Below the pieces are notes generated by a model. That model was not told the DNA's origin, searched no databases, and saw nothing but the letters and a program-made list of their open reading frames with translations. A DNA stretch of 64,000 nt, taken from assembly GCA_030704615.1 (NCBI GenBank), contig CM060734.1:51770001-51834000 (forward strand), in the 5' to 3' direction. This document shows positions 1 through 64,000 of this stretch, one piece after another. A program made the position numbers and the translations under genes. Each line of letters starts with the position of its first letter. Within the stretch, counting starts at the first letter, position 1. This DNA comes from Takakia lepidozioides. Its lineage: Eukaryota > Plantae > Bryophyta.

Positions 1-726
1 CTCAAGTGCTTCCGGTTGACAAAGCTGGAGAGCCCATTGGACCAGCACGCAATACCTGGCATGCAGCCCTCAAAGGCCAGATGTGGCGTTTGTGTGACAT
101 GTCAATGCATATTGCATTGCACGCAGGATGATCTGTCATTGAAGAAATATACAGGATTCTAAACTCTACATTTGCGTACACGCCACGTGGTCTTGACTAT
201 AGCACATGAGGAAGACACTTGGCATTGCCTTGAAAACCCAAAGACACGATATCCATGCACTGTACAAGGCAGGCGAGGGGAGGCCTGCCGCATCTGAAGG
301 AAGCTCATTGGGACAGGCTAGGAGAGTTGCAGGGTATCGTATTGGCAGACAGCAGGATTCAGCGCAAAAAGTGCCCTCATGAAGGTTGCAAATTCATCAA
401 TCAAGAAGCCTTCAAAAACAGGACGTGGTGGGAAGGCATCTGTTGAGGCTCGGCTTGTAAGTTCACACACCAGTCTTTTTGCCCTCTTTGCCTTGGCTGA
501 TTGTTGTTTATAATGTCAAACAAGGTAAGTCCTAGCAGAAGAGAGTAGAAAAGATTCTCAAGGACCTGGACCTGGATCCGCAAGTCTTGACCCTGCTGGA
601 TAAATCTGACTTAGAGGCTGTAGTGTCTGAAGCCATGTCTGTTGCCATGAGATTGTGTGATGAAAATGAAGTTAGGCAGAGAACTTCCCTGAACTTGTTT
701 CCAGTCAGTGACATGGGGGTGACATC

Positions 727-1135
727 TTGGATGACCAGGGTCTACCCACTCTTGGCACTACAGTGAAATTTAAACTCAGGGCAGGAAGCCTACCTTTGAA
801 CAGCAAACAGAAGCAGAGAGGAAAGGGAGAGTGCAATTGTCCGTTGTGTGGGCAATCTGAAGACAATATTCATTTTTTGATACACTGTCCGGGGTTCTCT
901 CACCAAAGAGACGCTCTTTTCAATTCAATCAAGGGAATTGTGCAAATCACACCCAGCAGATTGATGCTTGTGTGAAGGGTTTTCTAGAGGATATCTGGAA
1001 AACCCGGATTAATTCTTATATGAAGGTAAGTCTTACTACCAACGTCAACCCCTGACTGAGGTAGGTTTTGTTCCTTTTGTTCCCGCTCAAACTGGGCACG
1101 GGGTCAATGGCCACAAGGCTACGGCAAACAACGTC
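727..1135 (+). mobile_element. 3' remnant of a non-LTR (LINE) retrotransposon (zf-RVT-like tail)
   Basis: KFKLRAGSLPLN...CPLCGQSEDNIHFLIHC resembles the C-terminal CCHC of LINE ORF2. The sequence GGTCAATGGCCACAAGGCTACGGCAAA (~1102-1128) recurs identically at ~35780-35806, after another CPMCGQ..HFL fragment. Confidence 0.6.
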
Positions 1136-2086
1136 TTATGAGTACAATGTATAATGGGGTGTCCATTTCCCCCATTTTACACCATGTTACGAGGGAAGTA
1201 CGAAGTGCCACCAAGCTTTGGGCCATGAATTCTCCAAATTATGTGGAGTGCAATCAGGGTTTTCTGAAGGGGTGCTGCCTGTGGAGTGAACTAAAGTGTT
1301 CATTCACCTTGTCAGAAAGTGCTTGTAGGCTTTTCTTTAAGGGGGAGGCAGGTATCTTGAATTACGCTTCGTTTCCCGAGTGCTACTAGCCTTTTCTATT
1401 GCAGGGAGACCCTACCTAGCGCATCTTTAAGGGTGGAGGTGTGTCCAAGAGTCACTTCAATAGCGAATCACTGTGGACTATTTTTTGTGGAAGGAGTATT
1501 TTGTGAGTGCTACGTAGTAGTCATCTGTAAAATTGGGCGAGGTTGCAATCGTCAAGTACAATGGTAATCTTTCTTACTTGGTCCTAGCAAGTGGTCAGTA
1601 ATACAGTTTGCCAGACTTCTTGAAGGAGATAGAGACCCAGTTTTGCAATTTTGTTATGCCTTGGTTACATTTCTGTATTTCTTCCAATTGGGTCTCGCCA
1701 TGGTCAGAATAGTGGTGCAACTTCATGTAAGTTGTCCCTCATGTTCATCAAGAAAGGCAAGTAGAATCGTTTGAAAGTTATATTCGGGGAGTGCGTGGTC
1801 TATGTGACGACGTGATTTTCACCAGTTTCTGCTTAGACATATTGTGTTGATGTCGTTGCCTGAGAGCTGCTCTCATTCTCTGATTTCAGATTATGTGTAC
1901 TGGCAGAGTTGTGAAGCTCCATGAAATTGTTGCTTTCTGAGTTCTGGGCACAACAATTTGTATTAAGCCATTCCCCAAATGAATGAAACTCATTATTAAG
2001 AGCTAATTTGCACTTGATTGTTTCAACCCATGCCTTGATGGTGAGGAAACTAGCCTGCACTCATGCTTGGGCAATTTCCAATGCAC

Positions 2087-4240
2087 GCACAGGAGCGAGG
2101 CCGAAGTCCATCGTTGCATGAAATCCAAGAAGGTTCAGTAAGCAGAACATTGACCAGCGAGCGGATGGTGAGATTCGAGCAAATCATTCTTTCTCCCATT
2201 TTTTGTCGATTATTTTGTTCTAGGCATTTTCCCTACCAACGGCATGATGTTCTCATGTTGTTCATGGACTTGCGTGGACCTGGCAAGAGGGGACCTCTGG
2301 GTATTCAGCAGTTGCTCGCAAAGTGGAGGATATTGAAAGAGCACAGGGTGCACAACACAAAGATATAATGGATTTGAAGGCTACAATATCGCATGTGATG
2401 ATGTACCAAAAGGCCATGGCAGAGAAATTTGGGATCGGCATTTCCTCACCTGCCTTAGTGGGCTCATCCATAGCAAACAGCTCGTGCATCGCTGGCCCTT
2501 CAGCCTCGAGACGTCTGGAGGACAGGTTTGACTTGCCTGGCATGTCACCAGGTAACGTCACTCCAGTTGATGCATTCGAGGATGATGTGCAGGTGGAGCA
2601 TGTTGGCCCAGGTGGAGGGGAGGACACCCCTACCAAGGAACTTACGCGTCCTCGTGCAGTTCTGTCACACTGTGCGGTAGTGGAGGCGCATGCAGAATTC
2701 CGGCCCGCTGCTGTCGCGGTGGGGGCATCTGAGAGAACCCTGGACATTGACCTTGTTTCCCCACTGGCAGATATTACCCAGCAACCCACGGTTGTCACTT
2801 CCACTCCCAACCTCCAATTCATGAAGGAGAATGTCGTGCACAGAACAGTGGAGAAGGGAAAGCATTTGCTCATCCTAGATATTAATGGCTTGCTGTGTGA
2901 GTGCGTCCATGTCAGGAGCGGTAATGCGTTTGTGGTTCCAAATGGCCTTGAGCACAAATTATGTGGTAGCAAGATGGTCGTTGTAAGGCCTGGTTGCAAA
3001 GCTTTTTTGGACAAGTGTTTTGAACACTTTGAAGTGGCAGCATGGTCTTGTATGCAACCACGTAACTTCCTACCCACAGTGGACTGGCTTTTCCATGGGC
3101 ACGGTGACCTTGCATTCAAGTGGGATGGGGGATATTGTGAGCAGTCCACTGACATGGATGGGAGCCTGCCCATGAAACCACGGTTTTTGAAGAACCTATC
3201 TACAGTGTGGCGGGGCAACCGTGACTGGAATCCTGAAACGACTCTTCTTGTTACGACACACCGCGCACAAGGGGTCGAACAATCCAGCATACAACGCAAT
3301 TTTCCCAACTGCCTTGGAGAAGTCGTTCTGTAGAGGCGCACAATGATAATTTTCTTCTGACCAGCTTATGGCCCTTCTTGGAGGGGGCAGCTAAGGCTCC
3401 GAGCATTCCAGAATATCTCAAAGGGAAACCCACATTTGGGCAACAAGCTATCAGCCCTCGAGCCATTCAGCCTCGCCAGGTAACATACTTTGTAGTGTGG
3501 TACACTCCGTGGTCGAATTTTTGTGTGACTCCCTTGCCATTGCCAGCCTCATTTGTGCTTAAGTTGTGGCAGTAATCAACCTTGTGATAGAGTTTGTCAA
3601 ATTACTGTCGCAGTGTGAACTGCAGGCATTGACAGTGAATGGTGCATCTTATTGTGTTACTGTCATTTGAGTTCCCAGTGTATGCCAAAATACATTTTTG
3701 GTGCTTGTTGGTTGGTTGTAGGTGCTTGGCCACGAACGAGGCCCCCAAGTCAAAAGGCAGCACACCTTCACCCTTTCAGGAAGTCGACACCACTGATCCC
3801 TAATTCGCAGAATGGGGTAAGTGTATGCATCTGCTATTCTCCCCTTCCCGACCTGGATAGACAAATTGTTATTAGCTCATTGTAGACCTTGTAAACACAA
3901 TACTTTGCACGATCCGTGTTCCATAATTCTCATGCAATCTGCCATGTTTGGGGTGGGATGGCAGTTCGTGGTGGGAGACCATGTCAAGCTCATAGACACT
4001 GTTTCGCGATCAACAGCCGGATCTGGCCGCATTGTTGGTCTCCAAGGGATGGAGTGAAGGGTACCCTGTCGTGCCAGAAGGCTATATAGCCATCCACATT
4101 GATGATGTCCGCATTCCCAATGCCACTCTACCATATCACAACAATCCATGAAGCCTCATCACACTGAGTTGGGAGACACTGTAGGTTACATTACTGTGTG
4201 GAGTGACAAACTAGTGAAGACCTTGCAGACAAAGAGATGA
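2087..4240 (+). pseudogene. CACTA/EnSpm TnpA-like gene with internal FCP1/NIF-type HAD phosphatase domain (copy 1, spliced, frameshifted)
   Basis: ORF 2323-3333 has HLLILDINGLL, VVRPGCKAFL, FEVAAWS, LKNLSTVW and (after a frameshift) DTPHKG.NNP.YNAIFP = NIF/FCP1-like HAD fold. Downstream exon ~3960-4240 (GDHVKL..GSGRIVG..PLPY..LGDTVGYITVWS) resembles the Tnp1/EnSpm C-terminal domain. Collinear with the copy at 37631-39850. Confidence 0.6.
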
Positions 4241-4599
4241 GGCAGGTCGGCACGCATTGTGGATTTCATGGGGATTTCCACCTCTGCCTCATCCGGATTT
4301 GGCAACTACGGTAACTTATAGTAGTGACAGATTCTCTGAATTGACTGTCCAATTTTGATAGCAACCACATGTTGGATTTCCTCATGCATGTTGTTGCAAA
4401 CTTATGCCTCATTAATGAGCAATGTGGTGGTAGGTGGTATGTCCCCATTGCACACACTATGGTTGGTAATGTTGCTGCTGGGAGAATGTGGTTGATAATG
4501 GTGATGCTGGATGGTGATGTTGCTGCTATTTGTGCTCTTTCAGAATTACGTCTGTGCCACTTCTGTGCCTAAAGTCTTGCTGTATACATGATTGTGATG

Positions 4600-5360
4600 T
4601 TGTATGGCATATGCACGTGGCACCCTATTGGCTGCCTCTGTGGCATATCCACGTGTCCGTCCATAGTCATAACCATGAGTACCGAACCCAATATGATACG
4701 TGTATGAGCATATTACATTCCGACACGTGACCCCCTAAGGTCCCCGCGCAGTTGGTCTTATGACTCCATATGCAAAACGTCCAGTCAAATGTATGTCTAC
4801 GAAGCAGCATGTGAGGTTTAGAGGATTATGCACGTGGCACCACGTGGGACTACAACGTCCTCATGGAAAGGGTGATCATGGAATATACCGTACTGCGCCA
4901 GTCGTAGGTATGACTGGCAAGAATCCACCGCAGCTCCCGAAAGTCCAGCACGTGGGCACACACGATCGTGGCACGTGGTGTCCCCAGATGCTGCCACGTG
5001 TTGATACTAATTTCCCCAAGACATATATGTGACTGCGAAGCCCCGTCCCCCACAGTGACACATGGCATTGATATGTTGCACCACGCGTTTCTTCTACGAC
5101 GCGACACGTGCTGTCGTTTAGTTCCCTTGTCCGCTGTCATAGCTGGCAGTCAGGGATGGCGTCGCAGTCTGACACGTGGCATGTTATGTAGCTAGCACGT
5201 GTCTACCTTACACCGCGGCTGACATGGACTACACTGTCCGTTCAGTCATTTTGTAATGCCAGCGTGTATGACTACCCCCACAGATGCTCTGGCACCACGT
5301 CACAGCCAGCCTGGAGAGTCATATCTGCCGTAAGTGTTGCCAACAGATGCAAATCAGTGC
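4600..5360. repeat. CACGTG/ACACGTG/GACTAC-rich subterminal repeat region of a putative CACTA element
   Basis: Dense short motifs (cacgtg, gacacgtg, gactac) in both orientations downstream of the TnpA-like gene. Same character as 36460-37100. Confidence 0.5.
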
Positions 5361-5530
5361 TCATTCATTCGAAAGCACCACAAGAGATGAATGAAAAGAC
5401 ACCTGCAGGGACTATTAGAGGACTGTCGGGGACTTAGACACTTATACGGGATCTGTAGGGTACCCTTAATTTTTGCACAGACTGAGACCAACAGGAGCCT
5501 TAGGAGTAACAGCAGCGCACTGTAGAGGGG

Positions 5531-6420
5531 GGTTACACAGCCCGTCACAGTCGTCACAGCCGACACAGCCAACACACCCGTCACAGTCGTCACAGCCAAC
5601 ACAGCCCGTCACAATCGTCACAGTCGACACAGCCACAACAGCCAACAGCCGACACAGCCCGTCACACAGTCGTCACATCAGACCAACCGACACGCCACAC
5701 ATCAGTCACAGCCCGACACAGCCAACACAGTCGCACAGCCAGTCACAGCCCGTCACAGTTTCACACAGCCAGTCACAGCTTGACACAGCTGTCACGATCA
5801 TAGGGTTCGGAGAGCAGGACAGGGAACGACTGTGGGGAACAACACCTGCGAAGGGAACATGTTAGTTCACAGACGACGGTTAGTGAGGGAAACGGTTAGA
5901 ACCACGGGTAGGAAGATAAAGGGAGAAGCGGGGAATTTTGAGGGACATCATTTGGAGGATGACTTCTTGGTCATGGAGGAGAGGGGATGGGGCAGAGATG
6001 AAGAACGGAAGTGAAGATAGAGAGATGATGAGTAGATGCTTGATATATGCAAGGCTGTAATGATATTGTAGAGCAGATTAGAGACACAATGGCTTCGGCC
6101 TGATACTTGATAAATCATAATCGAATACTTTTACGAACAATCACATTGTGTAGAGAGATCTGAGTGAAGCTGTGGAATGAATGGATGAGTTGATGGAATC
6201 CAATAGATTGATAAAGCAAACTGATACTTAATTATCAATGGTAAGATAGCTAACATGAATACCAAAAGGGAAACAAATAGGAAACACCCCCATGATACAC
6301 TAGCTGTAGGTCATGACTGATTGTTCTGCGCGGGCTGAGTACTTAGAGATTTCCAACTCTTCTATCTTGGAGTTTCCGCCTCGAATAGCGAAGGGATGGG
6401 TGAGTAAAAGCCGTGCGACA
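5531..6420 (+). repeat. 5' LTR of Gypsy element 1
   Basis: Near-identical to 17523-18379 (about 10 substitutions and 2 indels by eye over the ~660 bp unique part). Ends in CA; starts GG rather than TG. First ~260 bp is a CACAGCC/GTCACA tandem repeat. Confidence 0.92.
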
Positions 6421-6422
6421 TT

Positions 6423-6440
6423 TGGCGACCATACTGGGAA
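6423..6440 (+). promoter_or_regulatory. Primer binding site (tRNA-type, TGGCGACCATACTGGGA)
   Basis: TGG (complement of tRNA CCA) begins 2 nt after the LTR-terminal CA; priming tRNA not identified. Confidence 0.75.
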
Positions 6441-7849
6441 CTAAGTAATGAACAACCAGATGTGACAGGCATCTGGTGGGATCATGGTGGTTGGACCATT
6501 AAAGAATTTGAAGTGAATCAAATTCCCTGTGGAACGAAGGAGAAAAGATTGTCCAAACAATTCTTTCAAAGGTTCTTGGAATTGCCAGACGGTTGTAAGG
6601 AAAATATTCTTAAGCGAGTGCATGATGCTGATCCGGAATGGGGTCTGGAGAAAGGAGTGATAAAGATTTATCAGGTAGCCTGTAGAGGAAGAGCACGTTG
6701 GTTACCAACATTGGTATATGTGATAGCATTGCTATCCATTAAGCGAGTAGAGTTTGAAGGCGGGGAAGAAAGAAAGGTGAATGTTTATACTCATATGCAT
6801 GAAGAGCTTGTACTGGTAAGAATTGGATTCCAAAGGATATTTTGTGGATCAAACTCACACCAAGAACAGCTTTTCAGACTTGTTTGCCATATGGTTATAT
6901 GGTAACGGAGACTTCAAGTATAGCCAAGGGTGCATTGAAGGTTGAAAGAAACCCAGGCATATACGAGAGATATTACAGAAGAGAGTTTTGGTTATTGCCA
7001 CATTAAAAGAAATGAAAGACATGGGACATGAGTGATGAAAGAGAAGCTAGACGCCAGAGATATTCAGCAAAGAGAAAAGCTATCTGAAAGCTAATTATCC
7101 ATATCTTGGGAGAGAGAATAGACATAGGGGAATCATCTGGACCTCTCACACCATTAAGATCAAAGAGTACATCACCCATACCGGAAAACTAGAGTTGGAT
7201 GCCACTCCTTCGGTTTCTTTGCAAGAAAGATTAAGGGAATTGGTACAGGAAGAAGATCAATCACGAGGTGAAAGATCTGAGGTACATCCCTGGATAAAGA
7301 TTTGACAGAAATCTTTGATAAGAGTTGGCATGGAACACCAAAAGCACGAACTCCAGCTTCTAAAGCAGACGGTGAAGAAGGAGAAGAGGATGTGGCAGAG
7401 CCAACGGAGAGTTCAGACTCTCCAACACCACTACAGTTGAGTTACATGAGTGAAGAAGAAACCCAAGGGCAGAACTTGGAGGATGAAAACAGAGAGAAGA
7501 AATTGGAAGAGGAAGGATATGAAGAAGTAGACCCAACAGCTGAGGTTGAGACTACAACCAGGACATCCCAACCCGTTGGACCTGGATCAAGTGGAACACT
7601 TGGATCACAGGCCAACGAAGGTGTCGGCTCAGGGGGATCAGGCGGGCTGCCTGGATCTGGCTCTGGGGGGACAGGGAGTGTGGGAAGTAGTGCAACTGAA
7701 GCTGGGAATACCGTGAATATCGTGGGGCTGGAAGCAGGAGTGCTCAAGGCCCCCACTTGGTGGAAGATCCACCACAAAAACAACAGGTCCAGGAGGACCA
7801 GCACCAGCAAGGGTGCCAGCACCTGTCAGTAGGCAGAAGGTAGGGCCAC

Positions 7850-9124
7850 AGATGGCGTTACAACCAACACGGGCAAAACCACCCTTTCCAATATATTCAG
7901 GAAAAGGGATCCCGATGTACACATTAGCCAATTTGAGCACATGTGTATAGTGAACAATGAGAATGGCGATGTGCCAAGATGAGATTGTTTCCTTGTTCAC
8001 TTATCAAGAAAGCAAGTGAATGGTATGCAAGATTCCCTGATAATCATTTCCTAACCTGGAATGGCTTGAATACACATTTCGAAATAGGTTCAGGACAAGT
8101 AAAACTGAGGATGAAGTGTATGGGAGTTTACAACAGCTTAAGCAGAAGAAGCATGAAACTGTTGAAGGTATATGGAAAGATGGAATTGATGATGAAAAAC
8201 TGGCTGCAGTACCAGCACCCGGTTTACAGAAGACTTGGTTTGTGAGTGGACTAAGACCGGAGTTGCAGAAGAAAGTGATATGTTACCCCATAATACAGTG
8301 GAGGAGGCATTTGAAACTGCTAACAGAATTGAGCAATTGGGAATGCTCAGGAGAGAGAAAGGATGATGAGGACTCTGAGGATGAGTCAGATGAAGAAGAA
8401 GAGCAAGAACTAAAAAGAAAGAGTAAGAGAAAGGAGTTGAAGAGGGATAACTATGAAAAAAAATTGGAAGAAATCTTGAAGAAGTATGCCACAGAGGCTG
8501 CAACACATTGGAGGAAGGGTGTATGGTGTGCAAAGTGCCAGAATGAAGGCCATACCACCACAGAATGCCACCTGAAGGAGAAACACTGTACTATCTATAA
8601 AATGGATAACCATTCTACTGAGAATTGTTACTACAACAGAAGGACAGCTGCAAGAGAACCTAGGTAAGTAAGGGTGCATCAGTGCAGCCCCCAGCCAAGA
8701 AAACAATGATCAGGACCACTATCGTAGGTCTGGTGGTTATAACAATGGCATGGAAGGGAGAGGTAATTCAAGAGGGAATTACCAAGGAAATTCCAGAGGC
8801 AACTATCAGGGTAATCCAAGGGGGAATTACCAGCCCGGGAATCAGGATTATAGAAATAATCCAAGAACAGACCAAGGGCGAGGACCCAATAGTGAAGAAC
8901 TATGTTACTATTGTAATCAGCCAGGACATCGTAGGGCAGCCTGTTCATTCTGGATAAGACACCAAAATGAGATGAGAGCTCCTGTGAATGAGGGCCCAGT
9001 GGTGGCAGCTCACATGGTTAGGCCATGTGTTGTACCAGAAGTAAGTACAATGATAGTAATAAGAAGTAAAGCCAAACTAATACCTCCAGTAGTAGAGGAA
9101 GAAATGATAATGAAGGTGCAATGA
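7850..9124 (+). pseudogene. gag: Gypsy gag (capsid + CCHC zinc knuckles), frameshifted
   Basis: LFPCSL..KASEWY...TW retrotrans_gag-like segment; WFVSGLRPEL; knuckles CAKCQNEGHTTTEC and CYYCNQPGHRRAAC; GNYQGNSR repeats. Confidence 0.85.
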
Positions 9125-9289
9125 TATGCCTAAAATGAAGAGACTTGGAAGATGAGAAGGAACTGCGCAAGGAAGTGGCAATACTAATAGGGAAATGCAA
9201 AAGTACTGATATTCCTGTGGCAATTCCTCTGATTCTGATGGAGAAGAAGAAGGGAGTGAGGAAGAAAGGAAGAAAGATAAGATGCAGAC

Positions 9290-12200
9290 ATGCAAAGTAA
9301 TGAAGAGACTTTGGCTGAAGTAATATGCCAGACCAAAGCAGAAATTACCATTGGACAGCTATTAGCTGTGGCACCTTATTGTAGGCACAGGCTGTATCAA
9401 GCAATCAATCGAATTGCCCAAGAGACAGGAAACACAGACCTGAACAGCAAGGTGACCAGTTATAATGTGAAGCCGGAAGGGCGAGAAACAGTCATGGACT
9501 TTGATGATTCTATGCCAGTAATCCAATTGAGAATTGGAAGCACAGAACTAACTGATGTACTGATAGATGGAGGTTCTGGAGTAAATATCATGACAGACCA
9601 ATTAAGGAAGAAGAAGCTTGGTCTAAGTAACATGAAACCAGCCCCATTTACAGTAACAATGGCAGATCAAAGAAGTGTACAGCCATTGGGATTAATAAGA
9701 GGAGTTAAGATACAGATACAGAAAATGATCTTTATGATCACAGTAACTGTGTTGAAAATGGATGAAGTCATGGAGGCTTACTCCTTATTATTGGGACGTC
9801 CGTGGCTGAAACAGGCCAGGGTATTCCATGACTGGAATTCTCAGTTACTAACCGTGCATAATGGGATACACGAGATACAAATTACCACAAAGAAATCTAG
9901 TAGATTACCTGCTACAAGAAGACCTCGAGGAGTCAGAGAGTATGACTGGAAAGGAGGACTGGATGAGGAGCAGGAAGCTACCCTATTTGCTGCACCCAGA
10001 GTGGGAGCAGGTTGCAGAGATGCGGCTGGAAAGCCTAAGTTGTTTGAGAGGTATCTGCTGTGGTGTAGTGACAGCAACACCAACTGAAGAGGAAACCAGC
10101 ATTTACCCATCACATTTCTATGAAGAAAGAGAAGGAGAAATAGAAATCCTAGAAGAACCAGCCACTGTGAGCTTACAGGATGAAGTGGTGACTGGTTGGA
10201 CAATCACAGCTGATGAGCAGGTGAGGGAAGTAAATGTGGGAACTAAAGAGGAACCGAGGATGGTGAAAGTAGGAGCTGATTTGGAGCCGGAATTCTTCGA
10301 AGAAGCTAAAAGCTTGTTCATCAAATACAGAGATGTATTTGCTTGGAGCTATGAGGATCTAAAAGGGATACCACCTGAAGTCTGTCAGCATAAGATTGAA
10401 CTGGAACCAGGGTCAGTACCAATCAAGCAGGCGAGGTATAGAATGAATCCCAACTACGCACAGAAGGTTGGAGAAGAGATAAAGAAGTTGGCTGAGGCTA
10501 AGTTTATATACCCAATAGAGTATACAACTTGGTTGTCACCCATTGTTATAGTTCCCAAGAAGAATGGCAAACTAAGAGTATGTGTGAACTATAAGAAGCT
10601 GAATGCTTGTACGAAGAAAGATCCTTTCCCTTTGCCATTCACAGAAGCAGTATTAGACACTGTGGCAGGCCATGAGATGTACTCATTCATGGATGGCTTC
10701 AGTGGTTATAATCAAGTGCAAGTGGCAGAAGAAGACCAAGGGAAAACAGCTTTCATCACAGACTGGGGGGCTTATGCATACAAGTCATGCCCTTTGGACT
10801 TTGTAATGCACCAGCGACCTTTCAGAGAGTGATAAGTGAATCTTTTCATGAGTATCTGGATGATTTCATGCAGGTATTCTTGGATGATTTCAGTGTGTAC
10901 AGCTCTAAGAATGAGCACTTGCATAAATTGGAGTTATGTTTGGCCAGATGCAGGATGAGAGGTCTGGGCTGAATCCAGAGAAGTGTACTTTCTGTGTGAA
11001 CTCAGGGGTGCTTCTGGGACACATTGTGTGTAAGAAGGGACTCCTTGTGGATCCCAGAAAGACAGAGTCCATTAAAGCCTCTCCACCACCAGTGAATGTT
11101 AAAAGTCTAAGGAGATTCCTTGGGCAAACCAGTTATTACAGAAGATTTGTCAAAAGGTATGCACAAATAGCAGCACCATTGAGCAAACTACTGAAGAAAG
11201 ATGCAGTGTTTGCCTGGACAGCTGAATGTCAACAGGCGTTTGAGGAACTTACACTGTCAGTAACAACTACACCTGTGCTGATTAACCCTCACTGGCATGT
11301 AGTATTTCATGTTCACTGCGATGCATCAGGAGAAGCGTTGGGAGCGGTGTTAGCCCAGAATGTTACAGGAAATATAGATTCACCTGTGTACTATGCTAGC
11401 CGGTTGATGAACAGTGCTGAGAAAGGAACTATAGCACAACGGAAAGAGAAGCATTGGCAATGATCTATGCAGTGAAGAAATTCAGGCATTACCTGTTGGG
11501 CAAGAAGTTTATATTTTTATGTGGATCACCAGGCTCTGATATACCTGGTAAACAAACCTCTGATAAGCGGAAGAATAGCAAGATGGTTGATAATCTTGCA
11601 CGAGTTTGAGTTCGAGGTTGTTTACAAGCCTTGCATCTTGTGGCGGATCATTTGTCACGGTTATCAACAGGAGAGAGCCGCCACAGGAATAGATGATCAA
11701 TTACCAGATGCGAGTTTCTTTGCAGTGGAGGTGCAGGGAAGTGCAGATGAATGGTTAGATTGGCAGTGGCCAATCAGATACTACCTTGCTCATGGTCAGT
11801 GCCCACCTAGTTATGGTAAGGAGCAGAGGAAGAGAATCGCTATCAAAGCTTTACCTTATACTATGGTAGGAAGCAGAATGTATAAGCTAGGACCTGATGG
11901 AGTACTAAAACGATGCTTGTACCACCATGAAGTAAATAAAGTTTTGGAGGAAGTTCATAAAGGAGTGGCTGGAGGTCATTTTGGAGAAGACTACCAGTAG
12001 GAAGATACTACTCGCAGGTTACTGGTGGCCTACTTTGTTCAAAGATGTACACGAGTATTGTCAGAGTGTGATGAATGTCAGAGGCTAGGACCTTTGCAGA
12101 GATCTGGAAGGATGGCCTTGCATCCTACAATGCCTACGGAACCATTTCAGAAATGGGGACTAGACTTTGTTGGACCAATTAACCCACCAGCCAAGAATAC

Positions 12201-12990
12201 ACGAAACAGGTACATAATTACAGCCACTGATTATACTACGAAGTGGGTGGAAGCTAAAGCTTTGAGGGACAACACAGCCAAGTCCACAGCAAGGTTCCTG
12301 TACGAGAACATACTTACACGATTTGGCTGTCCCTTAGAATTTATCAGTGATCAGGAAGTCACTTCATGAATGAGACCATTGAGTTGTTGACTAAAGAGTT
12401 CATGATTGTGCATAGAAAGAGTACAACATATTACCCACAGGGTAATGGGCAGGCAGAGGCTACCAACAAAATACTATGTACTATCTTGGCTAAGATAGTC
12501 AATGCAAACAGAACGGATTGGGATACAAAGCTGCTGACAGCTTTGTGGTCATACAGGACTTCATATAAAGTCACCACTAAGTATACACCATTCCAATTAG
12601 TTTATGGTATGGAAGCCTTACTTCCAGTGGAATTCCTGTTACCTACCATGAGAACGGAGTGGGGAAAAAGAATGGAATTGCAAGATTCCATTAAGGTCAG
12701 GAAACATGAATTATACCATGGAAGAAGTAGTACGTGCTGATGCAGCTGATAATATGACCAGAATTCAGATGAAGAGAAAGGAACAGTTTGATGAAGGCAA
12801 GTTAAAGACTTTTAAGACGGGGATTTGGTTCTATGGTTGCAGAAGAAAGGAAAGATTAAAGCTTCTAAGCTTAAATCACCATGGAAAAGGACCTTATGTC
12901 ATACAAAAGATGTATGATAACAACACCGCCATGTTACAAACCATTAACAAAGAAATGTGGGAAGAGTCAATGCCAATAAGTTGAAGGGGT
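9290..12990 (+). pseudogene. pol: Gypsy pol: aspartic protease, reverse transcriptase, RNase H, integrase (several frameshifts)
   Basis: PR VLIDGGSGVNI...LLLGRPWL; RT KKNGKLRVCVNY, MDGFSGYNQ, MPFGLCNAPATFQ, FLDDF; RH HCDAS; INT H..GGHF, CDECQR, WGLDFVGP, SDQ, GNGQAEATNK; GPY motif near 12890. Confidence 0.95.
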
Positions 12991-13119
12991 ACAGTGGTAT
13001 CCATGACAAACCTTGCAGCATGATTTGCATGTTGAACGCAGAGCAGTCACGGGCTGCAGTTACAACGGAGTATGGAGCACTTGTCGCTAGGCCAGCATAT
13101 ATGACCAGGGCGCCAAACA

Positions 13120-13360
13120 AGCGTGACACAGCCTATCACAGCCCATCAAGGAGCCTATCACAGCATCACACGTCACAGCCATCAACACAAGCCCCATCAC
13201 GACGTGACACAGCCTATCACAGCCCAGCACGGGCGACACAGCCTATCACAACCACCGCGTGTCACAGCCTATCACAGCTTACCACAGCATCACAGCCTAT
13301 CACAGCACAGTATGCCTATCTCAGTATGACACAGCCTCACAGCTCAACACAGCCTACTAG
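13120..13360 (+). repeat. CACAGCCTAT-type short tandem repeat between pol and extra ORF
   Basis: Repeated cacagcctat/cacagc units, related to the repeat at the LTR start. Confidence 0.75.
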
Positions 13361-14045
13361 GGTTACACGATCCATAGAATCAGTGACAGGTGGACAATAA
13401 CTTCAGGAAAAAATGGCTGACGGAAGAAAAAAACGGAAACTAGTTTAAAAATAGACACGTGGAGGTCAGGGGCGCGACACACAGCTGAGAAGGAAGTGCA
13501 AGACAGGTGTCATAAAGAAAGAGGACAAGAACGGCCGTCAAAAGGGATGAAAGGGGCCCATTAATGAATACGGAAAAGGGAAACGGAACGAACGGCAAGT
13601 ACAGAAAAGCGAAATTCTTGTCACATGTGTGATCCTAGTGGACTATCCAGCAGGGAAAGTCCACTAAAGAAAATAAAATCTAAAATCCAGTCACAGCGGA
13701 TACAGCCAATAGAAAACCAGAGAAAGGATCAAGAAAATGGAGGGAAATTGAGCGCAAGAGGCGGCGTCGTTCTGAGTAACGGGCGTCTCGACAGGACAGA
13801 CCATCAATGCTATACTTGGAAACTATGGAGGAACTAACAGACTATACGCTCGCAATATTACTTACGCAGCATAGACACGAAAGAACAGAGCGGAGCTTTT
13901 CTCTTGAGCGATGCTTGCAAGCCCCGCAGGCTTACAAGAAATTACCCATAGCTTTCTGTGGCAACCATACGTTTATGCTTTGTGCACTACAGGCATTTCT
14001 GCAGTTGTTACAGCCAAAACAGTTCTGTGAGTCTAAAATGAGAGA

Positions 14046-17000
14046 GTGAGAGGAATGGAGGAAATCAGGGTGAAGAGCACCACAATTCTGCAGAAACAAA
14101 CGATTGCTACCCCACAGGCGATACAGATACTGGAGGAGCTGAGATTGCAAGGATTGCAAAGCCTAGATTGGACACACCATAGACAGTACATGTTACAATT
14201 TTTGCAGAACTTTGAGCCAAGGACAGGAACAACAACGGTGAAGGGAGTTGAATTAATGATTACTCCCCTATACCTCCAGCAATTGTTTCGATTGCCAGCA
14301 GGTCAGGTGCATGTGGAGGAACACAGGGCAAGACTGCAAATAGGGGACTTATTCCAAGAAGGGAGTTTTCTTTAAAACTCAGGGTTATGCTTGTACCAAG
14401 GCTGTGTACCCAGGGCTAAAAGAGGTAGGCCAGGTATTGAACGTTCTGATTGCCATGAAACAGAACCAACAGTATTTGAGCAGATCCTTCACGGAGGAAA
14501 TACTCAAAGGCCTGAAGGGACAAGAGGTACAATGGGCGGACATAATGTACAACGCTGGTGGAGGAGATGAAAAGATTACAAGGTACTACGCAAAGTCTCC
14601 TATCATAGTGTCTGGCCCAATCATTGCTCAAATAATCTTGATTCTGGCATACTTGATGCGCAAGAAAGAAAGGAATGGGAGAGTGTTTGAGCCAGAAAAC
14701 ACTGCAATGGAAGAGCAAGGCTCTTCACACAGTGAGGGTGGACTAGCAGCAGGGCAACCCGAGACTAAGAGGCAGAGACGGGGAAAGACTGTAGTGGCGG
14801 ATCCACTGGCTTCACGGATTCCGCATGATAATAATTTCCCAAGCTCATGGCAGGAAGGGGCACAGCAGCACAGAGAAATGCTATTACTGGAAGCAGGACC
14901 TTTCTTGTTCACATCACAACCCACAGCCAGTGATCGACTTGCAAGGTCACAAGTTTCCATGCAGCTCAACCAGAAATAATTGATTTGGAAAGAGAAGGGT
15001 TAGATATTCCAACTACAGAACAGATAGTGGCAGAAATGGAGAAGGGGACCTCTCTATGAATATTCTGGTCTGGTCAAGGAGACAGAGATTCCAGAGGTGC
15101 AACAGTTGCCCAAGGGAAATCCTGAGGTGCATATAATACACACACCTGTGTCGGAGGTACCACAGGCGGAAGGTCATGACACTGTAGCACCGGTGATAGA
15201 TGAAGTGGTTCAGGAAGAAAAATCCGGTGGGACAATGGCCTGAGTGGTTCGTGAGACATCACACTGTTGAGGATCAGGAGGAACAGCAGCAACCTCACCA
15301 TGATGACCCTCAACAGGCAATGCTGATGAGTTCCATAGGCAGGACACTTAATTTGTTGGGGACTTATGTCAAATCCCATGTTCCAATTACCCAATTGACA
15401 GCCTTGAGAGAGGAACTCAGGAAGGAGTTTGAGGCTCGACTAGCCACTGAGTGTGCAAACAAGGTCGATGAAGAGGTCACTCTCAAGATGCAGCAGGACT
15501 TGGGAAATACAGAAAGCGGCTTTGCAATTGGCCAAGGAACAATTGATTGAGGCAGGCCTCGCGCAAGACCAGTTGCACGAAGCACATAAGCAACAGCTAT
15601 ACCAAATGCAGGTGCAGCATGAAAGCAAGTTGCAAGAAGTGAATGCACTACATACGGAGTTGCAGACAGTGCATGACAGGATGGCGATACAATGTGCTAC
15701 ATTCACAACTATGCTTGACCAATCTACAAAAGAAATAAACAGTCAAGCGGAAAAATGTACGAAGGCAGAAGAAGAGAATGTTGAGCAATGAAGCTCATTG
15801 TCGATATGAAGAATACAATCTGTCGCAATGAGATACTTTCAAGCAATACAGGCAGATTGAAGCTGATCAAGAGAAAGCACATCGTGGAGTTGCAACAAAC
15901 CATCATGGCCAATAGAAATGAAATCGCGGTCAATAACAAGGCTTGGAAGGAAGCCAATAATCTACTTGCTGCTATGCGAATTGGTTGAACCTCAGGCGAA
16001 GCGCATGGAGGCTTTACAACAGCAGTTAGAAGTGTACAAGCTAAGAGAGGAGCAAACTCTCAGGGGAACCACAAGCAACTTGGTGGATAACAGCCTTATG
16101 CAGGTCTGGTTAGCACAAGGGCCCAAGAGGGCAAAGCACCACGAAAGCTCACCCAAAGCGAGATGAATGAGCTCAGACTGCAGGTGCAGAACATTGCCAC
16201 AACTACTATAGACAATGTCTATAGTAGGATAGCAGAGTTACAAGAGGATGTAGACGGACTGCAGACTCAAGTGGAGGACCTCACTTCAAAACATCGACAA
16301 AAGAGTCTATATCCCTCAGGAACAGCTAATGGCTTCTTATTTACAAGCCAGAACTTTGGCTTTTCAGTCTTCACAGGAGGTGCAGGAGATGCCAATGATA
16401 CAAGAGCCAGTACCACCACCACAACAAGTCACTGTACCAGTAGCTGAACCTGTTGTTACTACAACCACACACAGCCACCACAGCCTGAGGTATGGGGCAA
16501 TGCTGCTTTTAACCCACCTAAAACTCCAGCTGCAAGGGAGTACAGTAGGGCTATGATTATGCCCTTCAACCAAATTCCCATCATGTTGGATTTGGCTTGG
16601 AAAGAATTAGTCCTCCGCAGTCATTCGCACATTACTACCAAATCATGCGTATCTGGCTGCCAGTGGCAACTAGGACTAAAGTTCTTCCGAACAATCGATA
16701 TTGAGGATCATCACTTTGCACATACTGGCACGAGGCAGCACGTACCATGTTGAGGGAATTAATTGCTTTCCAGGTTGTACATGGACTCATTTATACCAAG
16801 ACCAAGGAGGTAGCAAGTATTGTCATGGGATGCGGGTTATACTACGCTGCTTGTTTCTGGTACGTTATCACATTGAGCAACAAAAGATGCAAACACGCTT
16901 TCTGAGTTATTCCAGTGGAGATCATTGGGTATTACCTTCGGTGCCACCTCATATGTACCTATATGACCCAAAAGTTATGATGCAAAGGATTCTCAATTCG

Positions 17001-17400
17001 TTCATGGTTTCAAGCGGCCTGAACAATTTGTCAACACAGAAATTCGGCATTGATGATATTTTCTATAAGGGACATGTGGGGCATGGAAATACTTGCACGC
17101 TGCACCAGTAATTGGTACCCCCACTCACCTGGACAGACAAGGAGCTCAGTGTCTACACCAATTTTGTTGCTGTTCAGCGGTTACACCAAGTTGTAAAATA
17201 TAAACTTCCAGACATGGTAGGACAACATTGTATGCCCCAGAGGATTCCACAAAAAGTTCGAAAATTAAAACACCTGAGAGGCGATGAGGATTCTGATACA
17301 ACTGTTTCTTCACCAATTCTTTTGACATGGAGAAGACTATGCATTCAGATGGCAGAGAGAAGCGACGGGGGTCTCCTATGCCGGAAAGGTTACCTCGATA
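14046..17400 (+). pseudogene. Extra post-pol ORF region ('env-like'/accessory), coiled-coil rich, fragmented
   Basis: LQFLQNF..TTTVKGVELMITPLYLQQLFRLP resembles the N-terminal domain of accessory ORFs of non-chromovirus Gypsy elements; 15200-16300 are Q/E/L heptad-rich same-strand fragments. Confidence 0.6.
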
Positions 17401-17522
17401 TCAGCCTCCAGAGGGCCTCACTTATCCAGGTAGTTTATTCTCATAAAAAAACGAATGAAAAAAAAATCCCCCAAAAAAAAACATTTCGGGTCGGGGGAAA
17501 TTAAACATGGCGTGAGAAAAGT

Positions 17523-18379
17523 TGTAACACAGCCCGTCACAGTCGTGCACAACAGGCACAGCACACACACAACACAGCCGTCACAACACAACACAGCCAA
17601 CACAGCCCGTCACAGTCGTCACAGTCGTCACAGCAGACACAGCCGACACAGCCACACAGCCAGTCACAGCCCGACACAGCCAAACACAGTCGCACAGCCA
17701 GTCACAGCCCGTCACAGTTTCACACAGCCAGTCACAGCTTGACACAGCTGTCACGATCATAGGGAACGGAGAGCAGGACAGGGAACGACTGTGGGGAACA
17801 ACACCTGCGAAGGGAACATGTTAGTTCACAGACGACGGTTAGTGAGGGAAACGGTTAGAACCACGGTAGGAAGATAAAGGGAGAAGCGGGGAATTTTGAG
17901 GGACATCATTCGGAGGAGGACTTCTTGGTCATTGAGGAGAGGGGATGGGGCAGAGATGAAGAACGGAAGTGAAGATAGAGAGATGATGAGTAGATGCTTG
18001 ATATATGCAAGGCTGTAATGATATTGTAGAGCAGATTAGAGACACAATGGCTTCGGCCTGATACCTGATAAATCATAATCGGATACTTTTACGATACAAT
18101 CACACTGTGTAGAGAGATCTGAGTGAAGCTGTGGAATGAATGGATGAGTTGATGGAATCCAATAGATTGATAAAGCAAACTGATACTTAATTATCAATGG
18201 TAAGATAGCTAACATGAATACCAAAAGGGAAACAAATAGGAAACACCCCCATGATACACTAGCTGTAGGTCATGACTGATTGTTCTGCGCGGGCTGAGTA
18301 CTTAGAGATTTCCAACTCTTCTATCTTGGAGTTTCCGCCTCGAATAGCAAATGGATGGGTGAGTAAAAGCCGTGCGACA
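17523..18379 (+). repeat. 3' LTR of Gypsy element 1
   Basis: TGTAACACAG...GTGCGACA, matches the 5' LTR. Confidence 0.93.
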
Positions 18380-19519
18380 GGGACGTTGAAGCATAAAAGA
18401 GGAGAGCACTTCACTTGGGAAGAAAGTGAAGCATTGGAGAACGAGGCTGATGCCTGGCAGTCTGAAAAGGAAAGGCGGTTGTGGGAAACCCTGCCAAGAC
18501 AACCATATGGAGAGAATCAAGCAGGTGGGAACTGCCCTTCATTGGGGTGGTGCAAACAAGAGCAAGACCAGAAGCTGAACCACATGAGAAGATAGTGTGT
18601 CATCACAGATGGAGACCCTGGAAAATGCTCTGCCCAGGAGATGAAGAACATTAGGCAACTAGAAACGTGGGGGCCGGCTGAATATGCTCTGCAGTCAACT
18701 TGGCTTGTTGAATGCTTGCATAAGAGATGAGGGGTTGCTGTCAGTACACGACATTGAGTTCATCAAATCCTACAACAGCCCACCATCGCTGCCCACTGCT
18801 TACAAACTGCCACAAAAAACAGTTTCACAGGACTTACAGATGATTGGTGGAAGGCAAGGCCCCTCGCCATGGGCCAGATTAATTGTATGTTGCAGCCCAA
18901 AACAACGACGAGAAGTCATCTAGGGCAACAAACCCCATCTTGGCAGCGTCTTTTGTGTGAGAGAAGTCAAGCTGAACCTGCCCATCATATCGAGTGGGAT
19001 GGACCAGATGTAAAGCTACCAAGCCAACCACACTCATATTCACACTCAAGCAACATAAGCTGGAGCCATTTTCAGATTATGAGTACCCGTGTTTTAAGAA
19101 TACTCCTTCTTCAACTTGCGGTGAACGGGCAGAAAACTTCACAATGTGCAGCAGATTAATGGACCAAGATGCGGAGCTGAATTGGGTATCCACTTGGGCA
19201 ATGTTGGTTTCAAAACCTCGTTCCATCCATGCGTTTTGAAGATCTGGCTTGAATGGGCACACTCCGGCAGTGGAAGGCTCATGGAGTAATGATTTTGGGC
19301 TGATATGCATGCTGACATGCCATGCCGGTGCAAAGAACAGCGTTCTGAGTGGTGATTGTGATCTCAAAATCTGCCCCTGCATTCAAGCTGATTTCTCTCT
19401 CGAGCAGAGCCGCCTTGTGGATGTTCCAGCTAGTGTCCAAAAACAGCTCAAGTGCAAGGCAACAACATCAGCAAGGCATGGTTAGCTAAGCAAGGTCATG
19501 GTGGAGAGGCATTTGAACT

Positions 19520-20335
19520 CTCTGAACGTAATGGACTTCACCCCCTCCCACATCAACTGCTCATAGGTCTCCAAAACCTGCAATCCCCGCCCCTGTTGTG
19601 CATGTCCTGCGATCATCACTTTCCACGACACCACATTTTGCTCAACCATATTGTTGAACACTCCCTATCCAAAAGGGTATTCATGTTCAGAATGGCATCT
19701 ACCACAATTCCAGTTTTGACGATGCAACCATGGACCTCTTTGCCCTTCTCCAACAGGCTCGCACATGCACTACAAACACAAACAATTGTAATGTGCTCGG
19801 GCTTCACCCCCTAGACCCACATCATTTGCTCATAGGTCTCCAAAACCCGCAATCCCCGCCCATGTTGTGCATGTCCTGCGATCATCACGTTCCACCACAC
19901 CACATTTCGCTCAGCCATATTGTTGAACAGTCCTTGTCCACAAGGGAATGCTCCCACGTTTGGCATACATGTCGACGAGGTATTGTTACATCTGGTACAG
20001 TTCCAGCTTTGACGATGTCACGATGGACCTCTTTGCCCTTTACCAAGTCTCCAGGGCTGCCAGGTTTGCACATGCATTGCAAACACAAATGAACGTGACC
20101 CGGTCAGACTGCACCCCTTCTCGTAACATTTGCTCATATGTCTCCAATGCCCTCATCCTGCACACATGCTGGCCATATCTTGCGAGATTCAGCGTGTTCC
20201 TTGAGACAACATCTAGTTCAGCCATGTTATTAAACTCTCCCTTCGCAACTTCATAGGTCTCCAAAGCCTCCATCCCACGTCCTTGCTGTGCATACCCTGC
20301 AAGCATCGCACTCCACGACACTACATCTCGACAAA
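19520..20335 (-). pseudogene. Degenerate PLS-class pentatricopeptide repeat (PPR) gene fragment
   Basis: RDVVSWSAMLAGYAQQGRGMEALETYE, EGVQSDRVTFICVCNAC, GKEVHGCIVKTG are typical PLS PPR motifs; many frameshifts. Confidence 0.85.
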
Positions 20336-22739
20336 ATAGGCTGAAATAGCTCGAAGAAGAAGGTGCCCTCACCACATTGTCCTCTACCTTGTGTCATGAC
20401 CCATTGCGGATTAGACTGACCATGAACCCAAGAAGACCTCTTGTGCGTGCTGCTTGTATCTGTAGTAAGGTAATGTGGGATTGGTTCGTAAGAACCATCA
20501 CGGTGCAGCTGAGCGGGCAAAGATTAAAATATGGGCTGCTAAGACCAAGCTGATTCCCCCAAGAACATTGTGATCATCAAGAAGAATACCAAATCATGGT
20601 ACAAAGGGGAGCCAAGAGCCCACATTTGCACAGAATGCGCCCTTGACGCCATAAACGCTTGCAACAACAGGACATGGGCCTCGATTTGGTCTTCGTCCTT
20701 CTCGCATCACTTGCTCGTCTCTCTCTCAAGCCTCCATCCCTCTCCCAACACTTAGACAAATTCAGGCAAAGGACAAAGTTACTCTTCCACCCTTAGATCA
20801 TTTTACATCCGACGATTAGAACAAACTCTACGAGCCACACAAGCCCTAAAATACATTAAAATATTCCACGTCATGAGCCATGTGGAGCACTTATAAAAAT
20901 TCCATTTTTGAATAGGGTGTGCAATGAATGCCTAGTTGTTAAGAGTCGTTCTCTAGTGCTTAAAACCACTTGTAATTGTTGTTTAAGAAAAAAAAAACAA
21001 TTTACGTAATTGAATTAAATCGCCGCGAATATTGCGCCGACTGCGGAGTCATTGATGCAACTTCTATCCGCCATTAGAAATGCGAATTTATCCGTTACGA
21101 CTGTGCAGTAGTAACAAACATCTCAAAGTTGTTCCCTCAGTGGTTTTGGACATGCAGTCGATTCGGAAAAGACACGAATGCTTCTAGTGCTGCTCTTCCG
21201 ATGTTTCCAATTGATCTCCTCTTCATGTTCGGCCAGAAAAGGTGAAGGGCTTGGCGAATCACCAGTTAGGAGGTGGTCAAGTGATCCAACTAGGATGATC
21301 CGAAGACTGTGTGCAAGGGATGTCGTGGTGCGTCCAAGCATCATCAAAGCTCGAGAGGAGAACTCTCCGTTTGTCTTCAGCACATTTGCATAATGCCAGA
21401 ATCTGAAGCATTTCCCACAATTTCCTTCGCCTAACAAACCAACTTCCAAATGCACCACAGACTCAAAAAACAAACGCTTTGCCTTACCTGACAAGAGAGC
21501 CAAATTTCATTTGATGAAAGATCGAGAGAAAGAGTAGTAGAATAAGAACAATCAAACTGTTTCCATGTAGCAAAGAAGACATGAATCTTAGACCAAATGT
21601 GTCGGGGAAAAAAAGACAATACACCACAAAGAAACCAAAGCTGCAAGGTCAATGATGGCGAGGTCACCCAATACTGATATTTGGACTCGATGTATAAATC
21701 CAGAAAATTAAGTAAGAATCGAGAATAGAAAATAGTCTACCGGTATTTTTGAGTTCTCAAGTTATGAACAATCCATCGTTACAACAGTTAGCATTGAGGG
21801 AGACACACTCTAAACCTCACAATTCCAGAATGATATTGCATAGAATGAACGTAGAACGTTATTTCACACAAAATCCTATGAAATGGAGGATATGCAAAGA
21901 CTTTAAAAAAATTCAATGTCACTATTGCTGTCTGTCAAGTTTTGGGATTTTCATCTGTATATCCAAGTTGTCTGAAGATTTAACTGTTGTATCATATTCC
22001 ATATCATCAACAAAGTTTGGCTCAACAATAGTGGACATCAAATTTCCAAGTGTCTTTGCCCATCCTCCATTTCTATGGGAATTTGTGTGAAATAATGTTC
22101 TACAGTCACTCCCGCACTCCACCTTGTTATGGAGCTCCAATAACCAATGAGTCATAGCCAGGCCACACATGACGGATGCAAAGCCTCAACGCAGTTCCCA
22201 TAACGTAGGACCTTGGCACACAGCGGTGTCAGGCCGTTCCTAAATGCCGGCGGGGCGTCCGCTCGACGTAGTTTTCTAACGCAGGAGAACCTGCGTTATG
22301 CAAATGGAAATGCGTTCCTTGAGAGCTGCAACCTGTAGTAGGACGCCACCAATGTGGAAAGGCGCCATGAGAGAAAAAAAAGGAAGAAATAACGTTATAG
22401 TGACGTCACCCTTTGCCTTGTTGGATCTTAGCAACCAATCCCTGCTCTTGAAACTGGGTCCCACCAAGGAGCCAACAAGGAAAGATGGGGCTTGTGTGGC
22501 CGCTCTCCTTGCAACGTTGGGAAGACGCCGTTCTTCGACGTGCATCCTGCCAACGGAGGCAAATGGTATGTGTGGCTTGGCTATCAATGGATAGGAAATA
22601 CCAATATTTTCTTCCAAAAAACCGGGATAAATTCCTAAAGAATTTTCCCGACAGGGCGAAAGGCCACTAAGATTTCATTTAGGACTTCCCTTAATGGGGG
22701 GAATGGTTTCATTGGTTGATGGAACTCACATGTAGTAGT

Positions 22740-22990
22740 GCTTACAGCGGACACCGTTCACCAAGTTGGGGAACTCCACTCCCCGTAGTGTTTCCAATTG
22801 TAAGGAACCAGTCAAAAACAGTCTTGACCAGATATGGTCCCATCCACACTGAGTTGAACTTGGCCATGAACTCCTCGTTCCGACTATCGAATAACACCAA
22901 ATCCCCTGGGTCGAAAATCATCTTTTTGCGCTTTGGACGAGTGACTTTAGTTTTGAAAACAGTTATTGAACCACAAACATGCGTCGCTTT
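22740..22990 (-). mobile_element. Gypsy integrase C-terminal fragment
   Basis: Minus-strand translation FDPGDLVLFDSR..AKFNSVWMGPYLVKTVF matches the GPY/F module downstream of the integrase core. Confidence 0.6.
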
Positions 22991-25900
22991 GCTCCTCCCT
23001 CACTATTCATATAATTCAATTCATATTTTTCCATGACCACTGCCCAGACCATACAATTCTAAACTAATGAGAAAATACGAACCATTAGTTCGGGCCTTCA
23101 CCAACATGGTTTGCACACCCCCCATTAAATATTAGTACTGTAGGCATCAAGTTGACGCCCATAACAACAATATGGGGCAGGTATGGCCTTTGGTGTGACC
23201 AACATATGGAAAACTTGAGCATTGGATAGCAGAACAAATGTTGTGCGAATTTATGTCCATAAAAGGCCCAAAATTTGGCCAATTTTGGAACTTAAAAGCT
23301 TATGCTATATCTAAACTACTTAATCTAATCCCCTTGTGATTTTTTTTGGCATGTTAAATTAAAGAGCTACCTACCTTACTAAATTGGTAGTGGTAGTGAA
23401 TTTGGTAGGTGCTTAAATTATCAGCTTTGGGTCATACCAGCACAATTGAGTATCATGTTGAAATGGAAGTCTACACATGTGGAGGTTCTATCATATTTCT
23501 GTCACATTTCCATGCAGCTCCATGCAAGGTTTGAATGTGACTCCCTCAATGCTAGCTGTTCTACAACATGGGCCATTCTAAACTCAAAAATAGCGGTAGA
23601 CTATTTTCTATCTTCAAAATATGGAAATTTAGACATACTTGTGTCCACCCCCATAAATATAGGTGGACTCTTTTCCACCTCCTATAAGCCAAATCATGCC
23701 AAAAATTTAAGATGTATACATTACAGATTTCATGCAAATAGACAGACAATTGCATATACAAACTAGAACACGAAACATGGAACCAACCGAGGAACATTAA
23801 GAAAAGAACACAAAACCAAATCCCTTCCAGCAAACCACCCCATTCAAGTAGGTTGCACAGTAGTGTTCATAAAAGAGAGTTATTGGACTACCAACGCACA
23901 CATTTGGATGGCTATGGTTCACCACAGCTTGTCGACGATATACCATTCCTCAATTGGATCATATCTCTGCCTGTACTTTTTCCCAAGTATGGCAATACAT
24001 GTTTTCCCTGTAACAAACTATACCAACCTGTAACCGTTCAGATTTCTTCTCATAGACACATAGACACCCTTCCACTCTCCACTCCTGTTTTTGCTCTGTC
24101 GAACTGGGCACAAGGTCTGGCCATGAGCAAGCAGACGCCAATGAACCCACTATTACTTCAATCACAGCTTCACTTAGAGCAAGAGAGAAGGTCCAGATAT
24201 GAGGAATCAGGAAGGAATCTACTCAAGAGAATGTTTGGTGATAGGAGAACAACAAAAGAATTGACGAGTACTACACCCATCACTTACACCTTGACATGTT
24301 ATGCAATTGCAAAAAGGACTCTGCTTCTGGCACCTGTGGTTGGCCAAACATAAACACCTCCCTTAATCCATTGCACACTTCAGCCACCAAGGACACTGGC
24401 TATCCTTGTGAACTCATGGCTAACAGGAAGGGGGGCTGAATCCGGACAGCGGCTGCTGAGTGAGGCTACTACCAAAATTGTTACCCACCTACCTTCCTTG
24501 CCAAAGTACACTCGTAGTTTTCGCAGCTTGCATCAGCAGCACCTGTGATGAAGTCAGCTGATCAAGTGACATCCATTTGCTTGTTGATCTCTCTCTCCTC
24601 TGTCCACAGAAACTATATGCAATGTTGATCTGCAAAATAGGCAAATCCCACGATATCCTGTTGCGCTCAAACCACTGAGAGAATTGTTCCAATGTGGATT
24701 GGCTGTGTACTCTAGAGACCAAGGATTTGACCACATACCTGCACTCAACGATCTTACTCTTCCATTGCAAACTTACTGAAGGAATGCATGGGCACTTCAA
24801 ACCTTCAGAGAACCTCCAATGCCAAGGCAGGGTACAGCACACTCAAGTACATATACACCTCACATGAGGCAGCTAAAAGGGATAAATATGAATGTACAGA
24901 GGCACCACGACCGAGGAAATGGGAAACCCACTGTTTAGAGAGATGCGAGGCAACCCAATTGCAGAGAATGGTTCTATGTTTTCCCTTGCTGCAGTGAGTA
25001 CTCGAAGTCCTCTGACATGGCATGAACACTGAAACCACCTGAGATACTCTGGCAAGGCATTTAAGATGCACCAGCCTGCCATTGATGTCCTTTCAAAAGA
25101 AGAAAGGAAAGGGTGCCGCGGGGGCCTAGAAATGATCCTTCTAGAGGAAAGTTTTGTAGTTTATTCCCCAATCCAGTTTTCCCCAGGTGGGTTATTTGGA
25201 AAGTGTAGGCAATCCAATGTTACTAACACAAATTGGTAACACAAAGTGGTGTTGTGGTGAAGATATTTGTGGGTAAGATGCAGCACCTCTATGTAGGGCG
25301 TCTGTTCGCAGGCACAGAGAATGTTTAGCTTTCATCTCCTGAAACTCCATACTTATGTGAGAATGTTGGCAATTTCTATTCTTTTTGCACTGTCTCAAAA
25401 TGTAGCTCTTATTCTCGACTGTCAGGTTGTGCGTTGGGCAATGGGAAAATTATGTTCCGCTTTGCACTAGACTATAGAGAGACCTGTTGGATCAGGCTTT
25501 CAAGTCTGGGTGACCATCTTACAGGTTGATGAATTGACTAGGAAAATGTGGGAGGGAAGGACCTGGAAGGTCATGAACTAATGTATGAAGAGAGAGAGAT
25601 TTAGGGCTTGTCTTGTCTTGACAAGAAAGGATCTGTCTATTTCAGACTAGACCAAAAACATTTAGACATCATAGCCTTCAAAGAAGGCACCATCACATTT
25701 CCTCGTGATCCAGACCCAACATTGACTCCATTTCCATAGAGGTGATCGGGGTGGTTGGGGTGTCCTTTGTAATCAAATACAGTAGTAGATTTGCCATAGG
25801 GATATGCACAATGGTTCACAATTTTTAATGAACAGTTAATACTGGTCCATGATCAAGTAGGAGATAGCTATGTGTAATCCAAATAGCTGCTATGTCATAT

Positions 25901-26716
25901 AAAGATTTTACATATTTTATCACATAGCTGCTAAGCATCATTGTGTTGCATTTTGTTTTCAAACAACACCTCTATCAAGTCAATGCATACTTACCACTGA
26001 CATGCTCTACAGGAAACTTGATCAAAGAGCTCAGAACTTTGACAACTTAGGTTCCGACAATGAGCTCATGATAACAAACCTCATAGTCATATATCGTAAC
26101 AATGCACTAAATCACTAACCTAGCAGATTGGAAAAATCTAATGAGTATAGTTTAGATCCCTTGAGAGGGCAACCCATTTATATTCTTTCCTGAAGTCCAC
26201 TCTTAGGTAGTGGCACCACAACATTAGATGCTCACTGCAAGTAAGCAACCTTCTAATATCTGCAAGACAACTCCATATCCAGCTCTGTGATTTCAGACAC
26301 AAACCCAAAATTCATGGAAGAAGAGAGGCCCTCACCTGCACCCGTCCCAAAAGACACCACAAGCATATGATGTGGGTCAGTGAGGATGTGCGAGGTCAAT
26401 GGCAAGCCTCTTACGTGCTATAGCTTTTCAATGTGAATCGGTAGGTATAATATCCAATATCAGAGCATAAACCACTTGGACACAAGTGCAATTGAGCAAT
26501 TCAAAATTATACAAAGACAATCTTGCACGATCCTTAGAAAGATCATATATTGCAGTGAGAGCCTGGTAAACTCGGAGCTCTAAACTACCTAGAAAAACTA
26601 TGACAGACAATGGTATCACTATGCTACCATCTGATCTGAGGCATCTCCTACTTGCAAGTTAGCAGCTACCATCTGTTGACTGGACCTCAACCCTCTGTCG
26701 CTGTTTCTCCATTTGC

Positions 26717-26752
26717 CTCTCTCTCTCTCTCTCTCTCTCTCTCGTTCTCTCT
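26717..26752. repeat. (CT)n microsatellite
   Basis: Direct ctctct run with one interruption. Confidence 0.9.
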
Positions 26753-28088
26753 CATGCTTTTGAAAGTAGCACATATTTGTTTCTTATATTTCTCTCTCAG
26801 GAGAAATTTGATAGATTATCAATTCTTTCTTATGCCAAAGTGGAATTAGGGTTTTGTGCCTTCCACTATCTGCTACTACGACATACATGGTCTGCGAAGA
26901 CAGAAAGGAGAGTGGTACTTCCGTGCAGGTTCCTAACGAACCAACATTGCATTTGATGGCGAACTAATATATGATAGTTTATGCTAGGCCCTGTAGCAGC
27001 AGCATACTGGAGTATATATCTTCTACATGATCTGGTCAATGTACAAAGCTTTTCTGATTGGTGTACTGTATCCTATGCCTTGGTGTCAGAATTAGGAAAC
27101 CCAAAATGAGAACAAAGTTAGTACCAACCCCTTGACTCTTGATTCAGTCGAGTCAATGGCACTCCTTACTTCCAGCCACTTGACTCTAAGAAGTCAAATT
27201 AGTGATACTGATCAAGATTATGAACTGCTAACATGCACTATATGAACAAGGTAAGTATGACAGAAACAGTACTTCTGTCACAATCTTCTGACCACGAGAA
27301 GCCTCTGGAAGCTGCTAAGGAATGAGCGCTCTTTCCACATCATCAGTGGGGCCACATCATCAGTAAGAGGGGTAAAGACCGTCATCCAAATGGGAATCCA
27401 CAATCTTTTGGAAATCGACCATCACAAGTATTACCAGGGCTCCATGTGAGCATAATAGAATTTCTAAGCCCTAGCAAGTATATATCAGCTATGATGAACT
27501 CAATGAATAGTGACTTCAAATTCAACCTAACGGGTTGTGAGCACCGCATCAAGTGTAATTTTGTACCCACATGTATGAGCGCTGTATCTCATGTCAGATA
27601 TCACCATCGCATCCTAATTAACACACACCACCAGCACTTTCATTTCTCAAAAACCGTTGGCGAAAAACCCTATGCCTCAGCCTCGGGGCTTTCAAAATTG
27701 GGGGGTTGCTATTCCATGAGCTCATGAGCGGGCATGGCTCACCCATGAGCAGCCAAGTAACACACTACGAATAAATGCAGGTTTTTTTTTGGCCCAAAAC
27801 GATAAAATAATTGAAAGTAGTATAAGAAGAGTAGGTTTTCAAAGATTTCCGCGCTCATGCCGGAAGCACTCCACTCACAAGTACCAGTATCCGCTCATGA
27901 CTTGGAGCCCAAGCTCATCGACCGCCAGCCCAGGTCATAGAAAAACAGAATTTTTGGCCAGTAACGACACCGAAATTACCCCAGAGGAAGAGACGCAAGT
28001 GGAATTAGGATCCGGGTTTGCAGACTCCAGAAACGCAATGGCGACCTGTAACCGTGGATAGTACTGTTGCAGAAGTGCAGGATGGTTG

Positions 28089-28432
28089 GGTATAATGGGG
28101 CCGTAATTGGGCACAGGAAAAGAAATAGCCGGCTGAAGGCTCGGGAGTGAAGCCAATAACGGTGCCGAAATTGGGCTCCGCCAACCAAATACCCGACTGA
28201 AGCCTCCGGAGTGCAGTCAATAACGGCGCCGAAATTGGGGTCCAGAAACCAAATACCCTGCTGAAGCCTCTGGAGTGCAACCAATAACGGTGCCGAAATT
28301 GGGCACCGGAAACCAAATTCCCAGCTGAAGCTTCCGTAGTCCATCCAATAACGGTGCCGAAATTGGGTTCCGGAGAATAAATACCCGGCTTACAACAACG
28401 GAGTTTTGCCAATAATGGCGCCGAAATTGAGG
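28089..28432. repeat. 64-bp-period tandem array with palindromic core CCAATAACGGTGCCGAAATTGG
   Basis: Cores at 28089 (degenerate), 28153, 28217, 28281, 28345, 28409; dispersed copies near 27958 and 29622. Confidence 0.9.
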
Positions 28433-29972
28433 ATAGGGCCGACAACTGCCAGATGCAAATTGTCCTAAAACTAGTGCGGATTTGTTTAATAAAAGCACAC
28501 ATGTGGGAGGAAATTCAAGTTCTGGCGCATACGACATTGGCAGTGCAACAATGATATTTCCCTCTTCCGCCGGCATCGCTCTCATTTTGCTCTTCAATCT
28601 TCTCTTCTGTGCCCATCTCCTCTCTGCTCTGTGTTCTTGCTGTGTCGTGAGGCCATGTCATGCCCGAATCACATCTAGCGACGCCAGACGGGACTCATTG
28701 CCCCAAAAGCAGACGACATCATTGTCTTCCTAGATGTTTACAGGGACGATCCTCGACTTATCCAGCTGAGAGCAATGGAGTTTCTTCCAGGATTGCACGA
28801 TTTTCCTGGACCCCGGCTGGGGAGCAGGTGGTTCCTGCGCATCATGGACCTAGATTTTCCGCTTGACTGGGAGCCGAACAGATCACGCACAACTGTATCG
28901 CTGAAACTGTTGCGAGTGGACGTATGATGAGTGCATAGGTGAAAACTTCACGCGTGGATGGACTGGCTCGGAAAGTGGGGACATTCTCTTCAGTTATGAG
29001 GATGAGGATGAGGATGAAGTGAACACAGGGCCCAGTGTGAAAATGTCCTTCTACAAAGGGGGCGCTGTTGATAAACACGACATCCTCGTTAGTTTCAACC
29101 GGGCGACAGAAACCGCTGACATTTTGTTCAAATATCGGTACCCGATCACTCAGGAGGTCCTTGAGAGGCCAGTTCGAGTTCCTTCTTCTTGGGCGAGGGG
29201 ACCATAGGTCTTGCATGCTAGAGTAGACATGTTTCGACTCGCGGACACTCATGGCACATACATTTTCCTCCAAAAATCAAGTAGCTCCCCTGTGCCATAT
29301 GAGGAATATACATGCTTGGATAATCTTCTGTAAAGGTTTTTTGCAATTCACTGCCAGTATGCTGGGACGTGTCCTTTGTCGTATGGATTGCTGTGTGCAC
29401 AAGGTGCAGTATGCAAATGCTGGAATGTGCAGTAGGACCCTTCCCACTGGGACACAGAACTTGCAATCTTGTAAAGACATCACATTTGCAGAATAGTGTC
29501 AATGTATTGGTAGTAAATCGGAGTCTTCTCATAAAGGTGGATGAAAACGCCAGGATGGGCTGCGGAATCACCACAAAATGAATGAAGAGCAGTAACAAGG
29601 AAACACTATGCAGTATACAGACCAATAACGGCGCTGAAATAGGCCACAATGTCCGTGTATCTCCACACAATATATGCTTTCCTTGGATCCATTAATAGAC
29701 ATAACCAAAATTAAAAAAACATGTCCACGCCATTCACGGCCAAAAACCACATTATCATGTGTTGCGGCACCGAAATGCACCTGAAGCCATGGCGGCGCGG
29801 TACCACCAAATGTATAATTCCTGACAAAAAATTAGGGTGCAAGAAGATGAATGTAATACAATTGGGTGGGAATGTTAGTTGCACATGTCCATAAAATATA
29901 GTTGCGCCGCTATTGCAACAATGAAAGTGGCTTGAACTGTCTTGCCACTTTCTCCTTCCCAAATGTGGAATG

Positions 29973-30425
29973 TCAAGCAGTCCGACCTGTATCCTGCTGT
30001 AAGGCCTTGTGCAGCTTGTTGAAGCTCAGTGTTGGAGCATGGATGAAGATGTCCACTACGGATATGCAACTCATGCGCTTCAGGAAAATGTAATAAAGGT
30101 GTTTGCAGGGGACGTATGTTGCATTCTTCGATTCCATAACAAGGAAGTCCTCACAGTTGCAGGCTGGGTACTGAGAAACCGTGATTGCATACACAACACT
30201 GCGCGCAGCAGACCCGGCTGTTGACAACTGAAATATGCACCCCATCCCGGGGTGAGGAACATCCCTACAACCTTGCACTATGCAGGGCATTGCAAGAGCG
30301 TTGGCCATCCTGGTGTCGTTCGCCTTTGTTGGTGGCCGCCGTCTTGTTTCCCCCACCATGAATAGGGTGAAATCTGCCTGCAAGTTGAGAAGCCCAATAT
30401 GTCTCAAAGGCCTGTGGACCTTCAA
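29973..30425 (-). mobile_element. SWIM zinc-finger C-terminus of a MULE-like transposase (relic; paralogue of 40537-41187)
   Basis: YAITVSQYPACNCEDF...CKHLYYI (CxC..CxH SWIM) and FIHAPTLS, collinear with YQVTVGNFPTCTCPDF...CQHQYYI...FIHQATLG. Confidence 0.75.
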
Positions 30426-31072
30426 AGATCAATCCCTCATAAGGAGAGACTGAACAACAAGTTATACAGAGTTGCAACAAAAATGCCGTCAATTACATTC
30501 AAACCGACTTGTGACAACTATCTAAAATTTTGGCCAGAGAAAGTGAGACAAAATCTGCAGTCCAAGATCCGCAAGCCCAAGAATGCGATCATCATCAGTT
30601 ACAATACTAACCTCCACATTCTTTTCAGGCCTCTTCTTCACAACCTTGCCCCCATGCAGATTAGCGAGACCACAAGTTAGCACTCCTCTTCCCCTCCCTG
30701 TTGTGAATGCAACGACGGCTTCCATATCGTCTCTCGGAATCAGCAACAAAACAACGAGGCCAAAAAGAGGGCCCTTGTCTTTAGTGCCGCCGTAGTGGTC
30801 GAAGGGGTTCACGGGTGCAGGCAATGAGAAACCGACAGGTGTCTGTGTAACAGGGAAAGGTCCATTGACATGAGGCAGAGATTCTGTGATGCCCACTCTA
30901 CAAGTGCGAACATGCTACTTCGGAGAAAGACGCAGACAGAGACCAGTGAGAGACAAGTGAGAGGATCACCTAAAGAGACAGAAAGAAGGGAAGGGGCGGC
31001 TACAGTCACGCAGTGAAGGGCAAGCGATCCGAACAGCAACTGGGAAATAGAATTGATCACGGGGAGGAAGCC

Positions 31073-32540
31073 ATGGATTCAGATACAGAGTGAGTCTGCG
31101 ACTCTCATCCCGCTTGTCACAGCTTCGCATTGAGTAGCCGCAGCTGTGGATTTGATGTGGTGGATGTTCGATGTATTGAGATCTAGCTCTACATAATCTT
31201 CACCCCGGTTCTTACATGGAGCTGATCTGACTACTTCGTATGCGTGCAGAAGGAGGTGGTGGTCGAAGGACACAGTGGCAGTGGTGACGGGGGCCAACAA
31301 GGGCCTAGGCTTCGAGATTGTACGCCAATTGGCAAAACAGGGGATCACCACAGTTCTGACTGCTCGCGATGAGAATCGTGGGCGTGAAGCGCTTGAAGCT
31401 TTGAAAAAAGAAGGGTTACAGCACGTTGCTTTCCATCTTCTCGATGTCACCAGCGAAGATTCTGCACAGACACTGGCAAATTGGCTTCGCGACACTTATG
31501 GTGGTATCGATATCTTGGTGAGTTTCGCAATAAATCCCCAATTCAGAGGGCGTGTTGTATCTGGGATCCTGTCCCTCCTACTGTCTTGAAAACTGTCTTG
31601 AAAAGATAAAGGCAAGACAAAGGCCCAGTAAAGATGATACTAGACTCTTATGGAGATAGACGCGAGCCACCAGGACATTCACTGAAGAAGTTACAGATTG
31701 AGGGGGGCGGGGTACCAGTCTTTTGTTCGAAGTTGAAAAAGTGGTGCATTTTGTCGTGGGCAGGTAAATAATGCTGCGATCTTAAACACCGGACTTCTGA
31801 ATGTAGCAGATGCAAAAGCTGTTATAAACACCAACTATGAGGGGGTCAAGCGTGTAACAGAAGCCCTGCTCCCTGTTTTACGACACACTCAGGCTGGTGC
31901 TCGCATTGTGGTGGTTTCCGCTCGACTTGGCCTTCTACAGGTCTCCCTCTCAGACATGTGGAATTGATCTCTTTTTTCCCTCATTAGATCGCCACATAGT
32001 AATGTCTATTCAGCTTTGCCTAGCATGCTGGGCTTTTGTCTCCTCATCCTGTCCTGCAGTAGTACAGCGTGTTAATTACTTTTGTGTAACGTGGTTCTTA
32101 TGACTGCCTCTCAGTTCTTGAAGAACAAGTTTCAAGAAGAGTTTGCTGATCGTGAACACATCAAAGAAGCCACCGTCAACAATTTCATTGATGAGTTCCT
32201 CCAAGATGTGAGTACTGGGACATGGAAGGAAAAGGGTTGGCCCGATTTGTCACCAAGTTATGCTGTTTCGAAGATTGCGGTGAATGCGTATGTGAGCATA
32301 CTGCACCGCGCCCTGTCTGGCCGCCCGCAAGACGAGAGCATCATCGTCAACAGCTACTGTCCCGGGGTTACTGAAACGGATATGATAACTCAGGTGCTGT
32401 CTGACCCACTATTCACGGTCACGCTCCCTCCACCCCACCCGGTTGGAGTGGGCGCTGACACTGGTGTGTGGCTAGCTCTCCAGCCTCCTGGAGGACCTTC
32501 AGGAAAGTTCTGGGCTGAGCGGCAAGAGATAGAATTCTGA
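31073..32540 (+). CDS. Short-chain dehydrogenase/reductase, carbonyl reductase/(+)-neomenthol dehydrogenase-like; exons 31073-31089, 31250-31517, 31764-31940, 32115-32540 (295 aa)
   Basis: GT-AG introns join in frame. TGANKGLG cofactor motif, DILVNNAA, YAVSK (YxxxK), CPG..TDM, C-terminal GPSGKFW. Confidence 0.92.
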
Positions 32541-34859
32541 GTATCTGCATCTGACTCATGGGTTGTCAAATTTTCCTATCATGAGGTCTGCATGCTTTGA
32601 CCCTCAACTGTCAACTTCAGAAGAATTGAACAATGTAACTCCACACTCAAATGTTCAGCTGGTTATACAATGTATGTTGCTGTATCAGTGACTTTTTGCA
32701 TGTCCTGTTTGCCAAGCTGCTGATGGTTGGCTTAAATTGAAAGGTTGCCATCTAGGGGGAGCTCTGCCCTTCATGATACGCCATGGTCAACATACGTGGG
32801 TTCAGTGAGACATCATTCATTCATCTCCCTTATCCCTATCGAAGAGTCCATACAGTTTGACTTGCGTGTGAATATATATCCATGGCTGGTGGAGCCACCT
32901 GCTTGACAGAACAGTATGTATGCAGAGCTCAAACACTGTCAGGTAGTGGTTTTGGAAGTTTTTCTAATGGCTTGTGGCAGGTTTCGTAACTCTGAAAGTG
33001 AGACCTATGTCCTCAGAACCAGGGTGAAGGTTTCCTGGTTGACAAACAGCTGCACCTAAATCCCTCCGGACAACAAAAAGAGGACAATAGCTTATCAAAA
33101 AAGGTGAGATTGTCACACGTATAGGAATGACCTAGATTGTCTTCTGGAACACCTGCTGCATAGTCAACATTTTATGCTAAACAGAATGTAGATGAAGAAG
33201 GTGGAGTGTACGTTTGTTCAACCAGTGCTACTGTACTATCAACTGGGCCAAATGCAGAGAGATAAGAACTCTAAAAATAGAAAGAAAAACTTGAATGCCT
33301 CCGCCTGTGGCCAAAAGGTCCCCAACAGATACAAGTAGAACAACAAAGAGCCAAAGAAGAATGAAACTGTTGTATCAGAAATGAAATGAAATGAAGTGGT
33401 GCTTTATAACGTCCGCGGAAAGCTCATAGAGCTTATGGGACAAAATGGAAGAAAACATGAGAGAGGAAACAAAACCAAAGCAAAGAATAAGAACTATTGT
33501 TCGAGTGATTGTCTAAGGGTTCGCACGAAGCCCAAAGTGGTTATGGGAGAAATGGAGTGTACGAAACAAAAACAGCAAGAACAAGATTTGGAGAAGATAC
33601 AGAAAGGAAAAGGAGAACTTTACAACGCCCAACAGGAAACCCACAGAGAGAGATACCTGGGGACACTGATGGGATGCAACTGACAGGTTCGAGATTGAGG
33701 GCCCCTCATCAAGCTGCTTTCCCACTCTCCTGTAGAAACAAGAACTAGTTTTCACATGATGAGCTTTGGAACGAAAAGCTTAACTGCTGGATCCACGAGA
33801 GGCAAGTTGGTTTCAACATTTCGCACCAAAGAGCAACAAATATATGAGCCTTCAGGGTCTCACTATGAAAAGTGCTGGACCAGGCTCCTGCACATTCCTT
33901 GACTCACACATGATGCCATATTGGGCGATGCGGAATGGTAACCTGCCTTTGAACAACAGCAACCTGCCTCAAGACATCAGCTGCATGGAACTAGGAGGTG
34001 AGACTGATTATATTTCCATTAAGAAAAATGTATGTCATCAGATGGCTAACCTGGGAGAGATGAAGGTAGTAGCAGTAGAGGGTGGCTCGACAATTTTGCG
34101 CAGACGTCTGTATACTCCTGTTGGGCAATTTACTTCCCATTTTTCTGTCTCCACCGTGACCTGACCCTTGTCAGCTCGAAGATGTTTTCTGAACCCAGCT
34201 ACATCCTTCTTAGTAAGCACTAAGCCTCTCTCCTTGCCTATGAATAAACAGCCAGTGAGGGGAAGATTTACGGTCTGCTCTTGATGCCTCTCAGCTATGA
34301 AAGTTGCTGAATTTTGGGTAGCCAAGGTAGTTTTACACACACAACTCCAACAAGTCAGGGTAAATCAAGAGAGCTGCCAAACATCGAAGGGGAAAAGAAG
34401 CAGAGAAGGAAGACGATTCTCGTCCGGCGATATACAGAGCAGACCCATTGCAACTCTTTCACACTTCAACAATTTTCCATCTCTCTGTTTTTTCGGGATT
34501 TCTATGGAACTGTAGACTTCAAAGAAAGACGTTCTTAACGGAGTCGTCCGTCCGTACTGTGTCTGTGTAGACCTACGATCCCTAAACCCAAGCCTCGCTC
34601 TTTGCATGCCACGCTGGTGATCAGCGAGCGTAGCAGCAGGACGGGTATCCCGCCGGTTTGATGTTTTCTGTAGTCTATGAAGCAATCCGGCTGAGGGGCA
34701 CTCCGATCTTAAGTGAGAGAGCAGCTCGTGATGTGAGATGAATGGACTTATTAGCCTTAGTGAGTTAACAATCCGGTGCTTGTTAGTGACGGGGGCTGAG
34801 GATATGGGCTGGTTGTTCTTGACAGGTACGAGCTCGGGAGGCAGCCAAGGAACTTCAGG

Positions 34860-35810
34860 AGGAAGCATAACTATATCGGGCCTTGAGTGATGAATAGAAA
34901 GTCCTGGCCACCATGGTAACATTGAATTTGGGAAACGAGCCATCTCCTTGACGACAAAACACCATTCCTGAGCCTAAGAAATTGACAGCTGGGTGAAATC
35001 GTTGAAGAAGGAGACCGATAAATTGAAAATAGTAATAGCAGCTCTGAAGTATCAGTTGCGTGCTGTCAAAGCGGAAAATAAAGTGATAGAAGCCAGAAGC
35101 AAGGCTGTGGAAGCCGAACTCCCATCGCTTACAGCGACAATTGAAGTGCTTGGAGCGGAAAATGAAGTGCAAAGAAAAAAAAGCGGAAAGGAAGGCTTTG
35201 GAAGCAGAAATGGCATTGCTTAAATGGTGAACAGAGGTGCAGGGACAATGTTCTGAAGAGGAGATTGTAATTGCCCAATGTGTGGCCAACCTCAAGACAA
35301 TACCCACTTTCTGGTACGGAATATTCTGTTTCATCATCCTCTTCCTCTTTACATCTGTATATTGTTCAAAGGTAGGCTTCCTGCCCTGAGTTTAAATTTC
35401 AGTCTAGTGCCAAGGCTAAGAAGGCCCTTGAGATCATCCTTAACGTCCTTGCCCAACAAGTTCAGGGACATTTATGCCCCCTGAATGGATTTTAGAGATT
35501 TAGCACGGTTGGATTAATTGATCTGCTCCTGGATATTGGAAGGGGTATCCCTTGGGCCTGCAAACTCATCCACAAACATAAGGGCTGGTATGGTGGCATC
35601 ACCCACCTTTAGCCCCAGTCCCTCGCTTTCCTTATCTTCAAGAATCCCTGAATCCGATCGATAAAGGTTTTTTGTGCCTAGCATTATGGCAGCTTGTGAT
35701 CCTGCCAAGGTGCTCACAAAAGCAGTGGAGGAAGGATGCTAACACTTTTGCTTCCAAGGTCTCTCTCATTTTCTCTGTGGGTCAATGGCCACAAGGCTAC
35801 GGCAAAAAAC
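34860..35810 (+). mobile_element. Rearranged LINE remnant (coiled-coil ORF1-like piece, zf-RVT piece, inverted RT piece, family 3' end)
   Basis: Coiled-coil ORF 34993-35223; CPMCGQPQDNTHFL at ~35273; minus-strand GLKVGDATIPALMFVDE (LF-ADD-like) at 35514-35717; 3' end shared with 1102-1128. Confidence 0.5.
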
Positions 35811-35861
35811 GTCTAACATTCTCACTCTCTCTCCCCAGTACAACATTGTGTTTAGTGTTTA

Positions 35862-36446
35862 ATGACCAAGTTGTCAAGCAATAAGGCAGTGCGGCGCATT
35901 CGAGTGCGTGGAGGTAACCTCAAGTTTCGGGCACTCCGCGTCGACGAAGGCAACTTTTCATGGGGAGGTTGTCACTCGCAAGGTTTGTATATTGGACGTG
36001 GTCTACAATTCATCGAACAACGAGCTTTGGCGCATTAACGCTCGTGAAGAACGCCTTCGTCCACATGGATGCTATCCCCTTCCATCAATGGTACAACTAG
36101 CACTACAATGTTGACAATGAATGTTCTCCGTTTCCTCTGCTCTTCCCCTCCTCTTTCTGCATCATGATAACATTGTTGTAGGAGTGTATGCACCTTTTGA
36201 TCTCAGTATATGGTTTGACATGCGCTCACTATATTGTACAAGAGGGTGTAACTGGGGAGGAGGAGAAAAAAGCGTGCAACCATGTCCAACGCAAAGTCTC
36301 CAAGAGGTAGGAGGACCAGAAGCTGGATCCGCATCTGGAGGACCAATTTGCCAGTGGCAGGTTGTTTGCTCTCGGCTTGGACAGTGTGGCCGTGCAGATG
36401 GGTATGTAGTGTGGTTTGATAATGCCACAACCAATTGGAGTTCCAT
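35862..36446 (+). pseudogene. RPS8: 40S ribosomal protein S8 pseudogene, truncated by a CACTA terminus
   Basis: [70 protein letters not shown]; frameshifts and stops. Confidence 0.9.
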
Positions 36447-37100
36447 CACTAGTACAGATTAACGTTTTTATGACTACGGATATCACTGCAAATGCAGTGA
36501 TAAGTGCTTTTACGACTACCTCACTCTACACTGACAAACACGAAGTCAGTTCTACCATGACTACGGAGTGATAAGTGCGAAGTCATGGTCGTCACTGAGG
36601 ACGTGGCATGCGATAGTGATGCAGGGTTTGGTGATGTAGTCATAACATAAATAACTACATGACTGTAAGTTATGACTACATCACTACAGCATTGCGCCTA
36701 CATGGAGAGGCTTGTGCGTGACACGTGGGATCCTTGGGATTTGACATGTGTGACCATATGGTACAGTGGACTACACGACTACACGATTACATGTCATGAC
36801 TAACATGATAACTACATTACTACAGAAGTCCACCTACATGGATAGTTGTCTGCGTGACACACGAAATCCCTCTGCTATGACACGTGTCCAAATCGTGGGA
36901 TGGAGTATAGTGATGTAGGCGTAACTTTATGACTACATTGTGTGACTACATTGATGACTACATAACTACTCAGTACATCGCTGAGGATGACATGTGGCAC
37001 ATTTCCTGAATAACTACATTACTATGGGTGTGACTATATCACTACAACACTACATATGCCACGTGGTTTTGTTGGAGTATGTGTGAATGACACCTGTAGG
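36447..37100. mobile_element. CACTA element terminus (CACTAGTACAGA) plus GACTAC subterminal repeats
   Basis: CACTA begins where RPS8 similarity stops and is followed by many actac/gactac repeats. Opposite terminus not seen in the window. Confidence 0.7.
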
Positions 37101-37630
37101 TCATGTAGATTTTAAAATTTGTTATATATTATTCAATTTCAAATGACTAATTTAAATAGTACATTAAAATAAATTAATATGAAATTTAAACAAACCATGT
37201 GGAGCTCTCATAAGCAAAGCAATTGGCAAAACAATTGGCCCTCTATATCAAGACACACCCCCTCTGAAGGGAATGAGAGCCTGCATTAATCTTCCAATGA
37301 CCAAAGAGTGGACCCCCAACCCTGCTGGCAGTTGCAAAGTGTGACAAAGAAAGATTCTACCACCAACCCTGTTGAATAGACTGACAGAAGCATCAATATC
37401 ATACAGTCTGAAAGACAACTACAATCAAACATGTCATTCATAGAAACAGCAACATCACAATCACAGCACACACATTCATGTGGTGTTCGAACCAGTCTTT
37501 GTATATAAATTCACAAAATATGCTTCATTGTTCAATCACAATGTCGCTAAACACTTACCTGGAAAAAACTAGATTCAACAGATACTGCTAGAAGTAAGGG
37601 CTTTATTGACAAACAAAGCAATAGAACTTC

Positions 37631-39850
37631 CTAAACATCATGTCTCAGTAGCTTCAAACTCCAAAGTGTGGTGCTTCCTACCACATCCCCCAACACAGTA
37701 TGTTTCGTAACATCGTTGAGATATGGTAAATGAGCGTTAGTGATGTATGCCTCTTTGATGTATATAGCCGCATACTCAGCTGGCACATCAGGGTAGCCCT
37801 CACTTACCTTGCAGCCTTGCAGAGAACATATAATCCCTGATCCAACCTTTGTCCGTTTGGACATCACGTTAAAGAGCCGAACTTGGTTTCCTACCTTAAA
37901 CTGTCATCCCAGCACCCACCAACAAAAACAATGAGTGAAAATACCATGCACGCTAGACTACGGAGGTCCAAGCATTATAGTACTTAAGTACCGGGAGGGG
38001 GGCTGCAACTATTTAATAGGGATGGATGGAGGGAGGGGAGGGAGGAAGGGTAGGCAGGAAGGTCTACAGCCAACAAGTTGCAGCAAACAACATACATACA
38101 CACACACACATTTTAATTTCGTTCTCTCTACCTACCTACCCAAAAGGCTATGCCAAACACAAGGTCTTATGAGTACTTTCTGTACCTACCCTTGGCAATA
38201 AACTGAAGTAAGATCCCTCACAATGGTCTCCCACTGGATGCGGAGTCTATGACCACAAGGATACAACAAACGTGAAGGACGGTAGTCTACACTCCAGTGG
38301 CCTCATAAACAAAATTGGAAAAGAAAATCATGGACTTACACCAAGCTGACTTTCAGGCGGCTGCGAGAACTGCTTGAGAAGGCTACTTCCCAGCTCCTCT
38401 GCTGACTTGTTGACAACATGGAGCCGCTTCATCATAGGTCCCTATATCACAAACCATTACAATTTCTTCAGTGGCATTACAACCTGAAATACACTAGTTA
38501 CATAGCTCACTCAAGAGAAACCCACTGCTCATGTAATTCACAAACAATCCAAGAATTCCAAATGTACTGGACCAGACTTACATTACATTGTTGTACCTTC
38601 TGACGATTACACTGAGCAGAATTGTAGGGCTGTTGTCCAAAGAGAGGCTCAGACTTCAAAAACTGTGGAATACTATGAGTCTTGCTTGCCCTCTCCAAGA
38701 ACGGCCACAACACATCGAGTAGATAGCCATCTTTTGGCCCTGATGATCGCATTTTCCATGGCTCCGGATATATCCCACTAAATGGAGGATTGTTTGATGC
38801 ATTTCTTGGTGTGTCATCAACAAGAAGAGTGTCTTCAGGACCCCATTCTGGTCACTCTGCCCACACTCTTGATAGGTTCCTCAAATATATGGGCTTTGCA
38901 TCAGCCCCCCTAGCCAATGGGTCAGTAAGCTCTTCACAGTAAAAGGCATCCCACTGGAAAATAAGATTAGTGTGCCCTTTGAAAATAAAGTCCACCATCG
39001 GAATGAAGTTGCGAGCTTTGCAGCAAGACCACACTGCCACCTCAAAGTGTGCAAAACACTTTTGCAAAAAAGAAATACAGCTGGATCTCAAAACTACCAT
39101 TTTCATCCCACACAACTTCCCCACAAATCCTTTGGGAACAGTTGTTGGACCACTAGCAACATGAATGGATTCACAGAGCAATCCATTCACATCCAAAACT
39201 AGCAAGTGCTTGCGAGGTGGGGGACTGTAAACGCTCACCTGGCTTCAACATATCAGCCCCAGTGGGATGCACAACCAATTGAAATGCCGTAGCATCTGTC
39301 CCATCCTCCCCATGTGAATTCCCCAAGGAATCATGCATACCTGAATCCGGTGTACCAGGCTTCTCAGACATATCGCGGGCATCATGATCAGTAGCTTCCT
39401 TTGTACCAGAGGCAGGCTGACTTGAAATTGTTGTCTTAGTGCCTGCCTTCCCTATGGCGAACTGCTTGGACAAATGCAAACCATCATCGGTGATAGGGTT
39501 AGGGGAGAGTTGAGATTGATCGCCAGTTATGGTCTCAAACCGCTCCGCCAATCTTTTTGTATACAGTGACACCAGAACCATTCATGCCAGATGTCACTGG
39601 ACCTGCCAGGGGGACATTAACCCCCAATTTGAGCATCATTGCCTTATGAGAGTCCATCATGTTCTGCATCCATGATTTCATCTCCAGCATATCAGACCCT
39701 TGAGCCTCGACTTGTTTTCCCATTGCATCCACCTTTCCGACTATGGCAAAATACGCTACACTCGCTTCCTGCCATATAGACAGAAATGCATAAGACAACA
39801 TGTTCCAGCAAGTTTTTTTCCACCTGCCAATATTTGAGCACAACATCAAG
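37631..39850 (-). pseudogene. CACTA/EnSpm TnpA-like gene with FCP1/NIF-type HAD phosphatase domain (copy 2)
   Basis: HLLVLDVNGLL, FEVAVWS, LRNLSRVW, TLLVDDTP..NNP, LWPFLE..FGQQP; C-terminal exon KVGSGII..HLPY..LGDVVGSTTLWS. Same architecture as copy 1. Confidence 0.65.
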
Positions 39851-40536
39851 CACCTTACCTATCAATCCATATTGGGTGATCACACCAACCAGACACATAT
39901 TCATCAAACTCAGGCAACCATGACTACAACATGTTCACCTGTACAAAAATATTGGTCCCATTTTTGTTCTAGCAAAGCAATAAATTCAGGCACAGGTCCT
40001 TCTACCACACATGCAGTCCTAGGGATACAATGATCACACGCAGCAACTTCTGAAGTAAAATGTGTTAACCCTATACTAAACCCCTTGATGGACTTAGACC
40101 TAGTCAGACAGGGCCGTCCTAGGGCAGCGTAGCTACGGCGTGAGCCCAGCCCCGTGAGCCTGGGAATTGAGCTCACGTTGTAGCTGCAAAGCGTGAGCTG
40201 AGCTCACGCTTCAGGGAAGCGTGAGCAGCACAAATCTGCTGGAGAAGCAGGTCCTATCGGCGAGGATTGCAGGAAGAGGGCCTATTACCGTGGACAAAAC
40301 AAAGGGGGCCCCCATGCACCATGTCTGCAATGCCTGCACAAAAAGAGGAATATGAAAATATGGCAGATTTGAGCTCAGAATGATTGGCATTTCAATTCAC
40401 AGATAGACGCTTACAATGAATGGCATGTGCATTTGTCCTGGTTCCGTGAACGAAATGTATGTGTTTGTCCTAAATGCAAAGTCTTCACACGGTAACCTGG
40501 AAACCAGCATGGGAAGCGGGCATGGCTCGTATGTGT

Positions 40537-43500
40537 TCAAAGAGAATTTGGCGGAGCCCTACGTGAGGTGTCCCGCTGCAGAAAGGTGATGACTTCTCCG
40601 TAGCCTAGTGTGGCTTGGTGAATGAATTGGTCTTTCTTACCGTCGCAGCACATAATTACAAGGTATATGTAATATTGATGCTGGCAGGGGACCCACTTCT
40701 CTCTCATGCCGAGAGCGCCCTCACGCATCGTTACAAAATCCGGACAAGTGCACGTAGGGAAATTCCCCACGGTAACCTGATATTCTTTGCCATGAAGAAC
40801 TGAGCCAATAGACAGCACTGTGTAAATCCGTCCATACCCCGGGGCAGGGACTTCGGTGATATGAGTCACCCGAGCCTGCAAAATTCTAGCCGATTCCATC
40901 TTGCATTCGTGATCTGCACCCGAAGCAACACGGCGCATTGTTTTTCCATCTCTTTTTGTTGGGTGGGAGTCGGCATCGGCTGGAGGCATTGCCGGAGCAT
41001 GTGACACATCTGAGCCGACAGTGCATGAGGGCACCACCCGGGACCGTGCAAGACAAAACCCTCCCTCCTCCAGCATGCTTATCTCGGTTGATGACAACGA
41101 CGTCCCAAGTTTGACAAACCAAATTGCGGGGGGAGGGGGCTTCATTATCACCGAAGGACAAACTGTTCCCTTGACGCATCGTGCCATATCGTCTGGGCAG
41201 AACCAGAACTTGTGGTCCTTTGACTCCCCACTATGATAAGGTCAGAACAACCCTATGAATGTTGGAGCTGGAGTCCCCCTGGAGCCTTTGCATATTTTTT
41301 ATTTGCATTTCTTGAAAGAGGGGGTCCGAATTGCCATGCAAGCCACTCTAGATCCTGGTGGGGTGCGTTCTATATGCCACTCACTATCAATGCAATCATA
41401 TTCATGCACCGTGGCCACCACCTCCTCCAATGAGATTTCTGCTGCTGTGTTTGCATGATCTGCACCTGCTCCACTGGAGGAGGACCCACCTGGGAAGGGG
41501 CGGGCACACGACTTAGTCTGCACTAGAGACACCTTTGGTACAGAGAAATTGACCCTGTCCAGCCAATGGGAATCTCCATCCGACCCTGGAGGAGTGTTCA
41601 ATTTCCTTTTGCATAATCCAAATCTTTCCTCGCCTTCCAAATGGGGGACCTTGGATTACAAAGGGGAGCCTTCAGTGCACCTGTTCAGAGCTCTGGCCAT
41701 CTTCGATGGGTCTCCAGACCTACTCGCAGCCCTTAGCATCACAAAGTCGTATCAGGGCCCTTGCCTCGCCTCCGCCGTCCCATCAGAAAATTGCGGTACC
41801 TGGTTTTTTTGTGTAAGTGCCCGCACCATGTCATCAGCAGTGGCCACATACAAGTCACGTCCTGCTTTGGTAGACTGCTGCATCCAGGCGTTGTGAACAG
41901 TCTCCGCCAAATTACAGGATGGCATGTCGGCCAAGTCCTCCAAGGACATGTCCTGTAGGAGGCATTGCATAGAAATGTGAGGAACGAAAGGAAATGGAAG
42001 AGGTTCTGCAAGTGACAATCCAACAACCCCAAACGAACAGGCACGATGCAAAGTTAAATTTGTGTTTCTGGGATTGAAGAGGCTTACCGTCGTCATGAAA
42101 GCTCCCCACTGTCTGTACCTGAAGTGCCAGAAAACCAACCAGTCCTCCAACTCCTTCAGGTGGATACCAGTAGCAGCACCAGAGGAGAACCACCAAGTCC
42201 GGATTGCTTGGTAAGTGCTCTCAGCTTCTCCCATTGAGGTGACATTTTTATACTTCAGGCAGAGCCTTTTGTGCTCTAAAGGTCAGGGCGAATGCAGCGC
42301 TTTGTATGACGTGCCAGCGATTGACTCCAATGGAAGAGGCATGTGCGCTCCCTATTTTCCATTGGGACCTTAGGATCCCCCGAACCAAACACGCGATGCA
42401 CTGCATTGAAATTCGCCTCTGCACTATCAGCCATGAAGCCCGTAAAATTTGTGTTCTATATTCCGTTGCGCTGCATGACGGCCAGGAGCGAATTAAGCAT
42501 CTGGGATTCAGTGTCCTCCGACTGCATATCACAAATTGCTATGGAGAGCACACGCTGGTACGCTGGATCGTACACATGGCACGCCATGGTTGTCCAACCC
42601 TTCACCCGTTTGCAGTGATCAAACATTAACCAACATTTAGCCTCCAGGTTGCATTCGGCGGACTATGCTCACACCATTGCCTTCGCCCACTGTGGACATC
42701 TTGAACAAATACACCTTGGATGAGCCCTGACCAGGGAAGATACTGTTTTGAATGAATTCATAGCGACTCCTCCGTTTGAGGTCCATAATGTTGTCCATGA
42801 ATCCAGCAGTGCCTGTGCCCTTTCTGAGTGCATTTACCTGGTTTCGAATATTGGGAGAGCTCAACATGGAGAAATGGTCCATCACTGCATCAAGCGAATC
42901 TGCATCCAGCATTGGTTGTGTCGCATCCCTTTCACCCAGTATGTGTTTTTCCAGGAATGCCTTGCTAGCTGCAAGCGCTATAGTAGAAGGTGTTGCACAA
43001 GGGGCATTGTGGAACTCCTGCTTCAGCAGATTTCTAGCGATGTCCACGCTATCCCTGCAACTTCCTTTGGACACAGGATGCTCGTGTGTACCCATATGAA
43101 TGCAAGCACGAGTCATAATCTTGCATAGGTGTGCCACCTGGTACATACGAGCGTGACACACAGAAACACAGGACGGGGAAAGTTTGCAGAACCTACACAC
43201 AAAAGTATTGATCTTGGGATGGGCAAGCCCTGGGGTGAAAGAATTCAGGGGCACACCTTCCCACTCACTTTTGTTTGGTTTAGCGTTGTTTCTTAGCCGA
43301 GGGCAAGAAATATTCACGCACTTGCAATGCCCAACGCAAACCGACCTTCGAAATTTCAATCCAATGTCGTTGTGGATGTTCGTCGTTTTTGTCCTGCACC
43401 AAGGGTGTCCGTCATGTTTCTTGTCCATGCCCTGCAGAAGCCCAGCTAGTCCACTGGAAGACGTGGGAGGGTTGAGCTCAAACAAGATGTTCCATCAAAC

Positions 43501-44050
43501 TCTGCAAGCACATATTGAACCCACTGCACACGAAGGGACTCCCAATCAACAAAACGCAACTCGCTCTTGCACCCAGGCACCCCTGCGAGGGCTTTGAATT
43601 TCGGAATGACACTCGTTATCTCCTGCAATTCGTTGTCATCCAAGAATGGAGTTTGCACTGGCGGAGGAATCTCATAAACATCCTCCGAGGACGAGTCTGA
43701 AAGAGTCACGAATATAGTGGATGTGCTCACCTTTTGTTTCACATGAACTGTGCCCTTCTGCTGCACGACCGATGCTGCAGTGACAGGGGTAACTACTGAT
43801 CCTGCTGATTGTCTTCTCTCTTTTCCAAGGACCCGGTATGTGCCTGGAAGGACTCTCCACTTCTTTCCACACTCGCCAACCAATGGTTTCTCCAAGTGCC
43901 CAGAATCCAAACTCCCATCCTCGTCATACACCTCTTTTTGAACAAGCAGAGAATCCAATTCCAGCGGGAACACTGTAACCAGCTCATCCTCATGAACAAC
44001 TGCAAACCCATCGTTGTCTGCACTGGCAGTGAGTGGAAGACTACCTGCAT
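40537..44050 (-). mobile_element. MULE/Mutator-like DDE transposase with N-terminal GCM-type zinc finger and C-terminal SWIM (spliced, frameshifted)
   Basis: DGHPW..TNIHN..FRRSVCVGHCKC..C..CRFC..GTHEHP (GCM/WRKY-like); MFDHCKR, FMADSA, CLFHW (MULE CxxH), CNLAETVH (E); SWIM CTC..CQH. GT-AG intron ~41960-42090. Confidence 0.8.
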
Positions 44051-45053
44051 TGGAATGAAATCGAGACTGATCGAAAGTTGCGATTCACAACGGAATCCCC
44101 GAACTGATAGCCCGTAATTCTCGAAAGGGGATCCACCACAAACAAACTGAGGTCAATAAGGGTAGCACTGACCCAAAGACTGGGGGCGATACATGCAAAG
44201 GATGTAGGAATGACAAGCACCGAACTTCGCAGACAGCCACACTGAGAGACACCAACCAGAAAAACTAAGCCACAAGAAGTCGTGCTGTATTTGGATGAAA
44301 AACAAACCCTGAACATGACATGAAACCATCCATTATGGAAAGACAGCAACAACCCTGGAGAGCAGTAAACAGGAAGACCCCGAATCTAATGAGGTTGTAC
44401 TGTGCCAGAAGAGCACAGCACAAACACTGACACTCCGGGGACACACCTCGCACGAATGTGTGTAACACATGACCATTGCCGACACAACCCTTTATACCGA
44501 ATGACCCCATTGCGACGGTGACGGCGAAATGCAAACTGCAGGGTAGGCAGTGCAACACACGTGGATGCATATGTGAAGCATAACAATTATTGCGAATCTG
44601 CAAGTACTGCTCGAAATTGAACTAGCATTAGATTTCTACGACACTTCCGAATTTGAAAGAATGCAAGAAGGCTGCCATGTATTGGCAGGCGGCGAAGTAC
44701 ATCTGACATATATCACAAGTACATGCAACGGATGTACTTTTTATCTACCACTTTATTTCTTGGATAATACAAAGACGCCGAAATGGATGAATTCCGTTCG
44801 CACACAATGATAACAGCCGCATCCAAATACGGTTAACAATGTCAAATTTTTATTTTGGTTACATGCCATAGCAACCCTTGTTGCAAACGTCAAACTGGAG
44901 AGCTCTAGAGGCAGCGTGGGGAGCCCTTGTTTCCAGCAGAGGAGGAAGAGAAGGAAGTCGTTATACTTCACAAGCACTAGGGATAGTGTCGTGCGCATAC
45001 ATATCGCTACACAACTACATCGCTGTCCAAACCACACCACACATATATGCACA

Positions 45054-45398
45054 ATAAGAAAGCTAAGGACACTGTTGACACAAAACATATGAAATGCATC
45101 GCTATCACTCTTTATAATAGAAGTCGAGCCAGGGGCACCCCAAGCTATGGGGACTCCACCCCACAACAACCTACACTCCCATCATGAGTACACTCAGATC
45201 TAAACGCATGCAGGAGCTCGGTCGCGCAGGCTCAACTCGAGAGAGATGAACTGCGCGACTGCCGCTCTCGTGAAGATAAGACGGACCAGGTGTCAAACTA
45301 AACTTGACACCTGATTTAACACTTGACCTAAATCCAAGTTAAAATACAAATAACTAGTTTTATGCTAGCTGTTTCACACTGTGCTTATTAACTTGACA
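45054..45398 (-). repeat. Long repeat A2 (copy of the 5' terminal repeat)
   Basis: First ~285 bp appear identical to 56785 onward; a few differences in the remaining ~60 bp. Confidence 0.95.
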
Positions 45399-45400
45399 GC

Positions 45401-45475
45401 TGTCGTGCGCATACATACGCTATATCGCTAACAACTACATCGCTGTCCAAACCACCACACATGTATGCACAATAA
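45401..45475 (-). repeat. Short repeat B1 (second copy B2 forms the element end at 44987-45057)
   Basis: tgtcgtgcgcatac...caactacatcgctgtccaaacca...gcacaataa present twice, flanking A2. Confidence 0.92.
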
Positions 45476-45490
45476 AGTAGTCTACCACAA

Positions 45491-45500
45491 TCGCCCCCCT
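45491..45500 (-). promoter_or_regulatory. Polypurine-tract-like site (AGGGGGGCGA)
   Basis: Purine run on the coding strand, just before a TG and the 3' repeat block. Confidence 0.55.
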
Positions 45501-45749
45501 AGCTGGTGGATAGGTCCCTCTACCTCCAGATAGCTACAAGACGTAATAGCCATAGCCGTACTAAGTCCTCTATCACTGTCCCTATCGTACTCAAACTCAT
45601 AGACCAAGAGCCGGGTACAAGAGTAGCCCATCGTTAGTCGCCGTCTTGCAATCTGTGAACTTGAGCCAGGACTTCGTGTATTCAAGGTCTCCTGTAGCTG
45701 GGCCTTGCGTTCTTATTAGCCTCCCATGGTTGTATCCACTCCCACTATC

Positions 45750-47210
45750 CAATGCTTGTGGACATAACCAATCCCCATCTGGAACCATCTCAAGAGGTGG
45801 AGTCAAGCACCCCATATGCCAACCTCTAGAGCATCGATCACACACCAGCATGGTGGCTGCCCCTTTAGCAGACCCACACAACATGCACCTCAAACCGGCA
45901 GATACCACTGCCAGGTTTGGGTCAATCCTGCCATCGACATTCGGAAGGTGACATGGCGCACAATTACGCACATGGTCCTTCCAAGTTATGCCATCCCGAC
46001 CCTCCAAGACCAAGACGCCCTGAGGGCAAGACCTCTCGAACCCTCAAAATAACACGTCCTGCAGTCACATCCAGGGTCGTAGAGCAATCTGCTGCAGATA
46101 GACATAGTCACCAGGGTTGAATCTCCGAACCTCAGGACGATAGCCCCACCACGTATGGTAGCATACCTCAACGTATCACGGTGTTGTGCAATGGCAAGGT
46201 TCTCGAAAGCCATGGGCATGACTCTCTTGAACACTCTGCACGCTGCTCACATGCACGTGCCCACCCGTCCGGATCGTCAAGGTTAAGAACTGTAGCAGCT
46301 TCTTCTCTGCGAATGGATGTAGGCAAATCCGGCTCTCGGCCAAAGAGAAGAAAGTATGGTGAGAAGGAGGCAAGTGATGCTGCTTGCTGAACCTGTAGCC
46401 CATGGCTAACCAGGGTAACTGAAGGTCCCAATCTCCTAGGTGTCCATTCTGCAAGCCATACTTGCGCAAACCCCTCTTTACTGTCTGAACAACTCTCTCT
46501 GCCAAGCCATCGGCTTCAGGATGATCCCGAGAAAGTGGTGCGGTGGTCTATCAAGGGCCTTGTCACACAAAGCCTGAAACTCCCCCAAGAACTCTCCCTT
46601 GGTCCGTGAGTACCTCAGCTGGAGCACCGAATCGGCTAAGCACACAATCCAAGAATGCATACGCAGCTCCCTCACTAGCCTTATCAGGCAATGGAACCAA
46701 TTCAATCCACTTGGAGAAGTGCTCCACCATCACCAACACGTACTTGTTGTGGCGCATGGTCAGTGGCAACGGCCCTGCGAAGTCAAGACTCCACCTGTAG
46801 CCCAATCCCATGATCGGAAGAGGGTGCAATTGTGGAGTAGGGGCGTTGAATGAAGCACGCACCCTGTCACACACCATGCACCTAGCCACAAATTGTTGCA
46901 CCTCTGTGTGCATACCACGCCACCAATACTGCCCCTGCAGTAGACTATGAGTGCGTCGCACCCCAAAATGCCCCAACTCCTCATGGGCATGCCGCACTAA
47001 ACCGTGCCCGCTGTGTTGGGTGAGGCACAATCCTCACTCGCCCATCCTCCCATACTCGAAGCAGGTGTGTCCCCTCCCACCTGAACCTCTTGGCTCGTTG
47101 TAGGATCCGATCCCTCTCCTTGGCAGTCATAGTGGGCTGTCGTGTCCCACTGCGGAGGTAGTCCAACACAAACTGAATCCTCATGTATATCTTTGGCGCC
47201 ACCCTGCTCA
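45750..47210 (-). CDS. Integrase (HHCC + DDE) with C-terminal PHD finger; frameshifted in this assembly
   Basis: HEELGHFG..CMVC; WSLDFAGP; TDQG; AERVVQ; PHD CMLC..MLVCDRC..WHMGCL.PPL..VPDGDWLCP (~45755-45887). Confidence 0.92.
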
Positions 47211-47392
47211 TTGCTGGCCTCAGGGTCCTCAGACACTTGATCTACAGTCATCCCTGTTGTAGGTCCAACCTGGCCTTCCGCTGCCAGATACACAGAAATG
47301 CAGATGCATGCCATCCGGGCACCATCTCCTCTCCGTCTCACCATGCCACCGAGCTCCAGTGTCATCCTGCTGGCTCGTGCATGGATTGCGAC

Positions 47393-48718
47393 TCAACCCA
47401 TCTGCATTTCGATTGACCAAACCCGGTCGATGCACCACCTGAAAGTCATACTCTTGAAGGATGAGTGCCCACCGTGCAAGCTTCCCCGAAGCTTGTCTGA
47501 CTCATCAACCACTTGAGTGGGTTGGTGATCCGTGACAAGGGTGAAGAGATTGCCGTATAGATAGCACCTGAAGTGTGCCACGGCCCACACTGCAGCTAAG
47601 CATTCTCCCTCATATGAGCTATACTTAGACTCTGCAGCATTGTTCGAGCGGCTAGCATAAGCCACTACGAACTCTCTTCCCTCATCATCCACCTGTGTGA
47701 GCACCGCTCCAAGCCCCAGCATGCTCCAATCTGTATGCAGCTGAAAAGGACGCCCCCTGATAGGTCGTCTCAAGATGGGCGCCGAGGTCAACCTCGCCTT
47801 GAGCTCTTGAAAAGCTTGTTCTTGCTCATCTTCCCACTGCCACTCCTGGTCCACCTTGGTCAGCTTGGTTAGAGCCTTTGCAATGGCACTAAATCCCTTA
47901 ACAAACCGTCTGTAATAGTTTGCTAACCCCATGAAAGCTCGAACTCGGCTCACATCCGTGGGGCGTGGAACCTGTGCAATGGACTCTACCTTAGTCTGCT
48001 GTACCCCCAATCCTCCAGGATATATCATGTGACCCAGATACTCAATCTGGTTGTGGAAAAACTTGCACTTGCCCGGATGTAACTTCAATCCGTGCGTCCT
48101 CAAGCGCTCAAATACCCCCTGAAGGTGTCTCTCATGCTCCTCCACCGTAGCACTAAAGATGATGATGTCATCTATGTAGCACCGAGCAAACTCCACCCCT
48201 GCTAGAATCCTGTCCATGACTCTTTGAAACTCAGCGGGAGCGTTTTTAAGCCCAAATGGTAAGAACCGCCACTGGTATAGGCAATCCTTCCCGTGCTCAT
48301 TGATCCCCCAGAATGCCGTCTTTTGCTTATCCGCCTCCTTGATCGGCAACTGGTGATATCCGGATCGTAAATCCAACGTGCTAAAGACCTTGGAATGCCC
48401 AATGGCATCAAAGATCTCCTCTGGTGTTGGCATGGCATACCTATCGGACTTGGTCTGACGATTTACAGGCCGGTAATCACCGCACATACGTCTCTCCGTC
48501 CAATTGCCATAGACATCCTTCTTAGCTGGCATCACTGTGGCTGAAGCATACTCTCCACCAGAGAGCTCCACCAAACCTGCCTCCCAGAGATCTTGAGTCC
48601 TCATCTGAATCAAAGACCTCTCCATGTCACTGTATCTATAGGGTCTCCGAAAGATTGGCGTGTCAGTGGCCAACTCAATACGGATCTCTTGACCCTTCAG
48701 TGCTCCCAAGTCCTTCAA
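47393..48718 (-). CDS. Gypsy reverse transcriptase-RNase H
   Basis: RMCGDYRPVN, LDLRSGYHQ, LPFGLKNAPAEFQ, YIDD, YLGH, RH HTDWS..E..TDH. Confidence 0.97.
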   Translation of the reverse strand: MKDLGALKGQEIRIELATDTPIFRRPYRYSDMERSLIQMRTQDLWEAGLVELSGGEYASATVMPAKKDVYGNWTERRMCGDYRPVNRQTKSDRYAMPTPEEIFDAIGHSKVFSTLDLRSGYHQLPIKEADKQKTAFWGINEHGKDCLYQWRFLPFGLKNAPAEFQRVMDRILAGVEFARCYIDDIIIFSATVEEHERHLQGVFERLRTHGLKLHPGKCKFFHNQIEYLGHMIYPGGLGVQQTKVESIAQVPRPTDVSRVRAFMGLANYYRRFVKGFSAIAKALTKLTKVDQEWQWEDEQEQAFQELKARLTSAPILRRPIRGRPFQLHTDWSMLGLGAVLTQVDDEGREFVVAYASRSNNAAESKYSSYEGECLAAVWAVAHFRCYLYGNLFTLVTDHQPTQVVDESDKLRGSLHGGHSSFKSMTFRWCIDRVWSIEMQMG

Positions 48719-49169
48719 ACTGAAGGCAAAGCAATTCCTATAAGCCCTCAGGAACCGCCGTATACGTCGTCTCTCTCCTCCGGTGACAATGGGTCCAATG
48801 TCAGGCTCCCAATTGTCCTCCGTAACTGCAACCTTAAGTCCAGTGGGCTTAGAGGTAGAGGACGCGTCCCGTGGTTGCTATGCTGCAACCTCTTGAGCAG
48901 TACCCCCTTCCTGCTCAGTCAATGACAAGGCCTCATCCTGCCCCATCATCTCATCATTGAGAACCTCCTCATCCCGAGAAGAATCCCCAACCTCATCCAT
49001 CACAGCTGCCTTCGCTGCCAACTCCCTCTGAACCTCGAGCACCTCCCACGTGTGCCATGGATGTCTACACCTCGTGGTCCTCACCGGCTCGCCCCCACTC
49101 GCTGCCTGTACCGTCTCGGTAGGCAGAGAGACCGTCAAGGGAAGTGCACTCCGCACTCTACGTTGCTCA

Positions 49170-50125
49170 GCCATAGCCAAGCTGACAATCCAGGTCAAGC
49201 AATTGAGATCCATTGCTTGCCCCAACACCTGACGACGTGATGCCTCAGAAAGAGAAGGCACCGCCGTGGTCCCAGTGGAAAACCCCATAGCCCGCTCTCG
49301 CTCGTCGGCATTAGGCTCCACTAACTGCTGCAACTGAGCATCCCACAGGAGGCCAGGTCCACCATCCCGAAAAGCATGGGATCCTGGGAAGCTGAGCAGT
49401 GTAGGTAATGCTGCTCGTGGTTGACCCACCCTGTTGACCACTGCCAAAGGCGAACGGTCATCGTGTCTCACACGTTGAGACTGCCTTCCTGTGTCCAAAA
49501 TGCCATCCACGTTGAGGTGTGCTGGCCGCTGCACCCCATCAAATGCACGCTTGAGCAGTGCGGGTGGCATCAAGTTAGTCCACCATAGTCGTGGACGATG
49601 AGCCCGTGACCCCACTGCAGCTGCATCCAGCAACACTGCTGACCCAAGCCACGACCGGACTTGATGCACACTGGCCATCACCCTGGCCCGAGAATCACCC
49701 ATCAGTGGTACATTCTCCAAGATGTATGCTGGAGATACAGCTTGATGAAGCTGCAAGCAGCGCAAAATCCGCACCATCTCCCAAAACAGACCCGTCCTCG
49801 AGTCTCGCAATCCATTGCCATGCCCGGCTGATGAATGCCCTTGGCAGGGCCAACCTGCCACTATCAGATCAATGGAGCCAACCTGCTCCAAATCTTGCGC
49901 CCCCAACAAGGAAATGTCTGCTGGCAAGGCTTGTTGGTATCCACGAACTGCAGACACAGGCAACAAGTCAGGGTACTGCTGTACCAACTGAGCACATGGC
50001 GCAGTGAGACGCGTCGTGCAGTCTCATCCCTCTCCACATACAGGTAACGCCTTACCCGCACACCTGCCTGTAGCACAGCAGCCAATCCGGTGCTGATCCC
50101 GCCAAACAAGTCCAGAAGGCAAATG
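49170..50125 (-). CDS. DNA (cytosine-5) methyltransferase domain, DNMT3-like, embedded in pol
   Basis: Ordered C5-MTase motifs: I LDLFGG, II YVERD, IV AGWPCQ (catalytic PC), VI ILENV, VIII AHRPRLWWTNL, IX ERERAMGF, X LGQAM. One 1-bp frameshift near 49992. Confidence 0.93.
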
Positions 50126-50485
50126 CCTTCATCCGGCCGCTGCCACACAAGAGGTGTGGTGTCCAATGGCGACAACTGAGGTGGCCCTGGTGCAATCACC
50201 GCACTCTCCTCCTCTCCTGACGGTACAAAAGCTTCTCCCAAGCTTGTTGCACCCGTCCATCAGCAGCTTGCTGCAAATCCTTGCTCGTACCCCACAACGG
50301 AGTGTGAGCAACCATGGCAGGCAACTCCGCCGTACCATGCATGTCATCCTGCTCTGCTGGAGGTGGCACATCCTCTGCATGGGCATTGCCTTCCAGCAAC
50401 TCTCCAGGCCAACTAACGGCAGCTGTGAAGGCGGCTAGTGTTGGCATCTTGCCCCGCTGGGCAGTTGCAATACCCCCAATGAATG

Positions 50486-53077
50486 TCACAGGAGCTGTGC
50501 ACGGCGACCATCCCCTGACTGCCATCCAGGCCTGTAGGATGCTGACTCCTCCCAGAAATCCAGGGTGAAGCCCATGGGGTATAACACTGCCCCACCAACG
50601 AGGACATCGTAAGAGACCGCGTCTGTCACAATGGCCTTGGCTCGCATCACTGAGCCATCTACAGGATGATCCGGCTGCAGTCTAATAGCCAACTGATGCC
50701 GTGTCATGCCGCGAGCCTGCTCTGATCCTCCCAGAGATGTCTGTATCTGGAAAGGACAAGGCTCCATATCCGCCTCCATGAGGCCCAAACCTGCAATAGC
50801 AGCTCTGCCCAACATCAGTGGCTGAGCTCCTGAGTCCAACAAGACCCGCAGTGGCCGGTACTTCTTGCCTGCCGGTCCACTCAAAGTGAAAATGCCTCCC
50901 TGGTTGTCTAACAAGACAACTCCAGGTGTCACCGTGGCGCGCTCAAAGGCTGGCCTAGCTGGCAGCTCCGTCAATCTGGCAGCTGCAACTTGCCATGGCG
51001 CAGCCGTGGCAGTCTTGACCCTCAAATCCGAGGATCCCTCTGCCACTATACCTTCCACTAACTCCGCAGAAGATGAAGTGACCTCCCCACTCTCACAGAG
51101 AGTTGCTGCTAGTCTGAACACTGCAGCTGGTCTCACCCCCGGCGTCGCAATCATGGTTGCCGAGAACAGTGGGGCTTGACACACAGAGGTGGCTGCCCCC
51201 AATAACACACCGGCTGCACTAGCCTTGGTAGCAGGTGTCAATGCTGCACGTGTAGCTCTCCCCAATGGCATAGTAACCTCCGCCTCGGTAACAGTCGGGC
51301 GAGAACTAGGTGCCATGGATGGCGTTGACACTGTCTCCGCCAAGGTGAATGACTGAGGCAGCCTCGCCTGACGGCTTGCCTCCCCACGTTGTGGATCCAA
51401 CTCCACCTCTGCACCTCGTGGCTCAGGAACTCGTGCTGCTCCTCGAGTCACGGCTGCAGCAGACTCCACCTGCTCTAGTGGTAGTGCTGCTCCGCACATG
51501 AATCCCATGCCTCCCATATCTCCTCCCTCAGGAGCAGGAGGTGGACCATCCCGCCTGGGAGCCGGTACCGCCTGAGCTATAGCCATGGCAGCGAGCCTCT
51601 GCTCTAGCTGCTGAAGCCGATTGGCCATGCCTTGGTCAACACCCTGACCTCCGCGTCCTTGGCCATGTGGAGCTTGCCCTTGGCCTGCACCTCGTGCCCG
51701 ACCACCTCGTCCTCTTTGGGCTGGTCCACCTCGCCCCCGGCCACCATTGTTCCCTTGGAACTGGCCTGGGCGCAACTCAGGATGCAAGTCATAACACTGG
51801 GCATCTACATGCCCATACTTGCCACAATGCCCACACTGCAACTGTGCAGGCTGTGCTTGTGCCGGCCTTCTGCCATTCTCTGGGCAATCTCTTTTGACAT
51901 GGGGTCCTCCACATGTCCAACATATCACCCCTGGTTGCTGTTGGCCTGCAAAAGATGCCACGGGCCTCTGCACCTGAGGTCCCCTGTAAGCTCCATGGAA
52001 CTTGGGCTGGGCAACCTTGCCCCCCTGACCACGCTGTTGGGCAGTCCCTTGTGCCTGTGGGTTGACAGTTGTGCCCCGTGCAGGCATGTCCTTGCCAAAT
52101 CCAATTGTAACAACTCGCTCCTCCACCATGTTGAGCTCAATCCGCTCAGCCAGCAGAAACACATCTGCTAATGTGGGTTGGGCTGCTTGTAACAGGGTTG
52201 CATCTCGCACCCTTCTCTTGAGCTCCTTGTCCAGAATTCCATACCAAAACTGGATTGCCTGAGCTTCAGTAACCCCTTGGGTCACACTTATCAAGCGCCT
52301 CATACGAGTGTACGCCTCTCGCAGGCTCTCACTGGGTTTGCGCTGGAAGTCTTGCAAACTTCGCAGCTTCTCTGTCCGTACACCTTGGTAGTTCCTCCGC
52401 AACTCCTGGAAGAACTCCACCACCGGGTTGAATCTAGGCACATGTGTTGTAGTCGTGGCAGGAGGAGTAGTAGCACCTTTTGAACTGGTACCACCTGCAG
52501 AAGTACCAGCACTACTTGCTCCACTACTAGTGCTGGCAGTGGGAGCTATTGGTACTGATGCAGCTACTGGTCGCGTCGTGCCTCGAGTAATGGAGACGTA
52601 GTCAGGTGACCAATACATCCTCCACTCCTCAATCTCTGCTTCATGTCCTCGCCTGAACTCGTGGTAATCGTCCATAGGCGGGCCTTCCAAATGCTGGAAC
52701 AGTCCCTTCCACGCCATGAATGGGGTGAATAGCTGTGGATTGCGCATCTGCTGCAAATCACACCAGCTGTCAAACTCCTGGATAAAGTCATCCAACTCGA
52801 TTGTGCCCACAGCTCCAGAGTACCTACGAGGCCCCTTGGTAGCTCCATACATCTCCTCCATGTCGTCCCACAACAATGGCGAATGAAAGTGCACACCTGT
52901 TGATGAAGCCTCCGAGTCTGTGTCTGACTCTACAGTAATTGAGGGTGGCGGTGAAGGTGGTCTGAACCGAATACCTCGTCTTGTGAACCCACTCTCACTG
53001 TTACTGCCTGTAGCCGTACTCCCCTCAAAACCCTTGGGTAACTCCGTAATGACACTCACAATGTGCACCTCCTCCAC
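50486..53077 (-). CDS. gag: gag-protease polyprotein
   Basis: 863-aa open frame: capsid-like region (LQDFQRKPSESLREAY), knuckles CWTCGGPHVKRDC and CGHCGKYGHVDAQC, RGG tract, protease LLDSGA...DVLVG. Confidence 0.92.
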   Translation of the reverse strand: MEEVHIVSVITELPKGFEGSTATGSNSESGFTRRGIRFRPPSPPPSITVESDTDSEASSTGVHFHSPLLWDDMEEMYGATKGPRRYSGAVGTIELDDFIQEFDSWCDLQQMRNPQLFTPFMAWKGLFQHLEGPPMDDYHEFRRGHEAEIEEWRMYWSPDYVSITRGTTRPVAASVPIAPTASTSSGASSAGTSAGGTSSKGATTPPATTTTHVPRFNPVVEFFQELRRNYQGVRTEKLRSLQDFQRKPSESLREAYTRMRRLISVTQGVTEAQAIQFWYGILDKELKRRVRDATLLQAAQPTLADVFLLAERIELNMVEERVVTIGFGKDMPARGTTVNPQAQGTAQQRGQGGKVAQPKFHGAYRGPQVQRPVASFAGQQQPGVICWTCGGPHVKRDCPENGRRPAQAQPAQLQCGHCGKYGHVDAQCYDLHPELRPGQFQGNNGGRGRGGPAQRGRGGRARGAGQGQAPHGQGRGGQGVDQGMANRLQQLEQRLAAMAIAQAVPAPRRDGPPPAPEGGDMGGMGFMCGAALPLEQVESAAAVTRGAARVPEPRGAEVELDPQRGEASRQARLPQSFTLAETVSTPSMAPSSRPTVTEAEVTMPLGRATRAALTPATKASAAGVLLGAATSVCQAPLFSATMIATPGVRPAAVFRLAATLCESGEVTSSSAELVEGIVAEGSSDLRVKTATAAPWQVAAARLTELPARPAFERATVTPGVVLLDNQGGIFTLSGPAGKKYRPLRVLLDSGAQPLMLGRAAIAGLGLMEADMEPCPFQIQTSLGGSEQARGMTRHQLAIRLQPDHPVDGSVMRAKAIVTDAVSYDVLVGGAVLYPMGFTLDFWEESASYRPGWQSGDGRRAQLL

Positions 53078-53590
53078 GTGACACTATAAGGCTCTAGTAC
53101 TAATCTAATAGTGACACGGGTGGGCACCTGTTGCAGTCTAAGGGTCATATCCCAATGGCTCAGGGCACCTGCATCCACCGCAAGAACTCCTATGGTTGGC
53201 TGGTCATCAACCCAGCCTCACCATAGAAGAAACACTGGTGGTCTTGCTGGTCATCACTCCAGCCTCACCACCGACAGCATACTCTAGGATTGACCGGTGA
53301 TCAAATCCGGCCTAATCCCTATGAAAGCAAGCGCCCACACAAAACCAACATGGCGCACAGTCAAGCATGCAGGTGTTGGGGGGGATCCAAACACAAGAAA
53401 TCAAAACATCAACACCCCCACACCAAAATCCAGCTGCAATGCTGATCCTGCAGAATATCCCAGCCCAAAACCCCGGACTGACTGGCCTCCACCAAGAGAG
53501 GCTTTGGCAACTACAAGTACAAGGTAATGAAAATAGTACAGAGATGGAGGGGAAGAATAGAAGCCCGCCCAAGCAAGATCTAATCCTGAT

Positions 53591-54340
53591 CTATGCTATC
53601 AACTTCCAGACTTCTCTCAAAGTGCCTCGCTCTGCTTGATGGTAAGGTGTAGGAGGTATATCTATGTCCAGAAACCTGCCACTAACCTTGTCCCAAGCTA
53701 CAGTAGCTCGCTCTAACCAACCCTCCTCCTCTTTCTGCCAGGTAGAGACAAAGCAACACTCTGCTATCTCCCGCTCACTGAACACTAAAGAAAACAAAGG
53801 TAGGGTCTGATAGTCTCTCAACTCGAAAGCTTTGAGACGGTTGCGGGTGTCTTCATTGCGAATGACTGCATCGCCTTCAAACAGAACAAACTTGTCCTCG
53901 CTAATGAACCCCCGCTCGTGGTTGCCTTGTGCAGAGCGTGTCCGACTGCAACACTGTCTAATTGCACAAACTTGTGCAGCTCCTGCTCCTCTGCTCCAGT
54001 ACACCACGGCCTTGTGGCTGAACACCTTGGTCCCCGAGGCTGTCTTTGGCTGTGTTCCAAGCCTAGCTTTCACCCACTTTGGTATTTCACCTACAGCTGC
54101 AGAACTGCTGGCTCCAACAGAGTTCTGACTGTTCAAGGCGATATTGAGGCCCTCAATGCCAACTACAGCAGTCTGTTGTCTACTGCTAATGCCTGACTCC
54201 CAGTATGCAATCAACTCGTCCAACTGTTCTCCACTCAAATCAGTCTGAGTTCCTTGGGAAACATAAATCGTGTCCCCTTGTGTGCACAGACTAAGAGAAG
54301 AGACCTGCCCTTCAATTACGTCCTCATTTCCCCCAGCCAT
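53591..54340 (-). CDS. Unknown 249-aa ORF upstream of gag, inside the element
   Basis: ATG-initiated, uninterrupted, same strand as gag; no recognised motif. Confidence 0.45.
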   Translation of the reverse strand: MAGGNEDVIEGQVSSLSLCTQGDTIYVSQGTQTDLSGEQLDELIAYWESGISSRQQTAVVGIEGLNIALNSQNSVGASSSAAVGEIPKWVKARLGTQPKTASGTKVFSHKAVVYWSRGAGAAQVCAIRQCCSRTRSAQGNHERGFISEDKFVLFEGDAVIRNEDTRNRLKAFELRDYQTLPLFSLVFSEREIAECCFVSTWQKEEEGWLERATVAWDKVSGRFLDIDIPPTPYHQAERGTLREVWKLIA

Positions 54341-55041
54341 GCATGGAGTACATCCACCAATTTGTCTCTCATATGGACCAGCACAGGTTCTAGAGACAGG
54401 ATTGTGGATCTTTCATGGCACACTCACACTCTAAAAATTCCATAGATTTTTAGCAGAGTCCCCAAAACAGAAACCAGGTTTAGATAGGTAGATTTCCCCT
54501 TTCTGTAGCTATCCCCCCAAAAACTGGGTCAAACAGAGTCCATTTGACAAAGATATGATGAATTTGGCTCCAAATCATTCAAATTAAATTAAAAAGGGGG
54601 GTTTTTTTTTTTTTCTTAAAGGTTTTCAAGTTTTAAAAATTCAAAGTTACACTCAAAATATCTGGTAACTGGTTCCCGGTTCCCTAAGTTCTATATGGCA
54701 TCCTAGGTTCCCTGACCACGTGACTGTTGTTCCCCTCCATTTCATTTGAGTTCAACAGCTCACCATGCTTTGGAATCCCAACCGTCTTCTACCACAAACC
54801 GTGGTGACGATGGAGTTCGTGAAGCGATCCTTCCCAGTGAACCCTCGAGAGACGAGTCCCATGTGCACTTGATATACACTCTCTTAATAGAGATCAAAAT
54901 CAGCAAGGAGACACCATTGACGACACCCAGAGATCAGAGACAAGTACTTGCGCAGTTCGGAGGCCACAGCATCCCCTCTGGACACTGAGCGGGGAATAGC
55001 TGCTACACAGCAGCTCAGTCTATCGTCAGCTCCTATACCTA

Positions 55042-55494
55042 CTAGCTTCCTGCCCCTGCCATAATCAAAGAGACAAGTGACACAACACCAGCTGGAAACA
55101 CCTTTCCTGAATTTTTGTATCGAGAGCCCATCACAAACAAGAGAAGCCTTGAAACAGCAACACCGATAGAGGACGCAAGGACAGGGTTCGAGGGCAGGTT
55201 CAGATAGACATAATAGAGGATCAGAGCTGACCCTCCCCCTGACAGCAATGACTTGCTGCTCCCAGATTTTGCAAATCCGATCACTCCTCCCAGACCAACA
55301 AGGACTGCATACGCCAAGGTCAGCTTCTGCGACATAGACAGCTTCATCTTTCCGTCACCACTTCCCTCTTCCTGTCCTCCCTCACCACCGTTCCCGTTGC
55401 CTCCATTGCCCGACACTTGGGTTACATGCTCAGCCAGACCTTCAAAAAAACCTGGCCCAAAATTCACTGGCTGCTCGGACACTGGCATGACCAA
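55042..55494 (-). pseudogene. Captured TMEM14/FATTY ACID EXPORT (plastid FAX2-like) sequence with divergent C-terminal end
   Basis: Gly-rich linker then LSMSQKLTLAYAVLVGLGGVIGFAKSGSSKSLL..GSRY..SGKVFPAGVVSLVS, typical of the plant FAX/Tmemb_14 domain; no introns. Confidence 0.85.
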
Positions 55495-55973
55495 ACCTCT
55501 TTAACTCCAATCAGCCTGCTGCTGAGTTACGATCTCATCACCAAGCAAAATCTATCCCAATGCCCAGTTGAGCTGCCAGTCTCGCATTCACTTTCCCCAC
55601 CAAGGCAGCTGCAGTACACTGACTGTCTTAGCTCCCTCCATGACAACCTCCCGCATTTGGGCAAGTTCAGCTTCACGGACCTCCCAGCGACTTAGCAGCT
55701 GCTTCAGGTCATGGTCCTAGCTAGCGCATGCTGGGCTGCAACCAGTTGCAGATCCTTATCGTGTAGAAACCCCTTCACTGCTCTCTTTCCATCTCCTGAC
55801 GCCATGCTCCATCCTCCAGCCACTTCACTTGTTTCAGGCACCCAGGTCCCTATGGGCAGGTCACATGCTCCGGCAACAGGAGTGCTCTCAAGCGGACATT
55901 GAGCGCCCTCCACTGACTCAGTTGAGTGTGCAAACCTTTCTGCTCATGCAGTTCCAGCAGTCAATACTCACTC

Positions 55974-56465
55974 CTAGTGATGATGATGTTCATGCCCTAG
56001 AAGACCACCCTCTCCTATCACCTTCAACTGAAAGACTTGGCTGCAGTCTGAGCATTCATACTGTTTGTCCTTCTCCAGCTTGAACCATGTCACATCATGC
56101 TCATCCTCACCAACACCTCCTGAGCACCCAACTATCCGCTCATCATAGTGTGACTCCACAATTGCAGGGGCATCCTTGGTTCCAAAGGGACCACGAGGCG
56201 GATCCAGATCAAAGCGCTTCCCACCCGAGCGCTCCGCTTCCAACTCCTCCAGCTCAACTCCTGTTGCAATTCCAAAATCGCCCGAGCTGCCTCCTGCACT
56301 TGCCAAATCACGACTACGATGCAGCCACCGCGCATATGAGAGACCCCGATGTTCTGATTGCTCCGCTTGCGGTTGCGGGTTACACAGCAATGTCGGTGGA
56401 GGCACACATGGTACACGCCTGGATGCAACCAACCGTGAGAGCCTGCATCCAGCCGTCCTCAACAT
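55974..56465 (-). CDS. COX5B: Captured intronless cytochrome c oxidase subunit 5b copy
   Basis: IATG.E.EELEA, GPFGTKDAPAIVESHYDERIVGC.GG.GEDEHDV.WF.LEK..ECSDCSQ.F.L, His-rich end; Arg-rich presequence-like N-terminus from ATG 56465; single open frame. Confidence 0.92.
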   Translation of the reverse strand: MLRTAGCRLSRLVASRRVPCVPPPTLLCNPQPQAEQSEHRGLSYARWLHRSRDLASAGGSSGDFGIATGVELEELEAERSGGKRFDLDPPRGPFGTKDAPAIVESHYDERIVGCSGGVGEDEHDVTWFKLEKDKQYECSDCSQVFQLKVIGEGGLLGHEHHHH

Positions 56466-56782
56466 AGCGCCCCACTCCCTCTGGGCCTTGCCATCACACC
56501 ACCAGCTGCCATCGACATATCCTCCGCAGACGGCGACGCCCTTACAGTGGAAGCACACCTCGCCAATGCCAACAGAAATATGGGCAGACCACCATTACTC
56601 TCTCTTCTACCACACCATTGCGACTGGAGATGTGAGACGAACTCAAGCTAGAGCCGTTCTATGCTCCTTGCTTGAGCTGCGTACAAGACCATGACCATCT
56701 ATATTATAATAGTGCTTAAAAAAACAAAAACATCATATCTAGCTTAGCACTGGAAAACTAGATAGTGCTCATCTCTCTCGAG

Positions 56783-57132
56783 TGATAAGAAAGCTAAGGA
56801 CACTGTTGACACAAAACATATGAAATGCATCGCTATCACTCTTTATAATAGAAGTCGAGCCAGGGGCACCCCAAGCTATGGGGACTCCACCCCACAACAA
56901 CCTACACTCCCATCATGAGTACACTCAGATCTAAACGCATGCAGGAGCTCGGTCGCGCAGGCTCAACTCGAGAGAGATGAACTGCGCGACTGCCGCTCTC
57001 GTGAAGATAAGACGGACCAGGTGTCAAACTAAACTTGACACCTGATTTAACACTTGACCTAAATCCAAGTGTTAAATACAAATAACAAGTTTTATGCTAG
57101 CTGTTTTCACACTGTGCTTATTTAACTTGACA
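56783..57132 (-). repeat. 5' terminal repeat A1 (TG...CA on the coding strand)
   Basis: Coding strand reads TGTCAAG...CTTATCA; copy of 45054-45398. Confidence 0.95.
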
Positions 57133-57489
57133 ATAGGAATAGAGCCAGATATAGAATGAGGATGGAAAGAGTAGATGAAGAGGTAAAGGAGGAAGAAGAG
57201 GGCAAAGAGGAAAGTCTGGTGATGGAAGAGCAGGATTCTGGAGAAGAACAGCAGCCCGCCATACTTCCAAGAACTAGTGAGGAGGAGACTGCATCCGAGG
57301 GAGAGACGGACGCCGAAGATGATGTTGATGTTGGCCTCACAAAGAAGCAGATAGTGGGAAAGAGGATGGGGGAGATGCTCCAGAACATGCTCGGCGTAGA
57401 GAGCAGTCCGAAGCGCAAAGGATCTCCGGCGATTGGGAAGTCTTCTGGAGCACCCAAGAAAAAGGTACAAGTGATGGCCAAACCTACTT

Positions 57490-60170
57490 GGAAGCTCAAA
57501 CAGAGTGTGGCAACGCACACTGTTTGAGACCCACATTTGTGCTTCATTTTTTATGTCAAAATCGGCCACTTTGGGCCTCTCTGTCTGGTTCAATTCACCA
57601 CAGACTGGAATGTCAATCAGTGTGCGACAACGCACACAGTTTCAGACCCCACTTGTGCTTGTTTTTTTTATATGAAAATTGCCTACACATGGCATCTCTC
57701 TCTGGTTCAATCGACCCGTATTAAGAAGCACAAACAGTGTGCGCCAACGCCGGCCGCTTGAGCCCCAACTTTGTGCTTGTTTTTTTATACCCAAATCGGC
57801 CCCAAAACGGGCATGTCTGTCTGGTTCAATCCTCCACTATTTGGAAGCTCAAACAGTGTGCGGCAACGCACACTGTTTGAGCCCCCACTTGACATTATGT
57901 TCTCATGTTAAAATCGGCCACAAAGGGCATCTCTGTCAGGTTCAATCCAAACTTACCTGGCAGCTCAAACAGTGTGCGTCAACGCACACTGTTTTAGCCC
58001 CCCTTTTGCCTTGGTTTTTGGTGTGGAAATCGTGCACACAGGGCCACTCAGGCAAGTTGAATCCACACTTACCTGGAAGCTCAAACAGTGTGCGTCAACG
58101 TACACTGTTTGAGCCCCCCTTCTCATTGTTTGTTTCATGTCCAAATCTGCAATCTTAGGGCATTTGTTCTGAGGTTCAACCACAATTACCTGGCAGCTCA
58201 AACAGTGTGCGTCAACGCACACTATTTGAGCCCCCCATCTCGTTGTGTAATTCATGTAAAATCGACCACAAATGGCATTTTGGACAGGCTGAATCCACAC
58301 TTAAGTGGGAGCTCAAACAGTGTGTGTCAACGCACACTGTTTGAGCCCCCTTCTTTTTGTTTGTTTCATGTTAAAATCGGCCACATAGGGCATGTCTTTT
58401 GAGGTACAACCACAATTAGCTGGCAGCTCAAACAGTGTGCATCAACGCACACTGTTTGAGCCCCCCTTCTCATTGTGTGTTTCAAGTTAAAATCGGCCAA
58501 ATAGGGCATCTCTTTTGAGGTTCAACCACAATATCCTCGCAGCTCAAACAGTGTGGGTCAACGCACACTGTTTGAGCCCCCCTTCTCGTTGTTTAATTCA
58601 TGTAAAGGTCGGCCACATATGCCATCTCTGACAGACTGAATCCACATTTAAGTGGCAGCTCAAACAGTGTGCGTCAACGCACACTGTTTGAGCCCCCCTT
58701 TGCCTTGTTTTTTGGTGTGGAAATCTTGCACAAAGGGCCACTCTGCCATGTTCAATCCACCCTTTATTGTGCGGGAACGCAAACTATTTCGTGCACACAG
58801 GGGCCTCTCTGTAAGGTTCATTCCACCACTATTGGGAAGCTCAAACTGTGTGCCCCCTTCAGTGCCTGTTTTTTTATTTGAAAATCGGCCACTCATAGCT
58901 ATGATAAGTTCAAATCACCCCTTATTGGAAGCTCAGACAGTGTGCATTGACGCACACTGTTTGAGCATCCTTTTTTGCTTGTTTTTTTCATGTGAAAATC
59001 GTGCATACAGGGGCCTCTATGTAAGGTTCATTCCACACCTCTTTGGAAGCTCAAACAGTGTGCGGCAACGCACACTGTTTGAACCCCCATTTTGCCCTGC
59101 TTTTTGCCTTGTTTTTCTTGTTCAAAACAGCCACAAATGGCATCTCTGTCAGGCTCAATCCACACTTACGTGGCAGCTCAAACAGTGTGCGTTGACGCAC
59201 ACTGTTTGAGCCCCCCCTTGTCATTGTTTTTTTCATGTGAAAATCGTGTGCACAAGGGCCTCTCTGTAATGTTCATTCCACCCCTATTTGGAAGCTCAAA
59301 CAGTGTGCGGCATCGCACACTGTTTGAGACCTCATTTTGCCTTGTTTATTGCCTTGTTTTTCTTGTTCAAAACGGCCACAAATGGCCTCTCTGTCAGGCT
59401 CAATCCACACTTACGTGGCAGCTCAAACAGTGTGCGTTGACGCACACTGTTTGAGCCCCCCTTGTCATTGTTTTTTTCATGTGAAAATCTTGCACACAAG
59501 GGCCTCTCTGTAATGTTCATTCCACCCCTATTTGGAAGCTCAAACAGTGTGCGACAATGCACACTGTTTGAGCCCCCATTTTCCCTTGTTTTTCTTTTTC
59601 ATAACGGCCAGAAATGGCATCTCTGTCAGGTTCAATCCACATTTACGTGGCAGCTGAAACAGTGTGCATTGACGCACATTGTTTGAGCCCCCCTTGTCAT
59701 TGTTTTCTCATTTGGGAATCGTGCACACAGGGGCCACTGTTTGTGCCCCCTTCACTGCCTGTTTTTTGATTTAAAAATCGTCAGAATAGGGCCACTATGC
59801 CATGTTCAAACCACCCCTTGGAAACTCAAATGTTTTGGGCCCCATCTCTGTTTGTTTTTTTAATGTGAAATTGGGCGAAACACGGCCAGTATGGATGCTC
59901 AAAACACCCATAGTTGGAAGAACGAACAGTGTGTGGCCCCCTCTCTGCATGTTTTTTTATGTGGAAATGTGTCACATAGGGCCTAATGTCATGTTGAAAA
60001 CACCTCTATTTGGAAGCTCAAGCAGTGTGCGGCAACGCACACTGTCTGTTCCCCACTCTCTGCCTGATTTTAGATTTGAAAATAGACCACTCATGGCCAG
60101 TGTGCCATGTTCAAATCACCCATTATTGGAAGCTCAAACAGTGTACGGCAACGCACACTGTTTTTGGCCC
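57490..60170. repeat. Tandem array (~115-125 bp period, ~20 full units plus partials) with 36-bp palindrome GCTCAAACAGTGTGCG-NNNN-CGCACACTGTTTGAGC
   Basis: Cores at ~57494, 57611, 57728, 57847, 57963, 58079, 58196, 58311, 58426, 58542, 58657, 58931, 59049, 59176, 59294, 59421, 59538, 59653, 60016, 60132. Confidence 0.97.
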
Positions 60171-60284
60171 GCACAATGCTTGTTTTCTCATGTGAAATGG
60201 GCCAAATCGGGCCTACCTGCCATGCTCTAAACACCATCTGTTCTTGCATCTCTCATATATCAGTTTGAATGAACAACCGTGTAG

Positions 60285-63200
60285 GAGAAGATGCAAATGG
60301 TGGCGGATGAGAACCCTTCGGGGGAGGGGAAGGAGATCATTGCTGAGGTGGACGATGAGTTCTATGAAAGCAAAGCCGCTGAGATGCTGGGGGGTCAGAA
60401 GGTAAACTCTCAGCTTGTGGTGCAAAGTATGTTTGCCCCAGGTGGGAGGTTGAAGATCCCCCTGTGTAGGTTGGTTTCCATGCCCGTCGTTCGTCCACCC
60501 CTCATCAAGGATATCCTGAAGCTGGAGGCCAAGTTTGTTCATGGGTATTTGGATGGATCCGCAGTCTTTTACGTTTTTACAAAGGATTCCAGAGGCAATG
60601 AGCTCCTTGTGGATGAGTCAATTGTGGACTCCTGGGATCCCATTTGGAGACAGGTGAACGAATCCTTCGAACTTCTTCTCTCCAGGAAACCTTCGACCCA
60701 GGCATTCTCAAGGAAGATGTATGTTTCACGTATGGGATAGCAACCACCGGTTGCTTGCATGGATGGCTGTCATTGGGAGGCTGCACTCACAGGAGGAAGA
60801 GTGGCATTATTCTGTTCGATCGATGGTGTTGGATTGTGACGGAAACATGATGGGTCTTCTGACGGCAATGAATGATGTGAACAGGTTGGTTTCTCATTCT
60901 ACATGTTCCAGTTGTGGTTCCGTGGTTCTTTTGTTCCAGTCCTCTGTTGACGGTTCTTCATTTTCATTCTGACTTTCACATATCATTCTGCAGAGGGACG
61001 GAGACATCGCATGTCAAAACGAGTCTGGTTCACACACTGTACATGATACAAAGGATCGGGCAAATGCCCTTTACCAACTTCAAGACCATCCCTTCAGCAG
61101 AGACGTACAAGAAGTGTGAAAGCTCCAAGACATCGGAAACGTGGTACTCGTTGACCCGTGAGGCTTTCATGGAGTATATGTACGCGGTGAGATACATCTT
61201 CCACCATCTGGCCTTTCGATATTCCTGCTTCCACATGTTTGTTTCTGTTTGTTTCTGTTTGTTTCCCTTGCCCTTGGGTTGATTCAACTCTCGTGCATTC
61301 CCTTGCAGCAAGACATTGCAGATGCAGGAGAGCGTGACAAACTGGAATACTACAGTTCTACCCCTGAGGAGACAAGGACAACAAAGGGGGTTGAGAGTCA
61401 CATCAAGAAAGAGATGACCGCCACAATAAGGACTATTATGAGTGCTTTTGTTAAGCAGTTGAGAATTGCCGACCCATCATTCGGATCGCAGTTTCTTCTG
61501 GAGGTGAAAAACCATTACAACAAGCCAGGCAAGCCAGAGATGGCCCAAGAGAAGTTACACAGGTTGTCTACCGCCGTTGTGTCTTCAGAACAGAAGGTGA
61601 AGTGGCTACAGATATGGAACTCCGATCCCACTGTTAGGGATACCCACATGTTCCCCAGGCCGGAGAAAGAGAAGAAGACCCAGCGTGTCATTCCTGTTAG
61701 TGACAATGTGCTGGATACATGGCTCACAAGGCCACTTACTGGAGTCAGGTATGATGTCATTTGTTGTGTCACTTTCTTTTCGCTTTTTCTGTCCTTCTCT
61801 TTCCATTGGCTGTTCCATTGGCTGTGATTGTTTTTTGGTTCATTCTTGCACTTGAATTGTTTTGCAGTTGGAAGAAAAGGCCCGGTCGGTTCTACATACT
61901 CAGCTGGCTGACTATGGCATCACCATGACAACACCGAAGGTCTCCTTCCAAGCATACATGAGGAAATAGAGAGCCACAGTGTGGCAATCTTGTTTCTTTA
62001 GAGAGTTCAGCAAGGAGGGTGGCATCAGTCGAACAAATGAGCTTGACCAGCAAGAGAAATGAGAGGAAGCCTAGAAACGATGTCTTTACAGGTGCGAAAT
62101 GGACTGTGCTTCTTTGTTTTGCAAATACACACTCTCCACTATCCAACCTGTTTTGGACTGCCTCATATGAGTTTCCGTTGCCGCACACTCATTTGTTCTA
62201 TCCATGTGTAGTAACACCAAGGTGCACACCCTGGGCCCTTCAGGCTACTTTGTGTGCGGTGGTTGCAATGTACTGTGCCGCATATTGTTTTAGGGGGTCT
62301 TCCTGGTGTGATGGTAAAGCTGAGAGACAATAATTGCATTGCATAATGAGGCTATCTCTGTTCCTACAGGTACATAAAGTTTGTTCTCATGGAAGAGAAA
62401 TGCTTGGACAAACATCCTGATTTCGTGGACCTTTGGCTTGTCCCTGTTGGCAACCAGACCATGTTTACTACTGGGATCTTGCATGACTGGGGCCCAGATC
62501 ATCTTTCTGCTTGTGGTTGGTATTTGGATTGCCCTCCTTATGAGACCCCATCTCAGGAGGTGTCTGAGCGTATAGCAGCCACCGCCGCAGCAGCCGACCT
62601 TGACATTCATGATAGAAATTTGAGGACTCTTGCAGAGAAGGAGCCTCCCGCTCAGGATACCCTGGGTAGAGGTAGAAAGGCAAAGGGAAAAGATGTTGCT
62701 GGTGGTGTGGGGAAAGGAAGGGGTAGGGGGAAGGGGGCACAAGGGCACGTAGGTGGGCAGGGAAGTGTTACAGATACTGGCCCTGTGGTGCATGTCCAGC
62801 AAACTCCACCGCATGGTAGGGGATCCGGGAGAAAGAACAAGGGGGTGGTTGATCCCAAGGACCCGTACCATGCAGTGGAGTATCCCACGAGGGTCATTCG
62901 CCCTACCAGATTGGAGATGGCCAACGTCGGGTTCCTTGCCATGATGGAGTCCAAGAAATCTGATTACAAGGGCGAGCCATCACCAGTGTGGGAGAGGATT
63001 GTGCGTGTTGTCTTTTGCTTTTGTCTATTGTGGGCATGGATCGTTTCAATCCTCTTGAGCATTCCATTGTATTCTTGTTTGCAGGCTAAAATGACCAAAT
63101 CCTGGGTGAACGGGAAGGAGAAGCCATATGCAGCCGAACTCATCATCTTGGACATCCCTGATGGGTTGCCAGTCCCGGATGTCCCTCCATCGGGTGCTTG

Positions 63201-64000
63201 TCCAGGTTGGAATGCTTTTGATGAGCGCTACTGCGGTTGGATTTTCTCCTTTTGCAATTTCTTTCTGTCTGATGCAGGTGTTTTGGTGCTCATCCAGTCC
63301 ATCGACCTTCGCTGTCGCCGTGCACTTGCCAGCTATTTGAAAGCCTCCGGTATGAGGGTCGTGAAGACATGGAATTGTGTGAACAACATGTACCTGACAA
63401 AGGGGGATCGTCCGGAAGAGATGGTAAATCTGCCTTCTTGTTCCTCTTCTTGGTGGTTCTCGGATGGAGTTGCATAGGTCGCTCAAACTCATATGTAGGG
63501 GCCTGGTTTTGAAGCTTCTTAGTCCCTTGTGGATGTCATGTTCAAAGACTCGTTTGTTGGAAGCTGTTTGTCTCGTCCGAGTGCATCCACCTACGACTCC
63601 GGCCGTCATTAGGGAGTTTGCCATCACTCATGGGGCCAAGTTCATAGACGAGAGGACAGATCCTCCCACGGATGATATGTACCACAACTACGTCGACAGC
63701 AACGTGTGCTTGCAAAGGGGGAATGGGGTTCCTTGGAGAGGGGCGAGGGAGAGGAGCCCGGCTTTCATTCAAACGATTGTGGAGTGCTGCACCTACACAG
63801 ATGCCAGAGTTCTGGATTTGTCAATGGGCATAGGTTCGTCTCTTCAACATTCACATTTCATGAGGTTTGTTTGAGCTTGCACTTTCAGCACTTCCCACCG
63901 TTCCAAATGTGTCTTCAATGTCTGTTTCCTTCATTCTATTCCATTGCAGGTGCTTCGTACCACGCTTGCAAGGCTAGTGCGCGACATCTGAGATTTACAA
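60285..64000 (+). CDS. Spliced gene: ParB/Srx-like N-terminal domain + beta-class N4C/N6A amino-methyltransferase-like C-terminal domain (runs off the window; has lesions)
   Basis: VRP..DILKL..F..GY and FHVWDSNHRL.AW (DGxHR-like). ELIILDIPDG (motif IV position), ERSPAFIQTIVECCT..DARVLDLSMGIG|ASYHACK (motifs X-I), joined across in-phase GT-AG intron 63834-63949. 4-bp duplication frameshift near 60720. Confidence 0.7.

Follow-up and report, generated by a model that had tools for sequence, protein, structure and literature searches.

A conserved internal copy of both element ends, probably cut by the DDE integrase, in a Ty3/Gypsy lineage with split direct repeats

LTR retroelements follow a textbook rule, by which integration proceeds from processed linear ends. 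Cleavage of a junction of joined ends is reported, in the accessible portions of two papers, only as a side activity of the HIV-1 and foamy-virus integrases, which cut palindromic 2-LTR junctions to CA-3' ends (PMC4372172; PMC1905944). Split direct repeats are assigned, in the accessible parts of three accounts, to tyrosine-recombinase elements only (PMC6681497; PMC4157794; PMC13465315). The lineage described here and its repeat layout are already known from one figure legend of 2018, in which KnitGypsy-Dnmt3 from Klebsormidium nitens is given a DIRS-like repeat arrangement with Gypsy domains (legend of Fig. 4c in de Mendoza et al, 2018; PMC5890265, partial text). Like our element, KnitGypsy-Dnmt3 carries a Dnmt3-like domain in a Gypsy Pol and, compared by the figure legend alone, combines A-ORFs-B-A-B repeats with Gypsy domains; the accessible text gives no junction, target-site duplication (TSD), PBS/PPT, single form or mechanism. 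A search of openly accessible article text found no account of this junction, of the sites that prime the element, of a ragged joint or a single form, or of the mechanism presented below. The junction is real and conserved, and probably reflects a new mechanistic variant of Ty3/Gypsy integration.

The window, a stretch of 64,000 nucleotides from Takakia lepidozioides, carries on its minus strand a 12.1-kb Ty3/Gypsy element (44987–57132) with TG...CA termini. Self-comparison of the window gave the sense-order layout A1-ORFs-B1-GC-A2-B2. The A repeat of 348 bp at 45054–45398 (A2) recurs with 98.6% identity at 56785–57132, within A1 (56783–57132), and about 75 bp of the B repeat at 45401–45475, within B1 (45401–45491), recur at 44987–45057 (86% with gaps) as a 5'-truncated B2 that supplies the 3' CA end. 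TGTCGTGCG begins at 44987 and AACTTGACA finishes at 57132; these are the true element termini, flanked by a 4-bp ATAG duplication (44983–44986 on the left, 57133–57136 on the right).

Public contigs back these borders. Contig depth, which is not taken as copy number, rises about 20-fold at 44988, and unrelated flanks precede 44987 in 58 contigs of run X2 and four of X5. Host-repeat contigs from three studies run from the left to the right flank without the element (four in X2, three in X5 and three in X6), and in study X6 a contig also spans the internal junction. X1, X2 and X4 represent one sample, which may be the window's own source, and X5 and X6 belong to other studies; copies from the same genome are viewed through short contigs only. 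Together, the heterogeneous flanks, the empty-site contigs and the X6 read-through show that neither the element nor its junction is an assembly artefact, and the public contigs identify the element family as high-copy. The insertion target is itself another multi-copy repeat (44500–44986 and 57133–57460), with uninterrupted copies in three studies. Beyond the target, units of about 117 bp that each contain a 36-bp palindrome are repeated in tandem over 57478–60190. The window also holds a second, conventional Gypsy element (5532–18379) with LTRs of about 860 bp (94%) and a tRNA-type PBS; its LTR contains a similar CAGCTGTC palindrome in a short tandem repeat, with the end GCGACA, which may be chance.

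The coding region, also on the minus strand, has the Gypsy domain order gag-PR-RT-RH-IN. It comprises a gag/protease ORF (50486–53083; weak PF03732 match), a frameshifted Dnmt3-like C5 methyltransferase domain (48878–50259; PF00145, E=2e-13, with supporting motifs), for which DNMT3A is closest among solved structures in the PDB, reverse transcriptase and RNase H (47393–48877; Pfam), a DDE integrase with HHCC and rve domains that is frameshifted in this copy (46176–47033; Pfam) and a PHD finger at the integrase C-terminus (45756–45887; PF00628, E=4e-11). The copy is frameshifted at several places. D,D(35)E spacing of the integrase was found in 10 of 11 intact homologues checked, and the tyrosine recombinase domain PF00589 was absent both from 12 ORF pieces searched with Pfam and from the precomputed domains of 103 homologues. 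Towards the 5' end lie a captured intronless COX5B piece (56004–56303; PF01215, E=8e-20), an intronless TMEM14-family piece (55057–55320; PF03647, E=1e-17) and, before gag, a 273-aa ORF (53591–54412) with neither a Pfam match nor a match in the best 80 of 493 related loci. Compared with the repeats, contig depth is much lower over the captured pieces (55057–56303), and the contigs diverge past about 56700; the capture is therefore specific to this copy or subfamily.

Further features support the assignment to Gypsy: the PBS and the polypurine tract (PPT) adjoin a repeated unit, the former after A1 and the latter before B1, and TG...CA ends with a 4-bp TSD were seen in 12 of 14 copies with both ends visible (best 80 of 493 loci). 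What is missing is a pair of complete direct LTRs at the termini, since none of the 24 visible 5' ends among the best 80 of 493 loci begins with B upstream of A1 (L039 and L040 left out).

The internal junction, CACGACA-GC-TGTCA, joins B1 to A2 (45394–45407, minus strand). The sequence-only reading had described an internal copy of the joined element ends, and such a copy is indeed present: AACTTGACA (45390–45398) and TGTCGTGCG (45401–45409) match the true termini and enclose GC at 45399–45400, with the palindrome GACAGCTGTC at 45395–45404. The 14-mer motif occurs once in the window against 0.04 occurrences expected. The palindrome by itself was rejected as evidence, as the window contains 50 perfect 10-mer palindromes; the weight of the junction comes instead from its joining the 348-bp A repeat to the roughly 75-bp B repeat of the two ends.

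Conservation across copies, on which the sequence-only reading had staked its claim, was borne out in one metagenome scan of short-read assemblies. From the best 80 of 493 confirmed loci, 17 duplicates of the same insertion were removed, leaving 63 independent loci. Seventeen of these are double forms with B-A-B after the integrase (A-ORFs-B-A-B; one stops inside A2), and 20 are single forms, in which B alone is followed by host DNA (A-ORFs-B); the remainder are 22 loci that stop short of the 3' repeats, L057, which stops inside B, L062 and L071, in which B is cut short, and L003, which stands apart. Including the window, 19 copies among this best 80 of 493 carry a junction (the 17 doubles and L003 being the others), and in 18 of them a 2-nt spacer separates the halves (CACGACA-NN-TGTCA), L070 being the sole disrupted case. 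The spacer reads GC in 10 copies, AC in three, AT in three and GT in two (same best 80 of 493); all departures from GC are C>T or G>A changes, as would be expected from decay of methylated CAG/CTG. The motif is common to lineages with only about 45–50% RT identity that lie far apart in the RT tree. TSDs of variable sequence are located at the start of A and the end of B of integrated copies. In the 14 copies with both ends (best 80 of 493 loci), nine TSDs are exact over 4 bp and three have one transition mismatch; L016 and L044 have none. In L044, GC precedes A1 and the flanks resemble an imperfect 8-bp duplication (4117–4125 and 13190–13197), possibly an aberrant integration.

These data also bear on a reading of the locus as a one-off rearrangement, an autointegration product or a mis-assembly of an ordinary LTR element, or as the work of a tyrosine recombinase acting in trans, as in Ngaro and PAT. 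The window copy does differ from the read contigs by many small indels, and in other cases split direct repeats have been described from elements with a tyrosine recombinase. Against this stand the 17 independent double-form loci in other genomes (best 80 of 493), a high copy number, with flanks that differ beyond one shared terminus, and the TG...CA ends, variable 4-bp TSDs and DDE integrase, and we regard this group of explanations as barely credible. Its one-off part is refuted by the heterogeneous-flank contigs, the double-form loci and the TSD survey (best 80 of 493 loci).

Some loci show individual peculiarities. L003 (8550–9317) has B-GT-A followed by its own PBS and leader, like a one-LTR circle, with collapsed assembly an equally likely explanation. 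In L039 and L040 (3671–3961), A1 lies in the opposite orientation to the coding region. Within L006–L067, seven of eight older copies have A repeats (A1/A2) that are less alike than their B repeats (B1/B2), perhaps because of base composition.

The position of the junction within the element follows from its priming sites. A G-rich PPT lies directly before B1 (45492–45500) and adjoins B1 in all three subfamilies. The PBS directly follows A1 (56769–56782), and a tRNA-primed reading was rejected because it lacks the TGG start and its complement sits in A. In the window, this complement is exact over 15 nt (56966–56980) and marks a putative self-primer; it occurs at A position 153–184 and reaches up to 17 nt in relatives, is weak (8–10 of 13) in many decayed copies, and has its best match elsewhere in a few. 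Complementarity suggests that the transcript also starts there, and the predicted RNA fold of the region has z=−4.5. Each of the three subfamilies has its own self-primer and PBS sequence, so the two covary. With a PPT before B1 and a self-priming PBS after A1, the real LTR is B+GC+A, in which B1 represents the 5' part of U3, and A1 the 3' part of U3, R and U5. The junction is therefore inside U3, and standard reverse transcription from these sites gives a BA-ORFs-BA cDNA with the junction in the U3 of both LTRs. In the distant subfamily, the ends defined by PPT and PBS read AT...AT, without TG...CA.

Since PPT and PBS set the ends made by reverse transcription, copying the junction alone produces no ends there, and we infer a cut. 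The motif is thus probably a conserved internal copy of both ends that is cut by the DDE integrase, whose putative attachment site would have moved from the LTR edges to the U3 palindrome. The sequence-only reading had made the junction the template that regenerates both ends during strand transfer; its role as the source of both ends of new copies is upheld, but the ends of reverse transcription are placed elsewhere by PPT and PBS.

A cycle can be proposed on this basis. The RNA would span from the self-primer in A1 to A2, and ordinary two-jump reverse transcription would copy the junction into both LTRs. At one junction, the integrase would then nick both strands at CA^GC; the two resulting CA-3'OH ends, each with a 5' overhang of 2 nt, would have the form of 3'-processed retroviral ends. 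An unprocessed retroviral circle junction has 2+2 nt, as against the 2-nt spacer of the element. The spacer had also been likened to the dinucleotide trimmed by integrases; staggered nicks after each CA would instead leave each end carrying it as a 5' overhang. If the 5'-LTR junction is cut, the PBS-side and PPT-side ends would be joined by end-joining or a reverse transcriptase jump, either before integration, in a 2-LTR circle, or after it, during gap repair. Only the product of this route, A-ORFs-B-A-B, would have R at each end of its RNA. Cutting of a one-LTR circular intermediate, or gap repair by annealing of B1 and B2, would yield the dead-end form A-ORFs-B.

The forms recovered bear on the choice of junction. 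Among the best 80 of 493 loci, the mirror form A-B-A-ORFs-B was found in no case, compared with 10 canonical copies (P=0.001). Plain symmetric cleavage of a 2-LTR circle, which predicts the mirror as often as the canonical form, is ruled out by this result. The imbalance leads us to add a timing assumption to the integrase-cut model, namely that the integrase uses whichever junction is double-stranded first: the 5' junction would reach this state once the minus strand has been extended by a few hundred bases, the 3' junction only after about 10 kb of plus strand.

The origin of the single forms can be explained differently while the cutting stays the same: all insertions might be A-ORFs-B-A-B, with singles arising later by chromosomal recombination between B1 and B2 or by assembly collapse. 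B1 and B2, as direct repeats, lie about 300 bp from each other, such an event would preserve the TSD, which is kept in four of six singles with both ends (best 80 of 493 loci), and the loci come from short-read metagenome assemblies, in which L003 looks collapsed. However, the B repeats are only 115–176 bp long and 85–96% alike, and singles are as common as doubles (20 and 17 in the best 80 of 493) and not detectably older, with no age difference found by stop-codon load (P=0.41) or CHG decay (P=0.28). Both forms are interspersed in both subfamilies of a quick RT tree. We consider this alternative, which would alter only the single-form step of the mechanism, to be quite unlikely.

The second joint, A2|B2, has a different character. 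In the window copy (45054–45057), about 21 nt are lost at a 4-nt microhomology between the RT-defined ends. Among the 17 copies examined (best 80 of 493 loci), the joint in the subfamily near the window is one shared A in four of four, a form seen complete in 19 X2 contigs, with two other variants in X4. The distant subfamily (same best 80 of 493) is ragged, with five blunt joints, two with one added nucleotide, two with a 2-nt overlap, one with an 18-nt filler, one with about 147 nt of B deleted, and one that extends through the PPT into 137 nt of preceding sequence. Such raggedness resembles the pattern of end-joined 2-LTR circle junctions described in the accessible text of two reports (PMC4372172; PMC12786077). 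The resemblance to a circle junction that had been proposed for B1|A2 thus belongs rather to this variable joint. In 15 copies from the best 80 of 493 loci, B2 is closer to its own B1 than to the B2 of other copies (P=0.002); the own B1 is closer than any other B2 in nine of the 15, and the coupling is lost in older ones. Fixed differences between B1 and B2 were not found. Private variants shared by B2 with its own B1, together with the lack of fixed differences, indicate that B2 is remade from B1.

The joints also help to weigh a reading in which the junction is a template only: extra strand transfers during reverse transcription would give a linear cDNA, GC-TG...CA-GC, from which the integrase trims GC at each 3' end. 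The palindromic GC means that both ends would lose the same dinucleotide, and the absence of the mirror form (0 against 10; best 80 of 493 loci) is explained more directly than by cutting. The uniform joint in the subfamily nearest the window (four of four) likewise fits templating and counts against the cut model, although an inherited joint would match too. What speaks against templating is that two reverse transcription stops would be needed at an internal site with neither a primer nor a template end, with PPT and PBS about 90–180 and 290–350 nt away from the junction. Moreover, joints that contain filler, large deletions or 137 nt from before the PPT imply that the PPT/PBS ends are made first and then joined imprecisely. 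We therefore hold the template-only explanation to be unlikely and retain cutting by the integrase as the preferred one.

Homologues with the same domain set were found in Marchantia, Closterium, Klebsormidium, green algae and metagenomes, and form one RT clade with 100% support in a quick tree; a scan of viral contigs found nothing. The nearest named relatives of the window element are Marchantia proteins, with 81% identity over 340 RT columns, and the methyltransferase-bearing Pol proteins P0005 and P0006 of the clade are annotated in Marchantia, a liverwort and thus a land plant, which the accessible main text of the 2018 paper does not mention (PMC5890265). Among the 59 rows of this 100% clade in the quick tree is P0095 of K. 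nitens, a long-branched protein that may or may not represent the published element.

Whether this green-plant lineage of DDE retrotransposons is old and has abandoned integration from free cDNA ends, with an obligate cut inside the LTR and host end-joining in each cycle, is in our judgement evenly balanced; such a cycle would be the retro-equivalent of IS3/IS30 junction transposition. With junction cleavage as its apparent sole route, this abundant natural family offers a direct handle on whether circular or end-joined intermediates can be genuine precursors of integration. If the obligate cut is real, split direct repeats would be no more than LTRs in permuted order; this would account for their having arisen repeatedly in PAT, Ngaro and VIPER, and would offer a step on the way from Gypsy elements to retrotransposons with a tyrosine recombinase. 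On this reading, Ngaro and PAT should also show a PBS, a PPT and an A2|B2 joint that is ragged. In addition, the family carries a methyltransferase in an apparent land-plant host and picks up pieces of host mRNA. As it lacks terminal direct repeats, LTR-finding programs are expected to miss or mis-bound its members in bryophyte and algal genomes.

PAT, TOC, Ngaro, VIPER and SymbioDIRS-Dnmt3 share the A1-ORFs-B1-A2-B2 layout with its internal copy of the joined ends, so that the analogy to split-repeat elements drawn by the sequence-only reading is sound, but the window element differs from all five in having a DDE integrase in place of a tyrosine recombinase, TG...CA ends, a 4-bp TSD, a Gypsy RT, a PPT and a PBS. 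The putative self-priming of the window element resembles that of Tf1 and Tcn1. Tf1/sushi and Tcn1 have a PBS complementary to their own LTR (PMC6317226, accessible text), as the window element appears to have by sequence. They contain terminal LTRs and chromodomains, whereas the window element has no terminal direct repeats and bears a PHD finger at the integrase C-terminus; its RT clade is separate from the chromovirus-like plant rows included in the quick tree. The HIV-1 and foamy-virus integrases cut a palindromic junction to integrable CA-3' ends (PMC4372172; PMC1905944; partial text), in their case as a side route on ligated cDNA ends, whereas in the window element a fixed, inherited U3 palindrome would be the only route. 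The minicircles of IS3, IS30, IS21 and IS256 provide the remaining parallel, as a DDE enzyme cleaves abutted ends across a short spacer, which measures 1–2 bp in IS2 (PMC3299598, partial text). The IS spacer, however, is host DNA captured afresh through the action of the transposase, while that of the window element is a conserved GC copied by reverse transcription.

Follow-up and report, generated by a model that had tools for sequence, protein, structure and literature searches.

A conserved PHD finger on the integrase of land-plant members of a DNMT3-carrying Ty3/Gypsy clade

Results

A PHD finger at the integrase C-terminus of a split-repeat Gypsy element

Among Gypsy retrotransposons that carry a DNMT3-type methylase, a clade already known in part, the land-plant branch has a real and conserved PHD finger on its integrase. 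The copy analyzed here lies in a 64,000-nucleotide stretch of the Takakia lepidozioides genome (contig CM060734.1, positions 51,770,001 to 51,834,000), hereafter the window. Its host element is a 12.1-kb Ty3/Gypsy retrotransposon on the minus strand (57132–44987), with domains in the order Gag, protease (PR), C5 methylase (DNMT), reverse transcriptase (RT), RNase H (RH), integrase (INT) and PHD. Its features, in the direction of transcription, are as follows.

57133..57136, minus: target-site duplication CTAT, 5' side
56785..57132, minus: repeat A1, the 5' end of the element, starting TGTCA, with a TATA-like box near its 3' end
55977..56594, minus: captured, uninterrupted COX5B coding sequence in the leader (PF01215, 71 bits)
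55045..55500, minus: captured TMEM14-like coding piece in the leader (PF03647, 65 bits)
53594..54412, minus: extra 273-codon ORF in the 5' leader (no Pfam match; weak atlas match, 0.89)
50489..53083, minus: start of ORF1, Gag with zinc-knuckle-like Cys/His motifs, and aspartic protease
48881..50259, minus: end of ORF1, DNMT3-like C5 methyltransferase
48872..48880, minus: in-frame stop TAG (48880–48878), then CAACCA, a CARYYA (TMV-type) context
47396..48877, minus: start of ORF2, reverse transcriptase and RNase H
46566..47033, minus: integrase zinc-binding H2C2 domain (PF17921, 57.9 bits) and start of the rve core (PF00665, 40.4 bits)
45888..46565, minus: integrase C-terminal part, probably a helical linker followed by a beta-rich SH3-like domain, with several frame breaks
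45755..45887, minus: PHD finger (C4HC3) at the integrase C-terminus (PF00628), eighth ligand out of frame in this copy
45491..45503, minus: purine tract before repeat B1, common to locus L029
45401..45475, minus: repeat B1
45395..45404, no strand: palindromic B1/A2 junction, GACA-GC-TGTC
45054..45398, minus: repeat A2, 98.6% identical to A1
44987..45057, minus: repeat B2, the 3' end of the element, ending CGACA
44983..44986, minus: target-site duplication CTAT, 3' side

The finger matched Pfam PF00628 over profile positions 1–46 of 47 with 43.1 bits (E = 4e-11), well above the curated cut-off of 24 bits. The HMM search proposed in the first-pass annotation therefore bears out its C4HC3 finger at exactly these coordinates. 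From its first Cys codon (45887–45885, minus strand), the finger reads C-x2-C-x11-C-x2-C-x4-H-x2-C-x14-C, so that seven of the eight zinc ligands are in frame; the eighth position is Ala, past which the reading frame stays open for about 50 codons. The closest protein relative (P0001, 86% identical) has the C-terminus C-x2-C-I-G-stop. A neighboring frame of the window also has this I-G-stop, which points to a one-base frameshift near 45755, in line with the earlier proposal that the last Cys was lost by a 1-bp deletion. At position 45756, most of the sister-contig sequence was unlike the window in all four runs, although the 12 of 57 indel rows listed do not include the one for this exact place. 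The PHD directly follows the integrase C-terminal domain, which is the place of the chromodomain on chromovirus integrases, as the first reading had it. In this copy, integrase and PHD do not form one open frame, with breaks at 46591, 46555, 46532, 46380 and 46143. An AlphaFold model of the integrase tail with the PHD was poor (mean pLDDT 55), and a fold search with it returned only weak Tudor-plus-PHD and PHD matches.

Assignment of the element to Ty3/Gypsy follows from its PR–RT–RH–INT order and from its TG...CA ends flanked by a target duplication within the usual 4–6 bp, CTAT in the window and AAGG in L029, a locus from another organism with the same repeat layout. In place of the two ordinary LTRs expected of Ty3/Gypsy, the element ends in split direct repeats arranged A1 ... 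B1-A2-B2. The junction between B1 and A2 consists of a copy of the right end, two bases and the left end. It was exact in L029, L002 and L033, had one mismatch in L025, and was not found in L012, L013, L016 and L021, four of the seven PHD-bearing loci. A TGG primer site after A1 was absent in the window, L029 and L002. The internal B1/A2 junction may serve to rebuild both DNA ends: a staggered cut made in it after CA would yield processed ends of the ordinary kind.

A1 matches A2 without a change for 286 nt, after which three gaps and two mismatches follow; one sister contig differs from the window by eight gap letters and five substitutions in 2,173 nt. Given the near-identity of the repeats and the excess of gaps in the sister contig, we consider it likely that the insertion is young and that its many frame breaks are mostly assembly error. 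As assembled, this copy is broken, at the eighth zinc ligand and in several upstream frames. The element family is very abundant: two runs of a single sample each gave more than 60,000 matching contigs. CpG is depleted in the element (observed/expected 0.51) to the same degree as in its flanks and does not distinguish it from them.

The surroundings are TE-rich. A decayed Mutator-like transposase, with motifs recognized by eye, adjoins the 3' side of the element; in Pfam it gave only SWIM at E = 0.038, below the cut-off, and the atlas lead was a weak FAR1/GCM-like one. A 116-bp tandem array lies on the 5' side. The suggestion that this copy had landed in another TE is only partly borne out: the Mutator-like remnant is on one side and the tandem array on the other, but terminal repeats spanning the insertion were not seen among the 25 pairs listed of 228 in the repeat comparison. 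A single insertion site is in any case uninformative on targeting.

Conservation of the integrase PHD across the family

That the family as a whole carries the PHD on its integrase is virtually certain. The finger is in frame with the integrase in the relatives, a point on which the first-pass annotation had made its proposal depend: among the best 120 of 2,538 RT homologues, 52 have this arrangement (38 RT-RH-INT-PHD, 7 DNMT-RT-RH-INT-PHD and 7 RT-RH-DNMT-INT-PHD), as does ORF2 of locus L025. Searches with the PHD ORF itself gave 51 matches, six of which combine rve and PHD in one chain; most of the others are shorter gene calls that start in the integrase tail. Starting from the methylase, 60 of the best 150 of 3,237 DNMT homologues have an integrase, and a PHD follows it in 40 of these 60, several of the remaining 20 ending too early to tell. 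The RT-RH-DNMT-INT-PHD order, found in 22 of the best 150 DNMT homologues, defines a chlorophyte type that includes Scenedesmus. Closterium-type members, 11 of the best 120 RT homologues, have DNMT and integrase without a PHD, and the finger is therefore dispensable in part of the clade.

Members were found in Marchantia (including copies in M. polymorpha), Calypogeia, Sphagnum, Coleochaete, Closterium, Klebsormidium, Scenedesmus and Monoraphidium. We built an RT-RH tree with FastTree from 126 sequences over 338 columns, rooted at the midpoint and without curated references. In it, the relatives of the element formed one clade with support of 1.00, apart from the four chromodomain-bearing rows.

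The PHD is under purifying selection in the relatives. Between subfamilies, dN/dS of the finger was 0.04–0.38 in 17 of 18 pairs (42 codons), the remaining pair being saturated; among decayed copies of a single subfamily (10 pairs), which have few changes, it was 0.46–4.8. These values bear on whether the PHD is a neutral passenger or chance neighbor, a host-gene piece picked up by this copy. The element does carry captured host coding pieces such as COX5B, and its PHD is broken here. Yet Scenedesmus, Klebsormidium, Marchantia and Sphagnum all have the finger at one position and in one frame, and the between-subfamily dN/dS is well below 1, which largely refutes a passenger and leaves it next to no probability.

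A conserved stop between methylase and reverse transcriptase

The methylase is DNMT3-related, intronless and equipped with catalytic motifs, and is predicted to be an enzyme. Motifs I (50115, in another frame), IV (PCQ, 49855), VI (ENV), VIII and X are present, and the top PDB matches were DNMT3A and DNMT3B (E = 6e-7). It forms the end of ORF1, which encodes Gag, protease and DNMT. The closest full-length methylase relatives are Gag-PR-DNMT proteins of about 1,250–1,440 residues that end where the window has TAG.

An in-frame TAG or TAA was present at the homologous place in all 36 sequences with an RT start (the window plus 35 of 58 fetched loci; 28 clusters at 97%), which, given common descent, amount to about four independent observations. 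The six bases after the stop were CARYYA in 8 and CARYYC in 26 of the 36, CARYY thus accounting for 34; in the two exceptions the stop is doubled, the second stop being one transition from CAR. After other TAG or TAA triplets, the background of CARYYN was 76 in 10,882, and the CARYY context was absent at the terminal stops after the PHD (0 of 7). The plan is unbroken in L025, where an ORF1 of 1,369 codons is followed by TAG CAGTTA and an ORF2 of 1,047 codons that ends in a full PHD. The CARYYA hexamer also follows the in-frame stop of TMV, where CAR YYA is the element needed for readthrough and works in plants with both UAG and UAA (PMC2754532). Our element differs from TMV-type readthrough in that the stop divides Gag-PR-DNMT from RT, which puts an enzyme on the abundant side. 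A TMV-type hexamer also follows an in-frame stop in the env readthrough of SIRE1. Downstream RNA structure gave z-scores of −1.2 in the window and −1.7 to −2.9 in four relatives, relative to mononucleotide shuffles.

From this context, stop-codon readthrough very likely joins ORF1 to ORF2. ORF2 might instead be translated from a start of its own, by reinitiation, splicing or an internal promoter, so that methylase and PHD would never share one chain. In the largest subfamily, which contributes 26 of the 34 CARYY contexts and has C at the sixth base, an AUG lies at codon 3, which would permit reinitiation as well; an AUG also occurs at codon 5 or 14 after the stop in L026 and L033, and ORF2 is complete in the Coleochaete transcript P0144. 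On the other hand, no Met precedes the conserved RT sequence in the window, L025 or L049 (the window has none after the stop until codon 85, already past that sequence), and CARYY is kept in four subfamilies despite differing R and Y bases. Pol, moreover, must normally be tied to Gag for packaging. A separate start is quite unlikely in our judgment, and readthrough is preferred.

With a conserved stop ahead of RT, most methylase would be made without a PHD, the methylase at the Gag level and the PHD at the Pol level. The title of the first-pass annotation, which had a chromatin reader and a DNA writer in one polyprotein, does not describe this branch, in which a single chain would form by readthrough only. 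It is true of other branches, since DNMT and PHD share a single ORF in P0181 and P0187 and in the chlorophyte type, where DNMT adjoins integrase.

The first-pass annotation had also drawn an analogy with the ADD domain of animal DNMT3, in which a GATA-like finger and a PHD-like finger lie next to the methylase. No ADD family matched; the finger of the element is of the plain C4HC3 type, and some 1,100 residues separate it from the methylase. An ADD domain was therefore rejected, and the analogy is weak. A functional version of the idea is that the PHD co-targets the methylase in ADD-like fashion, within an uncut readthrough product or an integration complex, the insertion and its flanks being methylated according to H3K4 state. 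It could draw on a DNMT that is DNMT3-like and has no reader of its own, and on the chlorophyte type, in which DNMT directly precedes INT-PHD in one ORF and the three could stay linked. In the branch studied here, RT, RH and INT fill the distance between DNMT and PHD, the conserved stop adds to it, the bulk of the methylase would have no finger attached, and DNMT is kept in members where the PHD is lost. Co-targeting thus appears very unlikely; the stop that splits the methylase from the integrase-PHD suggests that the finger probably aims the integrase, not the methylase.

Predicted ligand of the PHD finger

At the cage position, which we take to be two residues before the His ligand, the 101 distinct fingers matching the family pattern have Gly (96), Ala (4) or Pro (1), and a cage Trp was found in none of them; in a wider set, it was present in 1 of 40 fingers. 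PHD fingers that bind H3K4me3 are described as having a cage with a conserved Trp, while binders of unmodified H3 are without this Trp and use acidic residues (PMC10124903, PMC5415848). In UHRF1, an Asp at the end of strand 1 binds H3R2 and the A1 loop (PMC3214078), and the Asp after the third Cys, at the H3R2-binding position, is kept in 95 of the 101 fingers. The eighth zinc ligand of the family is Cys in 84 of 101 and His in 12. The best 60 PDB matches to the PHD included CHD4, PHF12, KDM5 PHD1, DPF3, ATXR5, BHC80, BAZ2A/B, UHRF1 and AIRE and were mostly of the unmodified-H3 class, the class assignment being based in part on PMC10124903, PMC5415848 and PMC3214078.

The missing cage Trp and the retained H3R2-binding Asp make the finger unlikely to read H3K4me3 and point to unmodified H3. 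We lean slightly toward the unmodified H3 N-terminus as its ligand. The acids that would hold unmodified K4 are rare in the 36 closest fingers, one of the 36 having an acidic wall and two an acid of any kind ahead of the first Cys; acidic K4-binding residues are commoner in distant members than in this close group. The closest 36 are also basic, with a mean net charge of +3.1, compared to −4.3 for 18 chlorophyte-type fingers. H3 binding by the close fingers could, therefore, be weak or absent.

These last features would suit a PHD that reads no histone mark here, whether it extends the integrase tail as a structural or DNA/nucleosome-binding part or has a host partner other than a histone. Such a role is possible but not favored: it would be compatible with the loss of the PHD from some members and with the atypical ligands known for PHD fingers (PMC10124903), but against it stand the retained Asp equivalent to the H3R2- and A1-anchoring residue of UHRF1 and the location of the finger where targeting chromodomains sit. 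That the PHD guides integration through chromatin is plausible and, on balance, probable.

Relation to known elements

Gypsy elements with a DNMT, Gypsy elements with a PHD and elements combining a chromodomain with a DNMT have all been published. Closest to the element described here is KnitGypsy-Dnmt3 of Klebsormidium nitens (de Mendoza 2018, PMC5890265), also named 'streptophyte Gypsy-DNMT3' (bioRxiv 10.64898/2026.05.21.726589), with which it shares Gypsy domains, a DNMT3-related methylase and DIRS-like split repeats (A1 ... B A2 B), a likeness based on the published description and the legend of Fig. 4c in PMC5890265. The DNMT of KnitGypsy-Dnmt3 lies in the Pol ORF with RT, whereas a conserved stop separates the two here and the DNMT is outside the RT ORF. 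Because of this stop, we file our element as a relative and not as a member of the same family. The RT clade of the element also takes in GAQ89454, an RT-RH-INT-PHD protein of K. nitens. The term 'PHD' does not occur in the main text and three supplements of PMC5890265, although Fig. 4c and the largest supplement, which were outside our search, may show a PHD; nor did we find land-plant members of KnitGypsy-Dnmt3 mentioned in the parts of that paper covered. In yeast, the methylase domain of KnitGypsy-Dnmt3 on its own was inactive, a result that the authors of that study call inconclusive (PMC5890265).

Gypsy-7a_cRei of Chlamydomonas is likewise a Gypsy polyprotein with a PHD finger but has no methylase among the domains given in the figure legend, the comparison being by description only (10.1101/2022.06.16.496473). 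Its new insertions were 2.6 times more intergenic than chance, and targeting was suggested by the authors (10.1101/2022.06.16.496473). Chromoviruses (Tcn1, Chlamyvir, Tekay, CRM; MAGGY) resemble the element in bearing a chromatin-reader module on the integrase C-terminus; the element differs in having a PHD instead of a chromodomain, a separate RT clade, split repeats and a DNMT. No chromo match was found in the 14 ORFs, L025 ORF2, P0143 or P0146 and the RT stands apart, so membership of the chromoviruses was rejected. The chromodomain of MAGGY targets H3K9me, and fusions of PHD and chromo domains with TEs are reported to be widespread (10.1101/2021.11.30.470311). The EpiLTRs of Cymbomonas and Euglena also unite a reader and a cytosine methylase in one LTR retrotransposon, which means that the reader-and-writer idea is already in print, but they have a chromodomain, a DNMT4-sister enzyme and an adenine methylase where our element has a PHD and a DNMT3-like enzyme (10.64898/2026.05.21.726589).

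Other placements were considered. The DIRS/PAT order was rejected, as an rve integrase and a target duplication are present and no tyrosine recombinase matched in the 14 ORFs. Troyka elements, described from animals only, have CG...CG ends and a 3-bp duplication (PMC12440569), compared to TG...CA and 4 bp here, and were also rejected. Phygy and Selgy (REXdb) are described as short elements, and the term 'PHD' does not occur in PMC6317226. A literature search, with most subscription papers, theses and Repbase outside its scope, found no land-plant Gypsy with both a DNMT3 and an integrase-PHD and, within the same limits, neither a CARYYA stop between DNMT and RT nor a palindromic junction of this kind.

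Discussion

Our analysis adds to the published elements the breadth of the clade, a readthrough signal that splits writer from reader, an analysis of the PHD pocket and the structure of the element ends. The mechanism that we propose has an integrase-tail PHD that binds bare H3 and a methylase in a separate first frame, the two joined by readthrough only; taken whole, we rate it only a little better than even. A minority of ribosomes would read through the CARYYA stop, giving abundant Gag-PR-DNMT and rare Pol with the PHD, and the protease, as in retroelement biology generally, would release the individual domains. The methylase would be packed at the Gag level and act on cDNA in the particle, while the PHD would stay on the integrase. 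Gag-level expression of the methylase would fit the cDNA methylation that has been proposed for DIRS-borne enzymes (PMC5890265). The finger would grip the A1-R2-T3 end of H3 in the manner of UHRF1/BAZ2/ATXR5-type fingers, with no K4me3 cage, and its binding to bare H3 may bias integration to TE-rich, non-promoter chromatin that lacks H3K4me3.

A bolder picture, which we offer tentatively and think unlikely to hold in full, is of an old green-lineage Gypsy clade, abundant in bryophytes, in which the leaky stop loads a DNMT3-like enzyme into each particle at capsid level and the cDNA is methylated in advance. The PHD would deliver it to bare-H3 nucleosomes and the integrase would cut the palindromic junction rather than trim the ends of LTRs; insertions would then arrive silenced and could seed heterochromatin without the small-RNA pathway of the host.

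There are practical consequences for annotation. The element would likely escape LTR finders built around a pair of LTRs, and many gene models in Marchantia, Calypogeia and Sphagnum that are called PHD or methylase are pieces of it. Chromatin maps are available for Marchantia polymorpha, and since the species also has copies of the element, its present insertions allow a test of targeting.

Plant retrotransposons are known to read chromatin mainly by means of chromodomains. An integrase PHD, retained all the way from chlorophytes to liverworts and mosses, would give them a second means, one sensitive to H3K4. The readthrough signal, for its part, leads to a concrete prediction on the role of retrotransposon-borne methylases, a question left open in PMC5890265: a methylase on the abundant Gag side would fit methylation of cDNA inside the particle.

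Assembly quality and neighbouring sequence

Comparison of window positions 45054-51200 with one sister contig, assembled from the organism's sequencing runs, revealed 8 gap letters and 5 other differing letters in 2173 nt, and this excess of indels over substitutions points to errors of long-read assembly within the interval. The sequence surrounding the element contains the following features:

5527-18379 (approximate), + strand: second Gypsy-like element
38507-39244: NIF phosphatase pieces
40540-44100, - strand: decayed Mutator-like transposase adjoining the element's 3' end
57478-60188: tandem array, with roughly 20 repeat units each 115-127 nt long
60285-63874, + strand: ORFs broken by introns

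The second Gypsy-like element has a pair of ordinary direct repeats, each 850 nt long and 94% similar to the other, and contains many frame breaks and an additional ORF near 14344-14976. Motifs of the Mutator-like transposase, assigned by eye, comprise a WRKY/GCM-like finger, a DDE-type core with CxxH and a SWIM finger. The tandem array and the 5' end of the element are separated by 350 nt, and every array unit bears a long palindrome (CTCAAACAGTGTGC...GCACACTGTTTGAG). Pfam gave no support for the intron-broken ORFs, the last of which ends with a methyltransferase-like 'VLDLSMGIGS' motif recognized by eye.

Junction palindrome and captured leader sequences

A 10-bp palindrome, GACAGCTGTC, at the junction of the direct repeats B1 and A2 is common to subfamilies with otherwise dissimilar repeats. 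It occurs at the following positions:

45395-45404: the window
10347: related locus L029
14468: L002
8235: L033
8656 (approximate): L025, with one mismatch

No match to this palindrome was found in L012, L013, L016 or L021. The leader between A1 and Gag, roughly 1 kb long in L002 and L029, spans 3.7 kb in the element (53083-56785, - strand), where it contains, all on the - strand:

53083-56785 (within): uninterrupted COX5B ORF
53083-56785 (within): TMEM14-like piece
54620-54607 (near): A-run
53083-56785 (within): 273-codon ORF of unknown family

None of the 58 related loci compared carries these pieces; the leader contents are likely captured host mRNAs.

Placement of the methyltransferase domain

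P0291, an ORF2 protein (the RT-RH-INT-PHD frame) of the element's clade, was deposited under an uncultured Synechococcales cyanobacterium; its source is likely plant or algal DNA within a metagenome bin. Within one RT clade (P0086-P0096, P0228-P0259, P0338 and other proteins), the DNMT3-like domain occupies two positions, preceding RT in Closterium and Marchantia members and following RNase H in those of Scenedesmus (between RNase H and integrase) and Monoraphidium (RT-RH-DNMT). Because members with the domain after RNase H form one tree branch (support 1.00), this phylogeny suggests that the DNMT domain changed position inside pol.

Follow-up and report, generated by a model that had tools for sequence, protein, structure and literature searches.

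The window, a 64,000-nucleotide stretch of Takakia lepidozioides DNA, contains a 12.1-kb retrotransposon that we assign with high confidence to an abundant lineage of split-repeat Gypsy elements carrying a DNMT3-like cytosine methyltransferase (DNMT) domain. It represents, in a land plant, a variant of an element known from algae, earlier descriptions having been only algal and dinoflagellate. Added here are a readthrough-type stop that sets the DNMT on the Gag side (an arrangement not described before), the split-repeat anatomy with target duplications, and a second architecture in chlorophytes.

Structure of the element

The element spans positions 44987–57132 (12,146 bp; it and all of its stranded features lie on the minus strand), has the ends TGTC...GACA and is flanked by a 4-bp target-site duplication, CTAT (57136–57133 and 44986–44983). 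Pfam searches gave the domain order Gag, protease, DNMT, reverse transcriptase (RT), RNase H, integrase and PHD; the Gag–protease–RT–RNase H–integrase order, the DDE integrase and the target-site duplication are those of Ty3/Gypsy. Gag and the aspartic protease (50489–52861; PF03732 below its cut-off, and alignment) include two zinc-knuckle-like stretches (51922–51884 and 51835–51794) and the protease motif LLDSGA (50842–50825). RT and RNase H (47396–48877; PF00078, PF17917 and PF17919) include the RT motif YIDD (48178–48167) and are followed by the integrase (H2C2 zinc finger and DDE core, 46179–47033; PF17921 and PF00665), which is frameshifted in the window copy and has a PHD finger at its C terminus (45762–45887; PF00628, E = 4e-11). 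Upstream of gag lies a family-typical stretch of high depth with a 273-codon open frame (53594–54412), for which we found no Pfam match, no match in related loci and no useful Atlas match.

The element has no pair of complete flanking LTRs; its repeats instead follow a split layout, A–coding–B–A–B. The 5′ copy, A1 (348 bp, 56785–57132), matches A2 (45398–45054) at 98.6%, with 2 mismatches and 3 gap letters. A polypurine-tract-like run (45500–45491) precedes the first B repeat, B1 (45490–45401), the same order being found in loci L006 and L033 (45401–45500 in the window), and A2 is followed by B2 (about 45058–44987; together 44987–45398). The split layout was found in three elements (window, L033 and L044), the latter two having identical terminal words and their own 4-bp duplications, AAGG and CATA. 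At the B/A junction, the palindrome GACA-GC-TGTC (45395–45404) unites the two terminal words of the element; it consists of both element ends and two bases, resembling a circle junction, and also occurs 190–600 nt after the PHD finger in L006, L033, L034 and L050, in the last despite a different domain order (DNMT after RNase H). This anatomy suggests integration from a circle opened at the palindromic junction. No primer-binding site was identified in the element, and a tRNA gene search of the window found none. We rejected a DIRS/Ngaro tyrosine recombinase element, as PF00665 is present and the 11 frames scanned gave no recombinase match.

Between repeat A1 and gag, an insert of low depth (54800–56780; Pfam and contig depth) contains intronless pieces of host genes, namely COX5B (56594–55977) and TMEM14 (55500–55045), both identified by Pfam, and perhaps a third piece between them. 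The best named matches of the COX5B piece are from Calypogeia, Sphagnum and Riccia, with a lycophyte closely behind, and contigs of run X6 match the captured pieces with loose ends, a pattern expected of host transcripts. The insert looks like mRNA capture by the element.

The window copy is frameshifted and dead. Its alignment with an intact Marchantia relative (Mp_4g09160, 1,278 residues) falls into four pieces, the frame changing three times (near 50490, near 50250–50190 and near 49990), and the last change puts DNMT motifs I–II out of frame with motifs IV–X; alignment and contig data reveal further breaks in the integrase. The continuous protease–methyltransferase–RT frame envisaged in an earlier, sequence-only reading of this DNA therefore does not exist in the window copy, and the stop ahead of RT is a family trait rather than damage.

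A DNMT3-like domain in an abundant family

The DNMT domain (49170–50130; Pfam, structure matches and alignment) lies between the protease motif LLDSGA and the RT motif YIDD on one strand, as the sequence-only reading had it. The motifs listed there were borne out in unrearranged order from 50115 to 49208: I (LDLFGGISTG, 50115–50086), II (50046–50023), IV (GWPCQ, 49864–49838), VI (ENV, 49726–49709), VIII (AHRPRLWWTN, 49603–49571), IX (49303–49280) and X (GQAMD, 49225–49208). They comprise the C5 methyltransferase signature, including the catalytic Cys (IV), Glu (VI) and RxR (VIII), and the larger DNMT frame matched PF00145, the profile proposed for checking it, at 50.8 bits (E = 2e-13; cut-off, 22).

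Comparison of an intact relative (P0002) with solved structures ranked DNMT3A first (E = 4e-11), followed by DNMT3B, 4onj (1e-6) and HaeIII (5e-5). We take the 4onj chain to be plant DRM. A predicted model of the motif IV–X piece of the window had a pLDDT of 80, and all matches listed in a fold search with this model were DNMT3A, DNMT3B or DNMT3C. The suspected likeness to DNMT3 is thus found both by sequence (P0002) and by fold, DRM and bacterial enzymes being more distant than DNMT3 among solved structures; DUF3444 was not found in the element by Pfam. Across 165 domains, the catalytic Cys was kept in 162 (the other 3 being gaps), the ENV Glu in all and the motif VIII arginines in 163 and 164, a conservation partly favoured because the domains were collected by similarity; loss of these residues in other copies, which the earlier reading had named as a possible refutation, was not what we observed. 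Judged by motifs and modelled fold, the domain is a DNMT3-like cytosine methyltransferase, with methylating activity predicted for intact members of the family.

For selection analysis, 13 chosen loci were compared. The dN/dS ratio was 0.09–0.12 in three pairs among L025, L026 and L034 (aligned pieces without stops) and 0.08–0.24 between the window and others, the latter with dS above 2 and near saturation; many deeper pairs were saturated. Decayed near-identical sister copies gave 0.33–0.74, and RT behaved like the DNMT. The ratios of about 0.1, from a check that the earlier reading had proposed, indicate that the DNMT domain is under purifying selection; those of the decayed copies count against it.

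About 87,000 contigs per run fell on the element (two sequencing runs of one sample). Summed contig depth in run X1, which is not equivalent to copy number, was 16,000–25,000 over the DNMT, 27,000–37,000 over RT, 11,000–37,000 over the rest of the element outside the insert and 8–31 over the host-gene insert. Given this difference, the insert is not typical of the family; the DNMT depth, being of the same order as that of RT and about a thousand times that of the insert, indicates an abundant family in which the domain is regularly present. The concern that other copies might lack the domain is thereby answered by depth as well as by the relatives described below.

The same data bear on the idea that a fragment of a host DNMT3 was captured once and is decaying in a single Gypsy copy, like the COX5B and TMEM14 pieces. 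The window copy is indeed broken, and the same element took up host pieces elsewhere, but the DNMT depth exceeds that of those pieces about a thousandfold and is comparable to that of RT, dozens of relatives in several genera have the domain at the same place, and the domain is without the DUF3444 that host plant DNMT3 carries. Relatives across genera, the depth profile and purifying selection refute a one-off capture, to which we give practically no credence.

A readthrough-type stop between DNMT and RT

The Gag–protease–DNMT open reading frame (ORF) is closed by a TAG at 48880–48878, and RT, RNase H, integrase and PHD continue in the same frame. The sequence at this position, TAG CAA CCA (48872–48880), has the in-frame UAG followed by the CAR-YYA hexamer of TMV-type readthrough, a signal of TMV and other plant viruses (PMC2194720). 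The domain was earlier placed inside pol; it ends the Gag–protease ORF instead, with the stop conserved ahead of RT. We fetched 64 loci, of which 43 had an alignable DNMT–RT junction (44 with the window). The first in-frame stop upstream of RT was TAG/TAA-CAR-YYN in 37 of the 44 (TAG in 26 and TAA in 11), against a background of 132 in 13,023 such triplets generally (1%). These 37 junctions form seven groups at 80% identity, with DNMT identity to the window down to 46–53%; 29 of them belong to one near-identical, mostly decayed subfamily that has CAA-CCC (one CCT), mostly followed by ATG. Strict CAR-YYA was found in five of the seven groups (the window and five loci), the 31 further junctions having CAR-YYN only. 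Among the seven junctions that did not match, one has a second stop replacing CAR and the rest have another stop first.

Positions 48872–48882 had no variant listed at a frequency of at least 2% among 2,022 contigs of run X2, so that the stop is shared by other copies in the same organism and is not private damage; with only about 29 of 221 places varying, the invariance of the nine bases is a weak test of conservation and shows sharing only. Among 218 classified relatives, 28 were Gag–protease–DNMT proteins without RT, and 22 of these end 75–168 residues past the domain. In distant members, a Closterium protein among them, one frame holds both DNMT and RT, so the lineage as a whole does not depend on the stop; from the junctions compared, it looks like a trait of the subgroup to which the bryophyte elements belong. 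Folding of the RNA surrounding and following the stop at nine junctions revealed no shared structure, and only L049 and L034 had a downstream z below −2.

On the basis of these junctions, expression of the RT side by readthrough of the conserved stop is quite probable. Points against it are the non-strict signal of the large subfamily, the TAA stops, the seven unmatched junctions, the absence of a shared RNA structure and the single frame of distant members. RT and integrase might otherwise come from an RNA spliced at the TAG, which would act as 3′ splice site, or from ribosomes that re-initiate at an ATG just past the stop. Consistent with such routes, an ATG stands two codons after the stop in two of the seven junction groups (including the largest), pyrimidine runs precede the TAG in several junctions, and the linker is missing from the Marchantia gene models P0005 and P0014, although both models are likely gene-prediction artefacts. 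The other five groups are without such an ATG, yet CAR-YY and the frame are kept in all seven, and one X6 contig spans 47082–49252 across the stop with no joint (a weak point, X6 being RNA by guess). We regard splicing or re-initiation as distinctly improbable, and both routes would leave the DNMT with Gag, on the abundant side.

Readthrough, the reading that we prefer, has precedents. In MuLV and like retroelements, readthrough of about 5% fixes the Gag-to-Pol ratio (PMC2194720), and the element shares a readthrough-type stop with TMV, MuLV gag–pol and soybean SIRE1 pol–env (PMC2194720, PMC2829016). Unlike in these systems, the stop, at which readthrough is predicted, follows protease and methyltransferase and leaves an enzyme cargo on the Gag side.

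Relatives and known systems

A representative protein library yielded 213 proteins at E values up to 1e-30. The nearest named DNMT relatives are liverwort proteins, with relatives at 65–73% in Marchantia and Calypogeia, those in Sphagnum, Riccia, Closterium and chlorophytes being more distant; the names comprise Marchantia polymorpha, M. paleacea, Calypogeia fissa, Riccia sorocarpa, Sphagnum, Closterium, Klebsormidium, Scenedesmus and Chromochloris (those from Marchantia, Calypogeia and Klebsormidium being compared as proteins). No tracheophyte name occurred among the named rows, a minority, of 74 proteins and of the best 120 of 280. Two family members (P0307 and P0483) bear cyanobacterial names from metagenome bins and are likely contamination.

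A midpoint-rooted DNMT tree of retroelement domains only (134 domains of 250–420 residues with readable architecture, from 218 proteins) parted 56 domains located before RT from 78 located after RNase H by one branch with a support of 99. The RT tree (64 rows) recovered the same subgroups, with poor support for the architecture split (49). The second architecture, RT–RNase H–DNMT–integrase–PHD, was seen in P0056–P0060, P0095 (Scenedesmus) and L050; its sole named member in the tree is a chlorophyte. Chromochloris P0309 is a further match to the DNMT.

The closest described system is KnitGypsy-Dnmt3 of Klebsormidium nitens (de Mendoza et al. 2018, PMC5890265), for which a figure legend indicates a DIRS-like split-repeat layout. 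In the K. nitens protein GAQ93235.1, zinc knuckle, protease motif and DNMT follow one another as in our element, and the protein aligns with Marchantia Mp_4g09160 unbroken over protease, linker and DNMT (569 columns, 29%, E = 1e-54). Assuming from its make-up that GAQ93235.1 is a KnitGypsy-Dnmt3 product, the two elements have a homologous DNMT at a homologous position, and protease–DNMT ancestry is, on this alignment, shared with the Klebsormidium element. The link to Klebsormidium that the earlier reading had named is therefore supported by collinearity as well as by the common split-repeat layout.

Both elements have Gypsy domains, an unrearranged DNMT3-like domain, DIRS-like repeats and purifying selection (PMC5890265). 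They differ in host, here a land plant, in the high repetition of the present family, and in that a readthrough-type stop parts DNMT from RT, unlike in KnitGypsy-Dnmt3, in which the authors place the DNMT in the RT/RNase H ORF (PMC5890265); with the two domains in frame and a stop between them, the element is a variant of the KnitGypsy-Dnmt3 lineage. The PHD finger, 4-bp duplications and palindromic junction have no mention in the available KnitGypsy-Dnmt3 text (PMC5890265). SymbioDIRS-Dnmt3, SymbioLINE-Dnmt and EpiLTRs likewise carry a cytosine methyltransferase on a retrotransposon (PMC5890265; bioRxiv 10.64898/2026.05.21.726589) and, unlike our element, represent different retroelement classes in different hosts; the DNMTs of EpiLTRs fall with DNMT4 and are accompanied by DAM and a chromodomain (bioRxiv 10.64898/2026.05.21.726589).

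The element shares the Gag–protease–RT–RNase H–integrase order and TG...CA ends with the Ty3/gypsy lineages Phygy, Selgy, Tcn1 and Chlamyvir of REXdb, and 4-bp duplications with some REXdb lineages (PMC6317226). It is set apart from their descriptions, the words ‘methyltransferase’ and ‘PHD’ being absent from the catalogue text available (PMC6317226), in keeping with the earlier statement that such a domain is not standard in land-plant Gypsy lineages; split repeats could have been missed there because collection required ordinary paired LTRs (PMC6317226). Host plant DNMT3 (Yaari et al. 2019, PMC6453930) has the same unrearranged DNMT3-type catalytic domain, with a C-terminal DUF3444, and differs from the domain of the element, which is without DUF3444, intronless and within a polyprotein. 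According to one review, land plants such as tracheophytes lack methylase-encoding transposons (PMC6338049). The accessible text of the literature that we searched includes no report of the element in bryophytes or of its readthrough stop, later papers saying only ‘streptophytes’ (their supplements may include bryophytes), and the element is not mentioned in the accessible text of work on bryophyte chromatin and genomics. Copies of the element may inflate or confuse counts of DNMT3 in bryophyte genomes.

Proposed role of the enzyme

Taking the evidence jointly, we consider it probable that intact members of the family make a Gag–protease–DNMT polyprotein, with RT, RNase H, integrase and PHD supplied by occasional readthrough; the enzyme would be packaged and may pre-mark the cDNA. 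Most ribosomes would halt after the DNMT, yielding Gag–protease–DNMT, and few would read on to yield RT and integrase–PHD. The DNMT would then be made one-to-one with Gag, far exceeding the copying enzymes, and be packaged in many copies per particle. Once freed from the polyprotein by the protease, it could methylate new cDNA before or during integration, such that each copy would arrive pre-marked and either resemble old host chromatin or stay quiet (camouflage or self-limiting silencing). The PHD finger may steer integrase to particular chromatin.

That cDNA is the main DNMT substrate has, in our judgement, an even chance. We count against cDNA methylation the absence of extra CpG loss in the element and the inactivity of the Klebsormidium domain in yeast (PMC5890265). 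The observed/expected CpG ratio is 0.51 in the element, 0.53 and 0.48 in its flanks and 0.40 in the other LTR element of the window; within the window, the element thus shows no extra CpG loss relative to its flanks and, since it matches them and exceeds the other LTR element, no self-methylation footprint. The published yeast test detected no methylation by the Klebsormidium domain and was called inconclusive by its authors, and two Symbiodinium SymbioDIRS-Dnmt3 domains methylated CG de novo in yeast (PMC5890265). Instead of acting on cDNA, the enzyme might chiefly target the host genome in trans, methylating repeats de novo or silencing the family again once a burst is over, or it might serve as a structural nucleic-acid binder in the particle. 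A Gag-level output, if the stop works as predicted, would be far above the need of one cDNA, the element has no CpG footprint, and the report of retrotransposon-borne DNMTs in Klebsormidium and dinoflagellates does not settle their role and raises effects on the host (PMC5890265). A purely structural role is at odds with the retention of all catalytic residues, and fusion to Gag would place the enzyme inside the particle; we consider a trans or structural role rather unlikely.

The function of retrotransposon-borne DNMTs has been an open question since 2018 because their hosts are hard to work with. The annotation of Marchantia polymorpha, a genetic model, includes uninterrupted Gag–protease–DNMT proteins, so that activity, substrate and effect on the methylome can be tested, and the readthrough stop predicts the enzyme at the level of the coat protein, which constrains the mechanism. 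As a tentative and more doubtful picture, an old green-plant lineage at high copy in bryophytes would have an active DNMT3 on the Gag side of a leaky stop and form methyltransferase-lined particles that methylate cDNA ahead of integration and may add de novo methylation to the host genome. Its chlorophyte sister would have the DNMT after RNase H and before integrase, and a palindrome-opened circle may be the integrating form in both.

Neighbouring DNA

The other LTR element of the window is decayed and about 12.8 kb long (5571–18379, plus strand), with 850-bp repeats at 94.7%, RT similarity near 10300–11600 and no DNMT match. Adjoining the 5′ end of the DNMT-bearing element is an array of about 20 degenerate units of 116–118 bp (57480–60190), each with a short inverted repeat. 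Directly 3′ of the element lie broken frames (40537–43494, minus strand) that resemble a zinc-finger DNA transposon, the zinc finger being presumably of the SWIM type.

Follow-up and report, generated by a model that had tools for sequence, protein, structure and literature searches.

How a retrotransposon without a tRNA-type primer site begins reverse transcription is the question raised by a locus in the window, the whole stretch of 64,000 nucleotides of Takakia lepidozioides DNA that was analysed. The window contains an LTR-type element in which a short site beside the upstream repeat is complementary to a hairpin sequence inside that same repeat. An earlier note on this DNA had taken the pair as an apparent signal for priming by the element's own RNA. 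The answer depends on the architecture of the element, the exact position of the site, the behaviour of the two sequences in other copies of the family, and the comparison with elements for which self-priming or other 5'-3' contacts have been described.

The element and its repeats

The element is a plant-type Ty3/gypsy retrotransposon on the minus strand, which is its sense strand. Its coding region (45597..53083, minus) is broken by frameshifts and an in-frame stop. On that strand, a gag/PR frame (50486-53083) with a gag-like ORF, zinc knuckles and a protease-like motif is followed by a C5 DNA methyltransferase (C5-DNMT; 48878-50023, PF00145), RT/RNase H (47393-48877; PF00078 and PF17919), an integrase with H2C2 and rve domains (46563-47033; PF17921 and PF00665) and a PHD finger after the integrase (45597-46043; PF00628, E 4e-11). 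The methyltransferase lies between the gag/PR ORF and the RT, and PF00078, PF17919, PF17921 and PF00665 follow PF00145 in order, which is the PR-RT-RH-INT order with a C5-DNMT in pol that marks a DNMT-bearing Ty3/gypsy element. A Pfam scan found no chromodomain at the integrase C-terminus, where the PHD finger stands instead. The in-frame stop (48878-48880) splits the DNMT and RT ORFs, and numerous frameshifts in comparison with other copies show the window copy to be degenerate.

The closest named proteins are those of Marchantia polymorpha (69-76% identity), and a Klebsormidium nitens protein reaches 45%. The best non-plant matches are gypsy-like proteins of fish and arachnids, at 37-40% identity. 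The gag/PR protein had no match among viral contigs and metagenome contigs, and a hairpin pattern with free loop positions gave 0 matches in either set. A scan of genome contigs returned one relative, L001, which has 42% RT identity and carries both DNMT and PHD domains. In L001 (1-10362) the DNMT is placed between RT/RNase H and the integrase, whereas it precedes the RT in the window element. The L001 contig begins inside gag, so that it has neither 5' LTR nor primer site, and no other copy is present in its genome. As a eukaryotic gypsy element filed under a Minisyncoccia bacterial MAG, L001 is likely the result of binning contamination. An alignment scan of viral contigs yielded 26 gypsy loci with 31-41% RT identity, many of them collapsed one-LTR assemblies; tblastn detected no DNMT or PHD domain in these 26 loci, which were left out of the comparison as too distant.

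The integrated unit runs from 57133 to 44987 (about 12 kb), has TGTC...GACA termini and is flanked by a 4-bp target-site duplication, ATAG, read from the sequence at 44983..44986 and 57134-57137. Its upstream LTR-type repeat, A1 (56785..57133, minus, 349 nt), is identical to the downstream repeat A2 (45054..45398, minus) over 56785-57070. These 286 identical nucleotides are preceded by five differences in the first ~63 nt, mainly in homopolymer runs. A2 carries the same hairpin, with its 15-nt pairing sequence at 45235-45249. Upstream of A2, also on the minus strand, are a polypurine-like tract (45494-45500), a short piece termed x (45476-45491) and a repeat B1 (45401-45475). A second copy of the latter, B2 (44987..45053, minus), ends in ...GACA and forms the 3' terminus of the unit; a single substitution and three slippage indels distinguish B1 from B2. 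The resulting order (A1 ... polypurine tract, x, B1, A2, B2) is one of split direct repeats, yet the element encodes a DDE integrase.

The A-x-B junction is found in 19 contigs of X2, one of the public DNA runs used for comparison. Circular permutation may account for the window copy: a two-LTR form (LTR = x-B-A) would have been opened at the internal B|A junction. Other arrangements were considered and rejected: A1 with the tail that follows it, taken as a solo LTR, has no target duplication at its own ends, and a standard LTR composed either of A+B or of x+B+A fails in each case at one end of the window copy. Since the window copy is no standard provirus (its order is A...x-B-A-B, and DNA resembling host genes separates the site from gag), the assignment of a primer-binding position rests on the junction of A and tail in other copies.

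The DNA that separates the tail from the repeated body is about 1.9 kb long (54797-56698), low in copy number and near single-copy depth. Two intronless ORFs lie there, one COX5B-like (55974-56594) and one TMEM14-like (55042-55500). Contigs from both DNA and RNA part from the window sequence at the same places (55053, 55870, 55971, 56091/2 and 56473/91), the pattern expected of processed retrocopies, and the two ORFs are therefore probably such copies of host genes. A poly(A) run is present at 54601-54613 (minus).

The site beside repeat A and its partner

The sequence at 56769-56783, TCATCTCTCTCGAGT, is the exact 15-nt reverse complement of 56966-56980, ACTCGAGAGAGATGA; direct reading of the sequence bears out the earlier note on this point. 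In the sense RNA, which has the minus-strand sequence, the two arms are 56982-56966 (upstream) and 56783-56767 (downstream). In the window copy the 15 Watson-Crick pairs are followed directly by G.U (56981:56768) and G:C (56982:56767), so that the unbroken duplex comprises 17 pairs. The primer-binding-like site accordingly spans 56767..56783 (minus), or reaches 56766 (18 bp) in most copies, and the candidate self-primer sequence in A1 spans 56966..56982 (minus), its 3' end (56966) pairing with the LTR-proximal end of the site. The 15-mer is partly of low complexity (a CT repeat) and has the palindrome CTCGAG inside it, which weighs against a primer role. With up to 2 mismatches allowed, it occurs at three places in the window, namely 56769-83 (minus) and 56966-80 and 45235-49 (plus, in A1 and A2), where 0.10 matches are expected by chance and where none of 100 shuffles reached three. 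Exact inverted pairs of at least 15 nt, no more than 400 nt apart and outside the 117-bp satellite, number two in 64 kb (56769/56966 and 36631/36669). Both results indicate that the complementarity of site and hairpin is real and not a chance match. The other inverted repeat, at 36631-36684, is a 16-nt perfect hairpin with a 22-nt loop.

The candidate primer sequence is held in a GC-rich hairpin (56952..56990, minus). The 9-bp stem described in the earlier note (56952-56960 / 56982-56990) is present and encloses 21 nt; the placement of the 15-mer in a loop is correct to that extent, but 7 additional pairs are predicted to close part of that loop. Folded alone, the hairpin has a predicted energy of -27.2 kcal/mol (z -3.15). 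When A1 and the tail are folded together, the minimum free energy structure abandons the local hairpin in favour of pairing between 56982-56970 and 56767-56779 (13 of the 17 pairs), with two side domains flanking the long-range pairing. The 231-nt domain so delimited (56990-56760) has a predicted energy of -89.3 kcal/mol (z -4.52), and 0 of 200 shuffles were equally stable. Given this preference and this stability, the long-range pairing is thermodynamically credible, and no more than that follows from folding. The predicted stable local hairpin competes with the long-range duplex, which is a point against a primer role. Two more perfect hairpins, with stems of 11 bp and 8-11 bp, occur in the 5' part of repeat A (57019-57077), a segment that also gives a weak, sub-threshold Rfam match to the plant miRNA precursor MIR6288 (E 0.046).

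The duplex ends at 56783 and the A1/A2 homology at 56785, and the next two bases complete a ...CA end that is also seen where A abuts piece x in other copies (X2 loose end at 45057, 19 contigs). The duplex begins 0-1 nt past the end of repeat A, and the 3' end of the upstream arm points toward the repeat. Because this 3' end faces the LTR, the geometry is the one that a minus-strand primer requires.

The earlier note had also stated that no TGG-type primer-binding site follows A1. This is true: along the sense strand no TGG is reached before 56697-56695, 87 nt past the repeat end. A tRNA-type site was defined as TGG, the complement of the universal CCA end, within 0-5 nt after the 5' LTR, a definition that does not involve the host tRNA set. 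Three TGTGGTAGA motifs, at 56614, 54796 and 45487, were tried as tRNA-type sites and discarded; the 12-mer match has an E value of 0.078 and is without tRNA-like continuation by eye. A second gypsy-like element in the same window has an LTR ending in ...GCGACA at 6420 and a canonical TGG primer site at 6423-6439, 2 nt beyond the LTR end. It is thus the DNMT-gypsy family, and not the genome, that lacks a tRNA-type site. In the available text of a survey of plant LTR elements, self-priming is predicted from at least 10 bp of complementarity to the 5' LTR that begin 0-5 bp after the LTR (PMC6317226). At the window site, no sequence complementary to a tRNA 3' end is present (judged by TGG at 0-5 nt), and the complementarity to the 5' LTR amounts to 15 exact bp, or 17 with the G.U and G:C pairs.

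The site could instead bind a host primer different from a tRNA 3' end, for instance a small RNA such as a tRNA fragment, in which case the LTR hairpin would be incidental or a regulatory mimic. Half-tRNA primers are in fact reported for plant copia lineages in the available part of the same survey (PMC6317226). However, a host primer would have to end in ...CUCGAGU-3', and the perfect partner in the element's own LTR is the simpler explanation. The window has 0 tRNA genes, and Rfam at E up to 1 over 56300-57400 returned two unrelated sub-threshold matches (MIR6288 and DAOA-AS1_2) and nothing tRNA-like in or near the region. A host primer is considered very improbable.

Conservation among copies of the family

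Contigs of public runs were placed on the window at 80% likeness; X2, X1 and X6 are DNA, and X5 is guessed to be RNA. The summed word depth of X2 over 44900-54375 is 0.4-1.2 million, far above the ~450-690 of single-copy contigs, and the family is therefore very abundant. The 86 nt that follow A1 (56699-56784, minus) are also repeated, with an X2 depth of 15,000-82,000 (36,000 at 56767-56788). Contigs, diverged ones included, join this conserved tail, or leader, to A. Among the 32 contig pieces listed (2,822 more exist), at least three bridge the border between A and the site with at least 31 nt on both sides, and at least seven others begin at 56767-56771 and extend at least 85 nt into A. The X5 contigs, which are uninformative on expression or on starts, cover the tail and leave 56888-57010 uncovered. 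A search of the window with the loose ends of family contigs produced nothing useful.

The site and its partner vary little in this large family. Among the 40 of 46 variant rows listed, none with a share of at least 5% falls in 56767-56788 or in 56966-56980. The listed rows around the site are 56752, 56763, 56765, 56766, 56789, 56790 and 56795-56799, with many elsewhere in A, so that a 22-nt block around the site is nearly variant-free. The two variable positions that touch the ends of the duplex favour pairing. Position 56981 is G in 535740 of 536752 depth units (99.8%), which turns the wobble of the window copy into a G:C pair, and 56766 carries T>A in 11,579 of 17,958 depth units (64%), which allows it to pair with 56983. 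With these majority alleles, the duplex of most family copies comprises 18 uninterrupted Watson-Crick pairs, and it would be longer still with the minority alleles at 56765 (16%) and 56763 (6%). The complementarity pointed out in the earlier note is a conserved feature of the family, 18 bp in most copies and longer there than in the window copy. A1 and A2 share three family-rare alleles, at 56827, 56846 and 56981.

As judged from the placed contigs, the family pattern is one of conservation and extension and not of covariation, all copies being drawn from one family. Both 15-mers are invariant in the copies, and hence no compensatory change is visible. Common ancestry of the copies in a single family might account for the identical 15-mers, which counts against the primer reading. 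The pair would then be an accident passed on by descent and now without function: a short piece of LTR sequence would have been duplicated once, inverted and beside the LTR, for example by RT snap-back or template switch, and young descendants of one master copy would share the result. The single-family origin of all the evidence fits this explanation, as do the lack of variation in the 15-mers, with its consequence for compensatory change, and the near invariance of the A core, where 56981 is alone among the rows listed between 56943 and 57010. However, the X2 copies include some that are less than 90% identical (114 of 1303 pieces), and the rows listed include variants on either side of the site but none in 56767-56788. 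The commoner alleles make the duplex longer instead of eroding it, and an accident would leave the element without any primer site. An origin of this kind without present function is rather improbable.

Candidate self-priming and its relation to known systems

The signal is real, conserved and correctly placed. The rare exact complement, its position at the LTR end, the lack of TGG for 87 nt, the family conservation, the folding and the literature criterion argue together for a self-primer. On these sequence features, the site at 56767-56783 (minus) is tentatively read as the primer-binding site of a self-primed, Tf1-like reverse transcription, a reading held with a little less than even confidence. 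The self-priming proposed in the earlier note stands as regards the primer-binding position, the missing TGG site, the conservation in the family and the agreement with the published criterion (PMC6317226, in the text available), and is conjectural in its remaining parts.

Those parts are the steps of the reaction itself. The hairpin sequence would have to be transcribed at the RNA 5' end, cut and used in priming. Either by folding on itself or by pairing with a second RNA molecule, the element RNA would bring 56966-56982/3 onto the site. RNase H of the element would presumably cleave next, after 56966, and synthesis from the 3' end so released would proceed across the final 182 nt of A, yielding minus-strand strong-stop DNA. 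This DNA would in turn transfer to the A2 copy at the 3' end of the RNA.

The main rival to the primer reading is a functional long-range RNA-RNA contact that does not serve as primer. The site beside U5 would pair with the hairpin of A2 (U3/R) near the 3' end of the RNA, or with a second genome, and would cyclise or dimerise the RNA and aid initiation or strand transfer in the manner of Ty1 CYC5/CYC3, while something else would act as the true primer. Since A2 carries the same 15-mer near the RNA 3' end, cyclisation of the Ty1 kind is possible. Dimerisation loops present a palindrome in a hairpin, and the sequence here is likewise offered in a hairpin and holds a 6-nt palindrome. Conservation and position fit such a contact as well as they fit a primer. 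Ty1 requires direct 5'-3' pairing beside its PBS and Ty3 has a 5'-3' bipartite PBS, according to the available text of PMC4974528, and both resemble the window element in having complementary boxes beside the primer site and in the 3' LTR region. In the window element the boxes are present in the 5' leader and in A2, but the tRNA PBS is absent, whereas Ty1 and Ty3 use tRNA-iMet with a TGG site. A contact of this type also leaves the element with no other visible primer site, there being no TGG for 87 nt, and the 18 contiguous pairs ending exactly at the LTR border exceed known cyclisation boxes and are what a primer needs. The contact is an unlikely alternative.

The primer reading finds its closest parallel in Tf1. 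In Tf1, the first 11 nt of the mRNA serve as the primer. The window element differs from this in having a 17-18 bp duplex, the partner of which lies in a hairpin 182 nt upstream. Self-priming has been shown for Tf1 and inferred for Tj1 and the Tf1/Sushi group, with a segment of the 5' LTR as the primer (PMC4600332, in the text available). Like the window element, Tf1 and Tf2 of S. pombe, Tj1 and the Tf1/Sushi elements have no tRNA site, and their own 5' LTR is complementary to a site just downstream. In the Tf1 group, as here, the polarity permits extension into U5 after the cut, and stems flank the site in the predicted fold, as described in the available part of PMC4600332. The window element is set apart from the Tf1/Sushi/Tcn1 clade by its PHD finger and DNMT and by the lack of a chromodomain. 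The element is therefore said to work like a self-primed one and is not filed in that clade.

Self-priming has already been predicted in plants, namely in the Tcn1 and TAR lineages (Neumann et al. 2019, PMC6317226). According to the available text of that survey, it is predicted for 12% of the LTR elements surveyed, for 83% of 1,500 elements of the Tcn1 chromoviruses of mosses and club-mosses, and for 89% of TAR copia elements. By the same operational criterion, self-priming is predicted for the window site as it is for Tcn1 and TAR, and the host, too, appears to be a non-seed streptophyte. Tcn1 elements, as that text describes them, are ~6.4 kb long with a 5-bp TSD and a chromodomain, in contrast to the ~12 kb, 4-bp TSD, DNMT and PHD finger of the window element. 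A second point of comparison is KnitGypsy-Dnmt3 of K. nitens (de Mendoza et al. 2018), described in the available text (PMC5890265) as a gypsy-type LTR element whose pol likewise includes a C5 DNA methyltransferase. To the window element, however, the protein of K. nitens is less similar than those of Marchantia (45% against 69-76%). Neither 'PBS' nor 'primer binding' occurs in the available text of the KnitGypsy-Dnmt3 paper, where the mode of priming is not described.

The repeats of the window copy, A1 ... B1-A2-B2, match the A-internal-B-A-B arrangement of the split direct repeats of DIRS, Ngaro and PAT elements. The window element differs from these in having a DDE integrase (H2C2 and rve), a 4-bp ATAG duplication and TG..CA ends, and a scan of 10 ORFs revealed no tyrosine recombinase. 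A much broader proposal joins both peculiarities of the locus. In it, a gypsy family with integrase and DNMT would prime itself from an LTR hairpin and not from the RNA 5' end, and would propagate with split direct repeats in circularly permuted order (A-PBS-body-PPT-x-B-A-x-B). Such an order would result if the integrase opened an internal ...GACA/TGTC... junction that mimics the LTR-LTR circle junction. The family would then represent a third independent origin of self-priming in plants, together with a DIRS-like architecture in an element with a DDE integrase. Taken as a whole, this proposal is quite improbable.

If confirmed, the narrower reading of the site as a self-primed primer-binding site would extend self-priming to a DNMT-carrying gypsy lineage of streptophytes that is without the chromodomain of Tf1/Sushi/Tcn1, and would point to more than one origin of tRNA-independent priming among plants. 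It would also provide a defined pair of 18-nt sequences open to mutation and compensation. An element with its own methyltransferase and its own primer would depend less on host factors, which bears on how such families attain copy numbers in the hundreds. Should the pairing prove to be accidental or a cyclisation signal, it is an ordinary structural detail of one repeat family.

The second gypsy-like element of the window (5724-18379, plus strand) is distantly related to the DNMT element (RT 28-43% identical) and has ~700-nt LTRs that are 98-99% identical to each other. Its LTRs start with a CACAGCC-type microsatellite, and their ...GCGACA end resembles the end of repeat B. A tandem satellite of ~117 bp (57470-60200), each unit of which contains a ~35-nt palindrome, adjoins the DNMT element.
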